In this document: in pieces, positions 1 to 64,000 of the stretch
How positions within the stretch are numbered: position 1 is the stretch's first letter
How the letters are laid out: the number at the start of each line of letters is the position of its first letter
Source of the DNA: Klebsiella phage KP13-16
Strand: one strand, 5' to 3'
Sequence record: OP617741.1
Length of the DNA stretch: 64,000 bases
Position numbers and translations under genes: made by a program
Notes under the pieces: model-generated
Seen by the model: the letters and a program-made list of their open reading frames with translations, nothing else
What the model was told of the DNA's origin: nothing
The model's database searches: none

Positions 1-405
1 AGGTTAGATCAAGTATCTGTAGAGTATGGCTATTATGATGACAAAACGCATGATGCTTCTGGTTTACCTATTGGTTCTTTAGCCCTTATTCAAGAATATG
101 GTAGTGTTAAAAGAAATATTCCAGCAAGACCTTTTGTTTTTTATAGTGTAAAACTATTAAATGATAAAGATATTTCTGCAATGAGAAAGGGAATGATAGA
201 TTATCTCTTCAAAAGGAAAGATGCTAATTCTTCATTCAAGCCAGTAGGTGTGACTGGTGTAAGAACAATACAAAGAAGTATTATGTCTCAAAGATTTACT
301 CCATTAGCACCATCCACTGTTGCGAAAAAAGGAAGTTCCACAATTCTTGTAGAAACTTCTGAATTACTTAATAGCGCAGAATATAAGATTAATGAGAAGT
401 CTTGA
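1..405 (+). CDS. 5'-truncated structural (head-tail joining/tail completion?) protein
   Basis: Frame 1 is open from base 1 to the stop at 403-405. It lies at the head of a co-oriented late structural gene block. No recognisable motif. Confidence 0.45.
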   Translation, partial: RLDQVSVEYGYYDDKTHDASGLPIGSLALIQEYGSVKRNIPARPFVFYSVKLLNDKDISAMRKGMIDYLFKRKDANSSFKPVGVTGVRTIQRSIMSQRFTPLAPSTVAKKGSSTILVETSELLNSAEYKINEKS

Positions 406-450
406 TTATTATACTATTTTCGTGCTAAAATTAAGTGTAGAGGAGGTTTT

Positions 451-870
451 GTGTTATTAGAACAATTAACACTCATAGAATTAAAAAATTATCAAGGAAG
501 ACATAGAGAATATGTTAAATCAACCCAAAGCGTCTTTAAAAATTCCTACGCTACAGTTAATTACACAGATTTTACCATCGAAGATTGTAGTTTGCAACCA
601 ATAGATGGAAGAACTCTTCAAGCTCTACCAGAAGGTTATAGATCAAAAGCTGCTTATCAGTTCTGGTGTAAAACAGAAATGAAAGGTTTAGAACAGAATA
701 CTAACCAATTAGCTGATCAAATACAAATTAATGGGGAGTGGTTCTCTATATATAATTTCAAAGATTGGACCAGAACATCTTATCTATCACACTACCATTG
801 TGCAGCAGTTCGAGAAGAAATTAATAACTCAATGGACTCTTCAAATACAACTGGAGGAAACTATGGTTAA
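451..870 (+). CDS. hypothetical virion/tail protein
   Basis: 139-aa ORF with a GTG start preceded by AGGAGG (441-446). Tight spacing with the neighbouring structural genes. Confidence 0.5.
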   Translation: MLLEQLTLIELKNYQGRHREYVKSTQSVFKNSYATVNYTDFTIEDCSLQPIDGRTLQALPEGYRSKAAYQFWCKTEMKGLEQNTNQLADQIQINGEWFSIYNFKDWTRTSYLSHYHCAAVREEINNSMDSSNTTGGNYG

Positions 871-1438
871 TGCAGATAAAATGGAATTAGTCGAAGACTA
901 TCTGCTTGAGAACATAGGAGCCTTCATTCAAGAAGTAACTGGTTTAAGTTTATTTCTGATAGATCAACCATGGCCTGATGAAACAGTACCATCTGTGGGT
1001 GTCCATATTTTATCATATGACGACTCAAATGGATGGGGTAATACTAATGAAATCAATGAAGATGGTAGATATATAGCTAAAACAGATTTAACCTTTACTG
1101 TAGAATTAGTAGCAAGATTTGGAAGACCTATGGCAACACTTGCACTACTAATACAAGCTTTTAGAGGTTTTCAAGAATTAAGATATCAACATCTCTACTC
1201 TAAAGGAATTGGTTTATTAGATGTTTCTAATGCCACACCTGCTAACACTGTCTTTGATGGAATTGAAACAGAAAAAAGAGCAAGAATGCTTGTAACATTC
1301 AATGCAAGAATCTCTTCACTTGATACTAATGCCCCTAATTTAGTTGAAACTATAACAGGGTCAATATATACAAATAAATACGAGGGAGATGTTAACCCCG
1401 TTATTCAAGGCATAAATGTCACTTTCCTTACAACTTAA
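863..1438 (+). CDS. hypothetical virion/tail protein
   Basis: ATG at 863 preceded by GGAGGA. It overlaps the upstream stop by 8 nt (ATGGTTAA), the usual coupling arrangement. The annotated longer start at 731 would overlap the upstream gene by 140 nt and was not used. Confidence 0.5.
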   Translation: MVNADKMELVEDYLLENIGAFIQEVTGLSLFLIDQPWPDETVPSVGVHILSYDDSNGWGNTNEINEDGRYIAKTDLTFTVELVARFGRPMATLALLIQAFRGFQELRYQHLYSKGIGLLDVSNATPANTVFDGIETEKRARMLVTFNARISSLDTNAPNLVETITGSIYTNKYEGDVNPVIQGINVTFLTT

Positions 1439-1455
1439 AAAGGGGATCTATTGTA

Positions 1456-2823
1456 ATGGCAACTTTAATTGATAAAGTTATTGACGTAACACTAGTCTTC
1501 GGTTCAGCAGTAATTGAAACTGCTGTATTCGATATTGCACTGATCCTGGCAGCACACAACGTCACTGAAAATACTGTTGATGTTTATACTTCAACTGATG
1601 CAATGCTTCAAGCAGGTTTTGCTAGTGACTCCCCAACATACCAAATGGCATCTTTAATGTTCCAGGGTGTTGGTGCTCCAGATCAGATCGTCATCGGACG
1701 TAGACAACTAGAAAATTATACTATCACTCCAACTGCTGTAGCAAATGCTATTTACACAGTTACTTTAAAACATGGCTCAGTATCTAAAGCATTCCAGTTT
1801 GTGGCGACTTCTTCACCAACAGTAACAGAAATTGCAACTGGACTGCAAACTTTAATTAGTGCAGATACTACATGGAATACCAGAGTAACAGCATCTGTAA
1901 CTGGAAACAATCTGGTACTTACCCCTGTAGAAGGTGAAGCATTAGATGTATCTGTAGGGACTAATTTAGTTCAGGTACGTAATGTAAGTTCAGATATTCT
2001 GGAAGATATTACTGCTGTTGCAGACGTGAATAATACTTGGTTCTGGATGGTTTCTGATAGTCATGTACCAGCAGATGTTATGAATCTTGCAGGTTATGCC
2101 CAAGAGCATGATAAGATTTATTGGACAAGTTCACAAGATACCGCTGTAGTCAACGCAGAAGATGGCAACATTCTTCAAGAACTGATGCTCTCAGGTTATC
2201 GTAATACTGGTTTTGCAATGTGGCGTACAGATGCAGATACTACATTCCCAGAAGCTGCTGTTGTAGGTGCTATTGCTGCTGCTGATCCTGGTACTACTAC
2301 CCTACATGGTAAAACCCTAATTGGTCTTGCAGTACAGAAACTAACAACTACACAAGAAACAAATATCGTAGCTCAGAATGGTAACATCTATCGTCGTGAA
2401 TATGGACAGAACTTCTATCGTGATGGTAGAATGGTCGATGGTAACTTCTGTGATACAATTCACCATGCATTGTGGGCTAAAGCTCGTGTAGCTGAAAGCC
2501 TGTTTGCACTGCTTAAACGCCGTTCTGATCTGTTATCTGGAGTAAGATTTACTTCTGTAGGTCTGGGTCAAGTTCGTCAAGCTATTTGGGATAATCCTCT
2601 TAATCAGGGTATTTTAAATGGATCTATTGCGAATGAAATCAACGTCTCTACTGAAACAGGTATGAGAGAAGATTTAAGACCTACTGTCTATGTCCCTAAT
2701 AGAGCAGATATTCCTACGAATGACATTGCACAACGTGTTCTGAATGGTGTTGTGGTTGAATATGTTTATGCTGGTTTCATTCACTACATCAAAGTTCAGG
2801 TAAACGTTCTGGTTGACCGTTAA
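1456..2823 (+). CDS. putative tail sheath protein
   Basis: 455 aa. It sits immediately upstream of a tube-sized protein, the chaperone pair and the tape measure. Size and order fit a contractile-tail sheath. No diagnostic motif verified. Confidence 0.45.
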   Translation: MATLIDKVIDVTLVFGSAVIETAVFDIALILAAHNVTENTVDVYTSTDAMLQAGFASDSPTYQMASLMFQGVGAPDQIVIGRRQLENYTITPTAVANAIYTVTLKHGSVSKAFQFVATSSPTVTEIATGLQTLISADTTWNTRVTASVTGNNLVLTPVEGEALDVSVGTNLVQVRNVSSDILEDITAVADVNNTWFWMVSDSHVPADVMNLAGYAQEHDKIYWTSSQDTAVVNAEDGNILQELMLSGYRNTGFAMWRTDADTTFPEAAVVGAIAAADPGTTTLHGKTLIGLAVQKLTTTQETNIVAQNGNIYRREYGQNFYRDGRMVDGNFCDTIHHALWAKARVAESLFALLKRRSDLLSGVRFTSVGLGQVRQAIWDNPLNQGILNGSIANEINVSTETGMREDLRPTVYVPNRADIPTNDIAQRVLNGVVVEYVYAGFIHYIKVQVNVLVDR

Positions 2824-2830
2824 TTATAAA

Positions 2831-2847
2831 GGGGAGTAAAGCTCCCC
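2831..2847 (+). other. short stem-loop (GGGGAG-taaag-CTCCCC) after the sheath gene
   Basis: 6-bp GC-rich stem read directly from the sequence. No following U-run, so an mRNA-stabilising or processing hairpin is likelier than a terminator. Confidence 0.3.
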
Positions 2848-2865
2848 ATATTACTGGAGAATATA

Positions 2866-3333
2866 ATGGATCAAATGCTAACAGGTCTAATGGCCTACGA
2901 TCCTTCAGAAGTTACGTTACTTCTGGGTGGTTGGGCACCTTATGGTTTTGCTACAGATACTAAAATCACTATTACTAAGACCAGTGATATCATTGTTCCT
3001 TATTCAGGGACAGATGGTGACGTATCTCTTGCCCTGCAAAGAAATAAACTAGGAACTCTTACTCTATCACTGCAAGCAACGTCTAGTGCTAATGATGTTA
3101 TTACAGCGTATCATGAGCAGATGTATTTAACAAGAGAAGTTGCTTTCCCTGTGTATATGGAAGACCCCCGTGGTTTTATTATTAATACAATTGGCTGGAT
3201 TCAAAGTCAAGGTGAAAATACAATCGGTTCAGAAGTTACTTCTGTAGATTGGGTGATTGGACTTAAAGATTGTAGTCTTGTAAGAGGAACTACTGCAATT
3301 TCTCTGAACTCTATCCAAGGTATTACTGTTTAA
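2866..3333 (+). CDS. putative tail tube protein
   Basis: 155 aa, located between the sheath-like gene and the chaperone/tape-measure genes. Confidence 0.45.
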   Translation: MDQMLTGLMAYDPSEVTLLLGGWAPYGFATDTKITITKTSDIIVPYSGTDGDVSLALQRNKLGTLTLSLQATSSANDVITAYHEQMYLTREVAFPVYMEDPRGFIINTIGWIQSQGENTIGSEVTSVDWVIGLKDCSLVRGTTAISLNSIQGITV

Positions 3334-3366
3334 GTTGTTTTAAAATAAAAATATTTATGTTATAAT

Positions 3367-3400
3367 AAAAGCACGGCACAATGTCGTGCTTTATTTTTAT
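3367..3400 (+). terminator. rho-independent terminator
   Basis: aaagcacggc-acaat-gtcgtgcttt stem (about 10 bp, one G-U pair) followed by ttatttttat. It sits after the tube gene and before the chaperone gene. Confidence 0.6.
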
Positions 3401-3409
3401 GGAGATAAT

Positions 3410-3901
3410 ATGCAAAGTATTCAAGGTATGCAACAGCAATCTACAATGAAAAGATTAGCTGCACCAGAGACAACGTTTACTGCTGAGTGTATTAGCGGTG
3501 AAAAAATGAATTTCAGGATTATCCACTGGAGTCCAACTAAAACTTTTTCAAGAATTTCTAAAATCGGTAAGTATTTTGCTGTACCTGTTTCTATGATGGT
3601 CGATACAAAGCCAGGAGAAGCTAGCTTTTCTGAAGCCCTTCCTGCTGCTCTGTTACAGCTATTTAATACAATGGATGAAGATGATCTTCTTCAATTCATT
3701 GCTCTGTTGTTAGATGAAGTTTATTATGAGAATACAAGTGTTCTTGAAAACTTTGATACTCTTTTTATGGGTAAAAACGAGGTTATTTTACAACTAATGG
3801 CTAAAGTTGTTGAGATAAACTACTCCCCTTTTTTCAAGACAGGTTTCGGAAAACTTATTCGCTCGATCATTCCAGTGGTGGGTCTGAGCAAAGCCGAGTA
3901 A
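3410..3901 (+). CDS. tail assembly chaperone (lambda G / P2 E-like)
   Basis: ATG at 3410 with GGAG at 3401-3404. The listed start at 3386 lies inside the terminator hairpin. Its position directly upstream of the tape measure is typical. Confidence 0.6.
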   Translation: MQSIQGMQQQSTMKRLAAPETTFTAECISGEKMNFRIIHWSPTKTFSRISKIGKYFAVPVSMMVDTKPGEASFSEALPAALLQLFNTMDEDDLLQFIALLLDEVYYENTSVLENFDTLFMGKNEVILQLMAKVVEINYSPFFKTGFGKLIRSIIPVVGLSKAE

Positions 3902-4143
3902 ACCCTAGCATCAAAAGAGCCATGGATGTTGCTAGGAAAAGTTCGTCTTTAACTTGGTATGATTATATGTTTTTTAAAGTAGTATCAGAGACATCAGAAA
4001 CGAGATACTCTTTAGATCAATATGGTATTGACTATTTCTTACAACTTCATGAAGCAATTGCACTTAAAGAGTATATAAGAGATCTTGAATATAGAGATAT
4101 TGAGGTTAAAAGACTTTCTGAGAAAAATAAACCTAAAATATAA
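3410..4143 (+). CDS. tail assembly chaperone frameshift fusion product (G-T / E-E' like)
   Basis: A -1 slip at 3829-3835 joins the 3410 frame to the 3922..4143 frame. This matches the conserved arrangement between tube and tape measure in tailed phages. Confidence 0.5.
3829..3835 (+). promoter_or_regulatory. -1 programmed ribosomal frameshift slippery heptamer T_TTT_TTC
   Basis: The heptamer is in frame with the chaperone ORF as X_XXY_YYZ. The -1 frame is open from 3814 through the downstream 73-aa ORF to 4143. Confidence 0.55.
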
Positions 4144-4154
4144 CAGGAGTTATT

Positions 4155-6098
4155 ATGGCTACTAAGGTAGAAGCCGCAACACTTGTCAACAGGATTGTCT
4201 ATAAAACAGACACCAAGAGTTTGAAAGCTGTCAGAAATGACATGAAAAAGCTTCAACAAGAGTTTTCTAAAACTGCTTCTAATGCCATAGCATCTCCTGT
4301 AGCTGCGAGAGCAACCGTAAGAAATGCTAAAAAAATAGCAACCCAAGTTATGGATGCTCATATAAAAGCTATGGAAGATGTTGCAAAGCTTAGAAGTAAA
4401 CAAGCGGCAAAAAATGTTCAAAACTCATATAATAAAATACTTGGTGTAAATAAGACACCTGGGAAATCTGCAAGAGATAGTGCTAACGTTTTTAAAAAAG
4501 CTTTTGCAGAAGATAACGAAAGGGTAAAAAGACAAAATGCTGAAATGGCAAGATATACTAGGGATATGCTTGATCAGCAAAAAAACGTAGATAAAATTCG
4601 TGAAAGGATCGCAAGAGAAGCTTTGCTTGCAAGAAGAAATCAAGAAAAACGAGATAGTAAATCTGGCTTAAGAAGTAATCAATTAGCTTTTGAAGTGAGT
4701 AGATTAAATCTTGGTGCTAAAGAAGCTAGACAATTCTCAAGAGAACTAGAGAACTTAAACAGAAGATATCGTTCTGGTAAAATAGAATTAGATCAATATA
4801 GAGAAAGCACAAGACAGCTTTTAAGAAGCACAAGAGATCTTTCAAAAGAGCATATGACTCTCAGAGAGAGGATTGGTGACTTAAGAAAAGGTGGATCAGG
4901 TGGTCTAGGCTTCGGCGGTGCTATTGCAGGGGCTGGATTAATAGGTGCAGGTGCATTAGGTTACATGGGCTACTCTCGTGCCGTCATGGCTCTCCAGAGC
5001 GCCGTATTGCAATCTAGAGGGTTAAGTCGTGTTAGCTCTATGGGTATCATGCCTGAAGAGACCCAAGCTTTGCAACTTGCAGCCCTAAGATCAACAGGAT
5101 TCGATCTATCTTTCGAGAAAATTTCTGATATTTCTAAAGACGTGCAGGATAAAATTGGTCAGTTAAGCCTTGGTGAATGGAAACAAAATAAGAAAACTGG
5201 GGATTGGTCTTTTAGCGGTGGTGGTGAAATGGCTGACTGGTTAAAGATCATGACTGAACGTGGTGGTTTTAGCCGTGAAGGTGCACTGGCAACACTAAGA
5301 AGCGTAAAAGGCCCAGTTGAACTGGCAGTCTTACTTGAAGGTTTACGTAAAAGTGCGAAACTTACAGATTCTGAATTTACTGCGTTAGCAGAAGCAATAA
5401 ATGACTTCTCTTATATTGCTAAATCTGTTGGTAGAGATGGTGAAAATGTTGTTGCAACTCTTAATGAACTAACAGACGCAGGTTTGCTTTATACCAAAGT
5501 TCAACGGGATAATTTGAAAGATCTTTCGGATATGTCTGCAACCTTTAGTAAAACAGCAGATTTTATGGAAGGTCAATTTGGTGCTGCGTTTGTTCAAGGC
5601 TTGAAAGATGCAGGTATAAATAGCAACAATCTTTCAAAAGAATTGTCAGGTTTCGTTCCTGTTATTCAAGCTTTAGGTAAAGTCACAGGTGATTTAACTG
5701 GTTCATTAATCAAGCTTGGTGGGGCTATTAATAGTCTTTTAGACTGGAGAAAGAACTTCCAAGCTTCTTTAGGCATTACTCAAAGTGATTTGCCTTTAGC
5801 TGTGATTGACCCTACTTCTATGAGTCTATCTGATCAGTTAACATACCTTTGGGATAACTGGTTCTCAAGTGGTTCTAACGCACCAAGTGCTATGTATGCA
5901 AATCAGAATAACTTTGGTGGGAATAATCCATTTAACCTTCCACAGTATAATTTAAATATTACACCAGCACCTGTGGTAGTTCAAGTAGAACCTTCTGAAG
6001 AATTTGGCAACCTGATTGATGCACGTGCTGACCAAAGAATTGAGTGGGCATTCGATGATCAGAACTTCCAAATTAATCAAAGTATTTTAGGGGAATAG
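4155..6098 (+). CDS. tail tape measure protein
   Basis: 647 aa. The N-terminal half is long, alpha-helical and rich in K/R/E. A Gly-rich hydrophobic segment follows (GGSGGLGFGGAIAGAGLIGAGALGYMGY). It lies just after the chaperone frameshift pair. Confidence 0.8.
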   Translation: MATKVEAATLVNRIVYKTDTKSLKAVRNDMKKLQQEFSKTASNAIASPVAARATVRNAKKIATQVMDAHIKAMEDVAKLRSKQAAKNVQNSYNKILGVNKTPGKSARDSANVFKKAFAEDNERVKRQNAEMARYTRDMLDQQKNVDKIRERIAREALLARRNQEKRDSKSGLRSNQLAFEVSRLNLGAKEARQFSRELENLNRRYRSGKIELDQYRESTRQLLRSTRDLSKEHMTLRERIGDLRKGGSGGLGFGGAIAGAGLIGAGALGYMGYSRAVMALQSAVLQSRGLSRVSSMGIMPEETQALQLAALRSTGFDLSFEKISDISKDVQDKIGQLSLGEWKQNKKTGDWSFSGGGEMADWLKIMTERGGFSREGALATLRSVKGPVELAVLLEGLRKSAKLTDSEFTALAEAINDFSYIAKSVGRDGENVVATLNELTDAGLLYTKVQRDNLKDLSDMSATFSKTADFMEGQFGAAFVQGLKDAGINSNNLSKELSGFVPVIQALGKVTGDLTGSLIKLGGAINSLLDWRKNFQASLGITQSDLPLAVIDPTSMSLSDQLTYLWDNWFSSGSNAPSAMYANQNNFGGNNPFNLPQYNLNITPAPVVVQVEPSEEFGNLIDARADQRIEWAFDDQNFQINQSILGE

Positions 6099-6102
6099 TA
6101 AA

Positions 6103-6804
6103 ATGGCAACTAAATCTACAGTGTCAAATACCTCTGGGAGTACTTCTCAGGAGGGAAATACTGTAACATATTTATTTCTTGCCTCTCGACTGTTTACTGC
6201 CAAGGAAGGTGGTAATATAAAAACTGATGAGCAAGGAAATAAAACACAGAGTGATCAGCAAAAAATAATTGCACTAGATGTTACAACAAAGTTCAATACT
6301 AAGTGGGAAGGTGATTTAACAAAGTATCCTGTGTCTCAAGGTTCAGATATTACTGATCACATTACCATAAGAAATAATAAATTTACACTAGAGGGTGTTA
6401 TTTCAAATACTCCTTTCGAAACTCATGATGGAGAGTATTTCAGTACTTACGGGACAGGCACACAAAGAACTAAGGCTGCTGTAGACTATCTTGAAGAATT
6501 CTTTAAAAATAAAACATTATTTACCTTGTATAGTGAGTTTCAAAAGATAGATAATTGTATTATCACTGGTATAGAATTTGATCAAGAAGCACAGGAGGCT
6601 ATTAATTTTAAAATAGCCATAGAACAAACTCGTTTAGCTTTTGCTAAACAGGTAACTTTAAATGTTTCAAAAAGTACTAAGAAGAGTGTGGCATCTAATA
6701 CTAATAGTGGTGGTTCTGCAAAATCTGAAGCTGCTGTTGCAGCACAGGATAAGTATAAAACTGAAAGAGATGCAGCAATAAAAAGAAATGAGGCAAATAA
6801 TTAG
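6103..6804 (+). CDS. hypothetical tail/baseplate protein
   Basis: 233 aa, first gene after the tape measure; no motif recognised. Confidence 0.4.
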   Translation: MATKSTVSNTSGSTSQEGNTVTYLFLASRLFTAKEGGNIKTDEQGNKTQSDQQKIIALDVTTKFNTKWEGDLTKYPVSQGSDITDHITIRNNKFTLEGVISNTPFETHDGEYFSTYGTGTQRTKAAVDYLEEFFKNKTLFTLYSEFQKIDNCIITGIEFDQEAQEAINFKIAIEQTRLAFAKQVTLNVSKSTKKSVASNTNSGGSAKSEAAVAAQDKYKTERDAAIKRNEANN

Positions 6805-6812
6805 CTGGAGGT

Positions 6813-7154
6813 GTGATGTCAGTTTGGTATCTAAAAAGTGGAGAAGATGTTGATGTCACTTATACTGTTGTGCTGGAAGGTAACACTTACGATCTAAGAT
6901 TAAAATGGATTGATAGAGATGAATCTTGGCAAGCATATATAGGTATTACAGGTGAAGATCCTTCTGCTTCATTTAAAATAACTAATGGATTTGATTTATT
7001 AAGACCATATAAATATATGGATGGTGTACCTAATGGATCTCTTTATGCCATAGACCTTGTAGCTATATGGGGAAGAGTAGACTACGATAATTTTGGTATT
7101 GATAAGAGATATAGATTAGTTTACTTTGATTCAACAGAAACTGTAACATTATGA
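6813..7154 (+). CDS. hypothetical baseplate protein
   Basis: 113 aa, within the baseplate gene block. Confidence 0.4.
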   Translation: MMSVWYLKSGEDVDVTYTVVLEGNTYDLRLKWIDRDESWQAYIGITGEDPSASFKITNGFDLLRPYKYMDGVPNGSLYAIDLVAIWGRVDYDNFGIDKRYRLVYFDSTETVTL

Positions 7155-7163
7155 GGAACTTAA

Positions 7164-8129
7164 ATGGAAAATTATAGATTTCTTCATCAGTACAGGTTAA
7201 GATTTGGTACTGGTGTACCTTTATCACAAAATTTATCCACAAATTCTTCCTTCACAGTGCCTGTTGATTTAGATAAAAATATTCAGGATTCTAAAGGAAG
7301 AACAAATGCTTATGAGTTGACAACTCATCAAATTTCCTTTACAATAAAGAAAGATAATAATAAAGAGCCTAATAGTACTGAGATAACAATATTTAACTTA
7401 GATGATAACCTTGTAAACTATATTAAAACTAATATTGAAAACTATTTAGTTCTAATTTTAGAAGCTGGCTGGGTTGGAGAAGTTAAAACTGTCTTTAAAG
7501 GTACTGTTGCAAAAATAATTGATAAATGGGAAAGGGAAACAAGACAAACTACACTTAAATGTGCAGATGGTGCTGTGAATGTAAAAGAGGCACTAACGTC
7601 AAGGACGTACCCTGCTGGGACAACATATGATCAGATCTTTAATGACCTAGCAAAAGATTTAGGAACTCCTGTAGGTAGAATTGAAATAGACTCTTCTGTG
7701 CCTACAACTACAACGCCTGTTTCTTTTGTAGGTGGAACATCTAATCAATTAGGAAATCTTGCCAGTGGGATTAACCACTCTTATTCAATTCAAGACGGCT
7801 CTATTTATGTGTTACCTAATAATAAAAGATTAACTCAGCAATCTGCGTATTTGTCAGATGAGACGGGACTCAAACAGGGACCAGAGCCATTAAGTCAGAG
7901 TGAGAAAAAATCTAAAAAGAATAAAACACCTGCAAACGGTATATCTTTGGAGTGTCAACTTGATGGTGCTATTATTCCTGATTCTACAATTTATGTCAAG
8001 GCCCGGGGCTATGACGGTGCATTTAGAGTCACAAAAGTTACTCATAAAGGAAGTTATGAAGAGTCTGAGTGGACAACCCGTGTAGAAGCAGTTCCAATAG
8101 ATGCTACTATATCAAAACAGGGGGCTTAA
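7164..8129 (+). CDS. putative baseplate hub protein (P2 gpD / Mu gp44-like position)
   Basis: 321 aa, immediately upstream of the gpV-like spike. Assigned by gene order only. Confidence 0.35.
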   Translation: MENYRFLHQYRLRFGTGVPLSQNLSTNSSFTVPVDLDKNIQDSKGRTNAYELTTHQISFTIKKDNNKEPNSTEITIFNLDDNLVNYIKTNIENYLVLILEAGWVGEVKTVFKGTVAKIIDKWERETRQTTLKCADGAVNVKEALTSRTYPAGTTYDQIFNDLAKDLGTPVGRIEIDSSVPTTTTPVSFVGGTSNQLGNLASGINHSYSIQDGSIYVLPNNKRLTQQSAYLSDETGLKQGPEPLSQSEKKSKKNKTPANGISLECQLDGAIIPDSTIYVKARGYDGAFRVTKVTHKGSYEESEWTTRVEAVPIDATISKQGA

Positions 8130-8783
8130 GTGAATCCAGATAGATTTACAACAACATTAGGAGATCTGGTCACAAGTAAACTGGCAGATGTCCATACAGC
8201 AGTTCCGGCGAGATTAACCTCTATTAACTATGGCTTAGGGAAAGGATCTGCACAACCACTTGTGAAAACTGCCATAGGTACAAGTAAAACAATACCCTAT
8301 CCAGAATTGTTAGATATTCCTATTGTAGTACAATCTGGTAATGGTGGTAAAGCAAAAATTACTTTCCCTATTAAACCGGGTGATACAGTGTTAGTGGTCT
8401 TCTCTGAAAGAGACCCATCTAACTTCCTTTCTGGAAATAATGGTGACAATTTAAGTGAACCTGCTCAGAGAACTTATTTAGGTTTATATCCTATTGCGAT
8501 TATACCATGTTTATCTGCTGGAAATAGTTCAACAGAAATAGATAGTGAAAATTTGGTCATTGCTAATGATCAATCTAAATTTACCTTATATCCAGATGGA
8601 ACAATTATTATTGAAAATTCTGGGGGGAAAATTGAAATGGGTTCGGATGGAACTATTAACTTAAATGGTTTAAAAATATCTCCTACTGGACAATTAACAC
8701 TTGTAGATGGTTCTGTTGTTGATAAACATACCCATGGTGGTGTTGAGAGTGGTGGAAGCAGTACTAATCCACTTGGGAGTTAA
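8130..8783 (+). CDS. baseplate central spike (gpV-like)
   Basis: GTG start. The C-terminal repeat-like beta segment (FTLYPDGTIIIENSGGKIEMGSDGTINLNGLKISPTGQLTLVDGSVVDKHTHGG) resembles gpV/VgrG spike tips. It precedes a gpW-like gene. Confidence 0.55.
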   Translation: MNPDRFTTTLGDLVTSKLADVHTAVPARLTSINYGLGKGSAQPLVKTAIGTSKTIPYPELLDIPIVVQSGNGGKAKITFPIKPGDTVLVVFSERDPSNFLSGNNGDNLSEPAQRTYLGLYPIAIIPCLSAGNSSTEIDSENLVIANDQSKFTLYPDGTIIIENSGGKIEMGSDGTINLNGLKISPTGQLTLVDGSVVDKHTHGGVESGGSSTNPLGS

Positions 8784-8785
8784 TT

Positions 8786-9310
8786 ATGAGTTTTGATTTT
8801 AAACTTGATAAGGATACAAATGATCTTATTTTTGTGGATCAAGATTTAACTTTTACATCTAAGAAAGACGAAGAGTTAGGTCAAAGATTGAAAATAAGAC
8901 TTAATACTTTTGAAACTGAGTGGTTTATAAACCAAGATTATGGGATACCCTATCAACAAGAGATTATAGGTAAAGCCCGTAATAAAAAAGATGTAGATAC
9001 AATTTTTCTTAATGAAATTAGACAAGAAGAAGGAGTTAACTCTATTGATTCCTTCTCATCTACATGGGATAGACAATTAAGAATTTATGATCTAAAAGTT
9101 TCTGTAGTAACAGACGATGGTGTTATTTTTGTTGATGCAGAAATTTCTCCACAGGCTGAATGGGAATACCCAGATTTTGGTGATGATAACCCTCATATTG
9201 ATTGTGGATTAGGGGATCAAATAACTTATGTGAATAAACTATACGAGTTTATTAATTTTAATGGTCTACCTATAAACACTTATGCAACTTGGTGGAATAA
9301 CTGGGGATAG
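8786..9310 (+). CDS. baseplate wedge protein (gpW / gp25-like)
   Basis: 174 aa. The motif RLNTFETEWFINQDYGIPYQ resembles the GPW_gp25 core. Positioned between the V-like and J-like genes. Confidence 0.55.
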   Translation: MSFDFKLDKDTNDLIFVDQDLTFTSKKDEELGQRLKIRLNTFETEWFINQDYGIPYQQEIIGKARNKKDVDTIFLNEIRQEEGVNSIDSFSSTWDRQLRIYDLKVSVVTDDGVIFVDAEISPQAEWEYPDFGDDNPHIDCGLGDQITYVNKLYEFINFNGLPINTYATWWNNWG

Positions 9311-9316
9311 TTAGAG

Positions 9317-9604
9317 GTGCAAATGATAAATTTTTTAAAATCTTTTTTATTTGCCTTTAGACCTGGTGGGCAATATTCACATACAAGGTTTTGGAGTAAT
9401 GTTGGCTTTCTATCTATGACCTCAGTATTCATTTACTTTGGTTTTTTCATAGGATTACCTGAATGGTATGCATGGATTTATGCATGTATCGTAGTTACCC
9501 CTAATCTTGCAAGTAAATTAATGAAGTATCGTTACGGAGATTTTAATCAAACTGAAGACGATCAAGAGCCTAGACCTAAAGGTAAGGACGTAAATAATGA
9601 GTGA
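9317..9604 (+). CDS. small membrane protein
   Basis: 95 aa with two hydrophobic segments, embedded in the baseplate operon. Confidence 0.4.
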   Translation: MQMINFLKSFLFAFRPGGQYSHTRFWSNVGFLSMTSVFIYFGFFIGLPEWYAWIYACIVVTPNLASKLMKYRYGDFNQTEDDQEPRPKGKDVNNE

Positions 9605-11081
9605 CTTTGGATTAAAGGATTTCGGTTTCATAATGCCTTCTTATGATGACTGGAGATCTGCATATTATGAAAACGCAAGGGCAACATTTGGTAGTGATGT
9701 AAATATCGGAGACTCTTCTGTTATAGGACAGTTTCTGAGTATCTTTGCATTTCAGGATATCTACACTTGGCAAGGATTGCAAGCTGTTTATAATAGCCAA
9801 ACTTTGAATGGTGCAGAAGGTATTTATCTGGATGAAATCCTCTCAAGACGTGGTGTATTTAGAAAGACAAGCGCAGCCGGGAATGGTTATGCATTTATTA
9901 AGACAAATAATACTGCACTATGGACGACAAGTATTCCGCTGTCAACATCTTTTAGATCATCTAGTGGTCAAACATACCAAGTGTCTATAGAAACAGCATT
10001 ACGAGATCGTATTGCTGCTTACACTGTTACTAAATCTCAATTGACTTCTGCTGGGTCATCTATTACATTTTATATTACAAATGTAGTTAGTGGAGCCTTG
10101 AATACTGCAACTTTTGCAACAAACTCTTCAACATTGATGACAGATCTGGCAACTTTTATATCTTCTAACGTTGCATCATCTGAGACCAGTAAAGTTTTTG
10201 TTCAGAATAATACTTTATATGTAGGATTTAATAGTACAGATTTAACCAATCCTGTTGGTTTAAATTCTTCTGTTAAATTCTATGCAACAGTTAACGTAGG
10301 AACTAAGTGGAGTCTTATTCCTGTAACAGCAACTGAGACTGGGGTTTATGATGTCTTTCCTGGTGGGATTGTTAGTATAACACCTTCCATTACAGGGCAA
10401 CTTGCTGTAGGTAACTTTACTGAGTTTTATCCTGGTCGTGATGTTGAGACAGACGCAGAGTATCGAGCAAGATTCAATGATGTTATTGATGAATCAAATG
10501 CTGCAACAAGACCTGCAATTTATAAAGCTATCTCTGATTTAGATGGTGTTGAAAAAGTTAGAATCTATGATAATCCAACTATTAATGATACACCAGAGGC
10601 TCCAGCATTTACATTTAACACAGTAGTACTAGGTGGAGATCCTCAAGAAATTGCAACTACGTTATATAATAAAAAACCTATTAACACTCTGACATCAGGT
10701 ACTGTGAGTTATAATCAAGCGCTTCCAGATGGTGGTATTGAAGTTATAAAATATACTCCTGCTACTGAAACTGAATATAGTCTCAGAGTAAGATATAGAA
10801 CAGTAGATGACTCTCCATTGACACCAGAAGAGCAGACAGTTATTCAAAATAACTTTGTTAATCTGGCTTCATCTTTTGAGATTGGGACAACCATATTTAA
10901 CGTTCAACTTCAAAGTGTTGTTTTTAGTTCTATTACTTTCGGGAGATTGAGTTACTTAGAAGTTCAAACTAAAAAAGCATCTGATCCTGATTCAAGTTTC
11001 TCTACTTCAGACATTACTCCAGCGTTTTCTGAAATTGCAGCCATCTCTACAGAAAATGTTTCGTTTGAACAAGTGATTTAA
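9597..11081 (+). CDS. baseplate J-like protein
   Basis: 494 aa, following the gpW-like gene and followed by a gpI-like gene (P2/Mu order V-W-J-I). Confidence 0.5.
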   Translation: MSDFGLKDFGFIMPSYDDWRSAYYENARATFGSDVNIGDSSVIGQFLSIFAFQDIYTWQGLQAVYNSQTLNGAEGIYLDEILSRRGVFRKTSAAGNGYAFIKTNNTALWTTSIPLSTSFRSSSGQTYQVSIETALRDRIAAYTVTKSQLTSAGSSITFYITNVVSGALNTATFATNSSTLMTDLATFISSNVASSETSKVFVQNNTLYVGFNSTDLTNPVGLNSSVKFYATVNVGTKWSLIPVTATETGVYDVFPGGIVSITPSITGQLAVGNFTEFYPGRDVETDAEYRARFNDVIDESNAATRPAIYKAISDLDGVEKVRIYDNPTINDTPEAPAFTFNTVVLGGDPQEIATTLYNKKPINTLTSGTVSYNQALPDGGIEVIKYTPATETEYSLRVRYRTVDDSPLTPEEQTVIQNNFVNLASSFEIGTTIFNVQLQSVVFSSITFGRLSYLEVQTKKASDPDSSFSTSDITPAFSEIAAISTENVSFEQVI

Positions 11082-11090
11082 GGAGGTCAC

Positions 11091-11714
11091 ATGGCTAACA
11101 GTGTTGACCATATCCAATATAATCCTGATTATGTAAAAGATACCTTTGATTTACTTTTAGAACAGTTTAAAGGATCTGATAATCTTGTCAAGCTTTTACA
11201 AGTTATTGCTAGTATGAAAAAGCAAATAGATGACGAAGTTATCTTTTTGGGTAAACATAGAACCATAGACACAGGAACAGGGATTGTTCTTGATAATATT
11301 GGGGAAGAACTAGGGGTTCCTAGAAATGGGGCTTCTGATGATGACTACAGGAATATACTAAAAATAAGATCTTATAGAACTAAAACTTCTGGAACTATGC
11401 CAGAAATTATAGACCTTTTAGTTAGGTTTACCGGAGTAGATGCACAAAGCATAAATATTTATATTGGTAGTCAAAAATCTTTTGATATTGCATTTTATGA
11501 AGGATGTTTAAATGCAGAAAAGGCAGAAGAGGAATTAACAGAGATTTTCCCAATTCTTAGTAGTTACAGACTTCTATTGAAATCAGGGACACCTTTGGGT
11601 TTTGGATCAGTCTATGATGATACACCTTCGGATGTTTTCCAAGGATTTGGTTCTGTATTTGATGAGAATTCATATGGTGGGCATTTACCTTCACTATTAA
11701 CCGCCACACCTTAA
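11091..11714 (+). CDS. putative baseplate/tail protein I-like
   Basis: 207 aa. Assigned by gene order; RBS GGAGG. Confidence 0.4.
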   Translation: MANSVDHIQYNPDYVKDTFDLLLEQFKGSDNLVKLLQVIASMKKQIDDEVIFLGKHRTIDTGTGIVLDNIGEELGVPRNGASDDDYRNILKIRSYRTKTSGTMPEIIDLLVRFTGVDAQSINIYIGSQKSFDIAFYEGCLNAEKAEEELTEIFPILSSYRLLLKSGTPLGFGSVYDDTPSDVFQGFGSVFDENSYGGHLPSLLTATP

Positions 11715-11726
11715 AAAGGAGATATA

Positions 11727-12644
11727 ATGGCACAACCTACATACTATCCTGATTGGGCTACAGAAGATACTACATTGCCTTCTACAGGACAAACAAATAA
11801 GGTTAGACCTAAGAATAGCCTTTTAACTATTGGCTGGGATAAAGGTCAAATCCCTAGTGCAGAAGAGTTCAACTGGGAACTAAATAATCTTGGTCAATGG
11901 ATTAGATACTTAAATGATGAAGTTATCGCAGGACTTCCTGATGTGTACTTACCTAAAAATGGTACGCAATTAACCTTTGAAGGAGATATTTCAGGAACTG
12001 CTACTTGGAATGGTGACGCTGTTACTTCTGTGACTCTATCCTCTGCAACCTTAAATGCAGCAACTTATAACCCTACTCCAAATACTCTTGTAAAAAGAGA
12101 TAGTGGTGGTGGATTTGGAGCACTACAAAACTTTTATGGATATGCTCCAGCAGGTCAAAATTTTGACTATAGAATTTATGACCAAGCCGCAAGTAATGTT
12201 CAAAAAGCATCCTTTGCTTGGGATAGATCAGCAGATGTCGTTACTTTATATAGAGGGACTCCTACAGCAAAAACATCTGAAATTGTTCTATATGTAGGTA
12301 GAGTAGAATTAACTTCTCCTCGATCAAGAAGTACACAAGGTACAGATAATGCAGACCTTACAAGAAAAGATTATGTTGATGGTATAAAAAATACCCTACA
12401 AACTAATATTGATATGGTAGCAAATGACTTAAGTAACTTTATTACTACAGCAAACAACACTTATGTTAAAGCTATTAGATTAGGTACAAGAGGTACAATA
12501 GGTGTTTCAGGTTCCTTACAAGATGCCCCTGACGGAAACGTACTTGTTGGTGGTGGTGATTTCGGTGCAGATGATGGTTCTTATGCTTATCGTTTACTAC
12601 AATATCAAATTAATGGAACTTGGTACACAGCTAGTGTAACGTGA
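11727..12644 (+). CDS. putative tail fiber / tailspike-adaptor protein
   Basis: 305 aa, Gly/Thr/Asn-rich beta-type composition, downstream of the baseplate genes. Confidence 0.4.
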   Translation: MAQPTYYPDWATEDTTLPSTGQTNKVRPKNSLLTIGWDKGQIPSAEEFNWELNNLGQWIRYLNDEVIAGLPDVYLPKNGTQLTFEGDISGTATWNGDAVTSVTLSSATLNAATYNPTPNTLVKRDSGGGFGALQNFYGYAPAGQNFDYRIYDQAASNVQKASFAWDRSADVVTLYRGTPTAKTSEIVLYVGRVELTSPRSRSTQGTDNADLTRKDYVDGIKNTLQTNIDMVANDLSNFITTANNTYVKAIRLGTRGTIGVSGSLQDAPDGNVLVGGGDFGADDGSYAYRLLQYQINGTWYTASVT

Positions 12645-12650
12645 GGATAA

Positions 12651-13190
12651 ATGAAATATTTAAATTATAAATTGAAAGAAAATCTTTCTGAATTTGAACA
12701 AACATTAAGAGACCAACATGGTATAGTTTTTCTTGAAGATGAAGATCAGAATGATTGGTATGAGAGTTTAAAGGAGATAATGTCAGAAGGTTTTAAGATG
12801 ACACTTAAAATTTCTTCTACCGGGGACATTATCTCTTACTCTACTGATCCAACTTCATTACTAGCTGAAGAATCTATTTCATTAGTTCCTTTAGAAAAAG
12901 AATTTAACTTTAAACCAGATGTTAAATACAGATATAATTTTAAAAAATCCTGTATTGAGACTAGAGAATTAAATTCAAAAGAAAGAATTCATACAAATCG
13001 CAAGGCTGTTAAAAATAAAAAGACAGAACTTCGAGACCTAATTTTTACACTTAAATGTAAGGAAGATTTAGGATTACTAACCAAAGACGAAGAAAAAGAA
13101 CTTTTAACTTTTAAAAATATTTTTGTGAAATTGTCAGAATTATCAGATGAAGACTTAGCAGATAAGAATTTTAAACTACCAACAGAATAA
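12651..13190 (+). CDS. hypothetical protein
   Basis: 179 aa, charged and K/E-rich. Confidence 0.45.
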   Translation: MKYLNYKLKENLSEFEQTLRDQHGIVFLEDEDQNDWYESLKEIMSEGFKMTLKISSTGDIISYSTDPTSLLAEESISLVPLEKEFNFKPDVKYRYNFKKSCIETRELNSKERIHTNRKAVKNKKTELRDLIFTLKCKEDLGLLTKDEEKELLTFKNIFVKLSELSDEDLADKNFKLPTE

Positions 13191-13202
13191 GGGGAAACAA
13201 TA

Positions 13203-13529
13203 ATGCTTTCATTGCCTATACTTTGGGATATTGTTAAAGTTGCAGTTTTCCCTGTCTTGGGTTTAATTTATGCAATATTCCAACAAAAACTTTCTAGGAT
13301 GGATATGGATATTGAAAAGTTGAATATGGCAAATTCAGACCTTGAAAAGAAAATAATCAAAATGGAATCCTCATTTGTAACTCAAGACCAAATGAGGGAT
13401 CTATTCCAAGAATTCTTAAGCAATCTTGAAAAAAGTAATAATACGTTGGAGACAAGAATCGAGAAAACAATGGACCTAAAAATCGGTCCTGTCAAGGATA
13501 TGTTGTCTAAACTTATTGATAAAAAGTGA
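13203..13529 (+). CDS. membrane-anchored coiled-coil protein
   Basis: An N-terminal TM helix (LPILWDIVKVAVFPVLGLIYAIF) followed by a helical region. Confidence 0.45.
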   Translation: MLSLPILWDIVKVAVFPVLGLIYAIFQQKLSRMDMDIEKLNMANSDLEKKIIKMESSFVTQDQMRDLFQEFLSNLEKSNNTLETRIEKTMDLKIGPVKDMLSKLIDKK

Positions 13530-13558
13530 TTTTTAATGTAGAATAACTAGGAGGTAAG

Positions 13559-14044
13559 ATGTTATTGTATGAACAATATCTTCTAATATACCTCCTGGGA
13601 ATCTTTTTGATTAAAGATACAAACATTAAAATTGTTTTTATCATTTTGTGTCTGGACTACCTATTTGATACGATACTTTATGATCTACTAGTTTCACCTA
13701 TTGAGTATCTAATTAGTATAACATTTCTAGAAATGATTCTAATGTTTATAGGATTACCTTTTGTAAAAGATATTAGACTGAGATTAGTATTTTCTTTTGC
13801 TGTAATTCTAACATTGTTAAATCCAATGTTTATACTTGCGATTGATTTCTTTATACAAAGAGATGATGCATTAAGTTACTATCTCTACTTGTTTTGTAAA
13901 CATTCTTCTGCTTATGCAAACGAGATTTTAATTACCTACCTTTTGACTGTATTAAAAAGAGTAGATAAAAGAACAAATTTTTGGCTAACTTTTGTAGCAT
14001 GTAACTACATACTTGTTATTGCCTCACACTTTAAGGAGATATGA
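13559..14044 (+). CDS. polytopic membrane protein
   Basis: 161 aa with about 4-5 hydrophobic helices. Its stop overlaps the tailspike start (ATGA). Confidence 0.45.
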   Translation: MLLYEQYLLIYLLGIFLIKDTNIKIVFIILCLDYLFDTILYDLLVSPIEYLISITFLEMILMFIGLPFVKDIRLRLVFSFAVILTLLNPMFILAIDFFIQRDDALSYYLYLFCKHSSAYANEILITYLLTVLKRVDKRTNFWLTFVACNYILVIASHFKEI

Positions 14045-16947
14045 TGGCAGATAATTTTCCACAATACCCTGCTACTTCATTCGACCAAGCTGTAGATCTT
14101 ACAATATACGCTAGTAACCAGCTTGGTGATGTAATCAATGGGGATGCAACTTCAGTCGTAAGTACTGAGAGTGGTGATATCCCAACATTAAGAAAAGCTT
14201 TAATTGATAATTTTTATTTTAAAAATCCTATTCAATGGAATCCGGGAAATACTAATACAGTCTTTAACCAACTTTATGTTTTTGATACAGATAATATCAA
14301 TAAAGGTTGGTACTATGCACCTACAGCGACAGCTACAAACCCAATTTTAATGGGTAGCACCCCAGTTGGTGATGCAAACTGGAAGCTTTACTCATTAGTT
14401 GCTACAGGGATTCCTGCACAAGTATTTCCTTGGTCAACAGAGATCACCCAGGTAACAAGTTCTATAGTCCCTCCATATGAATTTGATACAGCTATTGTAA
14501 CGTATAATAGTGGGGTTTTAGTACCAGGCAAAGATTATACTATTGCAAATAATACTATTACTTTTACTCCACCATTATCGCCAGAACCTGACGCAGAAGT
14601 CCCTGATATTTTATTTTGTTATATTGGTAAAGTGGAGGAAGGTAATCCTAATATTAACTATGTAACTTATAATAGTTTAGCTGCCCCTACAGCAGCGGAT
14701 ATCATTGGAACAAGTTCCGGTGAAACTGTGCAAACAGTGTTAAATAATAAAATAAATATAAATGAACTTAATTATGTTACGCCGGAAATGTCAGGCTTTG
14801 TAACTGGTGTAGGTAACGCTGATGACGATACCGCTGCTATCCAGTGGGCGCTCAATCAGGGGGCGGCACTCGTAGTTTTCGATTCGACAAAAACATATAA
14901 CATCCAGCCTGGAGTTATTCAGCACACCGGTAAAATCAATGTTGATGCCGGGACAGCTAAAATTGTCTGTGACGGCATAGCTGTTGATATTATTGACGGT
15001 GCTGGTTCCGTATGGAAAGGTGGTAACTTACTTAGCAAAACAACTCCGTGGACAGTTGTCTATGACGAAGATTTCAACATTGTTGAAAGCGGAAACCTGG
15101 GTTATGGTCGTATGCCATACCAGGACGATGCAAACGTTGATTCTTCTCACTATTACCAGCAAATTTGTTGCTCCCTTGTGTTTCGTTCCTCTACCTCGGA
15201 CGTTCTTGACGGGTTAACTGTATCTGGTGTGAATGGCAGTTATGCCGCAGTTGTGGCTGCTGGTTTCAAGAATACCAAGTGGACGCATAACAAGATTCGA
15301 GGTGGTGCTCTTGCTGGGGCAATCATGGTACTCAATGACTGTGAGTTACCTGTTACGGCTGGTTTTGGATGGAATGCTGGCGTAGACGTGTCTTATGGAA
15401 ATCCTTTTAAATGGGCGCGTGGAAGCAATCACACCTTTGAAAACTGTGACCTCTTCGAAAGTCGGCAGATGGGTCTTTGCGTCACTGGCTCAGACTGTGT
15501 GACCATTTCTAACGTCAACACCTATGATAATGCAGAATCTGGTGTCCAGACAGGTCAATACAGTTCCGCGTACCCACAAGAAAGCATCATCTGTAAGCAC
15601 GTCATTCAGATAGGGTGTAAATCGTGGGGTAACTATTATGACGGTCTTGACCATGCCTCAGTAACTAGCGGTGCTGCTGGTCCCTACTTCGATAAATACC
15701 TTAACGTCTCTAACTGTGAGAGCTTCAATAACCGTGCTACTGGTATATTTGCCCAGGGCAACAATCTTCAAATTAAGGGAAATAACTTTCACGACAATGG
15801 CGCTCACGGGATACGGGTTCAGGATTCAGCAGTCGTTGACCTTTCACGTAACCAATGTACCTATAACGGGAGGTTAGCAGGTGGTTATCAAATAGCGGCC
15901 GTAGGTTCAGATATGTCTGTGGATGATAACACAGTTTTGAATACCTCGCAGACTGATTCCCACTTAGTCAACATCAGCATTGGATTGCAAACACAAAAAC
16001 AGTTTGGTGTTAAGTTTAAAAATACACCCCTAAGCACTCGTTCTTCCCCTAAGACTGTCATTGGCATAGGGGTGTTGATGAGCAGTGACGAAAAGACATC
16101 AGATGGAAGTGATGCATCTTATTCTGGGGTCAGAGCTTCAGGGTATATTCCGGCCCCCATTGCTGGGGTCACAAGCACAAAGAGTGTAGCTTCAGAGGCA
16201 GGAGCAGTTGCCGCATGGAAACACCCGACTACTGGTGCCTGGATGCGGTTGTTTACCAACGACCTGACTGGTGCAACTAACACCGGTTTCTCATTCGGCT
16301 ATAACTGGGGGAAAAACACAAATAGCCCGTCAGGTTATTGGGATAATGCCGGTATAGGCGGTACGTTACTTACACTTTACCCAACAGCTATTGTATTCGA
16401 TATACATGCCGCAGGAAACATGTCTAGTGTTGGTGGTATTACGATTGCCTCGACCGTTCTACGTCCTAATATTGATAATGCAATATCGGGCGGCCAATCT
16501 ACATTCCGTTTTACCCAGTTATTTGCAACCAATAGTACGATAGGTACTTGTGATGCAGATGAAAAAATGGAGCCTGTTGCCCCTAATGAAGCGGAAATTA
16601 ATGCTTTCTACGAAATAAGTCTGCTGCCTTGGGTGTGGCAGTGGCTTGAAAAATATCAAGTAGAAGGTGATAACGCGAGATTGCACTCAGGGCCAACGGT
16701 GCAAGCAGCAATCGCCATAATGGATAAACATGGTCTTGACTGGACTCGCTATGCCGCATTTTGTTATGACGAGTGGGACGCCTGGGAGGGTGGTATTGAC
16801 CCAGAAACTGGAAAATACGTAGCACCTTATGAAGCTGGTCATCGTTATGGATTCAGGAAAGAAGAACTGCTTCTGTGGATGCTGCGAGCAATGGTGGAGA
16901 AACAAAAATCTCTGGAAGACCGAATACTAGTGCTGGAGAATAAATAA
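14041..16947 (+). CDS. tailspike protein 1 with pectate-lyase-like (depolymerase) domain
   Basis: 968 aa. The motif GVGNADDDTAAIQWALNQG matches the Pectate_lyase_3 signature. GC content rises in the enzymatic and C-terminal parts. The C-terminus is W-rich. Confidence 0.75.
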   Translation: MMADNFPQYPATSFDQAVDLTIYASNQLGDVINGDATSVVSTESGDIPTLRKALIDNFYFKNPIQWNPGNTNTVFNQLYVFDTDNINKGWYYAPTATATNPILMGSTPVGDANWKLYSLVATGIPAQVFPWSTEITQVTSSIVPPYEFDTAIVTYNSGVLVPGKDYTIANNTITFTPPLSPEPDAEVPDILFCYIGKVEEGNPNINYVTYNSLAAPTAADIIGTSSGETVQTVLNNKININELNYVTPEMSGFVTGVGNADDDTAAIQWALNQGAALVVFDSTKTYNIQPGVIQHTGKINVDAGTAKIVCDGIAVDIIDGAGSVWKGGNLLSKTTPWTVVYDEDFNIVESGNLGYGRMPYQDDANVDSSHYYQQICCSLVFRSSTSDVLDGLTVSGVNGSYAAVVAAGFKNTKWTHNKIRGGALAGAIMVLNDCELPVTAGFGWNAGVDVSYGNPFKWARGSNHTFENCDLFESRQMGLCVTGSDCVTISNVNTYDNAESGVQTGQYSSAYPQESIICKHVIQIGCKSWGNYYDGLDHASVTSGAAGPYFDKYLNVSNCESFNNRATGIFAQGNNLQIKGNNFHDNGAHGIRVQDSAVVDLSRNQCTYNGRLAGGYQIAAVGSDMSVDDNTVLNTSQTDSHLVNISIGLQTQKQFGVKFKNTPLSTRSSPKTVIGIGVLMSSDEKTSDGSDASYSGVRASGYIPAPIAGVTSTKSVASEAGAVAAWKHPTTGAWMRLFTNDLTGATNTGFSFGYNWGKNTNSPSGYWDNAGIGGTLLTLYPTAIVFDIHAAGNMSSVGGITIASTVLRPNIDNAISGGQSTFRFTQLFATNSTIGTCDADEKMEPVAPNEAEINAFYEISLLPWVWQWLEKYQVEGDNARLHSGPTVQAAIAIMDKHGLDWTRYAAFCYDEWDAWEGGIDPETGKYVAPYEAGHRYGFRKEELLLWMLRAMVEKQKSLEDRILVLENK

Positions 16948-16967
16948 TTCTAGAATTATTTATTCTC
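16936..16967 (+). terminator. perfect 32-nt palindrome overlapping the tailspike 1 stop
   Basis: gagaataaataattc tag aattatttattctc read directly from the sequence. The stem is AT-rich and the U-tract is weak (ttatat). Confidence 0.4.
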
Positions 16968-17049
16968 TTATATCAAGGCTAATATATAAAGCTAAAATTT
17001 GATAAATATAATTTTATCATTTTTATTAAATTTCAACTTGGAGATTTTA

Positions 17050-19206
17050 ATGATCCAATTAACACAACCAAAAGGTATGGTCTCTAAGGAGACCAATAAA
17101 GAAGCAATAGCCCGAGTTTTCGGGCTTAAAAAGAGACAAGTTGGATATTTATCTACTTCAGCCGCAGTAGATTCATATACAATTTTATATGATTCAGCTA
17201 CTCAGACTTCTTGGTTTAGAGGTTCAGCTACTGGAACCCCGTCAAGCTGGACTATCACAAATGGGGTAATGGTTTTAGTTACCTCAGCAGGGACTTTTAA
17301 CTTAAGTCTTGCTGATCTTCGTCAAAACTTGGGTTCAAGTGACGGGGCTGGACTGGTTGGTCTTTCACAAGGCGGGTTTGTCAGCGATGCTATCAAATGG
17401 GTAACACCGGAGATGTTTGGTGCTGTTGGCGATGGTGTTGCTGACGATTCTGACGCACTACAAAACGCAATGAATGCTTGTGTTGATTTCGTATGGCAAG
17501 GAAATGTTTCTGATACTGATGCTCGCGGGGCAACTGTTAAATACTATTTGATGCTGCCAGGACGTTATCGTTTCACCAGAACTATGATAATTCCACCTTA
17601 TCTCCGAATGAGTGGAATTGCACAATCTTATTTGGGTGATCCAACGAATAATTTCACAAAGTTCATTCCAGATTTTTCCATGCAGGATGGCTATGCATTT
17701 GAATCACTAAACCTTGATCAAACAGGTGCGCACACGGCAAAGGTTGATTCATATTCTGCCAGTGCGAGCGACAGGCGAGAAATCACGCGCTGCCCTGGGT
17801 TACTATTGGAGAATTTCTCCGTTGTTGCTGGGGCCAACACTTCCCTGAAGGGGATTTTCAATTTCCGCCTCACACATGGTGCAGTACTCAAGAGCATTTG
17901 TGCACGCATTACATCCCGAGCAGCAGTGGGGGCCAACCTCACCTGTACGTGGAATGGTGCATTCAGGGATTGCATTTTCAGGACTGCAACAATTGCTCTG
18001 ACACTGAGAAATAACGTTACGACTTGGCTGTTTGATAACTGCTACTTCCAGACTACCCAGGGGCCAAACCCACTGTCATGGTTTACTGATTTCCCTGAAT
18101 TCTATGGGTATTCAACAAGACAAGCCTGGACAGCTTGTGTGGCTGGGTCATGGTCGTCCCCACATTTTAAGGATTGCACACTAGAAAATTCTCAAAACGG
18201 TTACAGGCTTCACAGATGCCAGGGTGGTTCTGAGCACGGAACTTACTTTGAGAATATCGAAGAAGAATGCTACGCCCTCATGGAGTGCGTAATGAGTATG
18301 ACCCCTGGTTATTTTTACAATAATAAAGGGGCAGCAGCTACCACACGCATGGTGTTTTTGTCAGGGTCTCCTGCAAACTCAGCAAGTATTGACATGACCA
18401 ATACTAACTACTTTAGCCAGACTGTTGACCCATATAACTGTCCTGGTTCCAGTAAGTTGGTTGTAAAACACGCTGGCGATATGCGAACCAGGATGAAAAT
18501 TACATACCCTAACAAGGTTATTTTTAACTGTTACTCTCAGTTTTCTGGTTATTGCGATATCTATATCTCGGCATCCGGTGATGACAGTTATAACGGGTAT
18601 AGCTCAAGCTATCCAGTTAAGACATTGCAGGAAGCATTGCTTCGCTGCCAGCCAAATTATAAAAACAGGATTTATATTGCTGCTGGTAATACGGTAACAA
18701 CAACCAAATACTACTCAGATGGCTACCAGCCAAACAGTAGGTTTTTTGAGAATTATGATATTCAGGTAGTTGGTGATGCCACAACAAGACCTACTCTAGA
18801 AATTGGAGAAGACCCAGCATGGTTGTCAGGAATTGGGATTAAAAATGGGAGAATTTCATTCAAAAATTTGAATATCACTCTCACCTTATCCTCATCAACA
18901 AGTGCCGCAGCAAAGGCATTTGGTGCTCTGGTTTATGTTTATGGTGACTGTGGGGTTTCGTTTGATAACTGTACAATATCAGGAAGTGATGCCACTTATA
19001 TACCGTTCCTTGTTTCTCCTGCTCAGAAACCAGGTGTAGTAAAACTATCGCTGAATTCCTGCTCATTATCAAATATGAACATAGTTCAGGGATCGAATAT
19101 AAGCGGGTTTGGCCTTGCTTATATCCTAAACCACGATTCTTGTACTTTTTCTTCAGTTGCTGAAGGTAGTACAATTGCTAAAATTTACTCGCGTGCAATC
19201 GCGTAA
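17050..19206 (+). CDS. tailspike protein 2 with pectate-lyase-like (depolymerase) domain
   Basis: ATG at 17050 with GGAG 7 nt upstream. The listed 16999 start lacks an RBS. The motif FGAVGDGVADDSDALQNAMNAC matches the Pectate_lyase_3 signature. A GC-rich central segment is present. Confidence 0.75.
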   Translation: MIQLTQPKGMVSKETNKEAIARVFGLKKRQVGYLSTSAAVDSYTILYDSATQTSWFRGSATGTPSSWTITNGVMVLVTSAGTFNLSLADLRQNLGSSDGAGLVGLSQGGFVSDAIKWVTPEMFGAVGDGVADDSDALQNAMNACVDFVWQGNVSDTDARGATVKYYLMLPGRYRFTRTMIIPPYLRMSGIAQSYLGDPTNNFTKFIPDFSMQDGYAFESLNLDQTGAHTAKVDSYSASASDRREITRCPGLLLENFSVVAGANTSLKGIFNFRLTHGAVLKSICARITSRAAVGANLTCTWNGAFRDCIFRTATIALTLRNNVTTWLFDNCYFQTTQGPNPLSWFTDFPEFYGYSTRQAWTACVAGSWSSPHFKDCTLENSQNGYRLHRCQGGSEHGTYFENIEEECYALMECVMSMTPGYFYNNKGAAATTRMVFLSGSPANSASIDMTNTNYFSQTVDPYNCPGSSKLVVKHAGDMRTRMKITYPNKVIFNCYSQFSGYCDIYISASGDDSYNGYSSSYPVKTLQEALLRCQPNYKNRIYIAAGNTVTTTKYYSDGYQPNSRFFENYDIQVVGDATTRPTLEIGEDPAWLSGIGIKNGRISFKNLNITLTLSSSTSAAAKAFGALVYVYGDCGVSFDNCTISGSDATYIPFLVSPAQKPGVVKLSLNSCSLSNMNIVQGSNISGFGLAYILNHDSCTFSSVAEGSTIAKIYSRAIA

Positions 19207-19217
19207 AGGATAAAAAA

Positions 19218-19484
19218 ATGTCATTTACAATATCAAAGCAGTGTTCAGTTGTTAAAAACTATCCAGAACTTGGAATAGTTAGTCCATCAGATAGCGAAAT
19301 TCTAACAACAACTTATGAGGCCATCATGGTAAATTCTGTAGCCGCAGGGATAGCTGAGGTTCAGTTCAGTGTAAAAGCTGACGGGATCGGTGAAGGGATA
19401 ATTACTTATTCCTTCCCCCATAATGGATTAGATAACCTACTGGTACAGGCAGAAACCTCGCTAGAATCCAGTCTTAGTGGTTGA
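19218..19484 (+). CDS. hypothetical protein
   Basis: 88 aa, the last + strand ORF before the convergent terminator. Confidence 0.4.
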   Translation: MSFTISKQCSVVKNYPELGIVSPSDSEILTTTYEAIMVNSVAAGIAEVQFSVKADGIGEGIITYSFPHNGLDNLLVQAETSLESSLSG

Positions 19485-19533
19485 TGCTTTCCGATTAGGC
19501 AGACCTCCTGTAATAAAATACTGGAAGTCAGTA

Positions 19534-19566
19534 AAGAAAAAGGGAGCCATTAGGCTCCCTTTATTT
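19534..19566. terminator. bidirectional rho-independent terminator
   Basis: aaaaaGGGAGCC-atta-GGCTCCCtttatttg. The stem is perfect, A-tract and T-tract flank it, and it sits between convergent genes. Confidence 0.8.
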
Positions 19567-19569
19567 GTA

Positions 19570-20439
19570 TTAGAACGGAATATCATCGTCAAAATCGATT
19601 GGCGGTTCTGGAAGGTCTGAAGGATTCTGCTTAGGTTCTTCCTTTTTAACTTCTTTCTTTGCTTTTGGTTTTACAGATTTAGCTTCTTCTTTAACTTCAC
19701 CCTTGATAAATTTAGTTACTTCTTCTGCAATAGCCAGAACACGTTTAGCCTCTGCAATCAGTTCATCCTTATCAATCTGACCACCTTGGAAGTTGCGGCA
19801 AGCATTAAGAACAGCATGGCCTACAGAAGCACCGATGTCATAATCAGAAACATCTACTCCTTTCTCTTTTGCAACTTCTGCTTTTAGGTCTACAGTAATC
19901 TGATGAACCAGTTTAGCCAGTTCTACTTCATCATCCACAACAGAACCACCACGTAAAAGCTCCAGAGCACCATTCAGGGCGTGTCCAGTCTCCATCCCTG
20001 TCATATCACGTTTCTTATAAGAACTCTGCCCTACGTTTGATTTAGGTGCCTCATTTTGACTACCAGCATTCTCATTACGCTTGGTTACTTTAATACGAGA
20101 AACAGAGGTCTGATAATAAGTTTTATCACCTACTTTATTGACGTCTTTCATCTGGATTTTAACTTCATCTCCAGCATTAAGAGTGTGCCAAGTTTCACTA
20201 CCTTTCTTACCTTCAGCATAACGAATCTGAGGCTCTTGCCCATCTTTAATTTTAAGAGAGAGGTTTACGAAAACATCATCTTCACCTTGAGCCGCCAGAA
20301 TAATAGAGGCGTTATGAGTAGTATCATATTTCTTCTGTGCTGCACTTGCATCTTTAAACAGAATACGTTTTACAAGGCCAGTAGCCAGGGTTACTTCGGA
20401 ATCATCTACAGGGTTAACTACAGTAGTAATAATAGACAT
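19570..20439 (-). CDS. SSB-like protein with host-SSB C-terminal tip
   Basis: 289 aa. It has a K-rich linker and ends with DFDDDIPF, the final 8 residues of E. coli SSB. The N-terminus has a beta-rich, OB-like composition. It sits next to the DNA polymerase. Confidence 0.5.
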   Translation of the reverse strand: MSIITTVVNPVDDSEVTLATGLVKRILFKDASAAQKKYDTTHNASIILAAQGEDDVFVNLSLKIKDGQEPQIRYAEGKKGSETWHTLNAGDEVKIQMKDVNKVGDKTYYQTSVSRIKVTKRNENAGSQNEAPKSNVGQSSYKKRDMTGMETGHALNGALELLRGGSVVDDEVELAKLVHQITVDLKAEVAKEKGVDVSDYDIGASVGHAVLNACRNFQGGQIDKDELIAEAKRVLAIAEEVTKFIKGEVKEEAKSVKPKAKKEVKKEEPKQNPSDLPEPPIDFDDDIPF

Positions 20440-20527
20440 AAATTTGAGTCTCCTCTTTTAGTTTTAGAAAATAGCCAGATTAACTGGCTGGGTTATATTA
20501 CAACATTTATATATGGTAAGTCAAGAA

Positions 20528-23500
20528 TTAATGGCAGCTAGCCCAAGAATTACCAATATCATATCCAGCAGTAAGTTCTACATTAAGGTTATAGAATTCT
20601 CCTGCTTTTTTAACAGCAATTGAAGCTAATTCTCCTGCACGACTATATGCAGTAAACCAACCTCCTTTCGGAGATTCATGAACATTCGCCCAAATCTTCC
20701 CTGTTTTGCTTTCCTCCTCATGTTTCCATGCATTTACTTTAGCAATACATTCTTTGTCGATTTTTTCTTGTTCTTTTTCATCTTCGACTTGTTTCCAACC
20801 AAGTGATTCTTTAGGGAACCATTTGAATTCTACCAAATCACGAGTTACTTCCAATTGTGCCTCATCATGATAGGCAATCATTTGCTGAACAAAGGATTTA
20901 TTTTTCCAGTCATCAACGAAGAAGTCAACAGCTAAACCTTCCTCTTCAATTAAGTCATCATAAATTACCATCGCTCGTTTCGCACAAATCACACCACCAC
21001 TTTGAAAAAGAGAGTTTAATATTGCATGAGCGGATCGCGTAGGTACTTTACGACCATCAATACCTAAGATATATTTCTTACCAGTTTTAACCCAGAAATC
21101 ATGAAGTTTTTCTTTAAGTAACGCTAAAGGTTTAGCAGCTACCCAGAAAGCATTATATACTAATTCCCCTGTGTGAAGATCACTACCAATAGTCTTTGCT
21201 ACCTTAGCAGCTTGACTACCATAAGTAATTCCATACTTAACGCTTTTAGCTGGAGACCGTTCAAATTTACGACCAATAACTTCAGTAATACGTTTAGCCA
21301 TCATAGTATGAACATCGTTAGGTTTTTCCAACAACAATGCATTACAATACTCATGAGGTTCTTGCTCATATCTCCAACAATTACCTGTGATGGTAATACA
21401 ATCACCTTGACGCATTACCCAAGTACCTAACTCGGTTTGAGGGCACCATACATCCTCCACACCCCATTCACTGACGGTAAGACTTTGAACAGGAATGTGT
21501 GAGCGGTTCGCTAATGTCGCAACCTTGACCTTTTGTTCCTTTGTATTAAATGCAACTGAAATATTTCCAGGGTGTACTAAGTAAGAAGCAGTCAGTGCAG
21601 CTTCAAATAGCTCACCAGGGTTTTGCGCCCATCTCCAAACAGGTTTCTGTTTATGCTCATGCCAGTAACCATCTGCAATCAAAAAACCTTCCAAGAAAGC
21701 AATACGTTCTGCATGAGACATGTTTACGATACGTTCCACCCAAGGCTTATTATATTTACCTTGCATCACTCCTGAAAGACTGTTATCACAGTCTTGCTCT
21801 ACATTAAACGGAGCGTTACAGATAATATTATCACCTGTGCTTAGTTCTAACGTAGTTTTTACTTTAGGTACGTATGTATTACCGTGACTACGACTATTTA
21901 CATACCAGCGATGATCAGCAGTGGCACGATAAGTATGAGATTTACCTTTAATCTCAAAGGTCTTACTGTTGGGATAGAAAACTTTACCTTTAACTTTTGT
22001 CCACTCTTTCAAGCCAGTTTCTGCATTGTAACCTAAAATCTCATCTCCCTCTTTAAGATCGTGGTATCCTATCCATCCTTTACGAGTTAATGCTTGAGCA
22101 TCCATAGGTACGCAATAATGGCTCTCTATTTTTGCTTCTAATGAATCAAAGTCATAACCTATCTGAAAATATCTTGGCACTTCTACACCAAACATGTTTC
22201 TCATTTCAAAACCATATAGAGATGTTACACGAGGTATATTAGCTACCAATCTATGCTTCATACGTGAAGTAGCAGCATCACATGTCGCAGCAGGAGTTGG
22301 TATTCTCCCATCAGCACGAACAGCAGCCAAGAATCCTTTATTGTACTCTGGGTCTTCTTCTTCCTCTTCCCATTCTGCTCCACCTCCAAGAATAGAATTC
22401 CTACGGTGTTTGTAAGTCAAATACTCTACGATTTGTGTAGCATAAGGAAATTTTTCACCTAACTTTTGCAGATTAGGACAGATCTCTTTTTCTTGCCCTT
22501 TAGTAAACGATGGATTAGTAAGTACTTTGACCCCACGACCGTTTGACTTTTTAATCCTATCTCTTAGTTTCCATTCTAAAGTTTCTGGAGTACATTCTAA
22601 ATGTTCACAACGATCAGCACAAAAATTCGACTCTAAGGTTTGTTTAACATAGTCTACAATACCTTTCTCTAGTTCCTGCTCATTTTTCTTGATTTTAGTC
22701 CCTGATTTAAGTGTTAAATCTTTATCTTTATATTCAGAAGGACTCCAGCCTAATCCAACGAGCCAATTTTTAATATGTGTTGTATCATTCAATGTAGCTG
22801 GGACATTTGGATCACATATAGGCTCTCCTTCTGCAAGTGGTAATGTTAACTCCTTACCGAATATTTGTAAAACTATTTCATCATTTTTATTTACTAATGT
22901 ACCACCATGTTTTTCAACAAAAGATATCAAACGGCTAGATGGTTCTCCATTTTGTTTAAATTGTAATTTTGGTGGAATGAATGCTTTTAGATATCCTTTT
23001 GTTGCTGGTTTAAGTGGAAGAATAGGTTCAATCAAAATACGAGCAGCTTCCATTTTCTTATCTAAATCTTTAATATTTTCTTCTGCTTGTTTTAGATTGA
23101 ATTGAAATCCACGGTGCTCTTGTCTGGTGATGATGTCTGCAATACGTAATTCCAGTTTAAAAGGCTCTTCCCATTTTTTATAATCACCCCATTCTTCCAT
23201 AAGATAATTATAAACAGCGGTATTAGCCTTATTATCATAGATACAGTAATACAACATATCCGCAGCAAATGTTTTAAATCGATCTTCTACAGGAATGTTT
23301 TTTCTAAAATCTATTTTAACATCTCCGCCAGCTTTTTTAGATAAATCTTCCAAGCTGTGACCACCAAAACGATCTGGATTAAGTGTTTTACTTAATACCA
23401 AGGAATCACAAATTTCAACTTTAGATTTGCCCCAAGTATTATACTTCACACTATAATTAAGACCAAAAAATAATTTAGTAGCCAACCAGTCAAAATTTAT

Positions 23501-23854
23501 GCCGTTATGAGCCACAGCTTTAGAGATTCTATACTGAGGAGTATTTTTAAAACGGCCTTCAGCATTAACAAAATCAGGAAAATCATTTAAAGGGAAGTGT
23601 GTGTAATCTTGAGCAATATACTCCTTGAGCGTATAAGTATATTTATCATCCTTTTCAATATAAGGTCTTCCATCAAAGATATATTTCGGACCATCATGAA
23701 ATGCTACAATCTCTCCCGTTTCATGATTTTCTAAAACTATACAATGAATCTTGAATGTATCTTTTAGTTTATAAGGACTAGCTAAATAATCTATAGTTTC
23801 ATTATTTAAAAGATTAGTAGACTCAATATCCCAAGTCCAACATTGCTCTTTCAT
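20528..23854 (-). CDS. family A DNA polymerase (3'-5' exo + pol) containing an intein
   Basis: The N-terminus has a WDIE exo motif. Motif A is present as GYDFDSLEAKIESHY. Motif B is RSPAKSVKYGITYG. Motif C is YHDE. A 245-aa Hint/LAGLIDADG insertion lies between motifs A and B. Confidence 0.85.
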   Translation of the reverse strand: MKEQCWTWDIESTNLLNNETIDYLASPYKLKDTFKIHCIVLENHETGEIVAFHDGPKYIFDGRPYIEKDDKYTYTLKEYIAQDYTHFPLNDFPDFVNAEGRFKNTPQYRISKAVAHNGINFDWLATKLFFGLNYSVKYNTWGKSKVEICDSLVLSKTLNPDRFGGHSLEDLSKKAGGDVKIDFRKNIPVEDRFKTFAADMLYYCIYDNKANTAVYNYLMEEWGDYKKWEEPFKLELRIADIITRQEHRGFQFNLKQAEENIKDLDKKMEAARILIEPILPLKPATKGYLKAFIPPKLQFKQNGEPSSRLISFVEKHGGTLVNKNDEIVLQIFGKELTLPLAEGEPICDPNVPATLNDTTHIKNWLVGLGWSPSEYKDKDLTLKSGTKIKKNEQELEKGIVDYVKQTLESNFCADRCEHLECTPETLEWKLRDRIKKSNGRGVKVLTNPSFTKGQEKEICPNLQKLGEKFPYATQIVEYLTYKHRRNSILGGGAEWEEEEEDPEYNKGFLAAVRADGRIPTPAATCDAATSRMKHRLVANIPRVTSLYGFEMRNMFGVEVPRYFQIGYDFDSLEAKIESHYCVPMDAQALTRKGWIGYHDLKEGDEILGYNAETGLKEWTKVKGKVFYPNSKTFEIKGKSHTYRATADHRWYVNSRSHGNTYVPKVKTTLELSTGDNIICNAPFNVEQDCDNSLSGVMQGKYNKPWVERIVNMSHAERIAFLEGFLIADGYWHEHKQKPVWRWAQNPGELFEAALTASYLVHPGNISVAFNTKEQKVKVATLANRSHIPVQSLTVSEWGVEDVWCPQTELGTWVMRQGDCITITGNCWRYEQEPHEYCNALLLEKPNDVHTMMAKRITEVIGRKFERSPAKSVKYGITYGSQAAKVAKTIGSDLHTGELVYNAFWVAAKPLALLKEKLHDFWVKTGKKYILGIDGRKVPTRSAHAILNSLFQSGGVICAKRAMVIYDDLIEEEGLAVDFFVDDWKNKSFVQQMIAYHDEAQLEVTRDLVEFKWFPKESLGWKQVEDEKEQEKIDKECIAKVNAWKHEEESKTGKIWANVHESPKGGWFTAYSRAGELASIAVKKAGEFYNLNVELTAGYDIGNSWASCH
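21380..22114 (-). mobile_element. intein with LAGLIDADG homing endonuclease in DNA polymerase
   Basis: The insertion starts with Cys (CVPMDAQALT). Block B is TADH. The LAGLIDADG motif is LEGFLIADGYW. It ends ...ITITGN and is followed by Cys (+1). Codons were checked at both junctions. Confidence 0.65.
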
Positions 23855-23864
23855 TCAACCTCCT

Positions 23865-25679
23865 TTAGTAACCTCCTGATTCTGAAAAATTATCAGGATT
23901 ATTAAAATAATCATTATAATCGTGACATTTACTTTTGTCAAACTCATAATACCATTTGCCAGCCGCCCCTGTCTTACCACCACGACATTTTGGTAAATCA
24001 ACTTCTGTAGTATTTCTTTCTACAGGATTCTCTGAAAGTTTATCTCTATTCAGAACAATATTGTATGCAGCAGACTGTACAAAACTACCTGTACCTAAAG
24101 CATCATATTCTGTAACTTTACGAATCTTGCCATCTGCACTTTGTCCAGGTTTACGTGTGTGTAAAACATTCACAGTGGTAACACCATTCTTAGCCATATT
24201 TCTTTGGAAGTTCATATGATCTTCGGAATGTTCTTCACTGGAACCACGGAGCAAATCTGAAAGCACATCAATAACAAAGAGTTTACTATCATGTTTCCTG
24301 TAAAGCATTTCTAATTCTGCTTCCAAATCTTTAATGCTACCAGCCCGTTCATCTAAGATAAAGAATCGCGGCTGTCCGTCTTCTTTATAAGCAAGTTCCC
24401 GATATACCTTTTGACCTTCTTCTGTCTTCATCCACGTGATAATTTCTTCTGGGGTCATTTTCCAGAGTAAGTTTACTTCTAAATGAATGGATAACATTTC
24501 CAGCATATACTGTGCAGCAGTTGCTTCAAGACTGACAATAGTTGGAGTAACAGGACTGTTGAAAATCCAATGATAGACCATACGGTTAACATGGGTAGAT
24601 TTACCACTAGATGTATCTGCAATGATGTTTGCAATCCTACCTTGAATCATACCCCCACCCATCATTACCTGCATCTCATGCATGTATTCTGGAAGGGTAA
24701 TACGTGGCTTTCTTAGCTCTTCTTCAATCTCATCCAAGCCGTCTGCTGCACTTTTTACACCATGGGGAGTATAAGGTTTAGCTGCCCAGAAATCATTGAT
24801 GAACTCTTGTTCTTTATGGACTAATTTACCTGTTTCTTTATTATAAATGTATTCATTAGGATCTTTATAGCGCATTTTCATCACAAAGACTTTACCTTTT
24901 GGTAAAACTTCATGAATTCGTTCAGTGGCTTCAGCACCTGCTTTATCTGCATCCATACAGATGACAATCTTCTTAAACTGATTAATGAAATCATAATTGT
25001 TTTGAAGCTGTTTGTAAACAGAAGATTCCCCAGTTGTGCCACTAACTACTGCAATTGGATCATAATTCTTATTTTTCTGAGCGTCAACTAACATTTGATA
25101 TGCCGCTAACTGGTCATGTTCCCCTCCAACTATTAACAAAGTATTGCTGAAGGTCTTAAAGCGGAATTGCCCAAATAAGTCACACTCTTTTCCAGTTTCA
25201 CCAATTGGTCCTGGTGACTTAAAGTTTTTAGGATGTGTTCTTTGTTTATAACCAGATATCTCATAAGAAGTAGTTGTAGGATAAAGTACAGCTTTTACTG
25301 TTTTACCATCTGTTTCATCATATTTGTATCTTACACCGAAGAATTTTGAGATTTCATCTCTAATCCCTCTATAACCATTGGATTTAAGGCCAGTGGTTTC
25401 TTTAAGTTTTTCATGAATTTCTGAGTTAAACTCACTACCCAATATATCCTCCTCTTCATAATCTTCATCATTTTCTTCCATCCAAACTTGGTCTGGTATG
25501 TGGTGATCATCATTCTTGAAGCAGTGAGCACCTTTGTGTTTACCATCCGAGTCCAGACCATATACCATTAAGTTATCACCATTTCTGTCGCCACCTTCTT
25601 TTCTACACCAAGGGCAAGCGGTGTGACCTTCTATGGACAAATCTACGGTATACCCAAATAACTTCTTAATAAAACTCAT
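23865..25679 (-). CDS. T7 gp4-like primase-helicase
   Basis: Zn-ribbon CPWC...HC...C, a TOPRIM segment, Walker A (ADTSSGKST), and a DnaB-like C-terminal half. Confidence 0.85.
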   Translation of the reverse strand: MSFIKKLFGYTVDLSIEGHTACPWCRKEGGDRNGDNLMVYGLDSDGKHKGAHCFKNDDHHIPDQVWMEENDEDYEEEDILGSEFNSEIHEKLKETTGLKSNGYRGIRDEISKFFGVRYKYDETDGKTVKAVLYPTTTSYEISGYKQRTHPKNFKSPGPIGETGKECDLFGQFRFKTFSNTLLIVGGEHDQLAAYQMLVDAQKNKNYDPIAVVSGTTGESSVYKQLQNNYDFINQFKKIVICMDADKAGAEATERIHEVLPKGKVFVMKMRYKDPNEYIYNKETGKLVHKEQEFINDFWAAKPYTPHGVKSAADGLDEIEEELRKPRITLPEYMHEMQVMMGGGMIQGRIANIIADTSSGKSTHVNRMVYHWIFNSPVTPTIVSLEATAAQYMLEMLSIHLEVNLLWKMTPEEIITWMKTEEGQKVYRELAYKEDGQPRFFILDERAGSIKDLEAELEMLYRKHDSKLFVIDVLSDLLRGSSEEHSEDHMNFQRNMAKNGVTTVNVLHTRKPGQSADGKIRKVTEYDALGTGSFVQSAAYNIVLNRDKLSENPVERNTTEVDLPKCRGGKTGAAGKWYYEFDKSKCHDYNDYFNNPDNFSESGGY

Positions 25680-25686
25680 GAGCCTC

Positions 25687-25938
25687 CTACTCTAAATATA
25701 ATGTTTGGGAGATAACAAGTTCACGAATATATTCACGACAAATTTGCTTAAGTTTATTCAGATTTATTTCATCAGGATAATTAGAGGCATAGTCTACAAT
25801 ATCAAAACATCCATAATAATCCCAGTCAGAATCATTTTGATTTAAATCTGGGAGTTGATAATCAATTTCAACATCTACATAAAATGTCTGTGAAGTAGAT
25901 GTATTGTACGGGACGCACAAAGAGATAATATTTTTCAT
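25687..25938 (-). CDS. small acidic protein
   Basis: 83 aa, very D/E/Y-rich (net charge strongly negative). Confidence 0.45.
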   Translation of the reverse strand: MKNIISLCVPYNTSTSQTFYVDVEIDYQLPDLNQNDSDWDYYGCFDIVDYASNYPDEINLNKLKQICREYIRELVISQTLYLE

Positions 25939-25974
25939 AACACCTTCCGTAAAATGCCCAAAGGATGGACAATG

Positions 25975-26979
25975 TTAATTAAATGATTCAATAATATGTT
26001 TTCTTAAGATATTAATATCTTTTAAATTATACTGTAATCTTACATGTTCAGATAAAGCTTTACCTACATCTTCATTGTATGCTTCATATTTTATAAGATT
26101 ATTTACATGTGTTTCCCATTCATGTTTTGTTTCTGCATATAAAACATATTTGGAATCAATAGAATTGTAGTAGGGTTCTACTTTAGAGCAGACGATAGGT
26201 AATCCTTTAGCTCCAGATTCTAACACTTTTAAGTTAGATTTGCAAGCATTAAAGTCAGAATTTAATAAAGGTGCAATGCTAACTTTATGACCATCGTATA
26301 AGTCCATATAATTAGACTCTTGTAATCCTTTTTCATATGTGGCTGTCGGATGATCATCTCTGATCTTTAACCACTCCTCATGTGTAAGTCCTGGTTTAGG
26401 TTCATAGCCACAAAGCGTCGGTGGCTTGATAAAAGAACAACCTTTAATTTCTTTTAAATCTGGATAATGAGATGCACCACCAACCCATACAATAGGACTT
26501 TTGAAGTCTTTATCTCTACTAATTGTAAACTGGCTTTCATCAAAAGGTAAAGCGTTAGGAACAACAAAAATATTTTTATTGTAGCCTTTTAACCGACTAG
26601 CTAACAGGGGAGTAGTTGTCAATACCACATCCGCCAATTTCAAGTTAGCTATGATATGAGCAGTCATTCCTGAACTTTTAAATATTTCATATAGATAATG
26701 ATCTTTACTTAGAAAAGGTAGATCATCTATATCCATAATGATTTTAATACCTTCTTTCTTCATTTTATATAGAGCATCTAAACCCAAAGAGGATATTCTA
26801 TTAAAGATATAAATAGGAACTTTAGGTTTGACCTGAAGGTACTTAAAAGGCACTGTTACCCTATGATAATCACAAGAACTTCCATGTTTAATATCCAGAG
26901 TAAGATATTTATCAAAACTCGTAGAAGAGTTTATCACTTCGGATTTCTTTGTTATAAGTTTCTTGATTTTGGTGAACAT
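25975..26979 (-). CDS. putative glycosyltransferase (GT-B-like?)
   Basis: 334 aa, adjacent to two GT-A-like genes. No motif verified. It overlaps the upstream gene by 68 nt. Confidence 0.3.
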   Translation of the reverse strand: MFTKIKKLITKKSEVINSSTSFDKYLTLDIKHGSSCDYHRVTVPFKYLQVKPKVPIYIFNRISSLGLDALYKMKKEGIKIIMDIDDLPFLSKDHYLYEIFKSSGMTAHIIANLKLADVVLTTTPLLASRLKGYNKNIFVVPNALPFDESQFTISRDKDFKSPIVWVGGASHYPDLKEIKGCSFIKPPTLCGYEPKPGLTHEEWLKIRDDHPTATYEKGLQESNYMDLYDGHKVSIAPLLNSDFNACKSNLKVLESGAKGLPIVCSKVEPYYNSIDSKYVLYAETKHEWETHVNNLIKYEAYNEDVGKALSEHVRLQYNLKDINILRKHIIESFN

Positions 26980-27547
26980 ATTTTAGTTTTTCCTCCATAG
27001 TCATATTTTGGATAGCTGTTACTCCAAAGATATCTTCACTATGGATGTAAGCCAAACCACGTAAAGGGAATGAGAAATAGTGTGGATCTCCTGTCATGCC
27101 AGCTTTCCTTGCCCTATAAGTCCTTGCAGCGTCTTCTAAGCCATACTTGACATAAGCATTATTGTAGCCGCCAATAGCCTCTATACAATATCTTGTTTGA
27201 TAAATGAAACAACCACAAGCACCATCCCAAAACATCATTTCCCCACAATTCTGACCTTCAAACCCTGTTTTAAATACCTCTGGGATAGCCATATAATCTA
27301 CTCCAGCTTCATTAGCTTGGTCAATAAAATACTTTTCCCAGCCGTCCATTACAGGGTAACAATCATCGTCAAAAAGGAAAATATAATCGCACCCTTCATC
27401 ATAAAGTTTACGTAAACATTGATTACGTGCATAAGCTGGACCTTTACGTTCTTTGTCTACAAAGGTATAGAATTGTGTACCTTCTGCAAGACGGTAATTT
27501 TTAAGGGGTCTAATACCCGCAGTAATTACACCAACACCTACTTTCAT
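26912..27547 (-). CDS. glycosyltransferase family 2-like (GT-A)
   Basis: ARNQCLRKLYDEGCDYIFLFDDDCYP matches the GT2 ARN...G.Y..FLD.DD signature. Confidence 0.6.
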   Translation of the reverse strand: MKVGVGVITAGIRPLKNYRLAEGTQFYTFVDKERKGPAYARNQCLRKLYDEGCDYIFLFDDDCYPVMDGWEKYFIDQANEAGVDYMAIPEVFKTGFEGQNCGEMMFWDGACGCFIYQTRYCIEAIGGYNNAYVKYGLEDAARTYRARKAGMTGDPHYFSFPLRGLAYIHSEDIFGVTAIQNMTMEEKLKYVHQNQETYNKEIRSDKLFYEF

Positions 27548-27557
27548 ATTACCTCTT

Positions 27558-28112
27558 TTAAAATTTGTGACAATTTAAAATATGATCTATTTCAATGAAT
27601 GGATTCTCTGCTTCATATCTATATAAATGAAATAAATAAATTCCTTCGCAGATACCTAGTTTACCACCAGAGTTTTTAATTTGTTCAGATAAGATCATGT
27701 CAAATTGAATGGAATGTTCTTGAAACTTGAATTTATCCCATAAAGATTTCCTGAATAGCATAAACATACCAGCAACAACTTCTTTTTTAGGAAGTGGTGT
27801 TATGTCTCCATAATACAAGGTTTCTCTTTCTTTTGCAACCTGAATATGCTTTAAAATTGAATCTTCCCAAAACATATCGTAAATAGCTTGACATTGAGAT
27901 TTTAAACGGTTTGTTCTGCATCCCAGTAAGTCATACTCAGGATTTTTATCTACTATGTCTTGGATTTGTTTTTGTTGTAAAGGTGTTAGGAAAAGCGTAT
28001 CACTATCTCTGAGGCAAATCCAGGCATTATCTGGAAGGATCTCAATACATTCATTGATACCCTTTCCAATGTTACCTTCGCAGTATGGTGTGATGTAAAA
28101 AACTTTACTCAT
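27558..28112 (-). CDS. putative glycosyltransferase (GT-A-like, DxD)
   Basis: CLRDSDTLF is a DxD-like motif near the N-terminus. 184 aa. Confidence 0.4.
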   Translation of the reverse strand: MSKVFYITPYCEGNIGKGINECIEILPDNAWICLRDSDTLFLTPLQQKQIQDIVDKNPEYDLLGCRTNRLKSQCQAIYDMFWEDSILKHIQVAKERETLYYGDITPLPKKEVVAGMFMLFRKSLWDKFKFQEHSIQFDMILSEQIKNSGGKLGICEGIYLFHLYRYEAENPFIEIDHILNCHKF

Positions 28113-28290
28113 TATTCTTCCGATTACTAATCTCTAATTCAATATTAATATATCGTTGATTAGCTTCTTCATACTCTGAGAAACAATCCCTTACGTTGTC
28201 TTTAGCAACGTCACGAAGTTTATACAGCTTGTCCAGGGATACTTTTGTGAGATCGGTATAATCTTTAGTTGTCATTTTTATAAACTCCAA
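28105..28290 (-). CDS. hypothetical protein
   Basis: 61 aa, charged helical composition. Confidence 0.4.
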   Translation of the reverse strand: MEFIKMTTKDYTDLTKVSLDKLYKLRDVAKDNVRDCFSEYEEANQRYINIELEISNRKNNE

Positions 28291-28756
28291 AAACTTTAGT
28301 AATTAATTCATCAGCCCATTTTGTGCTTGGCACTTCAGTACTTTCAGTAGCAGTATTCCAAACAAGATCTACTAACTCACGTAATTTATGTTGTTCAAAA
28401 TTTACCATAATATCTTCATCTAAAGAAAAAGGTAAAATATCTTTATGCAGCATCTTTTGAGAGGATAGATTATCTAAGGCTTTTATAACACGAAGTTCAT
28501 CAAACACTCCCGACCTATATGCAAGATAACCAACTACTTGATAAGATTCAGCACAAATATTTTTCAACTCATCAACTGTTTCTTCTAGTGTTTTATTATC
28601 TTCCCTAAGTTGCTGTAATTCAGTAACTAAACTCAACACATTCCCAGGGTAGACTAGGTTATAGAATTCTTGTTGATAATTAGGATCAGAATGGCACATG
28701 GCCTCTCCTGCATACCATTTAATATTTGATAATTCTGTATTTGACAAGTTATTCAT
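28265..28756 (-). CDS. hypothetical protein
   Basis: 163 aa. Confidence 0.45.
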   Translation of the reverse strand: MNNLSNTELSNIKWYAGEAMCHSDPNYQQEFYNLVYPGNVLSLVTELQQLREDNKTLEETVDELKNICAESYQVVGYLAYRSGVFDELRVIKALDNLSSQKMLHKDILPFSLDEDIMVNFEQHKLRELVDLVWNTATESTEVPSTKWADELITKVFGVYKNDN

Positions 28757-29169
28757 TTATAAATGATCTCAAGTTTTATATTAGATTCATTACACGCTTC
28801 AGAGAAAGCTTTTACACAAGAATCTACTGTGTCTTTATGAAACTGATAAAAAGCTTTTGCTACCCATGGAGCAAAGGTGTTTGGCTCTGATGTATATTTT
28901 AACACCACAGTAATAGCTCTGTTATCCGGCACTACCGGCTGCTGCGCGTGGTGATAAATCGGTGCAACCTTGGTCCCAGCAGAGACAGAGATTGCCTTCC
29001 TCATCCTAGCTGTATCGGTTGAACAGAAAAGTTTTCGTTCCTTGCAATCTGGCTCGCTGTCCATTGCGGCCAGCGCCATGCGGGCGAGATACGATGCCTC
29101 ACCACACTGCACGTGATCGGTTTCAATAATTTCGAGTAACTGCTCTCTGGTTATGGTTGATTTGGTCAT
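28753..29169 (-). CDS. hypothetical protein (GC-rich, likely horizontally acquired)
   Basis: 138 aa; local GC is clearly higher than the flanking sequence. Confidence 0.5.
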   Translation of the reverse strand: MTKSTITREQLLEIIETDHVQCGEASYLARMALAAMDSEPDCKERKLFCSTDTARMRKAISVSAGTKVAPIYHHAQQPVVPDNRAITVVLKYTSEPNTFAPWVAKAFYQFHKDTVDSCVKAFSEACNESNIKLEIIYK

Positions 29170-29180
29170 TTGCTAAATCC

Positions 29181-29720
29181 TTAATGTAGTTCGATATCGT
29201 TGGGGAACATCTCAACGTACTCCTCGCCATTTTCATCAATTCGATACGGAAGCATTTCAACATGACCATTAGAGTACGTTGTTAAAACGCCGTCTTCCTT
29301 TAATTCTTGAAGGACGATTCTTATCTTCTCAGCCTCCACCTCGATGCCAGCGGCGGCGAGCGATACCAGTACTTCATCCACTTTGTAGACCATTTCGTTG
29401 TGATAGTCGTTGAATCCTTTGCGAAACTGCGTGATGTGACGCTGAGGCAGCTTCACGGTGCGGGACTCCAGCTCGGCGATGCGCTGCTGCGCCTTCTCCA
29501 GCTTTTCACTGACAGCGGTAGCTGTTTTTCTCCACGTTGCGCAAATACGTTTCTCTGATTCCAGTGCCTCTACCAGCGCGAGGATATTTTCCGGCGTTAC
29601 AATTCTTTCCCAGATTTCAGAAGTTTCGGAGACATCTCGGCAAATCATCTCTCTATCTGCTGCCGCTTTCAGGCTCTGCGCCAGTTCGGTGATATCAGTC
29701 ATTGCTGTCTTCCTCATCAT
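29181..29720 (-). CDS. hypothetical protein (GC-rich, likely horizontally acquired)
   Basis: 179 aa, helical, GC-rich codons (GCG/CGC/CTG-rich). Confidence 0.5.
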   Translation of the reverse strand: MMRKTAMTDITELAQSLKAAADREMICRDVSETSEIWERIVTPENILALVEALESEKRICATWRKTATAVSEKLEKAQQRIAELESRTVKLPQRHITQFRKGFNDYHNEMVYKVDEVLVSLAAAGIEVEAEKIRIVLQELKEDGVLTTYSNGHVEMLPYRIDENGEEYVEMFPNDIELH

Positions 29721-29955
29721 ATTTCCACTTACAATCTTCAGCAGTTGCTTTTATATCCAGGGAGCAATTCTTGCATATTGCTTCTTCAGAACGTTGTTTA
29801 GTTCCTTCACGAAGAATAATTCTTGGCATATTCTCTTTATCTTTGCGAGAATCATACTGGAAAGCTGTTTTGCAAACAAGACATTTCCAAGGTGTAATTA
29901 CATATTTTTCAATCTTTTTCTTTTCTTTGAAATCAAAACTGATAACTTCACCCAT
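29695..29955 (-). CDS. small zinc-ribbon protein
   Basis: CLVC...CKNC gives a CxxC...CxxC pair. Confidence 0.5.
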   Translation of the reverse strand: MGEVISFDFKEKKKIEKYVITPWKCLVCKTAFQYDSRKDKENMPRIILREGTKQRSEEAICKNCSLDIKATAEDCKWKYDEEDSND

Positions 29956-30367
29956 TGAAATACTCCTCGTTAAATTTAATACGATTAGTAGATGTTTGCC
30001 AGTGTTTCTTCTTTTTGTTCCACTGAAGATAAATCTTAACCAGAGGAGAAGAGTTGACAGCTTCTTTTAGATCAAACGTATAACTCTTAACATAATGTAC
30101 ATGCATTTGAGGAACTTGGTAAAATCCTTTATCACCAATAAGAAAGAAACCAGTATTATGCAAAATTACTGCATCTTTCCAGGTAAGTTCCTTTGGAAAA
30201 CGTTTATCCTCTCCTTTGTAAGTAAAGGTAGTTCCGTTCTTATTCTTGTAAACATAGTTTAGAGAATCCATGAACATTCCCAGACTTGCCAGTTGCAATC
30301 CTACCGTAGACAACTCTTCTTTTGATTCTGACAGGATCTGTTTCAGAGAGATAATTAATGATTTCAT
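29948..30367 (-). CDS. hypothetical protein
   Basis: 139 aa. Confidence 0.45.
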   Translation of the reverse strand: MKSLIISLKQILSESKEELSTVGLQLASLGMFMDSLNYVYKNKNGTTFTYKGEDKRFPKELTWKDAVILHNTGFFLIGDKGFYQVPQMHVHYVKSYTFDLKEAVNSSPLVKIYLQWNKKKKHWQTSTNRIKFNEEYFNG

Positions 30368-30591
30368 AATTGTTCCCCTGTTAAAACATCAACAAATGGT
30401 TTAAAAGAATCATCAACAATTGTTGAATTTAAATATTCACAAATGGATTTTATCATTCCTGCATGTGTTACCGGTTCACCTTCATATGAAGTTTCAAAGT
30501 GAAAATACTCAAATTTCAACTTTTTGCCATCGAAAGTGATATGACCAAATTGTTCAACTTTCATGCAATTCCCCTTATTTATTTTTACCAA
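30364..30591 (-). CDS. hypothetical protein
   Basis: 75 aa. Confidence 0.4.
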   Translation of the reverse strand: MVKINKGNCMKVEQFGHITFDGKKLKFEYFHFETSYEGEPVTHAGMIKSICEYLNSTIVDDSFKPFVDVLTGEQL

Positions 30592-31399
30592 GATACCACA
30601 TCAGAAATTTAAAGTTAATCTGATATTCTTTAATCTTATGATAACCTTCACTTAAGCAACCATAGTATAATTTCTGGATGAACTCAATGTCAAGGTCTTT
30701 AATAACTTTTTCAAATTCCGCAGGATCACGGCTCATCAGGAACTTAATAGGACGCACAATCAGATGGTGGTTCTTTTCTGCTGTCAATGCGACATAATCT
30801 CGTGCATCACGGATCCCGGCAAAGTTCAATGCTGCTTCAATATTAGCATCTACTGCACCTTTTGTGTACTTAGCATAGTACAGGAAATATGCATCATTTT
30901 TAATTTCATTCTGATCCAAGATTTCAATCAGTTTGTCTTCATGCGTCCCAGTGATATTGACGTCGTCGATAAAAATGAGTTTCTTACCTTCAAGAAAACC
31001 TTTGTTCAAATGGAACACATCTCCATCAATCAAAGCTTTACGCTTCTCTTTATCGAGGAAACCATAGTCGTTAATATAAGAAACTTTACGATTAATGACA
31101 GACCATTCGAGATTTGAACCACCATGAGAAACCAACAGGTCATTCATACGATCCATGAAATGTTCAGACATGATTGTTGCAGCATTCTTAACTTGATTAT
31201 AAGGTGATGGAATAACTACACCTTTGTGTTCAATAAAATCATCACCATAATGCTTGAAGAATGAGTCTGCAAGATCATAACCAAATTCTTTAGCTACTTT
31301 ATCACTACCAAACTTCAAACGAGAATATTTCTCAGGTGAAAATGGTGCAGATTTCAGTTCAGAAAAAGCGTGAGTAAAGAATTGAGTTTCATTACGCAT
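30575..31399 (-). CDS. phosphoribosyltransferase-like (PRTase/Prs-like) protein
   Basis: KKLIFIDDVNITGTHEDKL matches the PRPP-binding loop hhhhDDhhxTGxT of type I PRTases. Confidence 0.55.
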   Translation of the reverse strand: MRNETQFFTHAFSELKSAPFSPEKYSRLKFGSDKVAKEFGYDLADSFFKHYGDDFIEHKGVVIPSPYNQVKNAATIMSEHFMDRMNDLLVSHGGSNLEWSVINRKVSYINDYGFLDKEKRKALIDGDVFHLNKGFLEGKKLIFIDDVNITGTHEDKLIEILDQNEIKNDAYFLYYAKYTKGAVDANIEAALNFAGIRDARDYVALTAEKNHHLIVRPIKFLMSRDPAEFEKVIKDLDIEFIQKLYYGCLSEGYHKIKEYQINFKFLMWYLGKNK

Positions 31400-32049
31400 T
31401 AGATTACTTCTCCATTAATAAGTTTGTTTAAAAGGTCTTCAGGGTTTTTAATATGGCAGAACTTAAATCCTAAGTCAACACATTTTCCATCAAAAACTTC
31501 ACTATCCCCAATGTGCAAAATTTCGTAGTTTGCTAGGTTAGACAGCTTACTAGAAAGCAGAGTTTTAGCAAAGAATAAAATGTCTGGTTTACAAAGCAGA
31601 TGTTCATCCGAGAAATGCATAAAACTCCACCAGGGCATTCTATCAAAGCCTACAGCTTCAGACAAGATCCTTCCTGAAATAAAGTTAGTATTGCTTTTAA
31701 TACTCAGTTCATACTTGTCATCAAGGCTTATTAATTGGTCAACTAAATCTTCATTTAAACGTGGTGAGAATGCAAGAAAAGCTTCTTCACATTCGCGTTG
31801 CATTTGAGTAATTGCTTTTGGTTCCATGTTTAAATTTTTACCTAAAACATGCCAAGCAGTCGAGGTAAAACTACAAATACCTTTTTCTGCGTTTTGGTCT
31901 AAATATTTCTTTACTTTCCTATACATTGTACCTGCTTCACGATCAGTTACATTTGCATACTTTGCAATTATTTTAGTACGAATTTCACTATATAAAGGAT
32001 TTGCAGTAATCAAAGTATTCCATACGTCAAAAGAGATATGCTTAATCAT
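31399..32049 (-). CDS. HAD-like hydrolase
   Basis: N-terminal FDVWNTL is a variant motif I. C-terminal HIGDSEVFD is motif IV (GDxxxD). Confidence 0.45.
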   Translation of the reverse strand: MIKHISFDVWNTLITANPLYSEIRTKIIAKYANVTDREAGTMYRKVKKYLDQNAEKGICSFTSTAWHVLGKNLNMEPKAITQMQRECEEAFLAFSPRLNEDLVDQLISLDDKYELSIKSNTNFISGRILSEAVGFDRMPWWSFMHFSDEHLLCKPDILFFAKTLLSSKLSNLANYEILHIGDSEVFDGKCVDLGFKFCHIKNPEDLLNKLINGEVI

Positions 32050-32324
32050 TATTTTTCTCCAGATGTTTTAAGATCTTGTAAGATTTCTTTGCCTAGTAAT
32101 GAAAGTCTTATACTATACCAACTAGATTTAAGTTTCAAACAATCACTACAAAATTCTACTAGACCTTTTTTATAGAGCACAGGGATTGATTTACAGTTTA
32201 CCCTATCTACGGAGTATCTTACACTTCGATCTTCTTCACCTTTGAGACCATCACCTCTCATGAAGTATCTTGTACCAGAATTCATTCTACGTAAAGTGTA
32301 GATTTGTGCATCTGATAATTTCAT
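32049..32324 (-). CDS. hypothetical protein
   Basis: 91 aa, basic. Confidence 0.4.
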   Translation of the reverse strand: MKLSDAQIYTLRRMNSGTRYFMRGDGLKGEEDRSVRYSVDRVNCKSIPVLYKKGLVEFCSDCLKLKSSWYSIRLSLLGKEILQDLKTSGEK

Positions 32325-32326
32325 TA

Positions 32327-32632
32327 TTAAGCTGCTCCATTACAGGTAAAGAAAAAGTCATAGAATTCGGCTATGATTCCATCATCCATATAATCCTCAA
32401 TACCACCTAGAGCACCATCCTCTTCCCAATTATCAAGGCCAGCCCTAGCACCTTTAAGTGCACAAGCCCAAGCTATCGCATACTGATCTTCTGAACAGTT
32501 ATTCTTAATCTCATTGGCGTATTCAAATATCTTTGTAGCAGAGATTTCAGTAGTGAACTCATTAAAGATATTAAATTCTTCACTTTTGAAAATGAAATCT
32601 TCTGCTTGAAAACCCAGTGTACGTTTCATCAA
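32327..32632 (-). CDS. hypothetical protein
   Basis: 101 aa, acidic. Confidence 0.4.
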   Translation of the reverse strand: MMKRTLGFQAEDFIFKSEEFNIFNEFTTEISATKIFEYANEIKNNCSEDQYAIAWACALKGARAGLDNWEEDGALGGIEDYMDDGIIAEFYDFFFTCNGAA

Positions 32633-32676
32633 TAAGCCCTCTTATGTTTTGATGAACTGATTATGCCACATTCAAA

Positions 32677-33252
32677 TCAAAAAGCAACACCTTTTTTAAA
32701 GTTTCTTTCTATTGCTAGAGATGCCCTTGGTTCAGCAAGACCTGTACCATACACGTAAGGGATACCTTTTGGTGAGATTCTTTCTCCAAAACTTCCTAAC
32801 TCTAAGTCTCCGTACATCACATCATAACCAATATCTGTTTGAATGATGTCTGTTTTTAGATCAAACTCTAGGAAAAACAGAGACATTCTTTTAGCCCAGA
32901 AAACTGAATAATCTACTGGACCTTTAGGGTTATAATCAAAAATTTCTAATTTTAAAAAGATGTTAAAATGAGTCTCATCAAGAATTGGTTCGTCTCTATA
33001 ACAAGGCGTCAATGCAATAAGCGGTTTAATCCCATCTGTTATCTCTCCATCTTTCTCTAGCTGAAGGAAAGATTGTTCTGCACTGGCAACGTATTGTTTA
33101 CCATTGTAGTGTGTCATTCTACGATCTACAACACCAGGTGGACAAGTCCACTTCATAATATCTGGGTCCACTAAGTATGGTACGCTTGATAAAACACAAT
33201 CTGTGCTATACCAATCAATAGCTTTTTGAATCAAGTCGAGGTTTATGTTCAT
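32677..33252 (-). CDS. hypothetical protein
   Basis: 191 aa. Confidence 0.45.
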   Translation of the reverse strand: MNINLDLIQKAIDWYSTDCVLSSVPYLVDPDIMKWTCPPGVVDRRMTHYNGKQYVASAEQSFLQLEKDGEITDGIKPLIALTPCYRDEPILDETHFNIFLKLEIFDYNPKGPVDYSVFWAKRMSLFFLEFDLKTDIIQTDIGYDVMYGDLELGSFGERISPKGIPYVYGTGLAEPRASLAIERNFKKGVAF

Positions 33253-33500
33253 GATCGATGACCTTCTTTAAACGCACGTTTTGTGATATCTGAGAACTTT
33301 TTAAGATCTGCAATCTTCATGTCAGGAAAGTTTTCTTCCATGAAACCTTCAATAGCACCGTATAAATCAGAGAGTTCTACCAACATCATAATGTAGCTAC
33401 CTTGTTGATGTGCATCTAGAAGTTCTTCTACTTCCTCCTGAATCTTACCTAATGATCCATAACGACGTTTTTCAATTTCTTTAATGTGATAACCAGCCAT
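33249..33500 (-). CDS. MazG/HisE-like all-alpha NTP pyrophosphohydrolase
   Basis: EEVEEL (an EExxE motif) and ELSDLYGAI (an ExxD motif) are spaced as in MazG/PRA-PH folds. 83 aa. Confidence 0.45.
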   Translation of the reverse strand: MAGYHIKEIEKRRYGSLGKIQEEVEELLDAHQQGSYIMMLVELSDLYGAIEGFMEENFPDMKIADLKKFSDITKRAFKEGHRS

Positions 33501-33512
33501 TTTTAATCTCCA

Positions 33513-34022
33513 TTATGTATCTGATTTTGGAACATAGAAATCATGGTCTTTATAGCTTGCAACCTTTTTCATTGATTTTAACCAAGCTACTCTTGTACCT
33601 CTCTTGACATAAAAGATAGCACCTTTAGTTCGGTCGTGCAATACCCTCAGAGAAGGATCTTCATTCTCTAATAAAATCAAAAATTTAGCTAAGTTTTTAG
33701 CTTTATTCCAGGTGTCTTTTTCATAAATTCTTACAGGACTTCCTGTTAAGTATGAAAATTGATTCTTTTGATAAACTACTTTTTTGATTTTAGAGGGGTA
33801 ATCTTCATGATTTTTCCTATTTAAAATTACATTACCTACCATCAACATACCTTTTTCACCCTCTCCACGTGCCTCAGCATACATAGAGCACGCCAGAACG
33901 AGCGTGGTTGAATCTTTCTTAGTGCAGGTGTGTAATGGCTTATCTTTACTTGAAGTGCTCGCAGCAGCGTTCTGAAGCGCTAGTATCGCTGTCAACAAAA
34001 TCATTGGCAGTTTCTTTAGCAA
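33513..34022 (-). CDS. secreted SleB-like cell wall hydrolase
   Basis: Signal peptide MLKKLPMILLTAILALQNAAAS. CSMYAEARGEGEKGMLMVGNVILNR is a Hydrolase_2/SleB-like motif. TTG start with AAGGAGG. Confidence 0.65.
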   Translation of the reverse strand: MLKKLPMILLTAILALQNAAASTSSKDKPLHTCTKKDSTTLVLACSMYAEARGEGEKGMLMVGNVILNRKNHEDYPSKIKKVVYQKNQFSYLTGSPVRIYEKDTWNKAKNLAKFLILLENEDPSLRVLHDRTKGAIFYVKRGTRVAWLKSMKKVASYKDHDFYVPKSDT

Positions 34023-34044
34023 AAGTCCTCCTTATATTTTAAAA

Positions 34045-34075
34045 ATAGTAAAGGGGCAATTAGCCCCTTTTAGTC
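34045..34075 (-). terminator. rho-independent terminator (GGGGC-aatta-GCCCC)
   Basis: Perfect 5-bp GC stem flanked by aaa/ttt. A U-run follows on the minus-strand transcript. Confidence 0.5.
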
Positions 34076-34086
34076 AATATAAAATT

Positions 34087-35163
34087 TTATACACTACGTA
34101 ATGCATCCTCCATATCTACCAAAGATTTTTCAATTTTTTTGGCATTTTCTTTACGTACATTATTACCATTCTTATCAATCTCTACAACTTCTTTTATAGA
34201 ATTGATAATGACATTAGTAGCTTCTACCATAATATCTACATCAGCAATCCCTCTTTGATTTGCTTTAGCTGAATCTACCATATTTTGTCCTACCTGTTTA
34301 GCAGTTTCTTGAATTAAGTTGTTAGTAAAATCATCCATAACTTTTGCTTGAGCAATTTGTTGTCGCTGATTTTCTGCGTTTAATGCCAGGGACATTTTCT
34401 TTTCCCAGTATGGGATTGTTAACTCAAGAATATCATTGAACTTATTCACATTATTGAAGTTGGTAACTTGCATCATACGTATCTCTGGTGCAGCAATAGC
34501 ACTCAGTTGGTGCATTTTATTTACTTTATCTGCTTGTTTACTTAGTGCATTAACTTTCATTCGAGTTTCTTCGATTTGATCTACAGAGGCATTTGTATTA
34601 ATTAAGTTTTGTAGGTAACTCTCAGCTTGTTCAAGTGCATCATTAACAAGAATTTTATTTTGCTCCCACATACGAACTTCTTCAAGGTTTGCCTTATACA
34701 TAGATTCTAACCACTTACCTTCTTCTTCCATTTCAATAAGTTTCGTCTTAAGGTTAGCTGCAACATCTGTAATTTGTTTACGCACAGTAGTAAATTGAGC
34801 TTTCACTTCAGCTTTACGATCAATAAACTTATTACGTAAACTTTTTAAGAAACCAACTTTGCCATCAGCTAAAGAACCAATATCTACTTTTTCAGATAGG
34901 GCCATAATTTGAGTAAAGCCTTGTGCCATTACACCACTATCTGCAACAAGAGTTTTAGATAAGATTTGATTATTAATTTCCGATTGTTTTGAATTTTTAA
35001 CAATACCAAAATTTTGAATTTCACTCAATTCCATTGCATAAGTATTACCTTCTGCATCTTTTAAAATAGGTAAAGATTTTACAGGCTGAGTAAATGTTGT
35101 AGAGTTTTTGTTTGCAACATTTTCAGCAGCTTGTGTTTTATTGAATAGATTACCATATGACAT
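34087..35163 (-). CDS. coiled-coil protein, possibly TelA-like
   Basis: 358 aa, long helical and Q/N/K/E-rich. TelA-like size, and its context is next to the TerD genes. Not motif-verified. Confidence 0.35.
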   Translation of the reverse strand: MSYGNLFNKTQAAENVANKNSTTFTQPVKSLPILKDAEGNTYAMELSEIQNFGIVKNSKQSEINNQILSKTLVADSGVMAQGFTQIMALSEKVDIGSLADGKVGFLKSLRNKFIDRKAEVKAQFTTVRKQITDVAANLKTKLIEMEEEGKWLESMYKANLEEVRMWEQNKILVNDALEQAESYLQNLINTNASVDQIEETRMKVNALSKQADKVNKMHQLSAIAAPEIRMMQVTNFNNVNKFNDILELTIPYWEKKMSLALNAENQRQQIAQAKVMDDFTNNLIQETAKQVGQNMVDSAKANQRGIADVDIMVEATNVIINSIKEVVEIDKNGNNVRKENAKKIEKSLVDMEDALRSV

Positions 35164-35173
35164 AATTTAATCC

Positions 35174-36052
35174 TCAAAGTTTATCAATATCATTAATCAC
35201 GTTAAGCGCTTCAGAATCTAAAGTGCTACTCATTAAGGTTTGGATCTTAGCATACAAAAATGGAATTGTCATGTTTTTTAAGTTCTCGTATGCTTCAAGA
35301 TCTTTCTCAAGAAGTTGGTAAGTATTTTTTAATTGCAATTCTGAAATACTTATTAAACCACTTACTTGTTTTAATTTCTCTAATCTAACAGTTCCCTTAA
35401 AATCATCACTATTTATCATGTAAGTTGCAGCAACAATAGCACACTCCAGGTCACTTTTTAAATCCAAAATTTTAGCTTCTATAGATCTCATTTCTGATTT
35501 TAAAAACATGCTGGTGTTATATTTGGACTTGTTCTTAAATTGTTCCAAGTTTAATTTAATCTCTTGGATAACTTCGGTAATAATTTCCTGAGTTAACTTA
35601 AACTCCTCATTAGAACCTAAAATACGTGATAGTAGGCTAGGCTTCTTTTGCGGTCCCTTTAACTTGGAAACAGTCTGTTTTATATCATTGAAGAGGGTTT
35701 GTACTTGAAGTCTGCCACTAGTAAATTCCATTGCTAAATCTAACTCACATTGTGAAACTTCTTGATTGATGGTAGTGAGTTTCTTGAAGTTATTATCAAA
35801 ATTATCTATCCAGCTTATCACAGCATGGGTACTAATTTTAGCATCAATAGTTTGAATATCTTTTACTCGTGCATCAATTTGTTTTTCAGGGAAAACTGAT
35901 TTTATTTTAGTAACTTCGGGAACAGATACCGAATTGCCAAATATATTTTTATATGACATGTTTGATTCCTGTTTAGTTTGTTTTTGACTGTCAGAGAACA
36001 GATTAGAATAATCTTTTTGTTTATTGAAAAGGTTTTTATAGTCTGCACTCAT
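35174..36052 (-). CDS. coiled-coil paralog of the upstream gene
   Basis: It shares the N-terminal YKNLFNK / YKNIFGN repeat with 34087..35163. Confidence 0.35.
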   Translation of the reverse strand: MSADYKNLFNKQKDYSNLFSDSQKQTKQESNMSYKNIFGNSVSVPEVTKIKSVFPEKQIDARVKDIQTIDAKISTHAVISWIDNFDNNFKKLTTINQEVSQCELDLAMEFTSGRLQVQTLFNDIKQTVSKLKGPQKKPSLLSRILGSNEEFKLTQEIITEVIQEIKLNLEQFKNKSKYNTSMFLKSEMRSIEAKILDLKSDLECAIVAATYMINSDDFKGTVRLEKLKQVSGLISISELQLKNTYQLLEKDLEAYENLKNMTIPFLYAKIQTLMSSTLDSEALNVINDIDKL

Positions 36053-36065
36053 TTTAATCCCCTCC

Positions 36066-36095
36066 TAATAAAAGGTGGGCATCGGCCCACCTAAC
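36066..36095 (-). terminator. hairpin terminator/attenuator (GGTGGGC-atcg-GCCCACC)
   Basis: Perfect 7-bp stem. A U-run and then the RBS AGGAGG of the next gene follow. Confidence 0.5.
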
Positions 36096-36109
36096 AGTTT
36101 AAAATGATC

Positions 36110-36691
36110 TTATTGTACTTGGTAAAGTTCAATCCAGTCAGCAATACTCTTAGGGTATGCTGTACTAACGTTCTCTACTTCAAAACCCGTATCCGTGCGA
36201 TTAACAACCACAAACAAGATAGATGTATCATTACTTGAGAAAGTATTCATCTTAATTTCTGCAAGAAGTTCGTCTGTTTCATGATTAAGAATACGAACCG
36301 TGCCATCTTTCATTTGAGAAAGGTTCTGTTTACGTTCCTTAGCCTTATGAAGATCAACAATAATTGGAATATGTTTACCTTTTTCAGGAACTTTATCTAG
36401 GGTAATCAGGAGAGATTCACCGCCATCATCCCCATTTAAATCATCTCCAGAACTTTTGATTGCTGGAGTTTCCTGTTGGTTGAAGAAACAAAAGTGTTTA
36501 GAACCATCCACAGCCTTATTATCTTTGTCTACAATAACTGCAATTACATCAAGATCATAATCATAGCTCTTAAAGAAAGAACTCGTTTTCTCTGGTGCGT
36601 CCCAAGTCATTTCAACACGCAATACTTTCAAATCAGATGCTTGAAATTTATCTAGTGACAGCTTAGAACCTTTATCCAGACTTAAAACCAT
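36110..36691 (-). CDS. terD: TerD domain protein
   Basis: MVLSLDKGSKLSLDK...LKVLRVEMTWDAP and the 193-aa length are typical of TerD. Confidence 0.7.
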   Translation of the reverse strand: MVLSLDKGSKLSLDKFQASDLKVLRVEMTWDAPEKTSSFFKSYDYDLDVIAVIVDKDNKAVDGSKHFCFFNQQETPAIKSSGDDLNGDDGGESLLITLDKVPEKGKHIPIIVDLHKAKERKQNLSQMKDGTVRILNHETDELLAEIKMNTFSSNDTSILFVVVNRTDTGFEVENVSTAYPKSIADWIELYQVQ

Positions 36692-36711
36692 AATATTTTC
36701 TCCTGTTTTCG

Positions 36712-36747
36712 AGATTAAAAAGTGGCACTATCTCCAATAGTGCCTTT
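36712..36747 (-). terminator. hairpin terminator/attenuator (GGCACTAT-ctcca-ATAGTGCC)
   Basis: Perfect 8-bp stem between the two TerD genes; a U-run follows on the transcript. Confidence 0.5.
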
Positions 36748-36753
36748 AACTAA

Positions 36754-37335
36754 TTAGTTAGTAAAAACACCTACCCATTCTTGAAAACTCTTATCATAAA
36801 ACTCATTTACTTGATTGTAAATAAAAGTTCCATCTGCTTGTTTCTCAAATACACCAACAAGAAGCGACTCATCTGTAGAAGAACCTTTTTCAGAGATATT
36901 ACAAGAACCAATAGTTTTACCTGAGTCAAGGTCACGAAGAACAACACTAGCACCATCTACCTGAGCAAAACTCTGATTTCGTGCTCGTGCATTGTAGATA
37001 TAAACCAAAACTGGAATACGATCTCCGTCTGAAGACACATTTTCAAGATTAATATCCAGGAACTCATCAACACCATCACCAATACCAGTTTGATTATCAG
37101 GGGAGACGTTAATTGCTTTAGTCTGTTTTTGCCCCCAGTATGCAACTTCACTAGCTGATACAGCTTGCAGATTTTCATTCTTACAGACTGCGCCAAGAAC
37201 ATCCAGATCAAAATCATGTGAAGATGAATTGGTATTAGGATTCCAGGATAACTCTACACGAACTCGTTTTAGTGGAGTTTTGCCATCTTCTTTAACCATT
37301 GGCAATGAAGAACCTTTTTCCAGATTAAGTGACAT
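36754..37335 (-). CDS. terD: TerD domain protein (paralog)
   Basis: MSLNLEKGSSLPM...LKRVRVELSWNP, 193 aa. Paralogous to 36110..36691. Confidence 0.7.
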   Translation of the reverse strand: MSLNLEKGSSLPMVKEDGKTPLKRVRVELSWNPNTNSSSHDFDLDVLGAVCKNENLQAVSASEVAYWGQKQTKAINVSPDNQTGIGDGVDEFLDINLENVSSDGDRIPVLVYIYNARARNQSFAQVDGASVVLRDLDSGKTIGSCNISEKGSSTDESLLVGVFEKQADGTFIYNQVNEFYDKSFQEWVGVFTN

Positions 37336-37402
37336 ATTTATTTCCTCTCTTAGTTATTCAGTTTAAATATTATATTCAAAGTAAAATTTAAAGTCAACTC
37401 TT

Positions 37403-38116
37403 TTAGGAGACCTTATTAATCCATGCTGCAAGTTCACCATCAATGATTGCATTATACATTTGCTCATCACTAATATTTAGATTGTTAAAATTAACAAATC
37501 CTACATTATCATAACGTTCAGCAATCTCACGAAGGAAAGTGAAGTAGCTATCTGGACCAACACCTACTGTCATCCAATATACAGGCTCATCTTTGATACT
37601 ATCAAGTAGTCGCAAAGTCTCAACCCGATCACTGTTAGAACCATCGGTAATAAAGAAAACAAGTGCGGGAATATCTGAATCTGTTACAGGGACAGTTTTG
37701 GCTTTACCAAAACCAAACAGACCTTTCTTCTCTTCTTTTCCAAAGTAATGATGATGAATGTCTTTCATCACTGGAGCATAATTAGTACCACCCCACTCGT
37801 TTTTATATTTACCCTTCATGATGACGTTGGAGATGTATCCACCATAGTTTTTAGGTGTTGCAGGTTCAACCTCCATTGAGCGAGTATGGAATAGCCAAGT
37901 ATCAATAGTACCATCATCATCCATATTTGCAGAGACTGGGAGGAGTCGATCAACCAACTCTTCAAATTGACCATTACGATAGAAATCTTCTGCTGATCCA
38001 CTTTTATCCAGTGCAAGCGCTACACGGAGACAAATATCCTTGCGTTGAACACCAGCTTTTTCCAGGGACAGTTTTACAGTCTCAGTACGTTTCTCAAGTG
38101 ATAGTTTATTACTCAT
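37403..38116 (-). CDS. vWA domain protein (TerY/TerF-like)
   Basis: The MIDAS motif DKSGS is present, with a downstream T and a ...ITDGSNSD segment. The N-terminus also carries TerD-like SLEK repeats. Confidence 0.6.
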   Translation of the reverse strand: MSNKLSLEKRTETVKLSLEKAGVQRKDICLRVALALDKSGSAEDFYRNGQFEELVDRLLPVSANMDDDGTIDTWLFHTRSMEVEPATPKNYGGYISNVIMKGKYKNEWGGTNYAPVMKDIHHHYFGKEEKKGLFGFGKAKTVPVTDSDIPALVFFITDGSNSDRVETLRLLDSIKDEPVYWMTVGVGPDSYFTFLREIAERYDNVGFVNFNNLNISDEQMYNAIIDGELAAWINKVS

Positions 38117-38136
38117 ATTAGTGTTTCTCCTCTAAA

Positions 38137-38469
38137 TTAACAAATAAAGCCTGTTACAACTACATAATCAATATCTAAAGATTTTACATCTAAGATATCT
38201 TGATAGTCAATCTTATTTTTAAGATATTTTCCTACTTCACTATCCTGCACACCATATTTACTATACTCTTCCTTGTCAGCCCAAGTAGTCTCACCGTATA
38301 GCTTATAGTACCACCGTGTACAATTGTCAAGAATTTCTTCATTCTCTTCTGCATTAATATAGTGTCCATGAATGACGCTCAGATTTTTGATCTCTTCAGA
38401 ATCAGAAGTTTCAAGAACAAAAAGATCTGTTGTTTCTGGAATATTTTCATAGATAATTAAAAACTTCAT
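38137..38469 (-). CDS. hypothetical protein
   Basis: 110 aa, acidic. Confidence 0.45.
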   Translation of the reverse strand: MKFLIIYENIPETTDLFVLETSDSEEIKNLSVIHGHYINAEENEEILDNCTRWYYKLYGETTWADKEEYSKYGVQDSEVGKYLKNKIDYQDILDVKSLDIDYVVVTGFIC

Positions 38470-38481
38470 TTCTCTTCCTTT

Positions 38482-38883
38482 TTAATCACAAGAACTTGAT
38501 GAACTAGAGTCACAACTCCCACTACTATAGCTTCCACCATCATCACTACTAGAATATGAACTCTGAATAATTGCATTATGCACGTAGGTATCATCAATGT
38601 CAACAGTTTTACTTGAAGAAATGTTCCTTACAGAATTTGCTATGGTACTTTTAACTCTTTGAGTTTCTATAAGATGCTTTTTCATAGCAGAGGGATCTGG
38701 AATTTTAGTCTGATAGACACCTCCTAAACACTCAGTCTTTTTCACAGTAGATTGTGAGACATTGATCTTATTTCCACTACCAAAGCTTACTACAGAAGCA
38801 CTGGAATTACTAGATTTAAAAAGAGATTTAAACCAAGTGAAAAATTTCTTAATCATGGTCTTTTCCTTTGTAAACATTACCAA
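38482..38883 (-). CDS. hypothetical Ser-rich protein
   Basis: 133 aa with an amphipathic N-terminus and a C-terminal poly-Ser/Cys/Asp tract. Confidence 0.4.
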   Translation of the reverse strand: MVMFTKEKTMIKKFFTWFKSLFKSSNSSASVVSFGSGNKINVSQSTVKKTECLGGVYQTKIPDPSAMKKHLIETQRVKSTIANSVRNISSSKTVDIDDTYVHNAIIQSSYSSSDDGGSYSSGSCDSSSSSSCD

Positions 38884-39118
38884 GATAAATGAGATTATCT
38901 TTTTTAATATGATCTGTCAACTCTTCTGGTGAAAAATTATAAGCATACCCTACACCACAAAGATAAACTGCATTGATCCCAACTTCTTTTACAAAAAGAT
39001 AGTGATCTGGAGCTGAAAGGAGTCTTCGTTGATTTGGCACTAACCAACAACCATCACCTTTACCTGTAAAGACATCACCAACTTCAAAAACATATTGTTC
39101 AACAATCTTCATCTTCAA
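38849..39118 (-). CDS. hypothetical protein
   Basis: 89 aa. Confidence 0.4.
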   Translation of the reverse strand: MKMKIVEQYVFEVGDVFTGKGDGCWLVPNQRRLLSAPDHYLFVKEVGINAVYLCGVGYAYNFSPEELTDHIKKDNLIYLGNVYKGKDHD

Positions 39119-39302
39119 CCTCTTGACCTAATAATTGTTCATACCAATTGACATAATCTTTCGCCATTTCATATAAATTTTCCGCAGAGTTTTGCTCACT
39201 TTGTGAAAAATCTTCAATTGACTCTGCGTTGCCAATTGCATCAAGACATTGACGAAAATCACCTTCTGTATTTCTAAATTGGCAATAGCTCATGTTGGGC
39301 AT
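39099..39302 (-). CDS. hypothetical protein
   Basis: 67 aa, acidic. Confidence 0.4.
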   Translation of the reverse strand: MPNMSYCQFRNTEGDFRQCLDAIGNAESIEDFSQSEQNSAENLYEMAKDYVNWYEQLLGQEVEDEDC

Positions 39303-39348
39303 TTAACTCTCCTTTTAACCGTATCTAAAAAGCTTGTACGAATCATAG

Positions 39349-40599
39349 TTAATCCTCACACTTTAAAAGAAATTTATTATTAATAACTTTAAAATGAATC
39401 GTTTGATTATTCACTTTATTAATACTTTTATATACATCGCCTTCGGCAATCTTATGTTTGATTGAGGAATGGTCTGCTGATTTCAATGCATCTTGAATAG
39501 AATGATACTCATCAAAGAAGTATACGATATCTCCTTGTGGGACAGTTGTCAACCCGAGAGTTGCACAAAATTCTAAGAAATCACTATCATCCAGAAAACA
39601 TTTGTTATCAATGTCCCATACACGAAAAGCATAAAACTGATGTTCTTCCAACTCTTCACGATTCCCTTGAATACCAGGACCCATACACTCACCTTGAATA
39701 GCAAGTTGACGATTATGCTGTACACAATAATCTTTAAGACGTGCAGGAATATCATCTTTTAATGCTGCTTTCCAAAAATGTGACTCTGGATCAAATTTTA
39801 GTGCCAGATTACGGGAACAAACAGAAATTTGACCATCTTCCCATTGGAAAGGATAAGGCTTCACTTCTACAATATCAAGTTCTCCAGTCTCTGCATTCCA
39901 TTCACGTACCTCATCATCCACTTTTTCAACATAGAATTCAGGATTACTCATAAAAGCAATAGTTTGACTAGAACCATCTAACTTAAGTGATTTACGAAAA
40001 CCAACACCTTTCATCGTTTGGGAATACTTACCAAAAACATTTTGAATACGCTCTTCGTCTGTTTTTGGGATGACAATGGGAAAGTTTCCAGCAGATTTAC
40101 AGTTTTGCAACCCTGTGCCACCATTGCGTTCATCTGGTCTTTCGTATTTTGTTACGTTAAGAAACTCTTCAAGTCCATGACGAGATTCTTCTAGCTCCTC
40201 TAATAATTCTGCCATTGCAGTTTCTACTGAAATAGGATCATCATTATCTTGCCAGATAACAGTTAATAATTCATTCCAGAATGATGAAACTGGGAGTGCC
40301 AAACCTTGTGAAACAACGCCACGAAGTTTTTTAGTCCGAAGCCGAAAACGTTCAACATTTTTATCATCCACTTTGCAGGAACTTCCTGCTAAAAATGCAA
40401 ATTGTTTTGTTTGCACTGGGACGAAAGAATCAATTTCGAAGAAGACACAATAATCTCCGATTTGAAATTCTCCTTTCTTTACTACTACGTCCCAACCATC
40501 TACTGTAGCTTTTACAATAAGATCAGCACCTTCAATAGCTTCAATGTTGTTAATCTTACGGATAGTAACTAAACGACGACCTTCAGTAACTAAATTCAT
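39349..40599 (-). CDS. putative ATP-dependent RNA/DNA ligase (KxDG nucleotidyltransferase)
   Basis: A KLDGSS motif sits mid-protein after an N-terminal beta-rich domain. The architecture resembles DraRnl/Rnl5-type RNA ligases. 416 aa. Confidence 0.4.
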   Translation of the reverse strand: MNLVTEGRRLVTIRKINNIEAIEGADLIVKATVDGWDVVVKKGEFQIGDYCVFFEIDSFVPVQTKQFAFLAGSSCKVDDKNVERFRLRTKKLRGVVSQGLALPVSSFWNELLTVIWQDNDDPISVETAMAELLEELEESRHGLEEFLNVTKYERPDERNGGTGLQNCKSAGNFPIVIPKTDEERIQNVFGKYSQTMKGVGFRKSLKLDGSSQTIAFMSNPEFYVEKVDDEVREWNAETGELDIVEVKPYPFQWEDGQISVCSRNLALKFDPESHFWKAALKDDIPARLKDYCVQHNRQLAIQGECMGPGIQGNREELEEHQFYAFRVWDIDNKCFLDDSDFLEFCATLGLTTVPQGDIVYFFDEYHSIQDALKSADHSSIKHKIAEGDVYKSINKVNNQTIHFKVINNKFLLKCED

Positions 40600-40640
40600 T
40601 TCAACCCCTCATTTTAAATGTGTTTCTCTCAACAAGACAA

Positions 40641-40672
40641 ACTATAAAGCTTGTCTTAGTAAAAGTCAACAT
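40641..40672 (-). promoter_or_regulatory. candidate sigma70-like promoter for the ligase operon (TTGACT-18-TATAGT)
   Basis: Read on the minus strand upstream of 40599. It overlaps a 7-bp hairpin (aagacaa...ttgtctt). Confidence 0.3.
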
Positions 40673-41037
40673 TATTCTACTACAGGAACTTCAAAATTAA
40701 CTTCTACATCTTTTTCTTCATCCCAGAAGAACAACGACCATGTTCTAGGAACATCTACTTTAGCATTGGGCGATGTCCAGAATTCAACAAATGTGACGTT
40801 TTCCACTTGACCATCCATGCTTGAAGCAAAAACCATTTCTAAACGTTTCACAGGTATGACTTCACCTGCACCTGTTCCACAACAGGCAACAATTCCTTTT
40901 GGAAGAACCAGATCAGGAACTTTTAGGATTTGAATATTAGCCCCAGGATATCTTTTCTGAAGGAATGTTAAAGCATTTTCTTCATCTAGACTCCAAGCAT
41001 ATTCTTCCATTTCATCAAAAATATCATTCATATTCAA
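40672..41037 (-). CDS. hypothetical protein
   Basis: 121 aa. Confidence 0.45.
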   Translation of the reverse strand: MNMNDIFDEMEEYAWSLDEENALTFLQKRYPGANIQILKVPDLVLPKGIVACCGTGAGEVIPVKRLEMVFASSMDGQVENVTFVEFWTSPNAKVDVPRTWSLFFWDEEKDVEVNFEVPVVE

Positions 41038-41075
41038 GCTTCCTTTTTAAACTAAAGCCCCTTTCGGGGCTAATC

Positions 41076-42053
41076 TCAAGCTTCTTTTTTCTCAGGAAAA
41101 ACCAGACTTGCAATAATACCCAAGGCCAGAGTCCCAAGCACAATACAAAGACTCACATTTGCTGAGATATCATGTGGCAAGAAAGACCATTTTGCATTTA
41201 GTGTCTCACCAAAAGGATGGTAAATCAGTTTAGCACCTACAAACACTAGAACTACAGCAACGGCTTTTTCCAGATGAACCAAGTATTTAACTGCTACACT
41301 CAGTACAAAGAACAGTGCACGGAGACCAAGAATTGCAAATAACATTGCAGAGTAAACCAGCAGAGGTTCTTGCGTCACACCAATTACAGCCGGGACAGAG
41401 TCAAAGGAGAAAATTACATCAGTAAACTCCACTACAAAGACACACAACAAAGCCGGAGTTGCATACTTGATCCCGTTCTTAATGGTGATAAATTTCTCGC
41501 CATCTAGAGCCGGATGAACAGGAAGAATCTTACCAACCAGACGAGTCGCCCAGTGTTTAGAGTAATCAACTTCATCTTCCTCATCATCACCGCCTTTGAT
41601 AATAGCCAGTGCAGACCATGCTACAATCAGACCGAACAGCACTTGGAAAAACCAGTGTAAATTAAAGATTGCCGTACCTGCTGCCACAAAGATACCTCGA
41701 AATACAATGGCACCAGCAATACCCCAAAGAAGAATCTTATGCTGTAAGTGTGTTGATTTGATCCCGAAGCTAGCGAATATTGCCATGAACACCATCAAGT
41801 TATCCACAGACAATGATTTTTCTAGCACATACCCACTCAGAAACAAAGAGGCAAATTCTTTGCCATACTCTACCCAAATAAAACCATAGTATGCAAATGC
41901 TAATGCGATCCAAAATGCAGACCAAGCCAATGCAGACTTAATACCGATCTCTTTATTTTCCTTGTGTCCAAAGAAATCTACAAGGATTGATAGTGCAAGA
42001 ACTCCAACAAGAACTGCAATATCCAGAAGGGGGAACCCAAAATGATGTGTCAC
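41076..42053 (-). CDS. terC: TerC family integral membrane protein
   Basis: Multi-TM protein carrying LSVDNLMVFMAIF, which matches the TerC SxDN signature. 325 aa. Confidence 0.75.
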   Translation of the reverse strand: MTHHFGFPLLDIAVLVGVLALSILVDFFGHKENKEIGIKSALAWSAFWIALAFAYYGFIWVEYGKEFASLFLSGYVLEKSLSVDNLMVFMAIFASFGIKSTHLQHKILLWGIAGAIVFRGIFVAAGTAIFNLHWFFQVLFGLIVAWSALAIIKGGDDEEDEVDYSKHWATRLVGKILPVHPALDGEKFITIKNGIKYATPALLCVFVVEFTDVIFSFDSVPAVIGVTQEPLLVYSAMLFAILGLRALFFVLSVAVKYLVHLEKAVAVVLVFVGAKLIYHPFGETLNAKWSFLPHDISANVSLCIVLGTLALGIIASLVFPEKKEA

Positions 42054-42081
42054 TATTTTACTCTCCTCAGTTTAAAATAAA

Positions 42082-42288
42082 TTATTTTTGCTTATCAAAA
42101 CAGTACATTGCGTTACTACCTGCATCATTATACACAATATAACAGAATTTTCCATTAATATCATCATTCATGATGTAAATCTTGTTAACAGCAGAGTAGC
42201 CGTTGTACACTCGTTCAACTGTAACGCTATCTTCAGCCATTGTCAAACTACAAAACAGGATCAGACAAAGAGCCATCATTATTTTCAT
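42082..42288 (-). CDS. small secreted protein
   Basis: Signal peptide MKIMMALCLILFCSLTMA followed by four Cys. It overlaps the Bfd-like ORF by 41 nt. Confidence 0.35.
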   Translation of the reverse strand: MKIMMALCLILFCSLTMAEDSVTVERVYNGYSAVNKIYIMNDDINGKFCYIVYNDAGSNAMYCFDKQK

Positions 42289-42439
42289 TTAACACCTCAA
42301 TTATCGTTTGTTTACATTTACCACAACAAGTGGCGACTGGTATATATCTTTGCACATCCTCTAATGACTTGCAAGAAAAATCTTTTATAACTTTTTGTAG
42401 CATTTTGTCATTAATTTTATTACAAAGACATATAAACAT
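42248..42439 (-). CDS. Bfd-like [2Fe-2S]-binding domain protein
   Basis: MFICLCN...IPVATCCGKC reproduces the CxC...CxxC spacing of bacterioferritin-associated ferredoxin. 63 aa. Confidence 0.65.
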   Translation of the reverse strand: MFICLCNKINDKMLQKVIKDFSCKSLEDVQRYIPVATCCGKCKQTIIEVLNENNDGSLSDPVL

Positions 42440-42458
42440 AAGACCGCCGTATATTTAA

Positions 42459-42725
42459 TTATGAAGAACCTAGAAATCCTTTCTTCCAAGGATCTGCTTC
42501 ACTGGAGTTTGGAGTATATTCACTTTCTTCTTCAACATAAAGTATACCCATAAACTCAAATGATCGGGTATCGCCTTTGTATGCTGGCTCTTTTTGAGTA
42601 ACAACCCAAGTTGTGACATTCTCACAAACTTTTTCCAACAGAAGGTGATAAGCCAATCGTGGAAGTTTAATAACACGTTTTTGATTTGTATAATGGATCA
42701 TATTTACCTCATTCATAAGTATCAA
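42459..42725 (-). CDS. hypothetical protein
   Basis: 88 aa. Confidence 0.4.
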   Translation of the reverse strand: MILMNEVNMIHYTNQKRVIKLPRLAYHLLLEKVCENVTTWVVTQKEPAYKGDTRSFEFMGILYVEEESEYTPNSSEADPWKKGFLGSS

Positions 42726-43122
42726 AATTTTCTGTCTTTAAAGTTTTTTCTAAATTGTTTAACATCTCTTCAGAAATATTTTTACTTTCTTGCATTTTCA
42801 GAAAGACAATCATTGCTGCACGAAGAGAATTCTTATCATTAAAACTGATATCAGAATTATTAGTATCATAACATAACCAATAACTAGGCTCATCAGTAAT
42901 CATCGGGGCTGATACTGTGATGTTATTGTTGTAGATAATATCCCATGCATCTGCGGGATTATTACAAGGATTGAAAACAAGCAAAGATCCATCTTTCCAG
43001 TAGCATAGATTACTGTAATTTTCATCAAGATCCGCCCATTCAAGCTTAATGACGTCTCCAACTCTTTTATTAATCTCAAAATCACTCATTCTGCTGTAAT
43101 CAGTATTGCTCATAAGCTTCAT
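42709..43122 (-). CDS. hypothetical protein
   Basis: 137 aa. Confidence 0.45.
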   Translation of the reverse strand: MKLMSNTDYSRMSDFEINKRVGDVIKLEWADLDENYSNLCYWKDGSLLVFNPCNNPADAWDIIYNNNITVSAPMITDEPSYWLCYDTNNSDISFNDKNSLRAAMIVFLKMQESKNISEEMLNNLEKTLKTENFDTYE

Positions 43123-43288
43123 CTTCTCTGTAAGTTAAGACTCTATCTTGTGAGATTAGAGCTTTTGTTTTAGCTTTTATTACCAATCTCTTACAACGAA
43201 AGAGTGTAGTGTGGTCTTCTGGCAACCACAAACTCATCGCAACATAAGCGCCATAGTAGTAAAAGAACTCTTGCCATACCTCTTTCAT
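43100..43288 (-). CDS. hypothetical protein
   Basis: 62 aa. Confidence 0.35.
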   Translation of the reverse strand: MKEVWQEFFYYYGAYVAMSLWLPEDHTTLFRCKRLVIKAKTKALISQDRVLTYREDEAYEQY

Positions 43289-43297
43289 TATATCACC

Positions 43298-43681
43298 TTA
43301 ATTTATTGAATTTGATTGTGATTTTATTACTTCTGCATGTATGCACCAACCATTTTCATATCTCTGAAGCAAATATTTCTTATTCCAAGGGTTAAAAGAT
43401 AAAATCTCATTTTTGACTTTCTTAATAACCTTGTAAACTCCAAAAAGATTGGTGGTATCATGGAAATGGTTTAACATTTCATAGTGGCAAGATAACCATT
43501 CCACTTCACTCATCTTTTGCAACGGTTCATAAAATGAATGTGCACCATTATTTCCATTTACATGTTGGATAAGAAAATATGTATTCCCTCTCTTCAAATC
43601 TTCATAACCACCAAGAACAATGTTAAAATTGTAAATATTGTTCAGTACATGGATTTCTAAATCAGCTTTCCCACTTACCAT
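43298..43681 (-). CDS. hypothetical protein
   Basis: 127 aa. Confidence 0.45.
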   Translation of the reverse strand: MVSGKADLEIHVLNNIYNFNIVLGGYEDLKRGNTYFLIQHVNGNNGAHSFYEPLQKMSEVEWLSCHYEMLNHFHDTTNLFGVYKVIKKVKNEILSFNPWNKKYLLQRYENGWCIHAEVIKSQSNSIN

Positions 43682-44141
43682 TAACTTTTCTCCATAAAAC
43701 TTGGTTATCAGATCCCCTAAAAGGTTTCTTTGTAGGAAGGTTTTTCACAAACTTCCCATCTATGATGACATCCACTGTATCCAGTATTTGAGCATAAAGC
43801 AAGTTATTTTTTATCTCTTGCATTGTTTGCCCACACCACAGCCAAATACTCTTTTCTGGCATCTCTTGTTTAACAGAATAGCAAAGCTTTAACACTGTGT
43901 CAAAATTTTTTCTTTCTAAAGGGTTTCCTCCCAAGATGCTTAACCCATTAATAAAAGGTTTTTTCAAATCTTTCAACAAGTTGTCTTGAAAATCTTTAGT
44001 AAAAGGTTGCCCATAGTTATAGTTCCATGTCTCTTTGTTGAAGCATCCTTCACAACCTTGTGAACACCCAGAAACAAAAAGGGAGCACCTGGCTCCCTCT
44101 CCATTAACCAAGTCACCAAAAATGTAACCTGAATAATTCAT
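43662..44141 (-). CDS. nrdG: anaerobic ribonucleotide reductase activating protein
   Basis: GEGARCSLFVSGCSQGCEGCFN is the NrdG radical-SAM cysteine cluster. Confidence 0.85.
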   Translation of the reverse strand: MNYSGYIFGDLVNGEGARCSLFVSGCSQGCEGCFNKETWNYNYGQPFTKDFQDNLLKDLKKPFINGLSILGGNPLERKNFDTVLKLCYSVKQEMPEKSIWLWCGQTMQEIKNNLLYAQILDTVDVIIDGKFVKNLPTKKPFRGSDNQVLWRKVNGKWES

Positions 44142-44142
44142 T

Positions 44143-44298
44143 ACTGCTCCCGATAGTCATCCAATGCATTTGCAATAGTTTCAATAGGATCATGTTCTTG
44201 ATTAATGATCTCATAAATGCTTTCTGCACTCGCATAGTAACCATCATCTCCAAAGTACCAAGCTAAGGCTGTCATAATTTCTTCATATGCACTCATAA
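44143..44298 (-). CDS. small hypothetical protein (51 aa)
   Basis: MSAYEEIMTALAWYFGDDGYYASAESIYEIINQEHDPIETIANALDDYREQ. Not in the supplied ORF track because it is under 60 aa; it fills the nrdG-upstream gap. Confidence 0.3.
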
Positions 44299-44305
44299 AC
44301 ACCTC

Positions 44306-44596
44306 CTAATAACAGAACCTTGCACCACAAGTAGTACATACCGCACCACCTCTATGAGCACTACCCACGTTCAGATGAATGCAATCGGCAGCACCGTACC
44401 AAAGGTCATTATTCTTTTTATATGCTTCAATAATGGCAGAATAGCCATCTATATAGTTTTCTTTGCCATCAGTAAGATCTATATACTGAAAGTAGTTTTC
44501 ACCGATACCACGCATCCAGTTAATAGCTTCTAAGATAGTTTCAAACTCTCTATATCTCTCAAAAGTATCCATTAACTGGTAGTTAACAATCACCAT
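44306..44596 (-). CDS. hypothetical protein
   Basis: 96 aa with C-terminal CTTCGARFCY cysteines. Confidence 0.45.
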   Translation of the reverse strand: MVIVNYQLMDTFERYREFETILEAINWMRGIGENYFQYIDLTDGKENYIDGYSAIIEAYKKNNDLWYGAADCIHLNVGSAHRGGAVCTTCGARFCY

Positions 44597-44600
44597 AAAA

Positions 44601-46721
44601 TTAAACCCTTATATGTTTTACACGTTGAACAACTTCCTGCATCTTCCCCTTGTTAAAAGGTCTACTGTTAGGTGCAGATAAGTAACCTGAGACTCTCCGA
44701 ATGACGTTGATCGTTCCTTCCTCAGTATTGCCACAATCAGGGCATTCAAAGCCTTCTGCTGTTGCTTTAAACTCTCCATGAAAGCCACACTTCAGACATT
44801 TATCAACAGGTTGATTAATCCCAAAGTAATGAATATTTTCATATCCATAGTCAATCAAAGCTTCCAAGCCTTTCATGTTATTTTTGAGATTTGGTGTCTC
44901 GACATAACCTATATTACCACCTGAACTGATAAAGTCAAACCCTGATTCAACATCCCATTTAGTAAAAGGATCAACTTGTTGGTCTACAGGAACATGGAAA
45001 GAGTTAGTCAAGTATTCTCTCTTGATAGTTCCAGGAAATTTCGCATTGATTTTACTGGCAAATTTATAACACAAAGACTCCGCTGGAGTTCCGTAGATAC
45101 CAAAACCAATACCTGTTTTCTTCTTATAAGCCTCTGCCATTTCTGACATAAGACTTAAAATCTTTTTCCCGTAAGCTTTATATTCCTCTAAACTACAATT
45201 TGGATAGAGAATTTGAATTGCTTCATATAACCCTACATAACCAAAACTTGCTGAAGCATAACCTTTGTAGAAAAGTTTGTCAATAGTTTCTTCAGGATCT
45301 AGTCTAGCTAATGCTCCTTCAACAAACATCACAGGATTTTGTTTTGCTTTAGTTCCCTTAAGGCGATTAATCCTCAACATATGTGCTTCATATGCTGTTT
45401 GCATATGCTTATAGAGTTCTTCCAGGAAAAGTTTACCACTACTGACAGAATCTTTAGCTATCATTGGTAAATTCAAAGAAACTACACCAAGATTAAATCT
45501 ACCATCATATTTCTCACCTTGTTCTGTAGCAAAATAAGAAAGGAAACTACGACATCCCATGCTAGTAACGTGACCTTTTGAAGATTTTGTAACCAGTTTA
45601 TTTCTAGGGACTGAAATAAAATCTGGGTAAATTCTTTCTGCACAACACTCCATTGCTAATTGTTTAAGGTCATAATTAGGATCACCAGGATTCATGTTGA
45701 CACCTTCTTCAAGGAAGAAAATTACTTTTGGGAACACAGGCGTTACTTTATCCTTACCTAAACCCTCTTTGTGGATTTTTAGATAGTTACGAGTAATCAT
45801 TCTACCAAATTCTGAGGTATCTAAACCAAGACTAATGGTGATAAATGGAGATTGTCCATTTACACTCATTAATGTGTTAACCTGGTAGATAAGAGTTTGC
45901 ATTGCATCGTAGACATCTTGCTCTGTAAGTTGCATTGCATTTATTTTGACTTCAGCACCAAATAAATTTCTAATAAGTTTTACATTTTTATTATAAGTCA
46001 GTTCTACATATTGCTTTAAACCTGTATCAATATGTGCGCAAGTTTGTCCACCATATTGGCTAGAGGCTACAGCCTGAATAATTTGTGTCAACACTGTAGT
46101 AGCAACACCAATTGATTTAGGTTTTTCAATGAAAGCATTTCCAATATGGAAACCATTTTCTAACATGTCTTGGTAATTAACGAGACAACAGTTGCTGAGA
46201 GGGCTGATTAGATAATCTAAGTCATGAATATGTCCAAAACCGCTTGTATGCCATTCTGAGAGGTCTTTAGGTAGTATTTGAGTCAATGCTACATGCTTAC
46301 TTAAAATCCCTGCTAAGAGGTCTCTATGAGTATTTACAACGTTACTGGGTTTGTTAGCATTCTCACGAGTAAATTCTTCTGCTGTTTGTTCTAAGAAGCC
46401 AGATATGTCATTATAAAGTTTCCCATTACCTTCACGGATTTTATCTCTGTCGTGCCTATACTCAATATAAGTTCTGGCTATGTCATATGTCTTTGGATTA
46501 GACATAAGGAAATCTTCAATCATTTTTTGAACATTTGAGACTGACTTATTCTCATTGAGATTTTTAACAATATATTCTGTAACCTCGTGAGCAACAAGTT
46601 CTGCTGTGATTGATAATGAAGAGTTAGCTAGTGCTGCTTGATATATTGCATTGTAAACTTTACGTTCATCAAATTGTTCTGTGCGCCCGTCGCGTTTTAT
46701 AATTTTATGTTGATACTGCAT
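44601..46721 (-). CDS. nrdD: anaerobic ribonucleoside-triphosphate reductase
   Basis: The ATP-cone is KIIKRDGRTEQF. The glycyl-radical loop is RVSGYL. The C-terminal Zn site is CLKCGF...CPDCGN. The start was moved to the ATG at 46721, which has a GGAGGA RBS. The listed 46748 start lies in a hairpin loop and has no RBS. Confidence 0.88.
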   Translation of the reverse strand: MQYQHKIIKRDGRTEQFDERKVYNAIYQAALANSSLSITAELVAHEVTEYIVKNLNENKSVSNVQKMIEDFLMSNPKTYDIARTYIEYRHDRDKIREGNGKLYNDISGFLEQTAEEFTRENANKPSNVVNTHRDLLAGILSKHVALTQILPKDLSEWHTSGFGHIHDLDYLISPLSNCCLVNYQDMLENGFHIGNAFIEKPKSIGVATTVLTQIIQAVASSQYGGQTCAHIDTGLKQYVELTYNKNVKLIRNLFGAEVKINAMQLTEQDVYDAMQTLIYQVNTLMSVNGQSPFITISLGLDTSEFGRMITRNYLKIHKEGLGKDKVTPVFPKVIFFLEEGVNMNPGDPNYDLKQLAMECCAERIYPDFISVPRNKLVTKSSKGHVTSMGCRSFLSYFATEQGEKYDGRFNLGVVSLNLPMIAKDSVSSGKLFLEELYKHMQTAYEAHMLRINRLKGTKAKQNPVMFVEGALARLDPEETIDKLFYKGYASASFGYVGLYEAIQILYPNCSLEEYKAYGKKILSLMSEMAEAYKKKTGIGFGIYGTPAESLCYKFASKINAKFPGTIKREYLTNSFHVPVDQQVDPFTKWDVESGFDFISSGGNIGYVETPNLKNNMKGLEALIDYGYENIHYFGINQPVDKCLKCGFHGEFKATAEGFECPDCGNTEEGTINVIRRVSGYLSAPNSRPFNKGKMQEVVQRVKHIRV

Positions 46722-46737
46722 TATTCCTCCAAAATAA

Positions 46738-46759
46738 GAAGCCAGCATTAACTGGCTTA
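46738..46759 (-). terminator. hairpin attenuator (AGCCAG-cattaa-CTGGCT) upstream of nrdD
   Basis: 6-bp stem. On the transcript it is followed by a U-rich tract and then the nrdD RBS. Confidence 0.35.
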
Positions 46760-46805
46760 AAAGTAGATCCTTATTTTAGCTTTTATTCTGGTTTCAAATC
46801 TTGAT

Positions 46806-47234
46806 TTAAATCAGATAAGTTTGAAGAATAGTCTTTGCTAATTGATTATCTACTGTTTTGCCAGCAGCTTTAGCAACCATGTTAATTTTACCCATGAAAC
46901 TCATAGTGATTTTATCACCATTCTGTACCGCAGTATCCAAGAAATCACGAATCTCTTCTTCACTCAACTGTGCAGGAAGATAACTTTCCATAAAAGCAAT
47001 TTCTTCTTCATACTGTTTCAGTTGTGCTTCATGACCTTCAAGACTTGCACGAGTAGATTTTACAGTAGACTTAATCAAGGCAATAGCATCTTCATCAGTT
47101 GAATTTTTATCTTGTGACAATTTTCCTAAAAGAAAGGTTAGAGTAGCAACCTTTTCTTTATCACCGGATTTACGAAAAGCAAGTTGGTCTTGTTTCATTT
47201 TCTCAATAATCATTAATATTCTCCTATTCCACAA
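46806..47234 (-). CDS. hypothetical protein
   Basis: 142 aa, helical. Confidence 0.45.
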   Translation of the reverse strand: MWNRRILMIIEKMKQDQLAFRKSGDKEKVATLTFLLGKLSQDKNSTDEDAIALIKSTVKSTRASLEGHEAQLKQYEEEIAFMESYLPAQLSEEEIRDFLDTAVQNGDKITMSFMGKINMVAKAAGKTVDNQLAKTILQTYLI

Positions 47235-47845
47235 TAAAGAGTTTCTCTTGTATTATTTAAATCTTCAGAAACTCTATTAATTTCTTTTTGTAAGATATCC
47301 TTATACTGAGGATATTTTTCTATCAAAGTTAAACCTTGATTTATATACAACATTTGCCAAGCTCTATGTGCTTCAACAGGATCTGTGAAACCATGTATGG
47401 CAATATCATGAAACCTAGCCCTATATCGAGGTACTTTCTGATATTTATTTTTCTGTTCAGAAACTCCCAATGGTAAATTATTTTTAGAGTATCTTTTTAT
47501 AATATAATTATTTAAATCTTTACCTACAAAACCACAGGTGCTTGGAGAGTATATTTTACTAACCCCAGATAAGAGATCCTTGTCCAGTTCCTTTCCTTCC
47601 CAATCTTGGGTTTCCATCCAGGCACGAAAATTACCAAATGTCAACCATTCTTCACAAACACTACAACCTTTATAAGTAGGAAATCTTCTTTGGTAATTTT
47701 CACTATAACAACGCCTTAGCATATTCGTCCAACGATCATAATATGGATCTCGCCAAAATACAACTTCTTTACCATTCATACGTTTACTTTTTTGAGTTAT
47801 ATCTTCTAGATCATTGTATCCCTTACCAAAAAGTAATTTATTCAT
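47213..47845 (-). CDS. AP2-domain / homing-endonuclease-like protein (paralog A)
   Basis: The N-terminal motif is WTNMLRRCY...YKGCSVCEEW. The C-terminus is AP2-like (RYRARF...HGFTDPVEAHRAW). Paralogous to 52239..52901. Confidence 0.45.
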   Translation of the reverse strand: MNKLLFGKGYNDLEDITQKSKRMNGKEVVFWRDPYYDRWTNMLRRCYSENYQRRFPTYKGCSVCEEWLTFGNFRAWMETQDWEGKELDKDLLSGVSKIYSPSTCGFVGKDLNNYIIKRYSKNNLPLGVSEQKNKYQKVPRYRARFHDIAIHGFTDPVEAHRAWQMLYINQGLTLIEKYPQYKDILQKEINRVSEDLNNTRETLYCGIGEY

Positions 47846-49134
47846 TACAATTCTATCTCAAGTAAGTAATCAAGTCTAACTTGACTCAGGTCAAAGACTA
47901 CAATCTCATCATTTCTCACCCCAGAGTATCCAGCCTTAGCCCAATAAGATTGGTATCCTTTTGGAGGGCGTTGACTTGTTGGTCCTGTTGGGGTATAAGC
48001 ATTTCCAACAGCCACTGAAACTAGAAACATGTAAACTTTTCCATTCCCCTGACCACCACCCGTATAATACATGTTATCACAATATTGGAGACTTTTTGAA
48101 GATTGATTTGCGAAATACAATCCTGTTGAGAACATGGCCCCTGCCTTAACACCAGGACTATCTTTAGGCATCATTAACCCTTTACAGAAAATAGATAACA
48201 AATTAGCTACACGTGTTCCGTGCCACAGTTCATGAACATTACCATACTCTGTGATAGCTTTATCAAATGGTGCTTGCTGATTTCCAAGATTAATTTTATA
48301 GATATTCTTAACTTTAGAACCCATGATGCGACCGCCGTGTTGGGCATTTTTACTTTCATTGTAGTAATTAACAATACGATCAATTGTAGCAGAATCTTCA
48401 ACATGAGAGATACCAAAATTAAAGATTTTTTCTACTTCAACTTCTTCTTTAGGTTTATCTTCCTGATTCTTTTTAAGTTCTTCAATAAGGTCTAATGTTT
48501 CCAGAAGTGCTTTACAGATTTCACGTTGTTCGTCAATGTTTTTGTGACTAAACAGCAAGTGACGTTTATCACGTGTAGTTGCAACTTTATTAGGAATAAG
48601 AACAAAATAAGAATCATTTAAAGTTAAGATCTCATCTTCACCTTTACCACTCTTTTCATATTCATCCAAAAGGGATTCAATATTACCAAGATGGATCATT
48701 GCTTCTTCCACAGCAGCTTTCTTTACAACTCCTAAAGGAGTCTTAAACAGACCATCTTTTTCATCATATTTAATGTTAGTAGAACTGGTGATATTATGGA
48801 TGTTTGCTTTAGCAATTGCTTGAATAAGATTACGACTTGTGTCGTCTTTACAATCAATTTGCTTAAGTGCAATGTCTACTACGTTAACTTTTTGAGTCAA
48901 CCCAGTTTCACCAGAGACAGCTTCTAGTTGTGCTTCTTTATAACCTTTCTTGATTTTAGATGCAACAAGACTGTCAAACTTCTTTTTACCACCAGAGTAG
49001 GAGGTAGTTTGAACCCCGCCACCTACCCGACCAAAACGAACTGCAATATTTCCAACGTCATCTAAGGTTGCTTCATAGAATTTATTGTTATTATTCTTTG
49101 AATCAAACATGATTAGCATTTTACTCTCAGACAT
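47845..49134 (-). CDS. WGR-domain poly(ADP-ribose) polymerase (PARP) catalytic homolog
   Basis: N-terminal WGR-like domain (YEATLDDVGNIAVRFGRVGGG...KGYKE). The C-terminus carries LWHGT and GAMFSTGLYFA. It continues through FLVSVAVGN to RNDEIVVFDLSQVRLDYLLEI. Together these give the PARP H-G-S/T, Y and E motifs (H-Y-E triad). Confidence 0.85.
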   Translation of the reverse strand: MSESKMLIMFDSKNNNNKFYEATLDDVGNIAVRFGRVGGGVQTTSYSGGKKKFDSLVASKIKKGYKEAQLEAVSGETGLTQKVNVVDIALKQIDCKDDTSRNLIQAIAKANIHNITSSTNIKYDEKDGLFKTPLGVVKKAAVEEAMIHLGNIESLLDEYEKSGKGEDEILTLNDSYFVLIPNKVATTRDKRHLLFSHKNIDEQREICKALLETLDLIEELKKNQEDKPKEEVEVEKIFNFGISHVEDSATIDRIVNYYNESKNAQHGGRIMGSKVKNIYKINLGNQQAPFDKAITEYGNVHELWHGTRVANLLSIFCKGLMMPKDSPGVKAGAMFSTGLYFANQSSKSLQYCDNMYYTGGGQGNGKVYMFLVSVAVGNAYTPTGPTSQRPPKGYQSYWAKAGYSGVRNDEIVVFDLSQVRLDYLLEIEL

Positions 49135-49154
49135 TTCACCCCCTGTTAAGTGAA

Positions 49155-49176
49155 TAAAAGGGCTTTCGCCCTTAAA
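49155..49176 (-). terminator. hairpin (AAGGGC-tttc-GCCCTT) overlapping the upstream stop, before the PARP RBS
   Basis: Perfect 6-bp stem, followed by a GGGGGTG RBS and the PARP ATG. Confidence 0.35.
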
Positions 49177-49609
49177 GTTTTTCGAGAAGTTTCAACACAG
49201 CTTCTTTATCAAGAACAGTTGAACCGAGGAGTGCTTCAACCTCTTCAATTTGGAATACATCTCCAAGTTGGTGGGTATTGACTGGAGGACGGATCTTATC
49301 TTTGTGGTTCAGAAAAAGATCTTCTTCAAATCCATCTCGAACATATTTCCCTTTCAAATCTGTAATTTCAACAAGCTTAATCAACTTATGAAGTTTTTCA
49401 ACACGAAACTCAGGTGCTACTTTAGCTTCAACTTCTTCACGGAGGTCATCCAAAGAGCTTCGAACAGTATCAAGTTTCTCATAAACTTCTTCAAAGAAGC
49501 TAGAATCTAAAATATATTCCATATCTTTAAGAAACTCTTTGGGAGAGTTTTCAGCATACTCTTTAAGATCTTCAAACCAATCATTAATTTTATCAAACAG
49601 TGGATTCAT
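49172..49609 (-). CDS. hypothetical protein
   Basis: 145 aa, acidic and helical. Confidence 0.45.
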   Translation of the reverse strand: MNPLFDKINDWFEDLKEYAENSPKEFLKDMEYILDSSFFEEVYEKLDTVRSSLDDLREEVEAKVAPEFRVEKLHKLIKLVEITDLKGKYVRDGFEEDLFLNHKDKIRPPVNTHQLGDVFQIEEVEALLGSTVLDKEAVLKLLEKL

Positions 49610-49636
49610 AAATTACTCCTCTAATTAGTACTACAA

Positions 49637-49996
49637 TTATACCTTTTCAAAATCAATATCATCGCAATCGTTGACATCTTCATAAACGTCACCAAAGTCT
49701 TTAATTGCATCTTTAATAATCTCCATATAGATTTGGTGGTCTCCCCAGTGACCTATGCTAAAGATAATCTTCTCCCCATCATAAATCTCTTTATAATCTA
49801 CAGAACATGAGTGTGTCATAAAGATGATCCTAGACTCTTTTGCAGTAACAAAACCTAACCAAAAATGGTTAAAATCTGAGGTAGAAATTTCTCCTTTAAT
49901 TCGAGTGAAATCTCGTAGAGCAGAATACACTGCCCCATAAACTTCTAAAGCTTTATCTTTTGAACAACAAACAAACACTTTATGATCAACACTCAC
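49637..49996 (-). CDS. hypothetical protein
   Basis: 119 aa. Confidence 0.45.
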   Translation of the reverse strand: MSVDHKVFVCCSKDKALEVYGAVYSALRDFTRIKGEISTSDFNHFWLGFVTAKESRIIFMTHSCSVDYKEIYDGEKIIFSIGHWGDHQIYMEIIKDAIKDFGDVYEDVNDCDDIDFEKV

Positions 49997-50008
49997 AATA
50001 TGCCTCCC

Positions 50009-50656
50009 TTAAAAGGTCTGATTTAGCTCCGTTAGAGTCATAACAGAACCTTCTTGAGTCAGAATAAACTCATTGTCTCCAACAGAGTCAAGAGTATAAC
50101 TTCCTTTTGGTGTTTTTACAAGGAAAGAATCCACATTTACAGTAGTGAAACCAAAAGAATTTTCCTCAAAATATCCATTTTTAACCTCTGGAGTCAAACC
50201 AATGCAGATAGCATCACCTTTAACACATAAAGCTTTTACATTTTTAATGGTATATTTTTCACCTGTTGAATAGTAAACGGTAATGTCAGTTTTCTTACGA
50301 ACTGGGACTGGTTTACGCTTCTTGTGAAAACGTGGTTTTGCTACTTTAATTTCTTTATTCATTTCTTCTCCTAAAAGTGCATTAACAAATTCTTCTGGTT
50401 TAACATAATAGTATTCATTATTAGACATGGCATCTAAGTGCCATCCGGTGAGTGTAGTCCCGGCATTATGACTTACAAGACACCATATATCTTTTTCATC
50501 ATAACTATTGAAATTATTGAAAAATCTAATAAAATCTTTATAACTCCAGTCTTCTGAAACATCAAGAGAAAGAAATATTTTTCCTAAAATACTACGATAA
50601 TTATCTTCACCATAAAATTTAACAAATTCATTTTTTAAAACATAGCCTTTATACAT
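50009..50656 (-). CDS. hypothetical protein
   Basis: 215 aa. Confidence 0.45.
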   Translation of the reverse strand: MYKGYVLKNEFVKFYGEDNYRSILGKIFLSLDVSEDWSYKDFIRFFNNFNSYDEKDIWCLVSHNAGTTLTGWHLDAMSNNEYYYVKPEEFVNALLGEEMNKEIKVAKPRFHKKRKPVPVRKKTDITVYYSTGEKYTIKNVKALCVKGDAICIGLTPEVKNGYFEENSFGFTTVNVDSFLVKTPKGSYTLDSVGDNEFILTQEGSVMTLTELNQTF

Positions 50657-50775
50657 ATTCTATTTACCTATACGATCAATTAAAGTTAAGTCCAATACCA
50701 CCGGAAGGAATAACAACCATCCAGGATAATCTTCTTGAAATAAGTGTCTTAAGACAATATAACTAATTACTGTAA

Positions 50776-51705
50776 TCACTTCTTATCTCCACTTTTACTT
50801 TTCATAATAGAGCTTAAAGATACAAGCGGGGTTTTGGGTACAGGTTTCTTTCTAGGGACATAATTTTTGACAAATGGATTAAGATTTTTAGCAATCTCTG
50901 GGATGGACATTCCTAAGAGTTTGCTTGCTTCTACCATTTTTGATCCCACCTCTTTTCCTACAATTACCATGTTATCTTTAGTATAACCTTGGGTTTGGTC
51001 TAACAGGATAAAGACTTTTTGAGACAGTTCAATTGTCTCTCCTGTTAATTTGCACTTAGTTCCTGAAAACTTAGCTTTAAACTCTGCAAAACTAACTGTA
51101 AACTCTTTCTTTTCCGCAGAGGCATGTTTAGCCATATCAGAATAGTAAGAGGCAATGCGTACATCTGGGGCAATCTGTTTATCTGACATCTTCAGGACTC
51201 CTTGATCATTACGGGATAGTTCAATTTTTTGTGTTAAGACACCATTCAAGTTATCATAAAAATTTGTATAGTCAATATCTTTAAAATAATTTTTATAAAC
51301 ATTAGATTCAAATTTAATTAAATGGTTGTATTTATAAGATAAAAACTTTTTATACCCTGGTGTAACTTTCTCTTGAACCACTCTCAAGATTGCTTCAGAT
51401 GTTTCATTGATCCTTACTACTTGTACTTCGGTTTTGTCAAGAGCATAATCTTTTATTCTATTTACTGCTGCTGAAGTTAAACAAACATTCCCTCGTTCAT
51501 AACCGAGTTTATCATCTAAACGTTCAATGGATATCTTATGTTTATCCTCATCAAAGGTAACACCAGTATAATCACACTTACCGTCATTCCGTAAGAAAAG
51601 TACTTTCATATCTTCAAGGGTTAATTTGAAATCAATACCACGCTTCCTGGCATCTTTTTTCTTAGATTCAAAACGTTTTTTGAGTTCTTGTTCGTCTAAC
51701 TTCAT
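50776..51705 (-). CDS. tandem HNH-like (His-Me finger-like) domain protein, possible homing endonuclease
   Basis: Two repeats of C..TG......I...LD...GY...N pattern (CDYTGVTF...SIERLDDKLGYERGNV; CKLTGETI...ILLDQTQGYTKDNMVIV). The catalytic His is not evident. Confidence 0.3.
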   Translation of the reverse strand: MKLDEQELKKRFESKKKDARKRGIDFKLTLEDMKVLFLRNDGKCDYTGVTFDEDKHKISIERLDDKLGYERGNVCLTSAAVNRIKDYALDKTEVQVVRINETSEAILRVVQEKVTPGYKKFLSYKYNHLIKFESNVYKNYFKDIDYTNFYDNLNGVLTQKIELSRNDQGVLKMSDKQIAPDVRIASYYSDMAKHASAEKKEFTVSFAEFKAKFSGTKCKLTGETIELSQKVFILLDQTQGYTKDNMVIVGKEVGSKMVEASKLLGMSIPEIAKNLNPFVKNYVPRKKPVPKTPLVSLSSIMKSKSGDKK

Positions 51706-51714
51706 ATAGACCTC

Positions 51715-52230
51715 TTATTTGATCACAGTGGCATTTTCAGGGATTTCAGCTTCATCAAGTACATAGATGGTAACATTGTACCCGGCTTCACACAATGTCT
51801 TTTTGATAATATCTTCAACAGAAGACCACTCTGCTCCTCCAAGACCTGCACCAAGTTTGGGAAGTCCAATTTTAAGATCCTGATTTTCAAAAAGCATTAG
51901 CTGTTTAGACATAGCTTTGAAAGAAGATTCAAGCTTATCTAAATCTGTATTTGGTTTTCCATCCTCACGTTTCCACCAACCCCACCGTCCGTATAAATTA
52001 TAAATACTTAAATTATACAATGGAGAATGGGCATATGAGAAATCTCCAAATTTTTTAGGGTCTCCTTTAATAGTTGAATCATCTGCAATAGCGACTTCCG
52101 GGAAAGCTTTATCTAAAAGTGGGGCAATCCCACGTTTACGTGCATTAAAACAGTTACATTGTTGTGCAATAACATTTACTTCTCCACTTTTTGCAGCCAA
52201 TAACAAATCCATCACTTTATATTTCAACAT
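51715..52230 (-). CDS. macro domain protein (ADP-ribose binding/hydrolase)
   Basis: VNVIAQQCNCFNARKRGIAPLL corresponds to the macro VNAAN...GGGV motif. LKIGLPKLGAGLGGAEW corresponds to the second macro motif hhFPxIGxGxxG. 171 aa. Confidence 0.65.
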   Translation of the reverse strand: MLKYKVMDLLLAAKSGEVNVIAQQCNCFNARKRGIAPLLDKAFPEVAIADDSTIKGDPKKFGDFSYAHSPLYNLSIYNLYGRWGWWKREDGKPNTDLDKLESSFKAMSKQLMLFENQDLKIGLPKLGAGLGGAEWSSVEDIIKKTLCEAGYNVTIYVLDEAEIPENATVIK

Positions 52231-52238
52231 ATTACCCC

Positions 52239-52901
52239 CTATAATTTTAATGTCTCTCTATTTAAACTTATATCTTCTTTTATATCTTGGATCCTATCAA
52301 GTAAGGCAGTTTCAACAACCTTATTAAAGTGTGCAGATTCTTTATATTTTTGTAAGCTTTCCTTGATTGCAATAATTTTATAATCTTGCCACTGTTTATG
52401 AGCAAGGTCTGGTGAGTTATGATAACCTAGATAAACAATCTTACCAGATACATGACAATAAGCTTGGAACCTATCCCTATGATGAGGCTTTTTCTTCTTT
52501 TTAAGACTTACCCCTAGTGGGAGGTGTCCTCTTGCAGATCTACTATCTGTTAATAGGCAGTTAATATAGTTCGGAACCATAACGCAAGTCTCTTTACTAT
52601 AAAGCTTATTACCTTTAATTAATATATCCTTATCAATGCATAAATTATCAAAATCCTTAGATATGGCCCAAGCTTTAAAATTTGAAAAGTATTTCCACTC
52701 TTCACTTACAGTACAACCTTCATAGACAAAATAATATGGATCTTTTTGTTTTAAATTATAACATCTTCTAAGAATGTCTTTCCATCGGCTATATATCGGA
52801 CAGAGCCAAATTTGCTTCCATTTACCATCTTCAAATCTATTTATAGAGACAGGGTCTACACTATCATTAATGCCATAGTTATGTACAAGTTTTTGTTTCA
52901 A
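52239..52901 (-). CDS. AP2-domain / homing-endonuclease-like protein (paralog B)
   Basis: WKDILRRCY...YEGCTVSEEW, with a C-terminal AP2-like segment (HRDRFQAY...LGYHNSPDLAHKQW). Paralogous to 47213..47845. Confidence 0.45.
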   Translation of the reverse strand: MKQKLVHNYGINDSVDPVSINRFEDGKWKQIWLCPIYSRWKDILRRCYNLKQKDPYYFVYEGCTVSEEWKYFSNFKAWAISKDFDNLCIDKDILIKGNKLYSKETCVMVPNYINCLLTDSRSARGHLPLGVSLKKKKKPHHRDRFQAYCHVSGKIVYLGYHNSPDLAHKQWQDYKIIAIKESLQKYKESAHFNKVVETALLDRIQDIKEDISLNRETLKL

Positions 52902-52915
52902 TCAAATCTCCAACT

Positions 52916-53299
52916 TTATAGACTAACTTGTTCTGCATCCTTCATCTCCATAAGTTTATCTAAATAATCTTTTGCCATCTTCTTATAATCTTCCGGGAAG
53001 TATTCACGATAGTAGTCTTCAAGAAGCATCATGATGCTTGGCTCTGGTCCACTTTCAATACTTGCACATTGCGGGCGCAAGTCGAAGAAATTCTTTTCTT
53101 TCTGTAACTTTGCTTCTTCGATTAACTTATCAACTTCTTTAATTTCAAGTTTAATCTTATGACAAGTTTTACTGAAATAACTTTGATCCATCTTTTTCCT
53201 GTTCACCGAACATTTTCGAAAGGAATGCAAATCTCTGATAAGTTCATTTCTAAAATTATTCAAAGCTATAACTAGTTTTTTGTTTTTATTCATTACCAA
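52916..53299 (-). CDS. hypothetical protein (family X copy 1)
   Basis: FRNELIRDLHSFRKCSVNRKKMDQSYFSKTCHKIKLEIKEVDKLI is paralogous to 55683..55958. Confidence 0.45.
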   Translation of the reverse strand: MVMNKNKKLVIALNNFRNELIRDLHSFRKCSVNRKKMDQSYFSKTCHKIKLEIKEVDKLIEEAKLQKEKNFFDLRPQCASIESGPEPSIMMLLEDYYREYFPEDYKKMAKDYLDKLMEMKDAEQVSL

Positions 53300-53532
53300 G
53301 GTGCCTCTTCTAATTGGGAATGGGAGATGCCCATCATATCTGCCAGATCGTCTTTTGTCAACAATTTTCTTTCAAACAAATTTGTAACCAGCAAAACAAA
53401 CATCTCACCTACGTTATTATTAGATTGCTCTAATAGTAACTGCTCAAGGTTAAAAGTTTTAGTATCACTATAATCCTCATTCGTAAGGAAGAAATGCTTT
53501 TGTTGTGGGTTTAGCATAGGTCTTTTCCTCAA
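53293..53532 (-). CDS. hypothetical protein
   Basis: 79 aa; it overlaps neighbouring genes. Confidence 0.3.
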   Translation of the reverse strand: MRKRPMLNPQQKHFFLTNEDYSDTKTFNLEQLLLEQSNNNVGEMFVLLVTNLFERKLLTKDDLADMMGISHSQLEEAPW

Positions 53533-53758
53533 ATCTCAGTTCGCCGTTAAGTTTTTCAATTCTATGTGGGAGAACATCCTGGCCCCACCAAGGCTTTTCA
53601 TGAATACGATAACTCCAGACTGTCATGAAAGAGTCTTCTTCAGTGCCTTCTCCTTTGATTCTAACAGTCTTATTATAGATATCCCGGATAGTAGCTTCTA
53701 TCCCATCTACTAAGACAATCTCATGAATTCTGTAAGGCATCTGGTATTCATTAGTCAC
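53477..53758 (-). CDS. hypothetical protein
   Basis: GTG start at 53758 with GGAG 7 nt upstream. It overlaps the NadR stop as GTGA (translational coupling). The listed longer start would overlap NadR by 58 nt. Confidence 0.35.
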   Translation of the reverse strand: MTNEYQMPYRIHEIVLVDGIEATIRDIYNKTVRIKGEGTEEDSFMTVWSYRIHEKPWWGQDVLPHRIEKLNGELRFEEKTYAKPTTKAFLPYE

Positions 53759-55356
53759 AAATATGCTCCAAGAATATGTTCTGAATAAACCTCTTCTAGA
53801 AAATCTTCCCAAAATTCCTTATCTACTGAAGAAGGATAATGAGAGTTTTCTGCTAAAATTTCAACTTCCTGTACAACCTTCTCAAGTTCTTCCTGAACCT
53901 CATTGAAAGGCATGTTACCAGTCTTAACAGATAAAATCAAGGGATTTTGTTCCATAGGATAAACAAGATCACCATGCTTATAAATGTTAATAAGTTGATA
54001 TCCACCACGAAGAGCGTGGCTCAGAGCTTTCCAATCCACACCTTGATTAGCCTCAGCCAAACGTGCTCTATCGCCATATTCTTCCCACAGTTTAAATAAA
54101 GACGTCTTCATTTCTTTTACTGAGACTGTTTGTTGAAACTTTCTTCCAAGAACTTCATAAAAGATTTGATTTACACCATTTTTATCCGTAGCAAAGATCC
54201 AATATGCAAACTCATTGAGTGGAAAATATTCTTTGAAATCACCAACCTTTTTAGAATCATCTATTGTTTTAATACATTCTACAACTTCACGTAATGCTGC
54301 AAGCCTGGAGCCTTTAATTCCATACTTAGATGCTTGTTTCCTTACATAACCAAAAAGCCCTGTCAGCTTTTTAGTATAAAAACGGTGACGATTGTCACGA
54401 ATATATTGCCACGTTTCAGAATTGGTTACGAGCTTACTATCTGTATCTTGCAAACGGAGAGGATCAGCCACCCACTCAACTTCTGGGGAAAGGTATAGCA
54501 CCATGTCGTAGAAGTTATGAGCTTCTTCAACAGCCAACGACATAAACATACCATCATTGTAGCTCACTTTACCAGCACAAATTGCAGAAAAATGTGTTAT
54601 AAGATTGGTTGTATCTGAAATATGCACCACATGTGCCTGATTTGAGTTACTAAATTCCTCAATACGGTGGATCATAGCAATCTTAAGATATGCTTCACGA
54701 TCCATTAAAAATTCACTGCCATTGTACATCTGTTCGCAAATATGCCGCCCTACTTCGGGTGTTGATGTTGTTCCATAGTGCTGTGCTAGAAGCTCAGTCA
54801 TAGTGGATTTGCCAGTGCTCTCAACACCAATGATAGCTACACGTTTTACAAAACGAGGACGAGCTTGATCTGAAAGATACTCGAAGTTATCACGTAGATT
54901 AGTACGAATACGTGTTGCAGAGATATCCACTCCTGTACGCTCTGCATCCAACACAACATGCTCCACCTCTGGGAAATGCTCAGAGAAGTACTCAGTATAC
55001 TCCGGCTCAGAAGAGAAAGCATGTGTCAACACTTCCCCTTCTGGGATTTTAGCACGAATCAACTCAGCATAAGCCTTACCACCTTCTGGATAACCAGGAA
55101 TATCAGACTCATCCACATAATCTACAATCACTTTGTGTTGTAACCCTGAGTCTTGAATTAAAGATTTAAGATCCAATAAACGCTGGGTTAAACCTAGACG
55201 GTCTTGCATCCAAGGTGTTTGAGTGTCGTTAAACTTCTGGTCAAACGACAGAAACAGGTATAGCCGATCAATACCTGAATCTACAGCCATACGAATGAAG
55301 TTGACGTGTCCTGCTGTCAGGGGTGCAAATTTACCTAAAATTAAGCCTACGTTCAT
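53755..55356 (-). CDS. NadR-like bifunctional NMN adenylyltransferase / ribosylnicotinamide kinase
   Basis: The N-terminal GKFAPLTAGH matches the GxFxPxHxGH NMNAT motif. The central Walker A segment IIGVESTGKST resembles the NadR RNK domain (GGESSGKS). 533 aa. RBS AAGGAG. Confidence 0.75.
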   Translation of the reverse strand: MNVGLILGKFAPLTAGHVNFIRMAVDSGIDRLYLFLSFDQKFNDTQTPWMQDRLGLTQRLLDLKSLIQDSGLQHKVIVDYVDESDIPGYPEGGKAYAELIRAKIPEGEVLTHAFSSEPEYTEYFSEHFPEVEHVVLDAERTGVDISATRIRTNLRDNFEYLSDQARPRFVKRVAIIGVESTGKSTMTELLAQHYGTTSTPEVGRHICEQMYNGSEFLMDREAYLKIAMIHRIEEFSNSNQAHVVHISDTTNLITHFSAICAGKVSYNDGMFMSLAVEEAHNFYDMVLYLSPEVEWVADPLRLQDTDSKLVTNSETWQYIRDNRHRFYTKKLTGLFGYVRKQASKYGIKGSRLAALREVVECIKTIDDSKKVGDFKEYFPLNEFAYWIFATDKNGVNQIFYEVLGRKFQQTVSVKEMKTSLFKLWEEYGDRARLAEANQGVDWKALSHALRGGYQLINIYKHGDLVYPMEQNPLILSVKTGNMPFNEVQEELEKVVQEVEILAENSHYPSSVDKEFWEDFLEEVYSEHILGAYL

Positions 55357-55383
55357 GGGGTCTCCTTTGTCTAATCAGTTTGT

Positions 55384-55412
55384 ATCTTAGATTACTATTA
55401 AGTAATTGTCAA
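55384..55412 (-). promoter_or_regulatory. sigma70-like promoter upstream of the NadR-like gene (TTGACA-17-TAAGAT)
   Basis: Read on the minus strand. A consensus -35 and a good -10 are spaced 17 nt apart, about 25 nt upstream of the RBS and ATG. Confidence 0.55.
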
Positions 55413-55537
55413 CTGTTAATTGGTTAATTAGGTATGTAGTTTGTTTTACACTTACAATGATACACCTCTAGGTAGGATAATCAAGGAAATAATAGTAAAT
55501 CGTATAACTACTATGGACATAGTATCCATAATACCTC

Positions 55538-55596
55538 CTATAAAAGAAAAGCTATCCGTCCCTTCCTATCTAACGATAGTCAGGAACGAATAGCTA
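55538..55596 (-). terminator. two-tier stem-loop with trailing U-run (putative terminator or structured RNA element)
   Basis: An outer imperfect 13-bp stem (agctatccgtccc / ggaacgaatagct) encloses an inner 5-bp stem (ctatc-taac-gatag). An A-run on the + strand gives a U-run on the minus transcript. It lies downstream of 55683..55958. Confidence 0.4.
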
Positions 55597-55682
55597 TAGA
55601 ATCTCCCCTCGCTTCGCTCGGCACCTTGTAGGGTTAGGGTAGCATATTTTTCAGCGAAAGTCAATATCCCTGAGACATTTAT

Positions 55683-55958
55683 TTAAGGCAGTGGAAAGTA
55701 AATTGTGTTGGACTCGTAATCGTAGTAGTATTGTATTCCAGTTTCACGAGATACACGTAGCGCCAGCTTAACTCCTGCAATGAGTTTGTCCATTTCAGCA
55801 ATCTCTTTACGGAAGCGTGTTACTGTGTGAGAGAATGCACTATGTGGCACCCATTTACGGTTTACACGATCACGTTTGAAGTGACGGAAATCTTCAATGA
55901 CGTTATTGCGCTGTTTACGCAGTACAGCCATCAGGTGGTAATACGGATGTTTGTTCAT
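55683..55958 (-). CDS. hypothetical protein (family X copy 2)
   Basis: RNNVIEDFRHFKRDRVNRKWVPHSAFSHTVTRFRKEIAEMDKLI is paralogous to 52916..53299. Confidence 0.45.
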   Translation of the reverse strand: MNKHPYYHLMAVLRKQRNNVIEDFRHFKRDRVNRKWVPHSAFSHTVTRFRKEIAEMDKLIAGVKLALRVSRETGIQYYYDYESNTIYFPLP

Positions 55959-55969
55959 TATTTTACTCC

Positions 55970-56248
55970 TTACTTAGGGAACACAGAACCGGGGGTAGCT
56001 TCTTCCATTTGCAGAAGCTGTTCACACATACCATACACCTCTCCGTATGTGATCTCGGTTATACCTGTGTCGTCACAAATCATTTCACACAGTTTATTAA
56101 TGTCTATGCCACCGCAACGCTGCTCGGACTTACGCATCCCTTCACCTTCTTTCCAGTCAACTGGAGACTGGAGAAGAATCAGTTCTCCATTACCCAGTTC
56201 AACCAGGTAATCTGCAATATTTTCGCGTGGGGTATATTGTTCAGTCAT
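55970..56248 (-). CDS. hypothetical protein
   Basis: 92 aa, acidic, moderately GC-rich. Confidence 0.45.
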   Translation of the reverse strand: MTEQYTPRENIADYLVELGNGELILLQSPVDWKEGEGMRKSEQRCGGIDINKLCEMICDDTGITEITYGEVYGMCEQLLQMEEATPGSVFPK

Positions 56249-56670
56249 TTTATCTCCTTAACAAAATCAGATGCACGATCAAACCAGAATGTGCAATGTT
56301 TTTCAGTGGCTTCTATTAAAGCATCAAATGCTTCTTGTGTCAACTCCACAGGGGTATACCGATTTGGACGCTCATAGTATAAACCAGTATAAGTCCTTTC
56401 AAAGTCTTTCTGGCGTTCTTTCAGGCCTTCCACGGTTAAGCCTACCATATACCCATCCTGTTTACTACCCCAGCCTGCTTCAGATTCGATAACAGGGATA
56501 CAGAAGCCATAAAAACGCTCTGTATCGCTCTCCACCGGGTTTTTAGCAGAAGCCGCACCGTTTTCCCATCCCTCTTTAAAAATCGTATACAGCTTCTCGT
56601 AGAGGCTTCTATTCGAGCCTTCTTTGTATGGGTGAAGTTCTTCAAACTTCGCACGAATAGTGTTTGTCAT
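56245..56670 (-). CDS. hypothetical protein
   Basis: 141 aa. Confidence 0.45.
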   Translation of the reverse strand: MTNTIRAKFEELHPYKEGSNRSLYEKLYTIFKEGWENGAASAKNPVESDTERFYGFCIPVIESEAGWGSKQDGYMVGLTVEGLKERQKDFERTYTGLYYERPNRYTPVELTQEAFDALIEATEKHCTFWFDRASDFVKEIK

Positions 56671-56679
56671 AAAAGCTCC

Positions 56680-56814
56680 TTACTCCATTAATGAAAAAAT
56701 CAAACAAAGAATTTGTCCACCAATACAAATAAATCCTGCGGTAAGGTTATCAAAACCCCAAATGAAAACATTTGCTAAAATCATCAATAAAATATTAAGA
56801 CCAAACCACATCAT
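56680..56814 (-). CDS. small hydrophobic membrane peptide (44 aa)
   Basis: MMWFGLNILLMILANVFIWGF..., with RBS GGAGGTG. The upstream stop overlaps its start. Not in the supplied ORF track because it is under 60 aa. Confidence 0.3.
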   Translation of the reverse strand: MMWFGLNILLMILANVFIWGFDNLTAGFICIGGQILCLIFSLME

Positions 56815-57137
56815 TCACCTCCTTTAGGGATGTATTGCGGCATAGGCATGTATGCCACTACAGGCTCCCAGTCAAAGTAGAAACGACCATTAATCACTGC
56901 AAACTTACCACTACCACCCTGTACAACTTGGCAAACACCGTATTCCCCATCAGCCATGATGACAACCCAGTTGCCGAATGGCATGTTGTGGATACCATCA
57001 ACATCAATCCAAGGATGTTGTAAACTGTAAATCTTGTTTACGACCTCTGTGAAGTCTGGATCATACAAACCGAGGTCATGCGCAATGTTCAACAACATTT
57101 CTTTGTACAGTTCTTCACGTGTCATAGATTCAGCCAT
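56811..57137 (-). CDS. hypothetical protein
   Basis: 108 aa. Confidence 0.45.
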   Translation of the reverse strand: MAESMTREELYKEMLLNIAHDLGLYDPDFTEVVNKIYSLQHPWIDVDGIHNMPFGNWVVIMADGEYGVCQVVQGGSGKFAVINGRFYFDWEPVVAYMPMPQYIPKGGE

Positions 57138-57514
57138 TAGCGTACTTCCAAGCTTGGGATTAAGGTTTGTGGAGCAAAGATAACACGAGTGTGATCAACA
57201 CTCACCTGAGCACCATCAATTTGCTCAATGAAATAGGTGGTATCCGTAGAGAGTCCCATATAATGTTTCTTCACAGAACCGTTAGCCTTATCACGACAAG
57301 TGATGATCAGTGTACGATCAGTGCTACTGTTATCTTTCGCACAGTAACCTTCAATACGCATTAACTCTTTGTCTGTACGAGTGTTGATGAAGTGGGTGGA
57401 ACGCAACACTTCGAAGTTATCGCCAGCGGTGGCGATGTTACGACTTGCAACGTCAGCAGCTTGTTCACAACCAGCCAAACCCAAGCATAAAGCAATCAGC
57501 AGAATCTTTTTCAT
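57137..57514 (-). CDS. lipoprotein
   Basis: MKKILLIALCLGLAGCEQ combines a signal peptide with the lipobox LAGC. Confidence 0.6.
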   Translation of the reverse strand: MKKILLIALCLGLAGCEQAADVASRNIATAGDNFEVLRSTHFINTRTDKELMRIEGYCAKDNSSTDRTLIITCRDKANGSVKKHYMGLSTDTTYFIEQIDGAQVSVDHTRVIFAPQTLIPSLEVR

Positions 57515-57516
57515 TT

Positions 57517-57681
57517 TACTCTCCTTCTTTATTCACAATTTTGTAGTATGGAAGTTTCTTAATCAACTCTTCCGGTATACCGCTTTCAGACCAAGTGGCT
57601 CCACCGTCTGTAGAGGCGTAGCCCTTGTTGCCAACGTACTTACGCATGATAGCACGAAACATGTTTTGATAGATAGTCATT
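57517..57681 (-). CDS. small hypothetical protein (about 54 aa)
   Basis: MTIYQNMFRAIMRKYVGNKGYASTDGGATW.... It ends just before the lipoprotein RBS AAGGAG. Boundaries are good only to plus or minus 1 nt. Confidence 0.25.
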
Positions 57682-57753
57682 TACAAATACACCCACCAGA
57701 GAAAATACTACCATAACATTTCTCGCACATAACATCTTCAATAAATAATATTT

Positions 57754-58215
57754 TCATTTCTTCTTCCTCCTTTTAAGTTTGTTGTGACCACGACCTTTCG
57801 TGATACGGAAGTTGTAGTTCTCCTTCTCACGAGGCAGTGTAGGAGATCGTGGAGAGATACCTACCCAGTAGTCCATAGTATCAGCAGTGTAGCATCCTCC
57901 TGTGAACAAAGCAATAACCCTACCCTCTAGTGCAGAGTAATTGTCACATAAAACTACCGCTTTAACTTTCTGACGGTCTTTCCCCGTAGATGCTCCAATA
58001 ACACGCAACTCATCTTTTGTCTCACTTTCAAGAATCATCCATCCTTCATGCTGCCAATCATAGCCTTTGTCCCAACCAGCCATAGGGTAGCCATGCTCAT
58101 CGAAAATTTTACCATCTTCCATATAGAAGAACTCCTCGCTGGTAAAGTGACGGTTCTTAACACGTTTACCTTCACGCATTGCTTCTTGGGCTTGAGTCCA
58201 GGTTAATTCGTACAT
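57754..58215 (-). CDS. hypothetical protein with basic C-terminal tail
   Basis: Start moved to the internal ATG at 58215 (MYELTWTQ...), which follows the upstream stop as TAAaATG and has a GAGAGGG RBS. The listed 58362 start overlaps the upstream gene by 146 nt. Confidence 0.45.
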   Translation of the reverse strand: MYELTWTQAQEAMREGKRVKNRHFTSEEFFYMEDGKIFDEHGYPMAGWDKGYDWQHEGWMILESETKDELRVIGASTGKDRQKVKAVVLCDNYSALEGRVIALFTGGCYTADTMDYWVGISPRSPTLPREKENYNFRITKGRGHNKLKRRKKK

Positions 58216-58216
58216 T

Positions 58217-58456
58217 TTACCCTCTCTTTTCAATTTTAGTAACATTACGAGGCCAGATGATATCTCTGCTATTATAACTAATTGTATCACCTCCTCGGAT
58301 GAAACGATAGTTATTTCCCCACCCTTGTTCCCAAGCGAGGGCAACTTTAAAACGTTCACCATCTTTTGTTTCTATAAAGAAAGTTTCTTCATAATCTGGG
58401 TTGTCATAAATATTATCACAAGCCTGCTCTGTACCACTAAAATTCTTAAAATCCAT
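58217..58456 (-). CDS. hypothetical protein
   Basis: 79 aa. Confidence 0.45.
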   Translation of the reverse strand: MDFKNFSGTEQACDNIYDNPDYEETFFIETKDGERFKVALAWEQGWGNNYRFIRGGDTISYNSRDIIWPRNVTKIEKRG

Positions 58457-58458
58457 TA

Positions 58459-58893
58459 CTATACTCCTTTACAGAAGTTAACCACATCTTCATACGAGAG
58501 TCCAGCACGCTGGACCGCGTTCCGAATAGTTTCCTTTGCTGATTGAATGGCTTGCTCTTTTTCTTTCAAAAGTTGAGCGTTAGTTTTAACTTTACCAACC
58601 CAACCACCATAAGATTGCTGTCTGATTTCTGCAAACAGATGTTCTAATTCATTAGCTGGTTTAGCTATGAGTACTGGATTACCTACCTGAGTAATACTAT
58701 ACTCATAATATTCATTTTTACCAATACTTTTCAAGTACTTAATTGCATGTTCCGGGTTGTCTGCTTCAACATAGCCAAGATGCTTGATAGTACGGCCTTC
58801 GCAATCACCTTCAGTAGTTACTTTATAAATAGGCATCTTTTCTCTCCTCTTGTTTGTATGCAACAATCTTAGCAAACTGAAAATTAAAGTCAA
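58459..58893 (-). CDS. hypothetical protein
   Basis: 144 aa, the first gene of the minus-strand block at the divergent region. Confidence 0.45.
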   Translation of the reverse strand: MTLIFSLLRLLHTNKRREKMPIYKVTTEGDCEGRTIKHLGYVEADNPEHAIKYLKSIGKNEYYEYSITQVGNPVLIAKPANELEHLFAEIRQQSYGGWVGKVKTNAQLLKEKEQAIQSAKETIRNAVQRAGLSYEDVVNFCKGV

Positions 58894-58896
58894 TAG

Positions 58897-58924
58897 TTGA
58901 CATCAAATATTTTTAGAGTAAAAT
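58897..58924 (+). promoter_or_regulatory. sigma70-like promoter (TTGACA-16-TAAAAT) in the divergent intergenic region
   Basis: Consensus -35 and near-consensus -10. The predicted +1 falls after the ATG at 58925, so either that start codon is wrong or the promoter serves downstream genes. Confidence 0.4.
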
Positions 58925-59230
58925 GTGTGTATCTTAACCAAGAAAGCAGGTCAATCTCATAATGAGTACCTTTCAGGCATTTTGTATTCTTCTGATGCGT
59001 GTCGTGTGAAGCTGGCTGACCTTCGTCACAACATAGATATTCGTCGTTTAAAAGGTTTGCGAGAAAAAGACTTTGCAAGAATGCAAAAGTATCTTAAGAT
59101 GTACAAAACTATTGAGATGATGCTTGAATGGGATGTTTTGCATAGCCCAGCAGCTTACTTTTCTCTTGGGGATTATTATGAACATCGTGTTAGTCACATT
59201 GAGGAACTCTTGAATGATAAAGGCAACTAA
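58925..59230 (+). CDS. HD-domain fragment protein (RelA/SpoT-hydrolase-like KLADxxHN motif)
   Basis: VKLADLRHNIDIRRLKGL resembles the conserved KLADRLHNMRTL helix of HD hydrolases. There is no upstream His/HD metal-binding region, and an in-frame TAA lies at 58919-58921. Confidence 0.35.
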   Translation: MCILTKKAGQSHNEYLSGILYSSDACRVKLADLRHNIDIRRLKGLREKDFARMQKYLKMYKTIEMMLEWDVLHSPAAYFSLGDYYEHRVSHIEELLNDKGN

Positions 59231-59501
59231 AAACATTTCAGAAACTGTTGACGGTTATGGGATCATAATTGCTGTCCATGGTGACAATGAAAAGTGGTTA
59301 GCTTCTTTTGAGGAGGACGAAGACCGTAACATCCGTCTGGATGCACCAATCAAGGTTTTGCATCAAGTTGGTGAACAGAAAACATGCTTGAGGTCTTACA
59401 AAGAGTATAGTGTGACGAATGATCTAATAAAAATGCTTGACTTTGTAATTGAGTTGTTCGAAAATGCACCAAAAGACATCAAACGTGTACTTGCATTCTG
59501 A
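59214..59501 (+). CDS. hypothetical protein
   Basis: 95 aa. Confidence 0.4.
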   Translation: MIKATKNISETVDGYGIIIAVHGDNEKWLASFEEDEDRNIRLDAPIKVLHQVGEQKTCLRSYKEYSVTNDLIKMLDFVIELFENAPKDIKRVLAF

Positions 59502-59512
59502 GGAGAACTAAA

Positions 59513-59782
59513 ATGTCCATTGGAAAACTTGAGGTTGGAGATTTACTTTTAACACAGACTTATAGTGGGAAAGAGATTGTTGAGATTTGCCAGTACCGTG
59601 GAGAGACAGGATCTTTAATGTATACGCTTTATCATCCAGATTTACTGTTAAAATCAAATCTTGAACGTTTTGTAAAAGATACAGATTCAATGCCATACTG
59701 TATGAGTATTGTTCGTAAGAGTAACGCAGAAAAATATCAATATATTATTGATATGATTTTAAAAAGTTCTCAGGAGGGATAA
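59513..59782 (+). CDS. hypothetical protein
   Basis: 89 aa; RBS GGAG. Confidence 0.45.
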   Translation: MSIGKLEVGDLLLTQTYSGKEIVEICQYRGETGSLMYTLYHPDLLLKSNLERFVKDTDSMPYCMSIVRKSNAEKYQYIIDMILKSSQEG

Positions 59783-60249
59783 TGGCTATTCCAGATTATG
59801 CAGATCAACGTTCCTACAACCGTTTTCGTAAAAGTTTTGTAGGTAGTTTTCATGGTGAAAATGGCAGTAGTTATAGGATGTATTGGAGTCCTGAATGTAA
59901 CACACAACCAACTAAGATGGTCTTTAGCTCAGGTGCTCCAATTTGTGCATACTGTGGTCATGAAGGTTTACCTTTACAACCTTATATTGAAGAAGGTGAT
60001 TATCAGGTTTACGGTTATGCTTGTGTATGTAAAGGTGCCATGGATGAAGAAGCTTGGCAACAAGAACAAGCTACATTGATAAGCAACCATCAAAAAGAAA
60101 TGGAACTACTTTTAGAACGTAAACCCAAAACAAATCCTGCTGTGATTAAGGGTTTAATTAATACTCTGACTCGTCGTCTCCAAGAAGCTGAAACTTTAGA
60201 TGACGTCAACACAATCTTAGATAAATTAAAATCTATTCACGAAGATTGA
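59782..60249 (+). CDS. hypothetical protein (Cys-rich N-terminal half)
   Basis: 155 aa; CAYCGHEG and CVCKG suggest a possible Zn site. Confidence 0.45.
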   Translation: MAIPDYADQRSYNRFRKSFVGSFHGENGSSYRMYWSPECNTQPTKMVFSSGAPICAYCGHEGLPLQPYIEEGDYQVYGYACVCKGAMDEEAWQQEQATLISNHQKEMELLLERKPKTNPAVIKGLINTLTRRLQEAETLDDVNTILDKLKSIHED

Positions 60250-60275
60250 TTTTTATTTAAATTCAGGAGTTTATT

Positions 60276-60644
60276 ATGAATGGTTACTATGTACCGATTA
60301 AAGTTCAGATTGTACAAGATAAAGATCTGATTAAACAAGAGTTTGATTCCATTAACCCAGATGGGCGTTATAGTTTAAATGAGTTATTCCCTGGTGTTAC
60401 TTCTGGGAAATTTGTCAAAATTGATAGTTTCTTTATCAATGAAGATGATGAACAAATCCTTACTGTTTCTTTCTTCAGGGATGGTGGTCAAGGTACACCT
60501 TACAAAGAAGTTTTATGCAAACAAGAAGCAAAACTTTGCATGGACCACAGTAAACGTAAATTTTATATTGACACTCGTTTTGGTGTGTATTATCTTTCTA
60601 AAGGGGATTTAGACATCGTTCATAAGTTGAAGAGTAGAAAATAA
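60276..60644 (+). CDS. hypothetical protein
   Basis: 122 aa; RBS AGGAG. Confidence 0.45.
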   Translation: MNGYYVPIKVQIVQDKDLIKQEFDSINPDGRYSLNELFPGVTSGKFVKIDSFFINEDDEQILTVSFFRDGGQGTPYKEVLCKQEAKLCMDHSKRKFYIDTRFGVYYLSKGDLDIVHKLKSRK

Positions 60645-60865
60645 TGAATCAAAATACTTTTGTTTGTCCGGGAATGATTGTAAAACTACCATATAAGCTA
60701 GGTGATTCCGTAGTGTATGCTCACTGTGTAGTTGTTCAAGTTTTTAGGTATACAGTTGATATGGAAAATCTTAAAACACGAAATATTTTCCCTGTTGACA
60801 TTTCTTCACTTAGGCAACACGGTGAATTAATTGGCTATAGTTATAAGGAAAAATGGAATGATTAA
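60644..60865 (+). CDS. hypothetical protein
   Basis: 73 aa. Confidence 0.4.
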   Translation: MNQNTFVCPGMIVKLPYKLGDSVVYAHCVVVQVFRYTVDMENLKTRNIFPVDISSLRQHGELIGYSYKEKWND

Positions 60866-60952
60866 ACCTTTAGAGTATCATGGGACGAATAAACCTTACA
60901 CAGCAATGGATTTAATCCTTGCTAAACAAAAACTTATGAATGAGGTAAAATA

Positions 60953-61108
60953 ATGAAATTACTTATTACTGATATCCGTGCATTTGAAAATTACGGTGCT
61001 GCTTTATCCTGCTTAGGTGCATATTCTGTTGGTGATATTTTAGAATACAATGAACATATGCCAATCTTTGAAATCTTAATTGAAAGAGGCTGGGTGGCTA
61101 AAGTATGA
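60953..61108 (+). CDS. small hypothetical protein (51 aa)
   Basis: MKLLITDIRAFENYGAALSCLGAYSVGDILEYNEHMPIFEILIERGWVAKV. It fills the gap in the ORF track, and its stop overlaps the next start. Confidence 0.3.
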   Translation: MKLLITDIRAFENYGAALSCLGAYSVGDILEYNEHMPIFEILIERGWVAKV

Positions 61109-61302
61109 TAACTTTATCTGGTTGGGTTGTAGTTGCTACTTTGAATGGTAAGCAAGAAATAGACCAAGCACAAATTTATAAAACTCCTGCAGAATGTTAT
61201 GTAGCTTTGCATTGGCCTACTACTCAAGGAGATAAAGCTTCATATGATTGTTTTTATATTGAAGGTAAGCCCGTCAAATTAGAAGTTAAGGAGATAAAAT
61301 GA
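61105..61302 (+). CDS. hypothetical protein
   Basis: 65 aa. Confidence 0.4.
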   Translation: MITLSGWVVVATLNGKQEIDQAQIYKTPAECYVALHWPTTQGDKASYDCFYIEGKPVKLEVKEIK

Positions 61303-61493
61303 GTATTGTTAGCAAAGAGACACTTGATTATATTAAGAAAAAACGTTCAGATGCTTTAGCTAGAACCTATTATGAAAACAAATATCATAATGCAATGCGT
61401 GGTTTAGATTCAGCAATTGCTATCTTAGAGCAAATTGAGCATACCACACAAGGTTTGTCTATTGAGACTAAAATTACATTGAGTAAGGATTAG
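61299..61493 (+). CDS. hypothetical protein
   Basis: 64 aa. Confidence 0.4.
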   Translation: MSIVSKETLDYIKKKRSDALARTYYENKYHNAMRGLDSAIAILEQIEHTTQGLSIETKITLSKD

Positions 61494-61501
61494 GAGGAAA
61501 T

Positions 61502-61750
61502 TTGACTAAAGAAAATATTCAAGAGAACACTATTGACTTCTCTGCACACATCTATGATAGTCCACATTTTGATGCCTGGCGTTATTCAGTTAAAACTTCT
61601 CCAGATTTTCCTGATGTTGTCGTCCTTTCATATGAAGAATTTAATGAAAACTTAAAAGACTATGTAAGTAATGGTGAGATCTCTTTTGATCTTGAAACAT
61701 GGAATAAAATTCAACATGCTGTAGATGTTTTATTCAAAAACAATAAGTGA
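61502..61750 (+). CDS. hypothetical protein
   Basis: 82 aa; TTG start after AGGAGG. Confidence 0.4.
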   Translation: MTKENIQENTIDFSAHIYDSPHFDAWRYSVKTSPDFPDVVVLSYEEFNENLKDYVSNGEISFDLETWNKIQHAVDVLFKNNK

Positions 61751-61758
61751 GGAACTAA

Positions 61759-63111
61759 ATGAGTAAAGAATTTGTTATTGAGACTGTATTAAATACATTT
61801 AAATATGAAAAAGCTCTTTTCAAAGAGTGTAATATGATGATTGCAGGCGGTGTTTTTACTTCCCTTTTTACCAAGAAAGAAGTAAATGATGTTGATTGCT
61901 ATTTTCGATCTAAAGCTGATCTTGTTCGCTTTCTGAATTATATTTCTGAGTACGGCGATAATCGTTTTTGTATCTCTATTACTGATAAATCTGTGACGTT
62001 GGTTGGTGGAAGTGTACCAATTCAATTGATCTATTTTAAGTATTTTGAAGATCTTCAAGATGTTTTCAACACTTTTGACTTCACAATCTCAATGTGTGGA
62101 TATGATTTCAAAACTGAAAAACTAGAATATCATCCTGATTTCTTTAGTGATTTATCACAACGCCGTCTGAGTTTTAATAAAAATACAGCATATCCTTTGG
62201 TTAGTGCTTTACGTGTAAATAAATTTAAAGATCGTGGGTATCAGATTTCTCGTAGTGAAATGATTAAGCTTCTTTTAACTGTTTCACAGCTTGAAATTAA
62301 AACACCCCGCCAGTTTATTGAGCAGATTGGTGGTTTCTATGGCAACAGTGCTTTGGCTGCGCTTTCCAAACTGGATGATAAAGATTTTGATCTTGAAAAA
62401 GGTCTGAAGGTCTTGCATGAATCTTCTGAAGGAAGTAACCCAGAAATCAATAAAGTTATTTCTAAACCTAACGAATCTAAGCTTGCTGTTCATCAACTTG
62501 CTCGCTTGATTGATTCAGATAATCCATTAGAGGGTGGTTGGTATCGAGAAGATAATGTGGCCTATTATAAATCTAAATATGGTCGTCATAGTATTCCTTT
62601 GGATATTGCTTTGCTGTTTGCACCTCAAAATGAAGTCTTTGAAAATGTAAACCCAGAAGAGCCTACTAGTGGAATGTTTTATAAATGGGTGCATAAAACA
62701 GAGAATCCAAATATCTTTAAATCTATTCACCGAGATTCTTTCTTATACGAACTGGGTAAAGATGCCGTAGATGAGCAATCTGGCTTATTCTTCTGCAAGG
62801 ATACAGATATTAAAGACCACTACTTTGCAAATCGTGAAGGCGTTGTTATGTTGATGTGTCTTGCAGAAATTAAAGATCGAACGGCTCACAGATCTAATGA
62901 ACTTCGTTTCACTAAGGTTAAAGTTCTGAGTGTTGTTAATGAGCCTTATGTCAAATCTCCTGACCTGTCTACTGTAGATATTAGTAGTAAATTTAATATC
63001 AAAGTCTCAGAGAATCATTGTCGAAATGAAGAACTGGATTTGGAAGATTTGCCTGAAGAAAATGAAGGGAGTACTGTTGAACCCCTCAGTGTAACCGGAC
63101 CAGTGTTTTGA
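61759..63111 (+). CDS. Pol-beta-superfamily nucleotidyltransferase-like protein
   Basis: AGGVFTSLFTKKEVNDVDCYF fits the G[GS]-x12-DxD pattern, with a downstream acidic residue (FDFTISM). 450 aa. Confidence 0.35.
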   Translation: MSKEFVIETVLNTFKYEKALFKECNMMIAGGVFTSLFTKKEVNDVDCYFRSKADLVRFLNYISEYGDNRFCISITDKSVTLVGGSVPIQLIYFKYFEDLQDVFNTFDFTISMCGYDFKTEKLEYHPDFFSDLSQRRLSFNKNTAYPLVSALRVNKFKDRGYQISRSEMIKLLLTVSQLEIKTPRQFIEQIGGFYGNSALAALSKLDDKDFDLEKGLKVLHESSEGSNPEINKVISKPNESKLAVHQLARLIDSDNPLEGGWYREDNVAYYKSKYGRHSIPLDIALLFAPQNEVFENVNPEEPTSGMFYKWVHKTENPNIFKSIHRDSFLYELGKDAVDEQSGLFFCKDTDIKDHYFANREGVVMLMCLAEIKDRTAHRSNELRFTKVKVLSVVNEPYVKSPDLSTVDISSKFNIKVSENHCRNEELDLEDLPEENEGSTVEPLSVTGPVF

Positions 63112-63248
63112 TAATCAAAAATTAGCGGTCTAGAAAGCAATATGAGAGGTTTTTAGAGAGAAGATATCCGTATGGGTTACTTTAAACTAAAACCTCTCAA
63201 AATCGTTTCTAGGTGTCTTAAATTTGATCTGTAGTTTTAAAGGAAAAT

Positions 63249-63533
63249 ATGAGACGATTAACAGATAGAGAACAGATAGAATTCCTTATGGCTTACTTAC
63301 CTTCTGTAGGACATACAAAAGGTACACCATTTGAAGAGGCAACTCTTACTCTGGATAGTGGAAGACCTTTTGACATCTACTCTATGAAAGAAATTTTAGA
63401 GCTTTTGCACCATATGAACATAGTTGCTGCAACAGGTGCTGTATCACCCACAGATAAATTTGTTTATATTTGGTTAAAGCATCATGGAATTATTGATGCG
63501 TTTTCTTACCTAAATGAACATATAAATAGTTAG
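63249..63533 (+). CDS. hypothetical protein
   Basis: 94 aa. Confidence 0.4.
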   Translation: MRRLTDREQIEFLMAYLPSVGHTKGTPFEEATLTLDSGRPFDIYSMKEILELLHHMNIVAATGAVSPTDKFVYIWLKHHGIIDAFSYLNEHINS

Positions 63534-63720
63534 TAACCACTATACCTATATGTTGTGTGTTTTGTCTTTTACAGACACTATAAAAGTCATGAACTTTGAT
63601 CGGGCTGGAAGCCTTGGTATCTCTGGCCTGGAAGCAAAACAGTATTAGGATGGAGTATAGTACCCTCCCAGAAATTATAATAATTATAATTAATCATATT
63701 AATATTAAGTAAGGAGTTAG

Positions 63721-64000
63721 ATGAGTAAGATAGAATATGAAACATCTTATGAAAGGATCCTAAGATTAGATAATAAAAGAATTGGTCAGATGTACCCTAT
63801 AATCTTCAGAGGAAGAAAAGATGGGTGTCATGATATTGTAGAAAATATCTTAGGGTTAATTACAGATCATACTACTAAGCAGAAAGAGATTGAGTGTTAC
63901 AGAACTTTACTTTATAATCTAGTTTATTCTTATTGTTACAAAGGTTATGAAGGTATAGTTTTTTCTTCTAATAAAAATAATTTTAAGAGTTATTATGTAC
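63721..64000 (+). CDS. 3'-truncated hypothetical protein (NUMOD4-like YKGYEG motif)
   Basis: ATG with RBS TAAGGAG. It is open to the window end, and ...CYKGYEGIVFSSN resembles the IKGYEGHYQVSN motif of HNH homing endonucleases. Confidence 0.35.
   Translation, partial: MSKIEYETSYERILRLDNKRIGQMYPIIFRGRKDGCHDIVENILGLITDHTTKQKEIECYRTLLYNLVYSYCYKGYEGIVFSSNKNNFKSYYV

Follow-up and report, generated by a model that had tools for sequence, protein, structure and literature searches.

An abbreviated Ter-type gene cluster with a PRTase_3/HAD cassette in Klebsiella phage KP13-16

Composition of the cluster

We analysed a 64,000-nucleotide stretch (the window) of the genome of Klebsiella phage KP13-16 (OP617741.1), a Stephanstirmvirinae phage that, at ~140 kb, is not a jumbo phage. 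The window is 97.8% identical to the corresponding sequence of Klebsiella phage vB_KpM_FBKp34 (phiKp34, Stephanstirmvirinae). Its minus strand carries, between positions 30575 and 42439, a Ter-type gene set and a PRTase/HAD pair, most of which are confirmed by Pfam profiles (Table 1). The surrounding genes form a replication and nucleotide-metabolism arm that includes DNA polymerase A, a primase-helicase, NrdD/NrdG and a PARP-like protein. A preliminary description of the locus had recognized a Ter-type cluster here; profile searches bear out its core, and the motifs quoted in that description (LSVDNLMVF, MVLSLDKGSKLSL / MSLNLEKGSSLPM and LALDKSGS) are all present in the translations. What the phage carries here is a genuine, if abbreviated, Ter system made up of two parts, a membrane-proximal hub (TerC, the vWA protein, two TerD paralogs, X292 and TelA) and a two-enzyme PRTase_3/HAD cassette.

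Table 1. Features of the cluster and its neighbours, with the evidence for each
Feature	Position	Strand	Evidence
PRTase_3 (ComF-like type I phosphoribosyltransferase)	30575..31399	-	Pfam PRTase_3 E 7.5e-53
HAD-superfamily phosphatase (REG-2-like), PRTase partner	31399..32049	-	Pfam E 0.0064; TIGR02252 E 3.2e-7
Class II aaRS-core-like protein	32677-33252	-	phrog_4806 E 6e-58; profile vs SerRS 2dq3 E 1.9e-5
o83	33249-33500	-	invariant ExxE...ExxD pattern
Secreted SleB-like cell-wall hydrolase	33513..34022	-	Pfam Hydrolase_2 E 9.5e-20
Terminator-like hairpin after TelA	34050..34070	-	terminator annotated there in phiKp34
TelA, 358 aa	34087..35163	-	Pfam TelA E 8e-35
X292, all-helical, 292 aa, between TerD and TelA	35174..36052	-	no Pfam match
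Terminator-like hairpin after TerD b	36073..36092	-	terminator annotated there in phiKp34
TerD paralog b, 193 aa	36110..36691	-	Pfam TerD E 4.1e-32
TerD paralog a, 193 aa, Ca2+-binding beta-sandwich type	36754..37335	-	Pfam TerD E 4.7e-26
Sigma-70-like promoter upstream of TerD a (TTGACT-17-TATAAT)	37369..37397	-	11/12 match
vWA protein, TerF C-terminal type, complete MIDAS (DxSGS...T...D)	37403..38116	-	Pfam vWA-TerF-like E 2.6e-38
DRB0094-type RNA ligase	39349..40599	-	RNA_ligase and PHA02142 OB domain; TIGR02306 226 bits (cut-off 151)
o121, conserved small protein directly downstream of TerC	40672..41037	-	phrog_27498 E 3.5e-26
Terminator-like hairpin after TerC	41056..41071	-	sequence prediction
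TerC/Alx-family integral membrane protein, 325 aa	41076..42053	-	Pfam TerC E 5e-41
Bfd-like [2Fe-2S] protein	42248..42439	-	Pfam Fer2_BFD E 2e-11

The identification of TerC is upheld by both Pfam and NCBIfam, the latter placing it in the Alx/TerC subfamily (TIGR03718, 321.8 bits against a cut-off of 246). TerC is present in 174 phage records and is 88-95% identical to the TerC of phAPEC8-type phages. The position of o121 beside it is kept in phiKp34, phAPEC8 and locus L024. Both TerD paralogs are likewise confirmed by Pfam. They share 30% identity, and TerD a aligns with 2KXT, the solved structure of K. pneumoniae TerD (E 2e-17), the DFDLD and GDGxDE motifs included. The vWA protein does have an intact MIDAS, the residues of which are kept in 16 phage homologues, but its Pfam match assigns it to the TerF type and not to the TerY type originally suggested. 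A strong candidate for a sigma-70-like promoter precedes TerD a, where the phiKp34 record also annotates a promoter.

Two TelA-like paralogs had been described. One of them is TelA, whereas the other, X292, shows just weak fold and profile similarity to it. X292 has no match in Pfam, an E value of 0.32 against TelA by BLASTP, an hhalign probability of 0.9% with a shallow profile and 22% (E 9.8e-4) with a deeper one, and Foldseek E values of ~1e-2 at best against phage TelA proteins. Its AF2 model is helical (pLDDT 73), and its family is small (9 clusters; 26 representatives among 1.84 billion proteins). The gene invariably sits between TerD and TelA, an arrangement that is syntenic in Xanthomonas jumbo phage XaC1, L005 and phiKp34. 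From these comparisons, it is possible that X292 has a very divergent TelA-like fold.

In the cassette, the Pfam match substantiates the PRTase-like enzyme, for which structure comparison found no close solved structure and which occurs in 156 phage records. Its PRPP loop is intact (IDDVxITGTHEDK), with D145, D146, T150, G151 and T152 invariant. Profile support for the HAD-like hydrolase is weak, as both matches fall under the curated cut-offs, but the assignment is supported by retention of motif I Asp8, motif II, the motif III Lys and motif IV GDxxxxD in 21 homologues and by adjacency to PRTase_3 in 23/23 loci. In 11/18 independent phage loci, the HAD-PRTase_3 pair has Ter genes within 10 kb. 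Because the remaining 7/18 have no Ter gene within that distance, and because PRTase_3 (gene 251) is far from the Ter block in XaC1, the cassette may be able to work independently.

Neighbouring genes

The RNA ligase, the Bfd-like protein and the aaRS-like/o83 pair are neighbours of the Ter system and not components of it. The RNA-ligase-like and Bfd-like proteins had been identified correctly but counted with the cluster. The RNA ligase, the nearest relatives of which are in jumbo phages (64-79% identity), is missing from phiKp34 and is thus an indel and not a core part. Among 24 loci, phiKp34 alone has a Bfd; in the relatives examined, the place of this gene near TerC is not conserved. The gene previously called a MazG/HisE-like NTP pyrophosphatase is presumably o83, for which we found the invariant motif pattern and neither profile nor fold support for MazG/HisE. 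Together with the aaRS-like gene it forms an interposed pair that sits elsewhere in phAPEC8 (gp042/gp041). The aaRS-like protein and the SleB-like hydrolase had both been overlooked in the preliminary description. The hydrolase is found again close to TerD or PRTase in L005, L015, L016, L022 and L024; it is probably also a neighbour, and its link to the Ter genes is uncertain.

Relatives in phages and bacteria

The same cluster is already known from phiKp34, in which it spans gp122-gp142 with the same genes and order (MW394390; Estrada Bonilla et al. 2021, PMC8386662). That paper names terC, a terF-type vWA gene, two terD genes and telA, and ties neither PRTase/HAD nor X292 to the cluster. Between 30573 and 38470 the two phages are 98.7% identical at the nucleotide level and 97-100% identical in their proteins, whereas o121 is more diverged (73%) and the window has the RNA ligase and a DUF7206 gene in addition. 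The flanks are mosaic, with DNA polymerases only ~23% identical and NrdD without an insert. Phage Ter systems as a phenomenon have also been reviewed, for example in Acinetobacter phage ME3, Caulobacter jumbo phages and XaC1 (Iyer et al. 2021, PMC7824862), so the novelty implied for the locus does not hold. The burst size of phiKp34 is small (12), which is neutral for the role proposed below.

The genes stay linked in three different orders, represented by the window and phiKp34, by the phAPEC8 type and by the L005 type. Stephanstirmvirinae of the phAPEC8/phi92 type carry PRTase_3, HAD, vWA-TerF-like, TelA and TerD-like genes within ~10 kb, as here, but in the order HAD-PRTase-macro-TerC ... 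SprT-like-TelA ... vWA-TerD. They have a macro-domain protein adjoining the PRTase, a single TerD and no X292, and their vWA and TelA proteins are 39% and only 20-23% identical to those of the window (TelA of L005 is 81% identical). XaC1 has the arrangement vWA ... TerD-TerD-X-TelA, in which the last four proteins are 56-76% identical to their counterparts here (TerD a 76%, TerD b 70%, TelA 65%) but the vWA protein only 29%. Pfam confirms TerD and TerC, and the gene set is syntenic, not scattered, in related phages; neither of the findings that the preliminary description had named as grounds for rejecting the cluster was made.

Bacterial ter loci (terZABCDEF of R478, O157 and Klebsiella plasmids; Haliea locus L028) link TerD, TerC-family and vWA genes with the HAD-PRTase_3 pair. 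In the Haliea locus itself, TerD-HAD-PRTase_3 is accompanied by a PP2C phosphatase and by vWA proteins of the TerY type. The phage set has the TerD fold and Ca2+ motifs in common with these loci but is without TerB, the TerA/Z/E/F array, TerY_C, PP2C phosphatase and kinase. Profile searches also found no ATP-grasp or TerY-phosphatase-kinase genes, and the description of the cluster as an almost complete set was therefore overstated. The clustering recurs across several lineages of phages and also in a bacterial ter locus, and is more than chance; adjacency by chance is ruled out by the recurrent synteny in related phages. The genes do not appear to be a recent capture from the host, given that TerD a is ~32-34% identical to plasmid TerD and TerC ~35% identical to the sole enterobacterial member of the TerC family that the phage collection contained. 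The details added here to the published picture are the linkage through three gene orders, the HAD-PRTase_3 adjacency counts, the TerD-TerD-X-TelA block common to XaC1, the status of the RNA ligase as an indel, and the finding that Bfd is not a conserved neighbour.

Possible function

With a confidence that stops a little short of even, we favour a Ca2+-dependent sub-membrane assembly that would guard the envelope of the infected cell or exclude competitors, with the PRTase/HAD product acting on the hub as its ligand or signal. Host-type promoters in the replication arm would drive transcription of the genes, after which TerD, vWA, X292 and TelA would assemble in a divalent-cation-dependent manner under the inner membrane, beside TerC. 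The assembly could steady the envelope and ion balance of the infected cell and block secondary insults for which the inner membrane is the route, for example DNA injected by superinfecting phages or pore-forming colicins, and so protect the investment of the phage until lysis. PRTase_3 would couple a base to PRPP and the HAD enzyme would strip the 5'-phosphate, yielding a nucleoside-like product for the hub. Imm and Sp of T4 are early phage proteins that act at the inner membrane to block the entry of secondary phage DNA; the analogy with them is by inference and functional only, with no relationship in sequence or fold.

The profile matches, kept motifs, gene linkage, promoter and terminators count in favour of the envelope or exclusion role, as does the literature, although we found no published experiments on any phage Ter gene. 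Superinfection exclusion has been proposed for phage Ter systems, jumbo and smaller, with PRTase and HAD as their signal-making part (Iyer et al. 2021, PMC7824862), and the R478 ter cluster confers phage inhibition and colicin resistance, according to Whelan 1995 as cited in PMC8386662. By our comparison, the functional ideas of the preliminary description (Ca2+ or membrane-stress handling and a nucleoside-like metabolite) match these published hypotheses. Counting against exclusion are the absence of TerB, which Iyer et al. (2021, PMC7824862) list with TerD among possible signal-sensing domains, the lack of any match of a cluster protein to PADLOC defence models, and the cassettes that have no Ter genes nearby or, in XaC1, lie far from them.

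It is possible, if unlikely, that these are instead auxiliary genes for metal-ion homeostasis, in which TerC/Alx would export or deliver Mn2+ (or Ca2+) across the inner membrane and TerD and vWA would buffer or sense the cation. Metal supply would then be tuned for phage enzymes or secreted proteins such as the neighbouring cell-wall hydrolase, and competitor exclusion would play no part. TerC/Alx proteins are described as Mn2+ exporters, which fits such a plain role and counts against exclusion. TerC, a member of the TerC/Alx 'metal homeostasis' subfamily, is better conserved and more widespread than any other component. The Ca2+-site motifs of TerD are retained, a secreted hydrolase is found repeatedly in the vicinity, and a Na+/Ca2+ exchanger adjoins HAD-PRTase_3 in an Akkermansiaceae chromosome. 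However, metal homeostasis leaves TelA, X292 and the PRTase/HAD cassette unexplained, and an Rfam search of the locus returned no Mn riboswitch or other element.

The hub could also serve counter-defence, shielding the inner membrane from pore-forming or depolarizing host abortive-infection effectors so that the phage cycle is completed. We consider this rather doubtful. The genes lie within an arm driven by host promoters and are widespread among large virulent phages, and bacterial Ter gives resistance to pore-forming colicins in the literature cited in PMC8386662. Sequence data cannot tell such a function from superinfection exclusion, and the lack of any match to a PADLOC or anti-defence family weighs against it.

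An improbable further reading takes the Ter genes as unrelated neighbours of a PRTase_3-HAD pathway whose product, a modified nucleoside or nucleotide, would serve the metabolism or modification of nucleic acids in the phage. The cassette does sit near NrdD/NrdG in the nucleotide-metabolism arm and occurs without nearby Ter genes elsewhere. Yet it is tied to TerD in bacteria too, no DNA-modification enzymes are adjacent, and a HAD phosphatase step would give a nucleoside and not a polymerizable nucleotide; moreover, PF15610 was reportedly defined from Ter neighbourhoods by Anantharaman and colleagues in 2012. Least credible of all is a host-benefit 'moron' conferring resistance to tellurite or xenobiotics, or a chance grouping of unrelated genes, for which annotation names and the term auxiliary metabolic genes for tellurite resistance in some papers speak, whereas the phage is a virulent myovirus, the set is without TerB and other ter operon genes, and the authors of the phiPsa374 study judge tellurite resistance unlikely.

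Composition of the cluster

Profile searches confirmed TerC and the two TerD proteins (see the table of features), and every motif quoted in the preliminary description was found in the translations; its family assignments are largely right. All sizeable ORFs from 30575 to 42439 are on the minus strand, in DNA of ~32-39% GC, and the GC skew stays negative throughout ~20-58 kb. TerC falls in the TerC/Alx metal-homeostasis subfamily (NCBIfam TIGR03718, 321.8 bits; cut-off 246). A search for a riboswitch upstream of TerC/Alx gave no Rfam match anywhere in the window. The two TerD proteins are paralogues sharing 30% identity. TerD a aligns with the solved Klebsiella pneumoniae TerD (2KXT; E 2e-17) and retains the acidic motifs DFDLD and GDGxDE, which in that protein reportedly form the Ca2+ sites (Pan et al. 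2011). The protein described as a TerY-like vWA protein does have a vWA domain, with all of the MIDAS residues (DxSGS, T and D) conserved in an alignment of homologues, but its profile match is to the vWA-TerF-like type and not to TerY.

Features of the window. Coordinates are positions in the 64,000-nt stretch.
Feature	Position	Strand	Profile or other match
Two tail-spike/depolymerase-like proteins	14041-19206	+	
Family-A DNA polymerase	20528-23854	-	
PRTase_3	30575-31399	-	Pfam E 7.5e-53
HAD hydrolase	31399-32049	-	Sub-threshold: Pfam E 0.0064; TIGR02252 E 3e-7
Class II aaRS-core homologue, 191 aa	32677-33252	-	phrog_4806; SerRS profile match E 1.9e-5
o83, 83 aa	33249-33500	-	
SleB-type cell-wall hydrolase	33513-34022	-	Pfam E 9.5e-20
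TelA	34087-35163	-	Pfam E 8e-35
X292, 292 aa	35174-36052	-	
TerD b	36110-36691	-	Pfam E 4e-32
TerD a	36754-37335	-	Pfam E 5e-26
vWA-TerF-like	37403-38116	-	Pfam E 2.6e-38
DUF7206 protein with Ser-rich tail	38482-38883	-	
RNA ligase, PHA02142 OB domain	39349-40599	-	Pfam RNA_ligase
TerC	41076-42053	-	Pfam E 5e-41
BFD-like [2Fe-2S] protein	42248-42439	-	Pfam E 2e-11
NrdD	44601-46748	-	
Eukaryote-like PARP	47845-49134	-	

The cluster thus contains most of the features described for Ter systems (PMC7824862): TerD, a TerC-family protein, TelA, a vWA protein with MIDAS, a PRTase linked to a HAD protein, and conserved linkage. The phenotypes associated with such systems are resistance to tellurite and colicins and inhibition of phages. 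No match to the ligand-binding protein TerB was found among the 20 cluster proteins scanned against Pfam, and none is annotated in the corresponding region of Klebsiella phage vB_KpM_FBKp34 (MW394390; hereafter phiKp34), a near-identical relative; TerB is optional in abbreviated phage versions of the system (PMC7824862). Pfam scans and the phiKp34 annotation also revealed no ATP-grasp or TerY-phosphatase-kinase genes, and PADLOC gave no meaningful match to anti-phage defence families.

The PRTase-like enzyme of the preliminary description is a PRTase_3 protein with an intact PRPP loop. When compared with solved structures, this loop alone aligned, with HGPRT (E 0.27), and gave no clue to the substrate. 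The profile match of the HAD-like hydrolase is weak. We nevertheless accept the assignment because 21 aligned homologues conserve the nucleophile Asp8 and motifs II-IV and because the gene adjoins PRTase_3 in 23 of the 23 loci anchored on PRTase_3. The HAD protein is 94% identical to that of Klebsiella phage phi1_175008 but PRTase_3 just 54%, which places a recombination breakpoint at 31399, exactly between the two overlapping genes, and suggests that the partners of this cassette are interchangeable between lineages. In an Akkermansiaceae chromosome (L026, 7857-10783), a Na+/Ca2+ exchanger lies directly upstream of HAD-PRTase_3 with no Ter genes nearby, a hint that the cassette is connected with cation transport.

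TerD a is preceded by a sigma-70 promoter close to the consensus (TTGACT-17-TATAAT), and there are hairpin terminators behind TerC, TerD a, TerD b and TelA. The promoter and two of the terminators, those behind TerD b and TelA, match the phiKp34 annotation. The genes are therefore arranged in several transcription units and not in a single operon, and judging from these signals they are probably transcribed by the host RNA polymerase.

X292 and the neighbouring genes

The preliminary description counted X292 as a second TelA paralogue, which our searches did not bear out. X292 has no Pfam match, none of the 26 members of its family matches TelA in Pfam, and BLASTP of X292 against TelA gave E 0.32. 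The hhalign probability for the X292-TelA pair was 0.9%, rising to 22% with a deeper profile (E 9.8e-4, 163 collinear columns). An AF2 model of X292 is an all-helical bundle (pLDDT 73). Its best viral fold matches in Foldseek come from jumbo phages that carry Ter genes, namely uncharacterised proteins of fHe-Yen9-04 (E 6e-8) and of Caulobacter phages. Phage proteins annotated as TelA rank after these (E 7e-3 to 1.3e-2, TM 0.3-0.47). The family is tiny, with 9 clusters at 90% identity and 26 representatives found by exhaustive profile search of 1.84 billion proteins. Because the similarity is weak and collinear only, we grade X292 as a possible TelA and not as a member: it is a conserved TelA partner, and perhaps a TelA-like protein that has diverged very far.

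The RNA-ligase-like and Bfd-like proteins were correctly identified in the preliminary description, but we do not count either as part of the Ter set. The ligase is a true RNA ligase homologue (DRB0094 equivalog, TIGR02306, 226 bits; cut-off 151). Together with the DUF7206 protein it forms an indel relative to phiKp34, where both are absent. The jumbo phages EJP2, fHe-Yen9-04 and CBB carry its nearest relatives (64-79%), none of which comes from Stephanstirmvirinae. We rejected the ligase as a Ter component on its absence from phiKp34 and because its jumbo-phage relatives are not adjacent to TelA. Genes of this ligase family do adjoin TelA in L017 and L021, two unrelated IMG/VR loci, which is a weak lead for a Ter link. 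A Bfd gene near the cluster was found, among 24 loci, in phiKp34 only.

Two further genes form an overlapping pair. The first, missed in the preliminary description, encodes an aaRS-like protein closest to SerRS/PylRS, with at least 142 homologues, and overlaps o83 by 4 nt. The pair sits elsewhere in phage phAPEC8; it is conserved in phages of the phAPEC8 type, in which it lies beside RNR genes. The small protein o83 is most likely the one taken for a MazG/HisE-like NTP pyrophosphatase. The one feature consistent with that proposal is a motif, E23-x2-E26 ... E42-x2-D45, that is invariant in 4 homologues; phmmer and profile searches gave no Pfam, NCBIfam or PDB match, and a Foldseek search of the PDB with a single-sequence AF2 model (pLDDT 66) found no fold match. 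On these comparisons we leave the ligase, the Bfd-like protein and the aaRS-like/o83 pair out of the Ter set. The SleB-type hydrolase, encoded within the cluster and bearing a signal peptide at its N terminus, recurs at most ~1 kb from TerD in four phAPEC8-type loci (L015, L016, L022 and L024); it may connect envelope hydrolysis with the Ter hub.

Linkage in phages and bacteria

By megablast the region matches phiKp34 (Stephanstirmvirinae, 141 kb) at 97.8% identity over 86% of its length. From 30573 to 38470 the DNA is 98.7% identical and the proteins 97-100%, whereas o121, a small protein encoded beside TerC, is just 73% identical and the genome around the cluster is mosaic. In phAPEC8 and phi1_175008, TerC, PRTase_3, HAD, vWA, TelA and a TerD-like protein are encoded within ~10 kb in a gene order that differs from that of the window, with macro-domain and SprT-like proteins interposed. 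Identities there are 88-95% for TerC, 49-54% for PRTase_3, 54-94% for HAD, 39% for vWA and 20-23% for TelA. A 153-kb IMG/VR contig (L005/L009) has the compact arrangement TerC ... vWA-TerD-TerD-X-TelA-HAD-PRTase, its proteins being 59-81% identical to those of the window except for HAD at 30%. The Xanthomonas jumbo phage XaC1 carries TerD-TerD-X-TelA at 56-76% identity and vWA at 29%, and has PRTase_3 elsewhere in its genome.

Among 18 independent phage loci, 11 have at least one Ter gene within 10 kb of PRTase_3. These PRTase_3 loci were recovered with an alignment query; viral-contig scans with single proteins yielded one locus for TerD b and none for X292. The genes of the cluster are therefore linked in related phages and their clustering is non-random. 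Because linkage is kept across three gene orders and module swaps, functional coupling is favoured and chance adjacency is excluded. By tblastn against 50,697 phage records, TerC was found in 174, PRTase_3 in 156 and TelA in 124, the last including GAP32/121Q/RaK2-type jumbo phages, phiPsa phages and Lak phages. The TerD b type is present in only 5 of these records (E <= 1e-5).

A bacterial-contig search with the PRTase profile returned only 4 loci, so that the bacterial comparison rests on one good locus and the literature. That locus, in a Haliea MAG (L028), contains DUF475/TerC-like, TerD, vWA, vWA, vWA+TerY_C and PP2C genes followed at a distance by TerD, HAD and PRTase_3, and HAD-PRTase_3 therefore belongs to bacterial Ter neighbourhoods. 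The aaRS-like/o83 pair and 38% GC of another contig (L025) make it look like a phAPEC8-type phage contig. The phage cluster does not match the content or order of the terZ-A-B-C-D-E-F genes of R478, O157 or Klebsiella plasmids. TerD a shares 32-34% identity with its plasmid counterpart, and recent capture from a host ter operon was rejected on an identity of a mere 32-35%. Thus, given their low identity to bacterial counterparts, the phage Ter proteins are not recent host captures.

Proposed role and genomic setting

The cluster is a near-identical copy of a published one. In phiKp34, terC (gp124), a terF-type vWA gene (gp131), two terD genes (gp132 and gp133) and telA (gp135) have been reported, as have such ter subsets in virulent phages (Estrada Bonilla et al. 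2021, PMC8386662). The same genes are described in the phiPsa374 and XaC1 papers. Iyer et al. 2021 recorded Ter systems, including PRTase/HAD 'signal biosynthesis' genes, in jumbo and some related smaller tailed phages and proposed a role against superinfecting phages (PMC7824862). Both the phenomenon and the leading hypothesis are thus already in the literature, in which our searches turned up no experiments on a phage Ter gene. The window adds comparative detail and no new kind of system, and the advance is incremental: X292 as a conserved TelA partner, modules exchanged with jumbo phages, the constant pairing of HAD with PRTase_3 and the non-membership of accessory genes.

We tentatively favour, at somewhat less than an even chance, a reading in which a sub-membrane hub protects the envelope and excludes attackers while the cassette makes a ligand. 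TerD, the vWA protein, X292 and TelA would come together on the inside of the membrane, beside TerC, in an assembly that depends on divalent cations. This assembly would preserve the envelope and ion balance of the infected cell and stop secondary attack by phages or colicins, and the ligand produced by PRTase_3 and HAD would be nucleoside-like. The observations behind this proposal are the protein identities, the intact PRPP, HAD, MIDAS and TerD motifs, the conserved linkage and the host-type promoter signals.

Metal homeostasis alone, the role for which the TerC subfamily is named, is an unlikely explanation of the whole set. Protection from membrane-targeting abortive-infection effectors is distinctly unlikely. 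We give the same low standing to a broader anti-defence version, in which a Ca2+-dependent lattice of TerD, vWA, X292 and TelA together with TerC, tuned by the nucleoside that the cassette makes, would resist abortive-infection pores or depolarisers, colicins and superinfection, X292 being an unrecognised, phage-restricted TelA-like subunit. The genes neighbouring the cluster encode DNA polymerase A, a primase-helicase, NrdD/NrdG and a PARP-like protein, which places it in a replication and nucleotide-metabolism arm; that the cassette makes a nucleoside for nucleic-acid metabolism, unconnected with Ter, is very improbable. Least credible of all are chance adjacency and a tellurite resistance that benefits the host, a role about which the phiPsa374 authors were themselves doubtful.

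Few bacterial stress genes that still lack an explained function are as widespread as the Ter genes, and the Ter hub recurs in well over 100 sequenced virulent phages. The small phage version of about nine genes, in phiKp34 or KP13-16, is genetically tractable and would be a good model both for the membrane role of the hub and for the identity of the PRTase_3/HAD nucleoside product.

Several genes outside the cluster were also noted. The family-A DNA polymerase has 1108 aa compared with 738 aa in phiKp34 and is ~23% identical to it, although the DNA on either side is 91-99% identical. Its residues ~587-835 (roughly 250), a stretch starting 'HYC VPMDAQALTRKGWIGYHDLKEGDEILGY', have no phiKp34 counterpart and look like an intein. 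NrdD has 715 aa and the phiKp34 gene is ~870 nt longer, an insertion present in one phage only that is perhaps an intein or a homing element. The PARP combines WGR, PARP regulatory and PARP catalytic domains, and phiKp34 gp111 is annotated as one too. Of the two large tail-spike/depolymerase-like proteins, one has a beta-helix and a Peptidase_S74 chaperone domain and the other a pectate-lyase-like domain. No depolymerase was predicted in phiKp34 (PMC8386662), and this region of the window may set a different capsule specificity.

What the first reader, a model, noticed from the sequence alone, without database searches (positions are those of the whole stretch)
47213..55356. Co-located NAD+ synthesis (NadR-like), ADP-ribosyl writer (PARP) and eraser (macro) module
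Three functionally linked genes lie within 8 kb on one strand. A NadR-like bifunctional NMNAT/ribosylnicotinamide kinase makes NAD+ from nicotinamide riboside or NMN. The PARP homolog consumes NAD+. A macro domain binds or hydrolyses ADP-ribose. They are separated only by homing-endonuclease-like and small unknown genes. This looks like a self-contained ADP-ribosylation/NAD+ homeostasis system. It may replenish NAD+ against NAD-depleting defences, drive phage-directed (poly)ADP-ribosylation, and reverse it or reverse host DarT-type DNA ADP-ribosylation. This gene combination is not, to my knowledge, described for phages.
Basis: inference. Interest (0 to 1): 0.85.

Follow-up and report, generated by a model that had tools for sequence, protein, structure and literature searches.

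The report
Phage PARP–macrodomain pair plus broken NadR
A Klebsiella phage really does encode a PARP enzyme and an ADP-ribose-removing macrodomain that travel together in related phages, but the neighbouring "NAD-synthesis" gene is a truncated recombination chimera that sits there by accident, so this is not a self-contained three-gene system.

Summary
The window comes from Klebsiella phage KP13-16 (Stephanstirmvirinae), and all three ORFs exist on the minus strand.

- **PARP (47845-49134):** a genuine WGR, helical and catalytic-domain PARP with an intact H-Y-E triad. PARP is rare in phages (15 of 50,697 records).
- **Macro (51715-52230):** a genuine macrodomain of the TARG1/DarG/SCO6735 class. 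It is unique among 93 family members in having Arg instead of the catalytically essential Gln at position 82.
- **"NadR" (53755-55356):** an in-frame chimera. NadR residues 1-308 are joined at a 9-10-nt microhomology to the C-terminal 228 residues of an RlaP nucleotidyltransferase. It lacks the last ~47 residues of the kinase domain and the RlaP active site. No other sequence examined has this fusion.

PARP and macro lie in one predicted transcription unit. The pairing recurs in all seven members of this PARP lineage and in an unrelated jumbo-phage lineage (LigA…PARP-DenV-macro-NADAR). It is absent from nine other viral PARP lineages. No NadR lies within 10 kb of PARP in any locus outside this window. 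In the closest relative, the real NAD+ salvage cluster lies about 65 kb away.

Verdict: the PARP-macro pairing is a plausible and modestly novel variant. The three-part NAD+ module is not supported.

The parts
47845..49134 (-). PARP, 429 aa: WGR (aa 6-69), helical regulatory domain (aa 102-227), catalytic domain (aa 249-429) with H305/Y340/E410
   Evidence: Pfam hits above cut-off. Alignment to human PARP1. The triad residues are invariant in 35 homologues. Identity is 94% to the FBKp34 protein annotated as PARP.
49172..49609 (-). w145: conserved 145-aa acidic protein, upstream of PARP in every relative of this lineage (directly adjacent in most)
   Evidence: Found upstream of PARP in L001, L002, L050, L051, L053 and L056 at 31-98% identity. 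Only 14 representatives exist among 1.84 billion proteins. The model has pLDDT 88.6 but no fold match. No family hit.
49637..49996 (-). w119, unknown function (phrog_15323)
   Evidence: 69-70% identical to longer (145-146 aa) homologues in FBKp34 and L053.
50009..50656 (-). w215, unknown function; conserved in the block
   Evidence: 48-69% identity in L053 and L056; split in FBKp34. No Pfam hit.
50776..51705 (-). 309-aa Srd / endonuclease-VII-like protein; a conserved block member, not a sporadic insertion
   Evidence: phrog_3118, phrog_4592 and phrog_1400. 96% identity in L053 and 77% in L056 at the same position.
51715..52230 (-). Macrodomain, 171 aa, ALC1/TARG1/DarG/SCO6735 class, stand-alone; carries Q82R at the catalytic position (codon 51985-51987, changed base 51986)
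   Evidence: PADLOC DarG, 3e-8, macro part only. Q82R is shown.
52239..52901 (-). HNH-like (phrog_953) gene: a variable insertion between w127 and macro
   Evidence: Present in FBKp34 and absent in L053/L054, where w127 abuts macro.
52916..53299 (-). w127: small protein whose C-terminal ~50-aa motif lies directly upstream of macro in PARP-bearing relatives
   Evidence: phrog_14778 on its N-terminal half.
53333..53361 (-). Best sigma-70-like promoter match (TTGACA-17-TATGAT, 11/12); predicted start of the w127...macro...PARP...YqeY unit
   Evidence: It coincides with the promoter annotated in FBKp34. This is a consensus match only, and the total number of sites in the region is not above chance.
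53755..55356 (-). In-frame chimera, 533 aa: NadR aa 1-308 (54433-55356) fused to RlaP C-terminal 228 aa (53755-54441)
54432..54441 (-). Recombination junction: 9-10-nt microhomology GATAGTAAG(C), shared by the donor NadR and the recipient RlaP
   Evidence: Three-way DNA alignment and a 10-nt overlap of the blastn segments.
55384..55412 (-). Promoter-like site (TTGACA-17-TAAGAT, 10/12) directly upstream of the chimera; a separate unit from macro/PARP
   Evidence: consensus match only.
47213..47845 (-). HNH-like (phrog_953) gene: a variable insertion downstream of PARP
   Evidence: Replaced by an unrelated 155-aa gene in FBKp34 and absent in L053. A 45% identical homologue occupies the same position in L050.
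46806..47234 (-). YqeY-like protein, last gene of the predicted unit; a terminator-like hairpin follows at 46739-46758
   Evidence: Pfam PF09424. Terminator scan. FBKp34 annotation.

Best explanation
The 8-kb stretch contains two unrelated things side by side.

(1) A conserved transcription unit runs from a promoter-like site at about 53,350 to a terminator-like site at about 46,750. Its gene order is w127, [HNH], macro, Srd-like, w215, w119, w145, PARP, [HNH], YqeY.
- The PARP has the minimal DNA-break-sensing architecture (WGR, autoinhibitory helical domain, catalytic domain) and an intact H-Y-E triad. By inference it is activated by DNA ends in the infected cell. It would then use NAD+ to mono- or poly-ADP-ribosylate itself, other proteins, or possibly DNA ends.
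- The macrodomain belongs to the TARG1/DarG/SCO6735 class, which removes ADP-ribose from thymidine in DNA and from Glu/Asp in proteins. It is a backbone gene of many large myoviruses. By inference its main job is to strip ADP-ribose adducts from phage DNA or proteins, as an AdfM-like orphan antitoxin against DarT2-type defence. Where a PARP is present, the macrodomain is kept next to it and may also trim PARP products.

(2) Upstream, with its own promoter-like site, lies an evolutionary accident. A patch of about 3.1 kb from a KP2025/KP13-26-like phage replaced the local sequence. The left crossover used a 9-10-nt microhomology inside two unrelated genes. This fused NadR (aa 1-308) in frame to the tail of RlaP.
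- The product keeps an intact NMNAT domain and may still adenylylate NMN.
- It lacks the last helix-strand-helix of the ribosylnicotinamide kinase domain.
- It lacks the RlaP catalytic motif.
- It lacks the PnuC transporter gene that accompanies NadR in the donor lineage.

Shown: gene identities, the chimera, Q82R, synteny and distribution. Inferred: all enzymatic activities, targets and the PARP-macro coupling. I put the coupling at about 50%.
For: Identity of the window:
- It is phage KP13-16, by exact protein look-up.

PARP:
- Domains and triad.
- WGR-HD-CAT bacterial PARPs are active, and the Herpetosiphon enzyme is DNA-dependent (PMC8120803).
- Yarrowia-genus PARPs are among the closest named homologues, at 57% identity over 61% of the query. 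Y. lipolytica Pyl1 is an active PARP (PMC12412787).

Macrodomain:
- Fold and class.
- Class activity on T-ADPr DNA and Glu/Asp-ADPr protein (PMC9411070).
- The phage macrodomain AdfM counters DarTG2 (PMC13309987).

Linkage:
- Macro lies 1.5-5 kb upstream of PARP in 7 of 7 members of this PARP cluster.
- It lies 0.1-2.5 kb downstream on the same strand in 20 of 22 members of an independent jumbo-phage cluster, next to DenV-like and NADAR genes and with LigA upstream.
- Both genes lie between one promoter-like and one terminator-like site.

Chimera:
- 0 of 2,203 phage records cover at least 80% of the protein.
- It is the only 533-aa protein among the 40 members read of a 68-member cluster; most listed members are 355 aa.
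- The protein alignment switches parent at DTDSK.
- The DNA alignment shows the microhomology.
- RlaP is intact at 318 aa at this position in L053/L054.
- The donor lineage has a 355-aa NadR followed by PnuC.
- The patch is 87-96% identical to KP2025/FKP3, with FBKp34-like sequence on both sides.
Against: - No biochemical or expression data exist for any of these proteins.
- The macrodomain is in 662 phage records against 15 for PARP. Nine of 11 viral PARP clusters have no macro or PARG within 4 kb. The pairing may therefore be inherited synteny in only two lineages.
- In PARP-less relatives the macro gene sits next to RNA ligase or helicase genes, which points to other roles.
- The KP13-16 macrodomain has Arg at the position where Gln is essential in SCO6735 (Q85A and Q85E are inactive). 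It may be inactive in this phage, which argues against an indispensable eraser role here.
- Promoter and terminator calls are consensus matches, and their overall number is not above chance.
- The rest of the KP13-16 genome was not available. The presence of the canonical NadV-Prs-NadR-PnuC cluster is extrapolated from FBKp34.
Confidence: 0.6

Rival explanations
1. NadR, PARP and macro form one self-contained NAD+/ADP-ribosylation homeostasis module: NadR replenishes NAD+, PARP consumes it and macro erases the product.
For: All three genes lie within 8 kb on one strand. The NMNAT half of NadR is intact, with the TxGH and ISAT motifs and Walker A and B. PARP does need NAD+.
Against: - The adjacency exists only in this genome and arose by a microhomology crossover that truncated NadR.
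- NadR has a separate promoter-like site.
- No NadR lies within 10 kb of PARP in 43 IMG/VR loci or in the six relatives examined.
- The lineage's salvage cluster lies elsewhere.
- No NadV, Prs or PnuC is present in the window.
Confidence: 0.07
2. PARP and macro are functionally unrelated neighbours. The macrodomain is a backbone counter-defence or RNA-repair enzyme: an AdfM-like anti-DarT2 factor, or a processor of ADP-ribose-1''-phosphate from NAD-dependent RNA repair. PARP is an independently acquired host-takeover enzyme that happened to land in the same plastic early-gene region.
For: - The macro family occurs in 662 phage records, almost all without PARP.
- In Vequintavirinae the macro gene overlaps an RNA ligase 2 gene, and in Shewanella phage 1/40 it precedes a RecD-like helicase.
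- RNA ligase, AAA and RlaP genes lie near macro in L050, L051 and L053.
- Nine of 11 PARP clusters lack a nearby macro.
- Iyer et al. argue that phage macro domains mostly target soluble ADPr derivatives (PMC9503650).
Against: - The same macro family sits beside PARP in two independent PARP lineages despite rearranged flanks.
- A gene that occurs about once in a 140-400-kb genome would rarely fall within 5 kb of PARP twice by chance. This is a rough estimate, not a computed test.
Confidence: 0.3
3. The module is decaying in this phage. The Q82R macrodomain and the truncated NadR::RlaP are non-functional remnants, and only PARP remains active.
For: - Q82R is unique among 93 family members and lies at a residue whose mutation kills SCO6735 (PMC9411070).
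- The chimera lacks the end of the RNK domain and the RlaP active site.
Against: - Both ORFs are intact and in frame.
- TARG1 and DarG carry a basic residue (Lys) at the equivalent position, so Arg may be tolerated.
- The substitution is a single base and could be a sequencing error or a recent laboratory mutation.
Confidence: 0.25

Closest known systems
Bacterial and eukaryotic WGR-HD-CAT PARPs (Herpetosiphon aurantiacus PARP, C. difficile CD160 PARP, human PARP1-3 core, Yarrowia lipolytica Pyl1) and the phage 'PARTs' catalogued by Iyer et al.
   Same: Same three-domain architecture and H-Y-E triad. 44-57% identity to fungal PARPs. Phage PARPs such as XacN1 BBA65562.1 are already noted in PMC7824862, and that protein is 34% identical to this one.
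   Different: The gene is phage-encoded in a 137-kb Klebsiella myovirus and no activity or target is known. In bacteria the usual partner is PARG (PMC8120803). Here no PARG-like gene was detected, and the neighbour is a TARG1/DarG-class macrodomain.
AdfM (PhiKZ gp104), DarG2 macrodomain, SCO6735, Bt_1257, human TARG1 (ALC1-like macrodomain class)
   Same: Same fold and class. It is stand-alone like AdfM and SCO6735. The family consensus has Gln at the SCO6735 Q85 position.
   Different: It lacks the DarG C-terminal DarT-binding domain. The KP13-16 allele has Arg82 instead of Gln or Lys. Activity on DNA-ADPr, protein-ADPr or soluble ADPr derivatives is untested.
NadR (H. influenzae 1LW7, L. lactis 6GYE) and phage NadR (KP13-26, KP2025); phage NAD+ salvage (NadV with NadR/NadM)
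   Same: The N-terminal 308 aa are 94-95% identical to phage NadR. They contain the NMNAT motifs, Walker A, Walker B and the lid.
   Different: There is no HTH domain. The last ~47 aa of the kinase domain are replaced by 228 aa of RlaP. There is no adjacent PnuC and no NadV in the window.
Writer-eraser gene pairs: bacterial PARP-PARG operons, SirTM with Zn-macro, DarT-DarG
   Same: An NAD+-using transferase is encoded next to an ADP-ribosyl hydrolase and the two are probably co-transcribed.
   Different: The genes are not strictly adjacent; 2-5 genes lie between them. The hydrolase is far more widespread than the transferase. There is no evidence of a toxin-antitoxin relationship.
RlaP (RNA-ligase-associated Pol-beta nucleotidyltransferase, PF10127)
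   Same: The C-terminal 228 aa are 99% identical to RlaP of FBKp34-like phages.
   Different: The N-terminal ~90 aa carrying the GS...DxD catalytic motif are missing.

Membership tests
PARP (PF00644, ARTD clade) | Catalytic domain profile match above the curated cut-off | tested here: met
   82.5 bits against 26.7
PARP (PF00644, ARTD clade) | H-Y-E catalytic triad (the Glu is needed for chain elongation) | tested here: met
   H305, Y340 and E410 align with PARP1 H862, Y896 and E988. They are invariant in 35 homologues.
PARP (PF00644, ARTD clade) | WGR and helical regulatory domains (the DNA-break-activated PARP1-3 type) | tested here: met
   PF05406 30.8 bits and PF02877 34.7 bits, both above cut-off
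PARP (PF00644, ARTD clade) | NAD+-dependent (poly)ADP-ribosylation, stimulated by DNA | not testable with these tools
   Needs an enzyme assay
Macrodomain, ALC1/TARG1/DarG class | Macro fold (alpha/beta/alpha with a six-stranded sheet) | tested here: met
   AF2 pLDDT 95. Foldseek matches to TARG1, Bt_1257, DarG and SCO6735 at E 7e-11 to 3e-8.
Macrodomain, ALC1/TARG1/DarG class | Pfam Macro (PF01661) match for the protein itself | tested here: not met
   No hit at E<=0.01. Many homologues at 42-57% identity do carry PF01661.
Macrodomain, ALC1/TARG1/DarG class | Catalytic residue at the TARG1 K84 / DarG K80 / SCO6735 Q85 position | tested here: not met
   The window has R82 (CGG). It is Q in 70/70 homologues and 22/22 locus-encoded copies, including FBKp34 (CAG).
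DarG antitoxin (NF048014 / PADLOC DarG) | C-terminal DarT-binding domain and an adjacent DarT | tested here: not met
   The protein is 171 aa and matches only positions 1-145 of the 329-position DarG model. The NCBIfam score is 27 against a cut-off of 250. No DarT gene is nearby.
NadR bifunctional NMNAT/RNK | NMNAT domain with the (H/T)xGH and ISxT motifs | tested here: met
   GKFAPLTAGH and ISATRIR align to 9x6f and 1LW7
NadR bifunctional NMNAT/RNK | Complete RNK P-loop kinase domain | tested here: not met
   Walker A, Walker B and the lid are present, but the match ends at 291/325 of TIGR01526 (165.7 bits, below the 341 cut-off) and 135/164 of AAA_28. The last 47 aa of the 355-aa parent are replaced.
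NadR bifunctional NMNAT/RNK | N-terminal HTH repressor domain (trifunctional enterobacterial NadR) | tested here: not met
   The NF005988 match starts at profile position 65
RlaP nucleotidyltransferase (PF10127) | N-terminal Pol-beta NTase catalytic motif | tested here: not met
   Only phrog_388 positions 119-338 of 351 are present. The GS...DxD segment seen in FBKp34 gp100 is absent.
Phage NAD+ salvage / reconstitution cluster (NadV + Prs + NadR/NadM + PnuC) | NadV (NAMPT) with partner genes in the locus | tested here: not met
   tblastn of FBKp34 NadV, Prs, PnuC and Sir2 and KP2025 PnuC against the window gave no hits. In FBKp34 the cluster lies at 109-116 kb.
PARP-PARG operon | PARG-type hydrolase next to PARP | tested here: not met
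   No Pfam hit for any intervening ORF. No PARG among the neighbours of 21 other PARP loci.

The most novel reading that the evidence does not exclude
Some large phages run a genuine PARP-based DNA-lesion system. In this model a DNA-end-activated PARP marks proteins or DNA ends. It is kept with enzymes that remove ADP-ribose from DNA or protein: a TARG1/DarG-class macrodomain, plus NADAR in jumbo phages. It also sits with DNA-repair enzymes, namely NAD-dependent ligase and a DenV-like glycosylase. This would be the first poly/mono-ADP-ribose signalling circuit operating in a virus-bacterium infection. The rare w145 protein, always encoded upstream of PARP in this lineage, would be a lineage-specific cofactor or regulator.
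Probability: 0.2. Interest if true: 0.75.

Novelty: new variant of a known kind. Interest (0 to 1): 0.42.

Why it matters
Phage-encoded PARPs have been catalogued, but I found no experimental study of one. Their targets in a bacterial cell, which has no chromatin, are unknown.

A PARP is held next to a DarG/TARG1-class eraser in two independent phage lineages. In jumbo phages it also sits next to NADAR, NAD-dependent ligase and a DenV-like glycosylase. This gives a concrete, testable hypothesis that links phage ADP-ribosylation to DNA-end or DNA-adduct handling and to DarT-type defences.

There is also a practical lesson. Gene proximity in mosaic phage genomes can be a one-off recombination scar. 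The apparent NAD+-supply gene here is a truncated chimera and should not be annotated as a functional NadR.

KP13-16 (R82) and FBKp34 (Q82) provide a natural single-residue allele pair of the macrodomain for experiments.

Tried and rejected
- **w145, the conserved PARP neighbour.** There was no Pfam, PHROG, NCBIfam or PADLOC hit. The word-indexed search found only 12 close homologues, and the exhaustive profile search found 14 representatives. The AF2 model has pLDDT 88.6, but Foldseek against the PDB gave nothing below E=1. Its function remains unknown.
- **Other intervening ORFs** (w215, w119, the Srd-like 309 aa, w127, w111, w79). None had an informative family beyond PHROG labels.
- **Neighbourhood enrichment.** I scanned 143 ORFs around 21 PARP loci that lack the family macro. 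No family recurred in more than three ORFs, and no Macro, PARG or NAD-salvage gene appeared.
- **XacN1 PARP neighbourhood.** No ADP-ribose-related gene is annotated there.
- **Literature search for FBKp34.** Nothing was found.
- **Guessing the KP13-16 GenBank accession.** The guess returned a different phage, KP13-2. KP13-16 is not in the phage collection, so the rest of its genome could not be read.
- **Assembly chimera between the co-isolated phages KP13-16 and KP13-26.** I considered and rejected this. The patch is only about 96% identical to KP13-26, and the junction is a 9-10-nt microhomology, too short to mislead a k-mer assembler. Read-level confirmation is still desirable.
- **The 309-aa gene as a homing-endonuclease insertion.** I considered and rejected this, because the gene is conserved in place in relatives.

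Full report
**Source and layout.** Exact-sequence look-up places the three proteins in Klebsiella phage KP13-16 (137,268 bp). They are UYL04445.1, UYL04435.1 and UYL04440.1, all annotated 'hypothetical'. The closest record in the phage collection is the Stephanstirmvirinae phage vB_KpM_FBKp34, at 96.7% nucleotide identity over window 47,850-54,441. All genes in the finding lie on the minus strand.

**PARP (47845-49134).** Pfam finds the PARP catalytic domain (82.5 bits), PARP_reg (34.7) and WGR (30.8), each above its curated cut-off.
- Alignment to human PARP1 places H305 (LWHGTR), Y340 (GLYFAN) and E410 (NDEIVVF) on H862, Y896 and E988. These residues are invariant in 35 homologues.
- It is therefore a PARP1-3-type core enzyme with a complete H-Y-E triad.
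- It is rare in sequenced phages. tblastn finds it in 15 of 50,697 records: FBKp34, 05F01, four Xanthomonas/Stenotrophomonas jumbo phages, Cellulophaga phi4:1-like phages and two uncultured phages.
- More than 260 metagenomic homologues exist, many on contigs of about 140 kb.
- Fungal PARPs are surprisingly close, at 44-57% identity. The Yarrowia lipolytica enzyme Pyl1 is experimentally active (PMC12412787).

**Macrodomain (51715-52230).** Pfam Macro does not reach E<=0.01 for this protein, but the assignment is secure.
- Homologues at 42-57% identity carry PF01661.
- phmmer against the PDB finds Bt_1257, SCO6735, DarG and TARG1.
- An AlphaFold2 model (pLDDT 95) matches TARG1, Bt_1257, DarG, Poa1p and SCO6735 by Foldseek.
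- PADLOC's DarG model matches only through its macro part.
- This places it in the ALC1/TARG1 class. Characterised members of that class remove ADP-ribose from thymidine in DNA and from Glu/Asp in proteins (PMC9411070). The stand-alone phage member AdfM counters DarTG2 (PMC13309987).
- SCO6735 Gln85 is equivalent to TARG1 K84 and DarG K80 and is essential for activity (PMC9411070). The matching residue is Gln in all 70 database homologues and all 22 locus-encoded copies. In the window it is Arg82.
- This is the only amino-acid difference from the FBKp34 protein and results from CAG to CGG at window position 51986.

**The 'NadR' ORF (53755-55356) is a chimera.**
- PHROGs splits it into an NMNAT family (aa 1-318) and a 'nucleotidyltransferase' family (aa 306-532, profile positions 119-338 of 351).
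- No phage record covers at least 80% of it (0 of 2,203). The N-terminal part matches the 355-aa NadR of KP2025/KP13-26 at 94-95% identity. The C-terminal part matches FBKp34 gp101 at 99.6%.
- The protein alignment switches parent at DTDSK308. The DNA alignment shows the shared string GATAGTAAG(C) at window 54432-54441.
- In relatives L053/L054 an intact 318-aa RlaP (PF10127) occupies this position.
- Local blastn shows the window is FBKp34-like up to 54,441, then KP2025/FKP3-like (87-96% identity) to about 57,680, then FBKp34-like again. A patch of about 3.1 kb was therefore imported.
- The product keeps the NMNAT motifs, Walker A, Walker B and the lid. The lid lies at about residues 304-318 in L. 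lactis NadR (PMC7221760).
- It loses everything after the lid. It also lacks the RlaP catalytic N-terminus and the PnuC gene that follows NadR in the donor lineage.
- It is the only 533-aa protein among the 40 members read of a 68-member cluster; most listed members are 355 aa.

**Anatomy of the region.**
- The two strongest sigma-70-like matches on the coding strand lie directly upstream of the chimera (55412-55384) and upstream of w127 (53361-53333). The second coincides with a promoter annotated in FBKp34. A terminator-like hairpin follows YqeY. These are consensus matches only.
- Macro and PARP thus fall in one predicted unit and the chimera in another.
- The two phrog_953 HNH-like genes are presence/absence polymorphisms among near-identical genomes.
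- The 309-aa Srd/EndoVII-like gene, w215, w119 and w145 are conserved block members in close relatives.
- w145 lies upstream of PARP in every relative of this lineage, at 31-98% identity.

**Co-occurrence.**
- I gathered 43 PARP loci from IMG/VR, together with GenBank and metagenome relatives.
- The PARPs form 11 clusters at 50% identity.
- The same macro family lies within 5 kb of PARP in 7 of 7 members of the KP13-16 cluster.
- It also lies 0.1-2.5 kb downstream of PARP in 20 of 22 members of one jumbo-phage cluster.
- In that jumbo cluster the conserved block is NAD-dependent DNA ligase, metallophosphoesterase, then PARP, DenV-like glycosylase, macro and NADAR.
- The other nine clusters show no recurrent Macro, PARG or NAD gene within 4 kb.
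- No NadR lies within 10 kb of PARP in any of the 43 IMG/VR loci or in the relatives examined.
- FBKp34 carries NadV, Prs, a different NadR (39% identical), PnuC, Sir2 and NADAR far from the PARP region. None of these has a homologue in the window other than the chimera.
- Macro (662 records), NadR-like (about 2,200) and NadV (2,046) are each far commoner in phages than PARP.
- In PARP-less phages the macro gene abuts RNA ligase 2 or a helicase.

**Interpretation.** The region is a conserved PARP-macro transcription unit next to an accidental NadR::RlaP fusion.
- I consider a functional link between PARP and the macrodomain plausible, at about 50%. The pairing recurs in two independent lineages.
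- The macrodomain clearly has a PARP-independent primary role. The most likely one is removal of ADP-ribose adducts from phage DNA (AdfM/DarG2-like) or from proteins.
- The jumbo-phage context (LigA, DenV, NADAR) suggests the common theme is handling of DNA ends and DNA adducts.
- The three-gene NAD+ homeostasis model is not supported.
- In KP13-16 both the macrodomain (Q82R) and NadR (truncated) may be impaired.

**Novelty.** Phage PARPs ('PARTs'), macro domains (41% of myoviruses) and NadR/NadV/NadM have been surveyed (PMC7824862, PMC9503650). Bacterial PARPs pair with PARG (PMC8120803). I found no description of a conserved phage PARP with an ALC1-class macrodomain (with or without NADAR) neighbourhood in the text I read. 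I also found no experimental work on any phage PARP. I did not read figures or supplements, so prior depiction cannot be excluded.

**Dead ends.**
- The w145 fold search gave nothing.
- Family scans of the small ORFs were uninformative.
- A literature search for FBKp34 found nothing.
- The KP13-16 genome is not in the phage collection.

**Verdict.** Interest is moderate. The finding is a new variant of a known writer/eraser theme, joined to a cautionary recombination artefact.

Noticed in passing
window 51985-51987 (macro codon 82): A single A-to-G change (CAG to CGG) turns the otherwise invariant catalytic-position Gln into Arg. It is the only amino-acid difference from the FBKp34 macrodomain, so the two phages form a natural allele pair.
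   Followed up: yes
L004:5734-7740 (Klebsiella phage FKP3): The NadR homologue is 668 aa and is annotated 'RNA ligase'. It carries an intein-like insertion of about 310 aa inside the kinase Walker A loop (GVES|C...FITGN|CGKST).
   Followed up: partly
window 44601-46748 versus L001:1989-5006 and L052:2818-5832: The anaerobic ribonucleotide reductase NrdD is intein-free in the window (715 aa). In FBKp34 and a metagenomic relative it is about 1,004-1,005 aa; the metagenomic copy (L052) carries an Intein_splicing domain.
   Followed up: no
L001:11744-12700 (FBKp34 gp100 + gp101): RlaP is split into a 64-aa ORF carrying the catalytic motif and a 253-aa ORF mis-annotated 'putative thioredoxin'. It is intact (318 aa) in L053/L054. 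This is either a frameshift or a sequencing error in FBKp34.
   Followed up: partly
window ~30,570-42,400: A Ter/tellurite-type stress cluster maps here through the FBKp34 annotation. It comprises TerC, vWA-TerF, two TerD genes, TelA and a ComF-like PRTase.
   Followed up: no
window 47845-49134 (PARP) versus fungal proteins P0102-P0126: The phage PARP is 44-57% identical to PARPs of Yarrowia, Smittium, Coemansia and other fungi. That is closer than to most other phage PARPs and may reflect horizontal transfer between phages or bacteria and fungi.
   Followed up: no
window 52916-53299 and 55683-55958: The N-terminal half of w127 and a 91-aa ORF in the imported patch are paralogues (phrog_14778, 42% identity). 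The patch therefore duplicated this small gene.
   Followed up: partly
window 52916-53080 (C-terminal part of w127); L051:3195-3380; L050:5859-6182; L002:16767-17165: A motif of about 50 aa (EPSL..L.EKYY.PHFPE.YK..AK.Y) is encoded directly upstream of the macro gene in PARP-bearing relatives. It is not found upstream of macro in the PARP-less phages SSBI34 and Shewanella 1/40.
   Followed up: partly
L025:5236-14096 and 19 related IMG/VR loci: One jumbo-phage lineage has a conserved block: NAD-dependent DNA ligase, metallophosphoesterase, then PARP (about 500 aa), DenV-like pyrimidine-dimer glycosylase, macro and NADAR.
   Followed up: partly
window 57137-57514: The 125-aa product starts with a lipoprotein signal (MKKILLIALCLGLAGC), although PHROGs labels its family a recombination directionality factor.
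   Followed up: no
IMG/VR PARP loci among L007-L049 (alignment A5): Two ORFs near PARP carry WWE domains and two carry RING-finger domains. This suggests that some of these 'viral' contigs are giant viruses of eukaryotes rather than phages.
   Followed up: no

What the first reader, a model, noticed from the sequence alone, without database searches (positions are those of the whole stretch)
47845..49134. Phage-encoded WGR-PARP homolog with intact H-Y-E catalytic triad
The C-terminal ~130 aa align motif-by-motif with the eukaryotic PARP catalytic domain. LWHGT supplies the His-Gly-Ser/Thr motif, GAMFSTGLYFA the Tyr, FLVSVAVGN the LLCEVALGN-like strand, and RNDEIVVFDLSQVRLDYLLEI the catalytic Glu in the YNEYIVYD position. 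An N-terminal WGR-like nucleic-acid-sensing domain precedes it. A PARP that keeps the glutamate, and so is potentially poly-ADP-ribosylating, inside a phage replication/nucleotide-metabolism operon is unusual. It could modify host or phage proteins or nucleic-acid ends, or form part of an anti-defence strategy.
Basis: partly seen in the sequence, partly recalled or inferred. Interest (0 to 1): 0.85.

Follow-up and report, generated by a model that had tools for sequence, protein, structure and literature searches.

The report
Phage PARP enzyme, already annotated elsewhere
This Klebsiella-type phage really does encode a complete PARP-like ADP-ribose polymerase with all catalytic residues intact, but the same gene is already annotated in a sister phage and phage PARPs are on record, so what remains unknown is what it does during infection.

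Summary
ORF 47845-49134 (-) encodes a 429-aa protein with WGR, PARP regulatory (helical) and PARP catalytic domains, all above Pfam thresholds. H305, Y340 and E410 align with PARP1 H862, Y896 and E988 and are invariant in 55 homologues. A confident AlphaFold model matches PARP1 WGR-HD-ART chains bound to DNA breaks.

The finding is not new. The 94%-identical orthologue in Klebsiella phage vB_KpM_FBKp34 is annotated as poly[ADP-ribose] polymerase with the same three domains. A PHROG family exists, and phage PARPs are described in papers from 2005, 2014, 2021 and 2022. They are rare: 16 of 50,697 phage records. I found no experimental study of one.

- The gene sits in an early sigma70-type operon with a TARG1/DarG-class macrodomain, downstream of a NadR NAD+ salvage gene.
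- This macrodomain family recurs near PARP in 5 of 19 viral PARP lineages.
- The window's macrodomain has Arg at an essential Gln position, its only difference from FBKp34.
- The closest characterised relative is fungal Pyl1, a proven PAR-forming enzyme; its Yarrowia orthologues are 54-57% identical.

The enzyme is most likely active and nucleic-acid-end-sensing. Its targets are unknown.

The parts
47845..49134 (-). PARP gene, 429 aa, with WGR, helical regulatory and ART catalytic domains.
   Evidence: ORF. Pfam domains. PHROG 23333 at 5e-52. 94.4% aa identity to FBKp34 QQV91759.1, annotated 'poly [ADP-ribose] polymerase'.
48928..49119 (-). WGR domain (aa 6-69). The eponymous motif reads F34-G35-R36.
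   Evidence: PF05406 at 3.3e-7, 30.8 bits against a cut-off of 22. G35 and R36 are invariant and position 34 is Y, F or W in 54 of 55 homologues. Included in the full-length structural match to the PARP1 WGR-CAT chains.
48454..48831 (-). Helical regulatory (HD / PARP_reg) domain, aa 102-227.
   Evidence: PF02877 at 2.2e-8, covering profile positions 9-125 of 135. Long helices at 98-117, 139-162, 166-179 and 197-225 in the model.
47848..48390 (-). ART catalytic domain (aa 249-429). H305 is at 48220-48222, Y340 at 48115-48117 and E410 at 47905-47907.
   Evidence: PF00644 at 3.6e-23. Alignment to PARP1. H305, G306, Y340, K347, S348, Y351 and E410 are invariant in 55 sequences.
49139..49144 (-). 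Ribosome-binding site AGGGGG, 4 nt before the ATG.
   Evidence: Read directly from the sequence.
49158..49173 (-). Small hairpin AAGGGC-GAAA-GCCCTT followed by TTATT, between the upstream gene's stop codon and the PARP RBS. Possibly a weak attenuator or an RNA-stability element.
   Evidence: Function not tested.
49172..49609 (-). Acidic 145-aa protein of unknown function. It is the conserved immediate upstream neighbour of the PARP in this phage subclade.
   Evidence: Homologues lie upstream of the PARP in FBKp34 (99%), 05F01 (37%), L122 (38%) and L003 (29%). No family hit. Only 12 database clusters, mostly on ~140-kb contigs and at least two on contigs that also carry the PARP.
51715..52230 (-). 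Macrodomain of 171 aa, SCO6735/Bt_1257 subclass of the TARG1/DarG class, co-transcribed with the PARP. It is a candidate ADP-ribose eraser or an orphan anti-DarT factor. It carries Arg82 (codon 51985-51987) where the subclass has an essential Gln.
   Evidence: PDB matches 2afc/2fg1 at 1e-6, SCO6735 at 2e-4, DarG at 2.7e-3. NCBIfam DarG at 2e-6. PADLOC DarG at 3.2e-8. Q-to-R difference shown.
53333..53361 (-). Sigma70-type promoter TTGACA-17-TATGAT that drives the unit containing the macrodomain and the PARP.
   Evidence: An 11-of-12 match. It coincides with the promoter annotated in FBKp34.
46739..46758 (-). Terminator-like hairpin that ends the unit, after YqeY and before nrdD.
   Evidence: A terminator is annotated at the same place in FBKp34.
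53755..55356 (-). A 533-aa ORF in the preceding transcription unit: NadR-type NMN adenylyltransferase / ribosylnicotinamide kinase (aa 1-308) fused to an RlaP-like nucleotidyltransferase. A possible NAD+ supply for the PARP.
   Evidence: PDB 9x6f at 1.8e-50 and H. influenzae NadR 1lw7 at 1.3e-29. AAA_28 at 2.5e-15. phrog_3462 and phrog_388.

Best explanation
The gene encodes a catalytically competent PARP-family ADP-ribosyltransferase with the minimal 'DNA-damage PARP' architecture: WGR, helical regulatory domain and ART domain, as in PARP2, PARP3 and bacterial PARPs, without the zinc fingers or BRCT domain of PARP1.

It is transcribed early in infection from a host-type sigma70 promoter.

By analogy with PARP1-3, the WGR domain binds a nucleic-acid break or 5'-phosphorylated end. 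This relieves autoinhibition by the helical domain and opens the NAD+ pocket formed by H305, G306, Y340, S348, Y351 and E410. The enzyme then transfers ADP-ribose, probably as chains, onto itself and onto nearby proteins or nucleic-acid termini.

NAD+ can be replenished by the phage's own NadR. The co-transcribed TARG1/DarG-class macrodomain could trim or reverse the modification.

Shown here: domain content, residue conservation, predicted fold, operon position and gene associations. Inferred: catalytic activity, chain formation, break-dependence, the link to the macrodomain, and the biological targets, which remain unknown. The gene is accessory. Among phages related to FBKp34 it is present only in this small group, which points to host takeover or counter-defence and not to core replication.
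For: - Three Pfam domains above threshold.
- PARP1 alignment placing H, Y and E.
- H305, G306, Y340, K347, S348, Y351 and E410 invariant across 55 homologues down to 40% identity.
- AlphaFold model with pLDDT 83 and pTM 0.70, whose best PDB matches are full-length PARP1 WGR-HD-ART chains on a DNA double-strand break (7s6h, 4dqy_C, 4opx_C; E 1e-25 to 1e-22, TM 0.62-0.66) and PARP2.
- Nearest characterised relative: orthologues of Yarrowia lipolytica Pyl1 are 54% identical over the WGR/N-terminal region and 57% over the C-terminal HD plus ART. Pyl1 forms PAR in vivo and in vitro and binds dsDNA (PMC12412787).
- The bacterial WGR-PARPs HaPARP and CdPARP are active, and HaPARP needs DNA (PMC8120803).
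- Early operon: promoter and terminator coincide with the FBKp34 annotation.
- The macrodomain family recurs within 10 kb and nearly always on the same strand in 5 of 19 viral PARP lineages, and in L122, with a different Macro in 05F01. A rough binomial test against published macro frequencies gives P of about 0.001-0.008.
- NAD+ salvage genes lie next to the PARP in the window, L124 (NadR-PnuC-PARP adjacent) and L123.
- Only FBKp34 and 05F01 among 50,697 phage records carry this PARP lineage.
Against: - There are no biochemical data for any phage PARP in the searched literature.
- The H-Y-E triad does not guarantee chain synthesis; PARP3 is described only as a mono-ADP-ribosylating enzyme.
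- The loop before E410 is about 27 residues shorter than in PARP1, although Pyl1 orthologues share the short loop.
- Pyl1 did not need added DNA, so break-dependence is uncertain.
- The macrodomain link is weak. Macro domains occur in about 40% of medium-sized and 56% of jumbo phages anyway. The same family is in 662 phage records against 16 with a PARP. The window's copy has Arg at a position where the Gln of SCO6735 is essential.
- No single partner gene is shared by all PARP phages.
Confidence: 0.7

Rival explanations
1. The enzyme works mainly on nucleic-acid ends, not on proteins. Like PARP3 and PARP2 in vitro, it would ADP-ribosylate 5'-phosphates at DNA nicks or ends, or RNA 5'-phosphates. 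This would cap phage or host nucleic-acid termini, for example against exonucleases or as part of an end-repair pathway, and the macrodomain would remove the cap.
For: - PARP1-3 ADP-ribosylate phosphorylated DNA ends in vitro, and for each enzyme's optimal substrate this can exceed automodification. TARG1 reverses the PARP3 mark, and modified ends are protected from phosphatase (PMC8385414).
- The linked macrodomain belongs to the SCO6735/DarG/TARG1 class, which acts on DNA-linked ADP-ribose.
- Neighbourhoods of viral PARPs are rich in end-processing genes: NAD+-dependent DNA ligase (27 loci in 3 lineages), RlaP (8 loci), CCA-adding enzyme (7 loci), and an RNA ligase in the window.
Against: - The nearest characterised homologue, Pyl1, PARylates proteins, namely itself and Ku70/80.
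- The ligase association comes mostly from one jumbo-phage lineage.
- Ligases and RNA-repair genes are common in large phages regardless of PARP.
Confidence: 0.2
2. The PARP acts alone as a host-takeover protein modifier, the poly-ADP-ribose counterpart of T4 Alt/ModA/ModB. The macrodomain and NadR are unrelated counter-defence genes, an orphan anti-DarT2 factor and an anti-NAD+-depletion factor, that merely share the early region.
For: - Iyer et al. propose this role for phage PARPs (PMC7824862).
- The operon also holds an Srd-like anti-sigma / host-takeover gene.
- Orphan NADAR antitoxin-like enzymes are proven anti-DarT1 factors in phages (PMC11825919).
- The macrodomain matches the DarG model and is about 40 times more widespread than the PARP.
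- NAD+ salvage is common in medium-sized and jumbo phages.
Against: - Same-strand proximity of this macrodomain family to the PARP in 5 of 19 lineages exceeds a simple random expectation.
- A WGR plus HD sensor module is hard to explain for an enzyme that is simply constitutive against host proteins.
Confidence: 0.3
3. The PARP is a break-triggered NAD+ sink, for superinfection exclusion or host shut-off. Its important output would be NAD+ consumption and not the modification itself.
For: PARP1 hyperactivation depletes NAD+ in eukaryotic cells (general knowledge). NAD+ depletion is a common theme in phage-host conflict (PMC9503650).
Against: - The phage itself encodes NadR for NAD+ synthesis, and relatives place the PARP next to NAD+ uptake or salvage genes. 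This argues for feeding the enzyme, not for draining the cell.
- No match to any defence-system model.
Confidence: 0.05
4. The protein is an inactive, non-enzymatic relic or a nucleic-acid-binding decoy.
For: None specific. It is an accessory gene that was horizontally acquired.
Against: All NAD+-pocket residues are invariant across 55 homologues at 40-94% identity, and the protein is conserved over its full length.
Confidence: 0.03

Closest known systems
Klebsiella phage vB_KpM_FBKp34 gp111 (QQV91759.1), annotated 'poly [ADP-ribose] polymerase'; also Klebsiella phage 05F01 gene_103
   Same: 94.4% (FBKp34) and 77.9% (05F01) amino-acid identity over the full length. The FBKp34 note lists the same three domains. 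The operon has the same order and the same annotated promoter and terminator.
   Different: The window has an HNH endonuclease abutting the PARP stop codon where FBKp34 has an unrelated 155-aa ORF. The macrodomain differs by one residue (Arg against Gln at position 82). The NadR-RlaP region is one ORF here and three in FBKp34.
Yarrowia lipolytica Pyl1 and related fungal PARPs (Kickxellomycotina, Hesseltinella, Trichomonascus)
   Same: Colinear WGR, HD and ART. Identity is 54% (aa 1-153) and 57% (aa 169-429) to Yarrowia sp. orthologues. The short loop before the catalytic Glu is the same, and so is the H-Y-E triad. Pyl1 is an experimentally proven PAR-forming enzyme that binds dsDNA. In an NJ tree the fungal clade is sister to the window's clade.
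   Different: The Yarrowia proteins carry a low-complexity or coiled-coil insert of about 165 aa inside the helical domain. They are eukaryotic nuclear proteins linked to telomere maintenance and Ku. The tree has no bootstrap and no canonical eukaryotic outgroup.
Bacterial PARPs (Herpetosiphon aurantiacus HaPARP, Clostridioides difficile CD160 CdPARP)
   Same: WGR-(HD)-ART architecture and an intact H-Y-E triad. Both are active in vitro, and HaPARP is DNA-dependent and inhibitor-sensitive (PMC8120803, PMC4245714).
   Different: Those systems have a cognate PARG that reverses the modification. No PARG-family hit was found among about 40 window proteins scanned. No bacterial genome homologue exceeds 40% identity, and none is from Enterobacterales.
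Human PARP2, PARP3 and PARP1
   Same: The same WGR-HD-ART module. The best structural matches are PARP1 WGR-CAT chains on a DNA break and PARP2. The NAD+-pocket residues are conserved.
   Different: About 20-23% identity. There are no zinc fingers or BRCT domain and no N-terminal extension. The WGR motif is F-G-R. The loop before the catalytic Glu is about 27 residues shorter than in PARP1.
Phage T4 Alt / ModA / ModB ADP-ribosyltransferases
   Same: Phage-encoded NAD+-dependent ARTs used early in infection to modify host macromolecules (PMC8120803, PMC7824862).
   Different: They belong to a different ART clade (R-S-E, not H-Y-E), are mono-ADP-ribosylating, and have no WGR or HD sensor module.

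Membership tests
PARP catalytic family (Pfam PF00644; ARTD, H-Y-E clade) | Profile match above the curated threshold. | tested here: met
   82.5 bits against a cut-off of 26.7, E=3.6e-23.
PARP catalytic family (Pfam PF00644; ARTD, H-Y-E clade) | H-Y-E catalytic triad plus NAD+-pocket residues (Gly after the His, the Ser of SKS, and the second Tyr). | tested here: met
   H305, G306, Y340, K347, S348, Y351 and E410 align with PARP1 H862, G863, Y896, K903, S904, Y907 and E988. All are invariant in 55 homologues.
PARP catalytic family (Pfam PF00644; ARTD, H-Y-E clade) | ART fold. | tested here: met
   AlphaFold model with pLDDT 83. Foldseek E down to 4.5e-25 against PARP1 structures. The side-chain geometry of H, Y and E was not measured.
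PARP catalytic family (Pfam PF00644; ARTD, H-Y-E clade) | NAD+-dependent ADP-ribosyl transfer, and chain elongation for 'poly' activity. | not testable with these tools
   Only indirect support: the Pyl1, HaPARP and CdPARP homologues make PAR.
DNA-damage-type PARPs (PARP1/2/3-like module) | WGR domain N-terminal to the catalytic region. | tested here: met
   PF05406 at 30.8 bits against a cut-off of 22. G35 and R36 are invariant. The WGR domain alone gives no PDB sequence hit, but it is covered by the full-length structural alignment.
DNA-damage-type PARPs (PARP1/2/3-like module) | Helical autoinhibitory (PARP_reg) domain between the WGR and ART domains. | tested here: met
   PF02877 at 34.7 bits against a cut-off of 26.8, covering profile positions 9-125 of 135.
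DNA-damage-type PARPs (PARP1/2/3-like module) | Activation by DNA breaks. | not testable with these tools
   HaPARP needs DNA. Pyl1 did not need added DNA.
PARP1 orthologues | N-terminal zinc fingers and a BRCT domain. | tested here: not met
   The protein starts directly with the WGR domain at aa 6, and no other Pfam domain is found.
Bacterial PARP-PARG systems | A cognate PARG encoded with the PARP. | tested here: not met
   No PARG-family hit among about 40 window proteins scanned with Pfam. The only ADP-ribose hydrolase found is a TARG1/DarG-class macrodomain. The rest of the phage genome lies outside the window and was not examined.
DarTG toxin-antitoxin / defence system (for the neighbouring macrodomain) | DarG-type macrodomain. 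| tested here: met
   PADLOC DarG at 3.2e-8 over model positions 1-145 of 329. NCBIfam DarG at 2e-6, well below its cut-off. PDB DarG 5m31 at 2.7e-3.
DarTG toxin-antitoxin / defence system (for the neighbouring macrodomain) | C-terminal DarT-binding domain and an adjacent DarT toxin. | tested here: not met
   The protein is 171 aa and is a macrodomain only. No DarT hit in the operon. It therefore resembles an 'orphan' antitoxin-like enzyme.
SCO6735/Bt_1257 subclass of ALC1-like macrodomains | Essential Gln at the position of TARG1 K84 / DarG K80. | tested here: not met
   The window has Arg82 (CGG). FBKp34 and all 26 other PARP-linked homologues have Gln. Q85A and Q85E are inactive in SCO6735. 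The effect of Arg is unknown.
T4 Alt/Mod-type phage ARTs | R-S-E active-site signature. | tested here: not met
   The active site has the H-Y-E signature and the protein matches PF00644.
Known anti-phage defence systems (PADLOC) | Match of the PARP to any defence-system model. | tested here: not met
   Only a 13.7-bit WGR_XIII hit at E=0.0039.

The most novel reading that the evidence does not exclude
The PARP, the co-transcribed SCO6735-type macrodomain, the conserved acidic 145-aa upstream protein and the upstream NadR together form a phage-borne, self-supplied and reversible ADP-ribosylation circuit. It would be switched on by nucleic-acid ends early in infection and would cap DNA or RNA termini, or modify end-binding host proteins.

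Separately, this phage-type PARP lineage may be the horizontal source of the Pyl1-type PARPs of Yarrowia and early-diverging fungi.
Probability: 0.2. Interest if true: 0.65.

Novelty: already known. Interest (0 to 1): 0.33.

Why it matters
Whether poly-ADP-ribosylation has a real physiological role outside eukaryotes is still unsettled. [quoted passage not shown]

Most prokaryotic and viral PARPs sit in uncultured or hard-to-handle organisms. This lineage sits in a lytic phage of Klebsiella, with a cultured sister phage (FBKp34). Deletion mutants, infection time courses and ADP-ribose proteomics are therefore feasible.

The gene contexts gathered here (macrodomain, NadR/PnuC, NAD+ ligase, NADAR, and an uncharacterised conserved partner in other lineages) give concrete hypotheses to test.

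The gene identification itself adds nothing new, because it is already in GenBank and in reviews.

Tried and rejected
1. WGR region alone (aa 1-120) against PDB sequences: no hit at E<=1. The domain call rests on Pfam and on the full-length fold match.
2. Single-sequence AlphaFold model of the macrodomain: pLDDT 41, unusable, so no fold search was run. This used the second structure slot; an alignment should have been supplied.
3. PADLOC scan of ten operon proteins: the PARP belongs to no known defence system.
4. Literature searches for 'FBKp34', for experimental work on phage PARPs, and in a paper on a Klebsiella-infecting Stephanstirmvirinae genus ('Sichuanvirus'): nothing relevant.
5. A dedicated PARP-macrodomain two-gene system: rejected as obligate. 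The macro family is in 662 phage records against 16 with a PARP, and 14 of 19 PARP lineages lack it within 10 kb. It is retained only as a suggestive association.
6. NAD+-ligase and NADAR linkage: real, but largely confined to one jumbo-phage lineage.
7. NAD+ salvage linkage: sporadic.
8. The widespread uncharacterised 'c5' partner: absent from the window in all six frames and from the window's clade. It has no Pfam or PDB identity.
9. Database search with the acidic 145-aa neighbour: only 12 clusters, mostly on ~140-kb contigs of what looks like the same phage group, so it is uninformative about function.
10. Search for other ADP-ribose enzymes (PARG, ARH, Nudix, a second ART) among about 40 window proteins: none found.
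Full report
**Observation.** The ORF reported at 47845-49134 exists on the minus strand and encodes 429 aa. It starts at an ATG preceded by AGGGGG. Pfam finds three domains, all above their curated thresholds: WGR (aa 6-69, 3.3e-7), the PARP regulatory helical domain (aa 102-227, 2.2e-8) and the PARP catalytic domain (aa 249-399, 3.6e-23). The best sequence matches among solved structures are human PARP1 catalytic fragments (1e-17), then PARP3, PARP2, PARP4 and the tankyrases. G306, K347, S348 and Y351 fall on the other NAD+-pocket residues.

**Fold.** I aligned 55 homologues (40-94% identity). In that alignment H305, G306, Y340, K347, S348, Y351 and E410 are invariant, and the WGR motif is [Y/F/W]-G-R with G and R invariant. 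AlphaFold gave a confident model from this alignment (pLDDT 83.3, pTM 0.70). Its best Foldseek matches in the PDB are the PARP1 WGR-HD-ART chains crystallised on a DNA double-strand break (7s6h, 8g0h, 4opx_C, 4dqy_C; E 4.5e-25 to 1e-22; TM 0.62-0.66 over about 480 columns), followed by PARP2. I could not measure the side-chain geometry of the triad because model coordinates are not exposed.

**Whose gene it is, and whether it is known.** The region is 95.7% identical over 88% of 7.5 kb to Klebsiella phage vB_KpM_FBKp34 (Stephanstirmvirinae). The orthologue there (94.4% aa) is already annotated 'poly [ADP-ribose] polymerase; contains WGR domain; PARP regulatory domain; PARP catalytic domain'. 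Klebsiella phage 05F01 has a 78% orthologue annotated 'ADP-ribosylation'. The protein belongs to PHROG 23333. Across 50,697 phage records only 16 have a detectable homologue: Klebsiella, Xanthomonas, Stenotrophomonas, Cellulophaga, one Bacillus phage and two uncultured jumbo phages. Several of these are annotated as PARP. Published notes on phage PARPs:
- Aeh1 in 2005 (PMC1266365).
- Aeh1 and Cellulophaga phi4:1, with the H-Y-E triad discussed, in 2014 (PMC4245714).
- Jumbo phages in 2021 (PMC7824862).
- PART/PARP listed among the most frequent viral ART families in 2022 (PMC9503650).

I found no experimental study of any phage PARP. The finding as stated is therefore already known, although the function is not.

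**Genomic setting.** An 11-of-12 sigma70-type promoter at 53361-53333 and a terminator-like hairpin at 46758-46739 coincide with the promoter and terminator annotated in FBKp34. Together they delimit one early-type unit with these genes in order:
1. a 127-aa ORF;
2. an HNH endonuclease;
3. a 171-aa macrodomain (51715-52230);
4. an Srd-like anti-sigma / HNH-like protein;
5. two small ORFs;
6. an acidic 145-aa ORF;
7. the PARP;
8. a second HNH endonuclease whose start overlaps the PARP stop;
9. YqeY.

The anaerobic ribonucleotide reductase genes nrdD and nrdG follow after the terminator, so the PARP is not in the nucleotide-metabolism operon proper. The unit immediately upstream ends with a 533-aa ORF whose first 308 residues are a NadR-type NMN adenylyltransferase / ribosylnicotinamide kinase (PDB 9x6f at 1.8e-50, H. 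influenzae NadR at 1.3e-29). No PARG, ARH, Nudix or second ART was found among about 40 window proteins scanned.

**The macrodomain.** Its best matches are Bt_1257 (1e-6), SCO6735 (2e-4), the DarG macrodomain (2.7e-3) and TARG1 (0.015). It also matches NCBIfam DarG at 2e-6 and PADLOC DarG at 3.2e-8. The Pfam Macro hit is sub-threshold. SCO6735 removes ADP-ribose both from protein glutamates and from thymidine in DNA. Its Gln85, which occupies the position of TARG1 K84 and DarG K80, is essential (PMC9411070). All 26 other PARP-linked phage members of this family have Gln there. The window has Arg82 (CGG), while the FBKp34 orthologue has Gln (CAG). This is the only amino-acid difference between the two 171-aa proteins. 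The window's copy may therefore be altered or inactive, or the base may be an assembly variant.

**Wider distribution and gene associations.** Pattern-based scans found PARP relatives on 65 IMG/VR contigs, many of them jumbo. They also found relatives in 51 bacterial species genomes: Armatimonadota, Blastocatellia, mycobacteria and some plasmids. None is from Enterobacterales and none exceeds 40% identity. I clustered the ORFs within 10 kb of 67 viral PARPs, which fall into 19 lineages at 50% PARP identity. The results were:
- The window's macrodomain family is near the PARP in 27 loci from 5 lineages, nearly always on the same strand.
- An NAD+-dependent DNA ligase is near it in 27 loci from 3 lineages.
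- NADAR is near it in 19 loci from 2 lineages.
- Metallophosphoesterases and a YspA/SLOG protein also recur.

Most of this signal comes from one jumbo-phage lineage with a fixed ligase-PARP-macro-NADAR block. Within the window's own clade:
- the same macro family lies 1.4 kb upstream of the PARP in L122 and 6 kb downstream in L004;
- 05F01 has a different Macro 5 kb upstream;
- L124 has NadR-like, PnuC and PARP adjacent on one strand;
- L123 has NAD kinase, NadM and NAMPT within 10 kb.

Against published base rates (Macro in about 40% of medium-sized and 56% of jumbo phages), five of 19 lineages gives a rough binomial P of 0.001-0.008. This ignores the clustering of early genes. I treat the PARP-macro and PARP-NAD+ links as suggestive, not established. 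The acidic 145-aa ORF directly upstream of the PARP is conserved in that position in FBKp34, 05F01, L122 and L003. It has no family assignment, and its detectable homologues lie mostly on ~140-kb contigs, at least two of which also carry the PARP.

**Closest characterised relative.** The large-database search returned fungal proteins at 44-58% identity among the metagenomic hits: Yarrowia, Smittium, Coemansia, Dipsacomyces, Linderina, Hesseltinella and Trichomonascus. These are far closer than human PARPs. BLASTP against a Yarrowia sp. orthologue of Pyl1 gives 54% identity over aa 1-153 and 57% over aa 169-429. A fungal insert of about 165 aa lies within the helical domain, and the loop before the catalytic Glu is equally short in both. 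Y. lipolytica Pyl1 is experimentally a PAR-forming enzyme. PAR is lost in the deletion mutant and with an inhibitor. In vitro it shows auto-PARylation and PARylation of Ku70/80, it binds dsDNA, and its activity does not depend on added DNA (PMC12412787). In an NJ tree of 231 sequences the fungal proteins form one clade. That clade is sister to the 38-member clade containing the window, and both nest within phage and metagenome sequences. The tree has no bootstrap and no canonical eukaryotic outgroup. The Pyl1 paper does not mention horizontal transfer.

**Mechanism.** The best-supported reading is an active WGR-HD-ART enzyme made early in infection. By analogy with PARP1-3 and HaPARP, it would sense a nucleic-acid break or 5'-phosphate end, release helical-domain autoinhibition, and transfer ADP-ribose from NAD+ onto itself and other acceptors. 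The relationship to Pyl1 suggests that it forms chains. The targets are unknown. The main rivals are:
- action chiefly on DNA or RNA termini, which PARP1-3 do in vitro and TARG1-class macrodomains reverse (PMC8385414);
- a stand-alone host-takeover modifier, with the macrodomain and NadR being unrelated counter-defence genes, by analogy with orphan NADAR anti-DarT factors (PMC11825919).

A role as an NAD+ sink is unlikely because the phage and its relatives pair the PARP with NAD+ synthesis or uptake genes. An inactive relic is unlikely given the invariant active-site residues.

**Verdict.** Novelty is low, because the gene is already annotated in a sister phage and phage PARPs are in the literature. 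Interest is moderate to low. The value lies in a tractable Klebsiella phage model for prokaryotic and viral PARylation, and in the contextual leads listed here.

Noticed in passing
window 47845-49134; proteins P0032, P0033, P0036, P0038, P0042-44, P0048, P0050, P0051, P0053, P0056, P0092: Fungal PARPs share 44-58% identity with this phage PARP and are colinear with it. They include orthologues of the proven PAR-forming Pyl1 from Yarrowia, plus Kickxellomycotina, Hesseltinella and Trichomonascus. In an NJ tree they form one clade that is sister to the window's clade and nested in a phage/metagenome radiation. This suggests horizontal transfer of a phage-type PARP into fungi. The Pyl1 paper says the protein lacks PARP_reg, but the alignment shows the helical domain split by an insert.
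   Followed up: partly
L008-L027, L039-L066 (viral) and L072-L118 (bacterial), e.g. L111:11365-12051, L009:11337-11897, L063:15619-16125: An uncharacterised protein of about 150-250 aa lies downstream of the PARP on the same strand in 31 viral and 14 bacterial PARP loci. It is within 200 nt in 15 of 44 cases. Its N-terminal motif is FTAxD[IV]S...H.EVR...Y.R...YHP, and some members have a weak AbrB-like C-terminus. It has no Pfam or PDB identity. It is absent from the window and its clade. It is the most widespread PARP-linked gene I saw.
   Followed up: partly
window 51985-51987 (codon 82 of the macrodomain, 51715-52230 minus strand): The only amino-acid difference between this macrodomain and its FBKp34 orthologue is Arg (CGG) against Gln (CAG). 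It falls exactly at the position of the essential Gln85 of SCO6735 (TARG1 K84, DarG K80). All 26 other PARP-linked homologues have Gln.
   Followed up: yes
window 53755-55356 (minus strand): A single 533-aa ORF fuses a NadR-type NMNAT / ribosylnicotinamide kinase to an RlaP-like nucleotidyltransferase. FBKp34 annotates the same stretch as three ORFs, one of them called 'putative thioredoxin'.
   Followed up: partly
window 47213-47845 and 52239-52901 (minus strand): Two paralogous HNH endonuclease genes (phrog_953) lie in the PARP operon. The start of one overlaps the PARP stop codon. FBKp34 has an unrelated 155-aa ORF at that site, so this looks like a mobile-element gain or replacement.
   Followed up: partly
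L037-L066 (IMG/VR jumbo-phage lineage, 22 loci): A fixed gene block is conserved across one jumbo-phage lineage: NAD+-dependent DNA ligase, small membrane-like ORF, PARP, macrodomain, NADAR, 'c5' protein, metallophosphoesterase and YspA/SLOG. It forms an NAD+/ADP-ribose island.
   Followed up: partly
window 30575-42053 (minus strand): A Ter-type stress-response cluster is carried by the phage: PRTase_3 (30575-31399), TelA (34087-35163), two TerD genes (36110-36691 and 36754-37335), vWA-TerF-like (37403-38116) and TerC (41076-42053). An RNA ligase with a PHA02142 OB domain lies at 39349-40599.
   Followed up: no
window 44306-46748 against L001 4989-8006: The nrdD gene is 715 aa here and is followed by a separate 96-aa ORF (44306-44596). 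The FBKp34 nrdD CDS is 870 nt longer. This may reflect an insertion such as an intein or a homing element in one of the two phages. Not examined.
   Followed up: no
P0009 and P0127 (NCBI MAG 'Actinobacteria bacterium', 7,869-bp contig): A partial 'WGR domain-containing protein' 99% identical to the window PARP, and a homologue of the 145-aa neighbour, are deposited under an Actinobacteria MAG. This is most likely a contig of this phage group that was mis-binned.
   Followed up: no
window 49158-49173: A perfect 6-bp hairpin with a GAAA loop followed by TTATT lies between the stop codon of the 145-aa gene and the PARP ribosome-binding site. It could be a weak attenuator or an RNA-stability element.
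   Followed up: no
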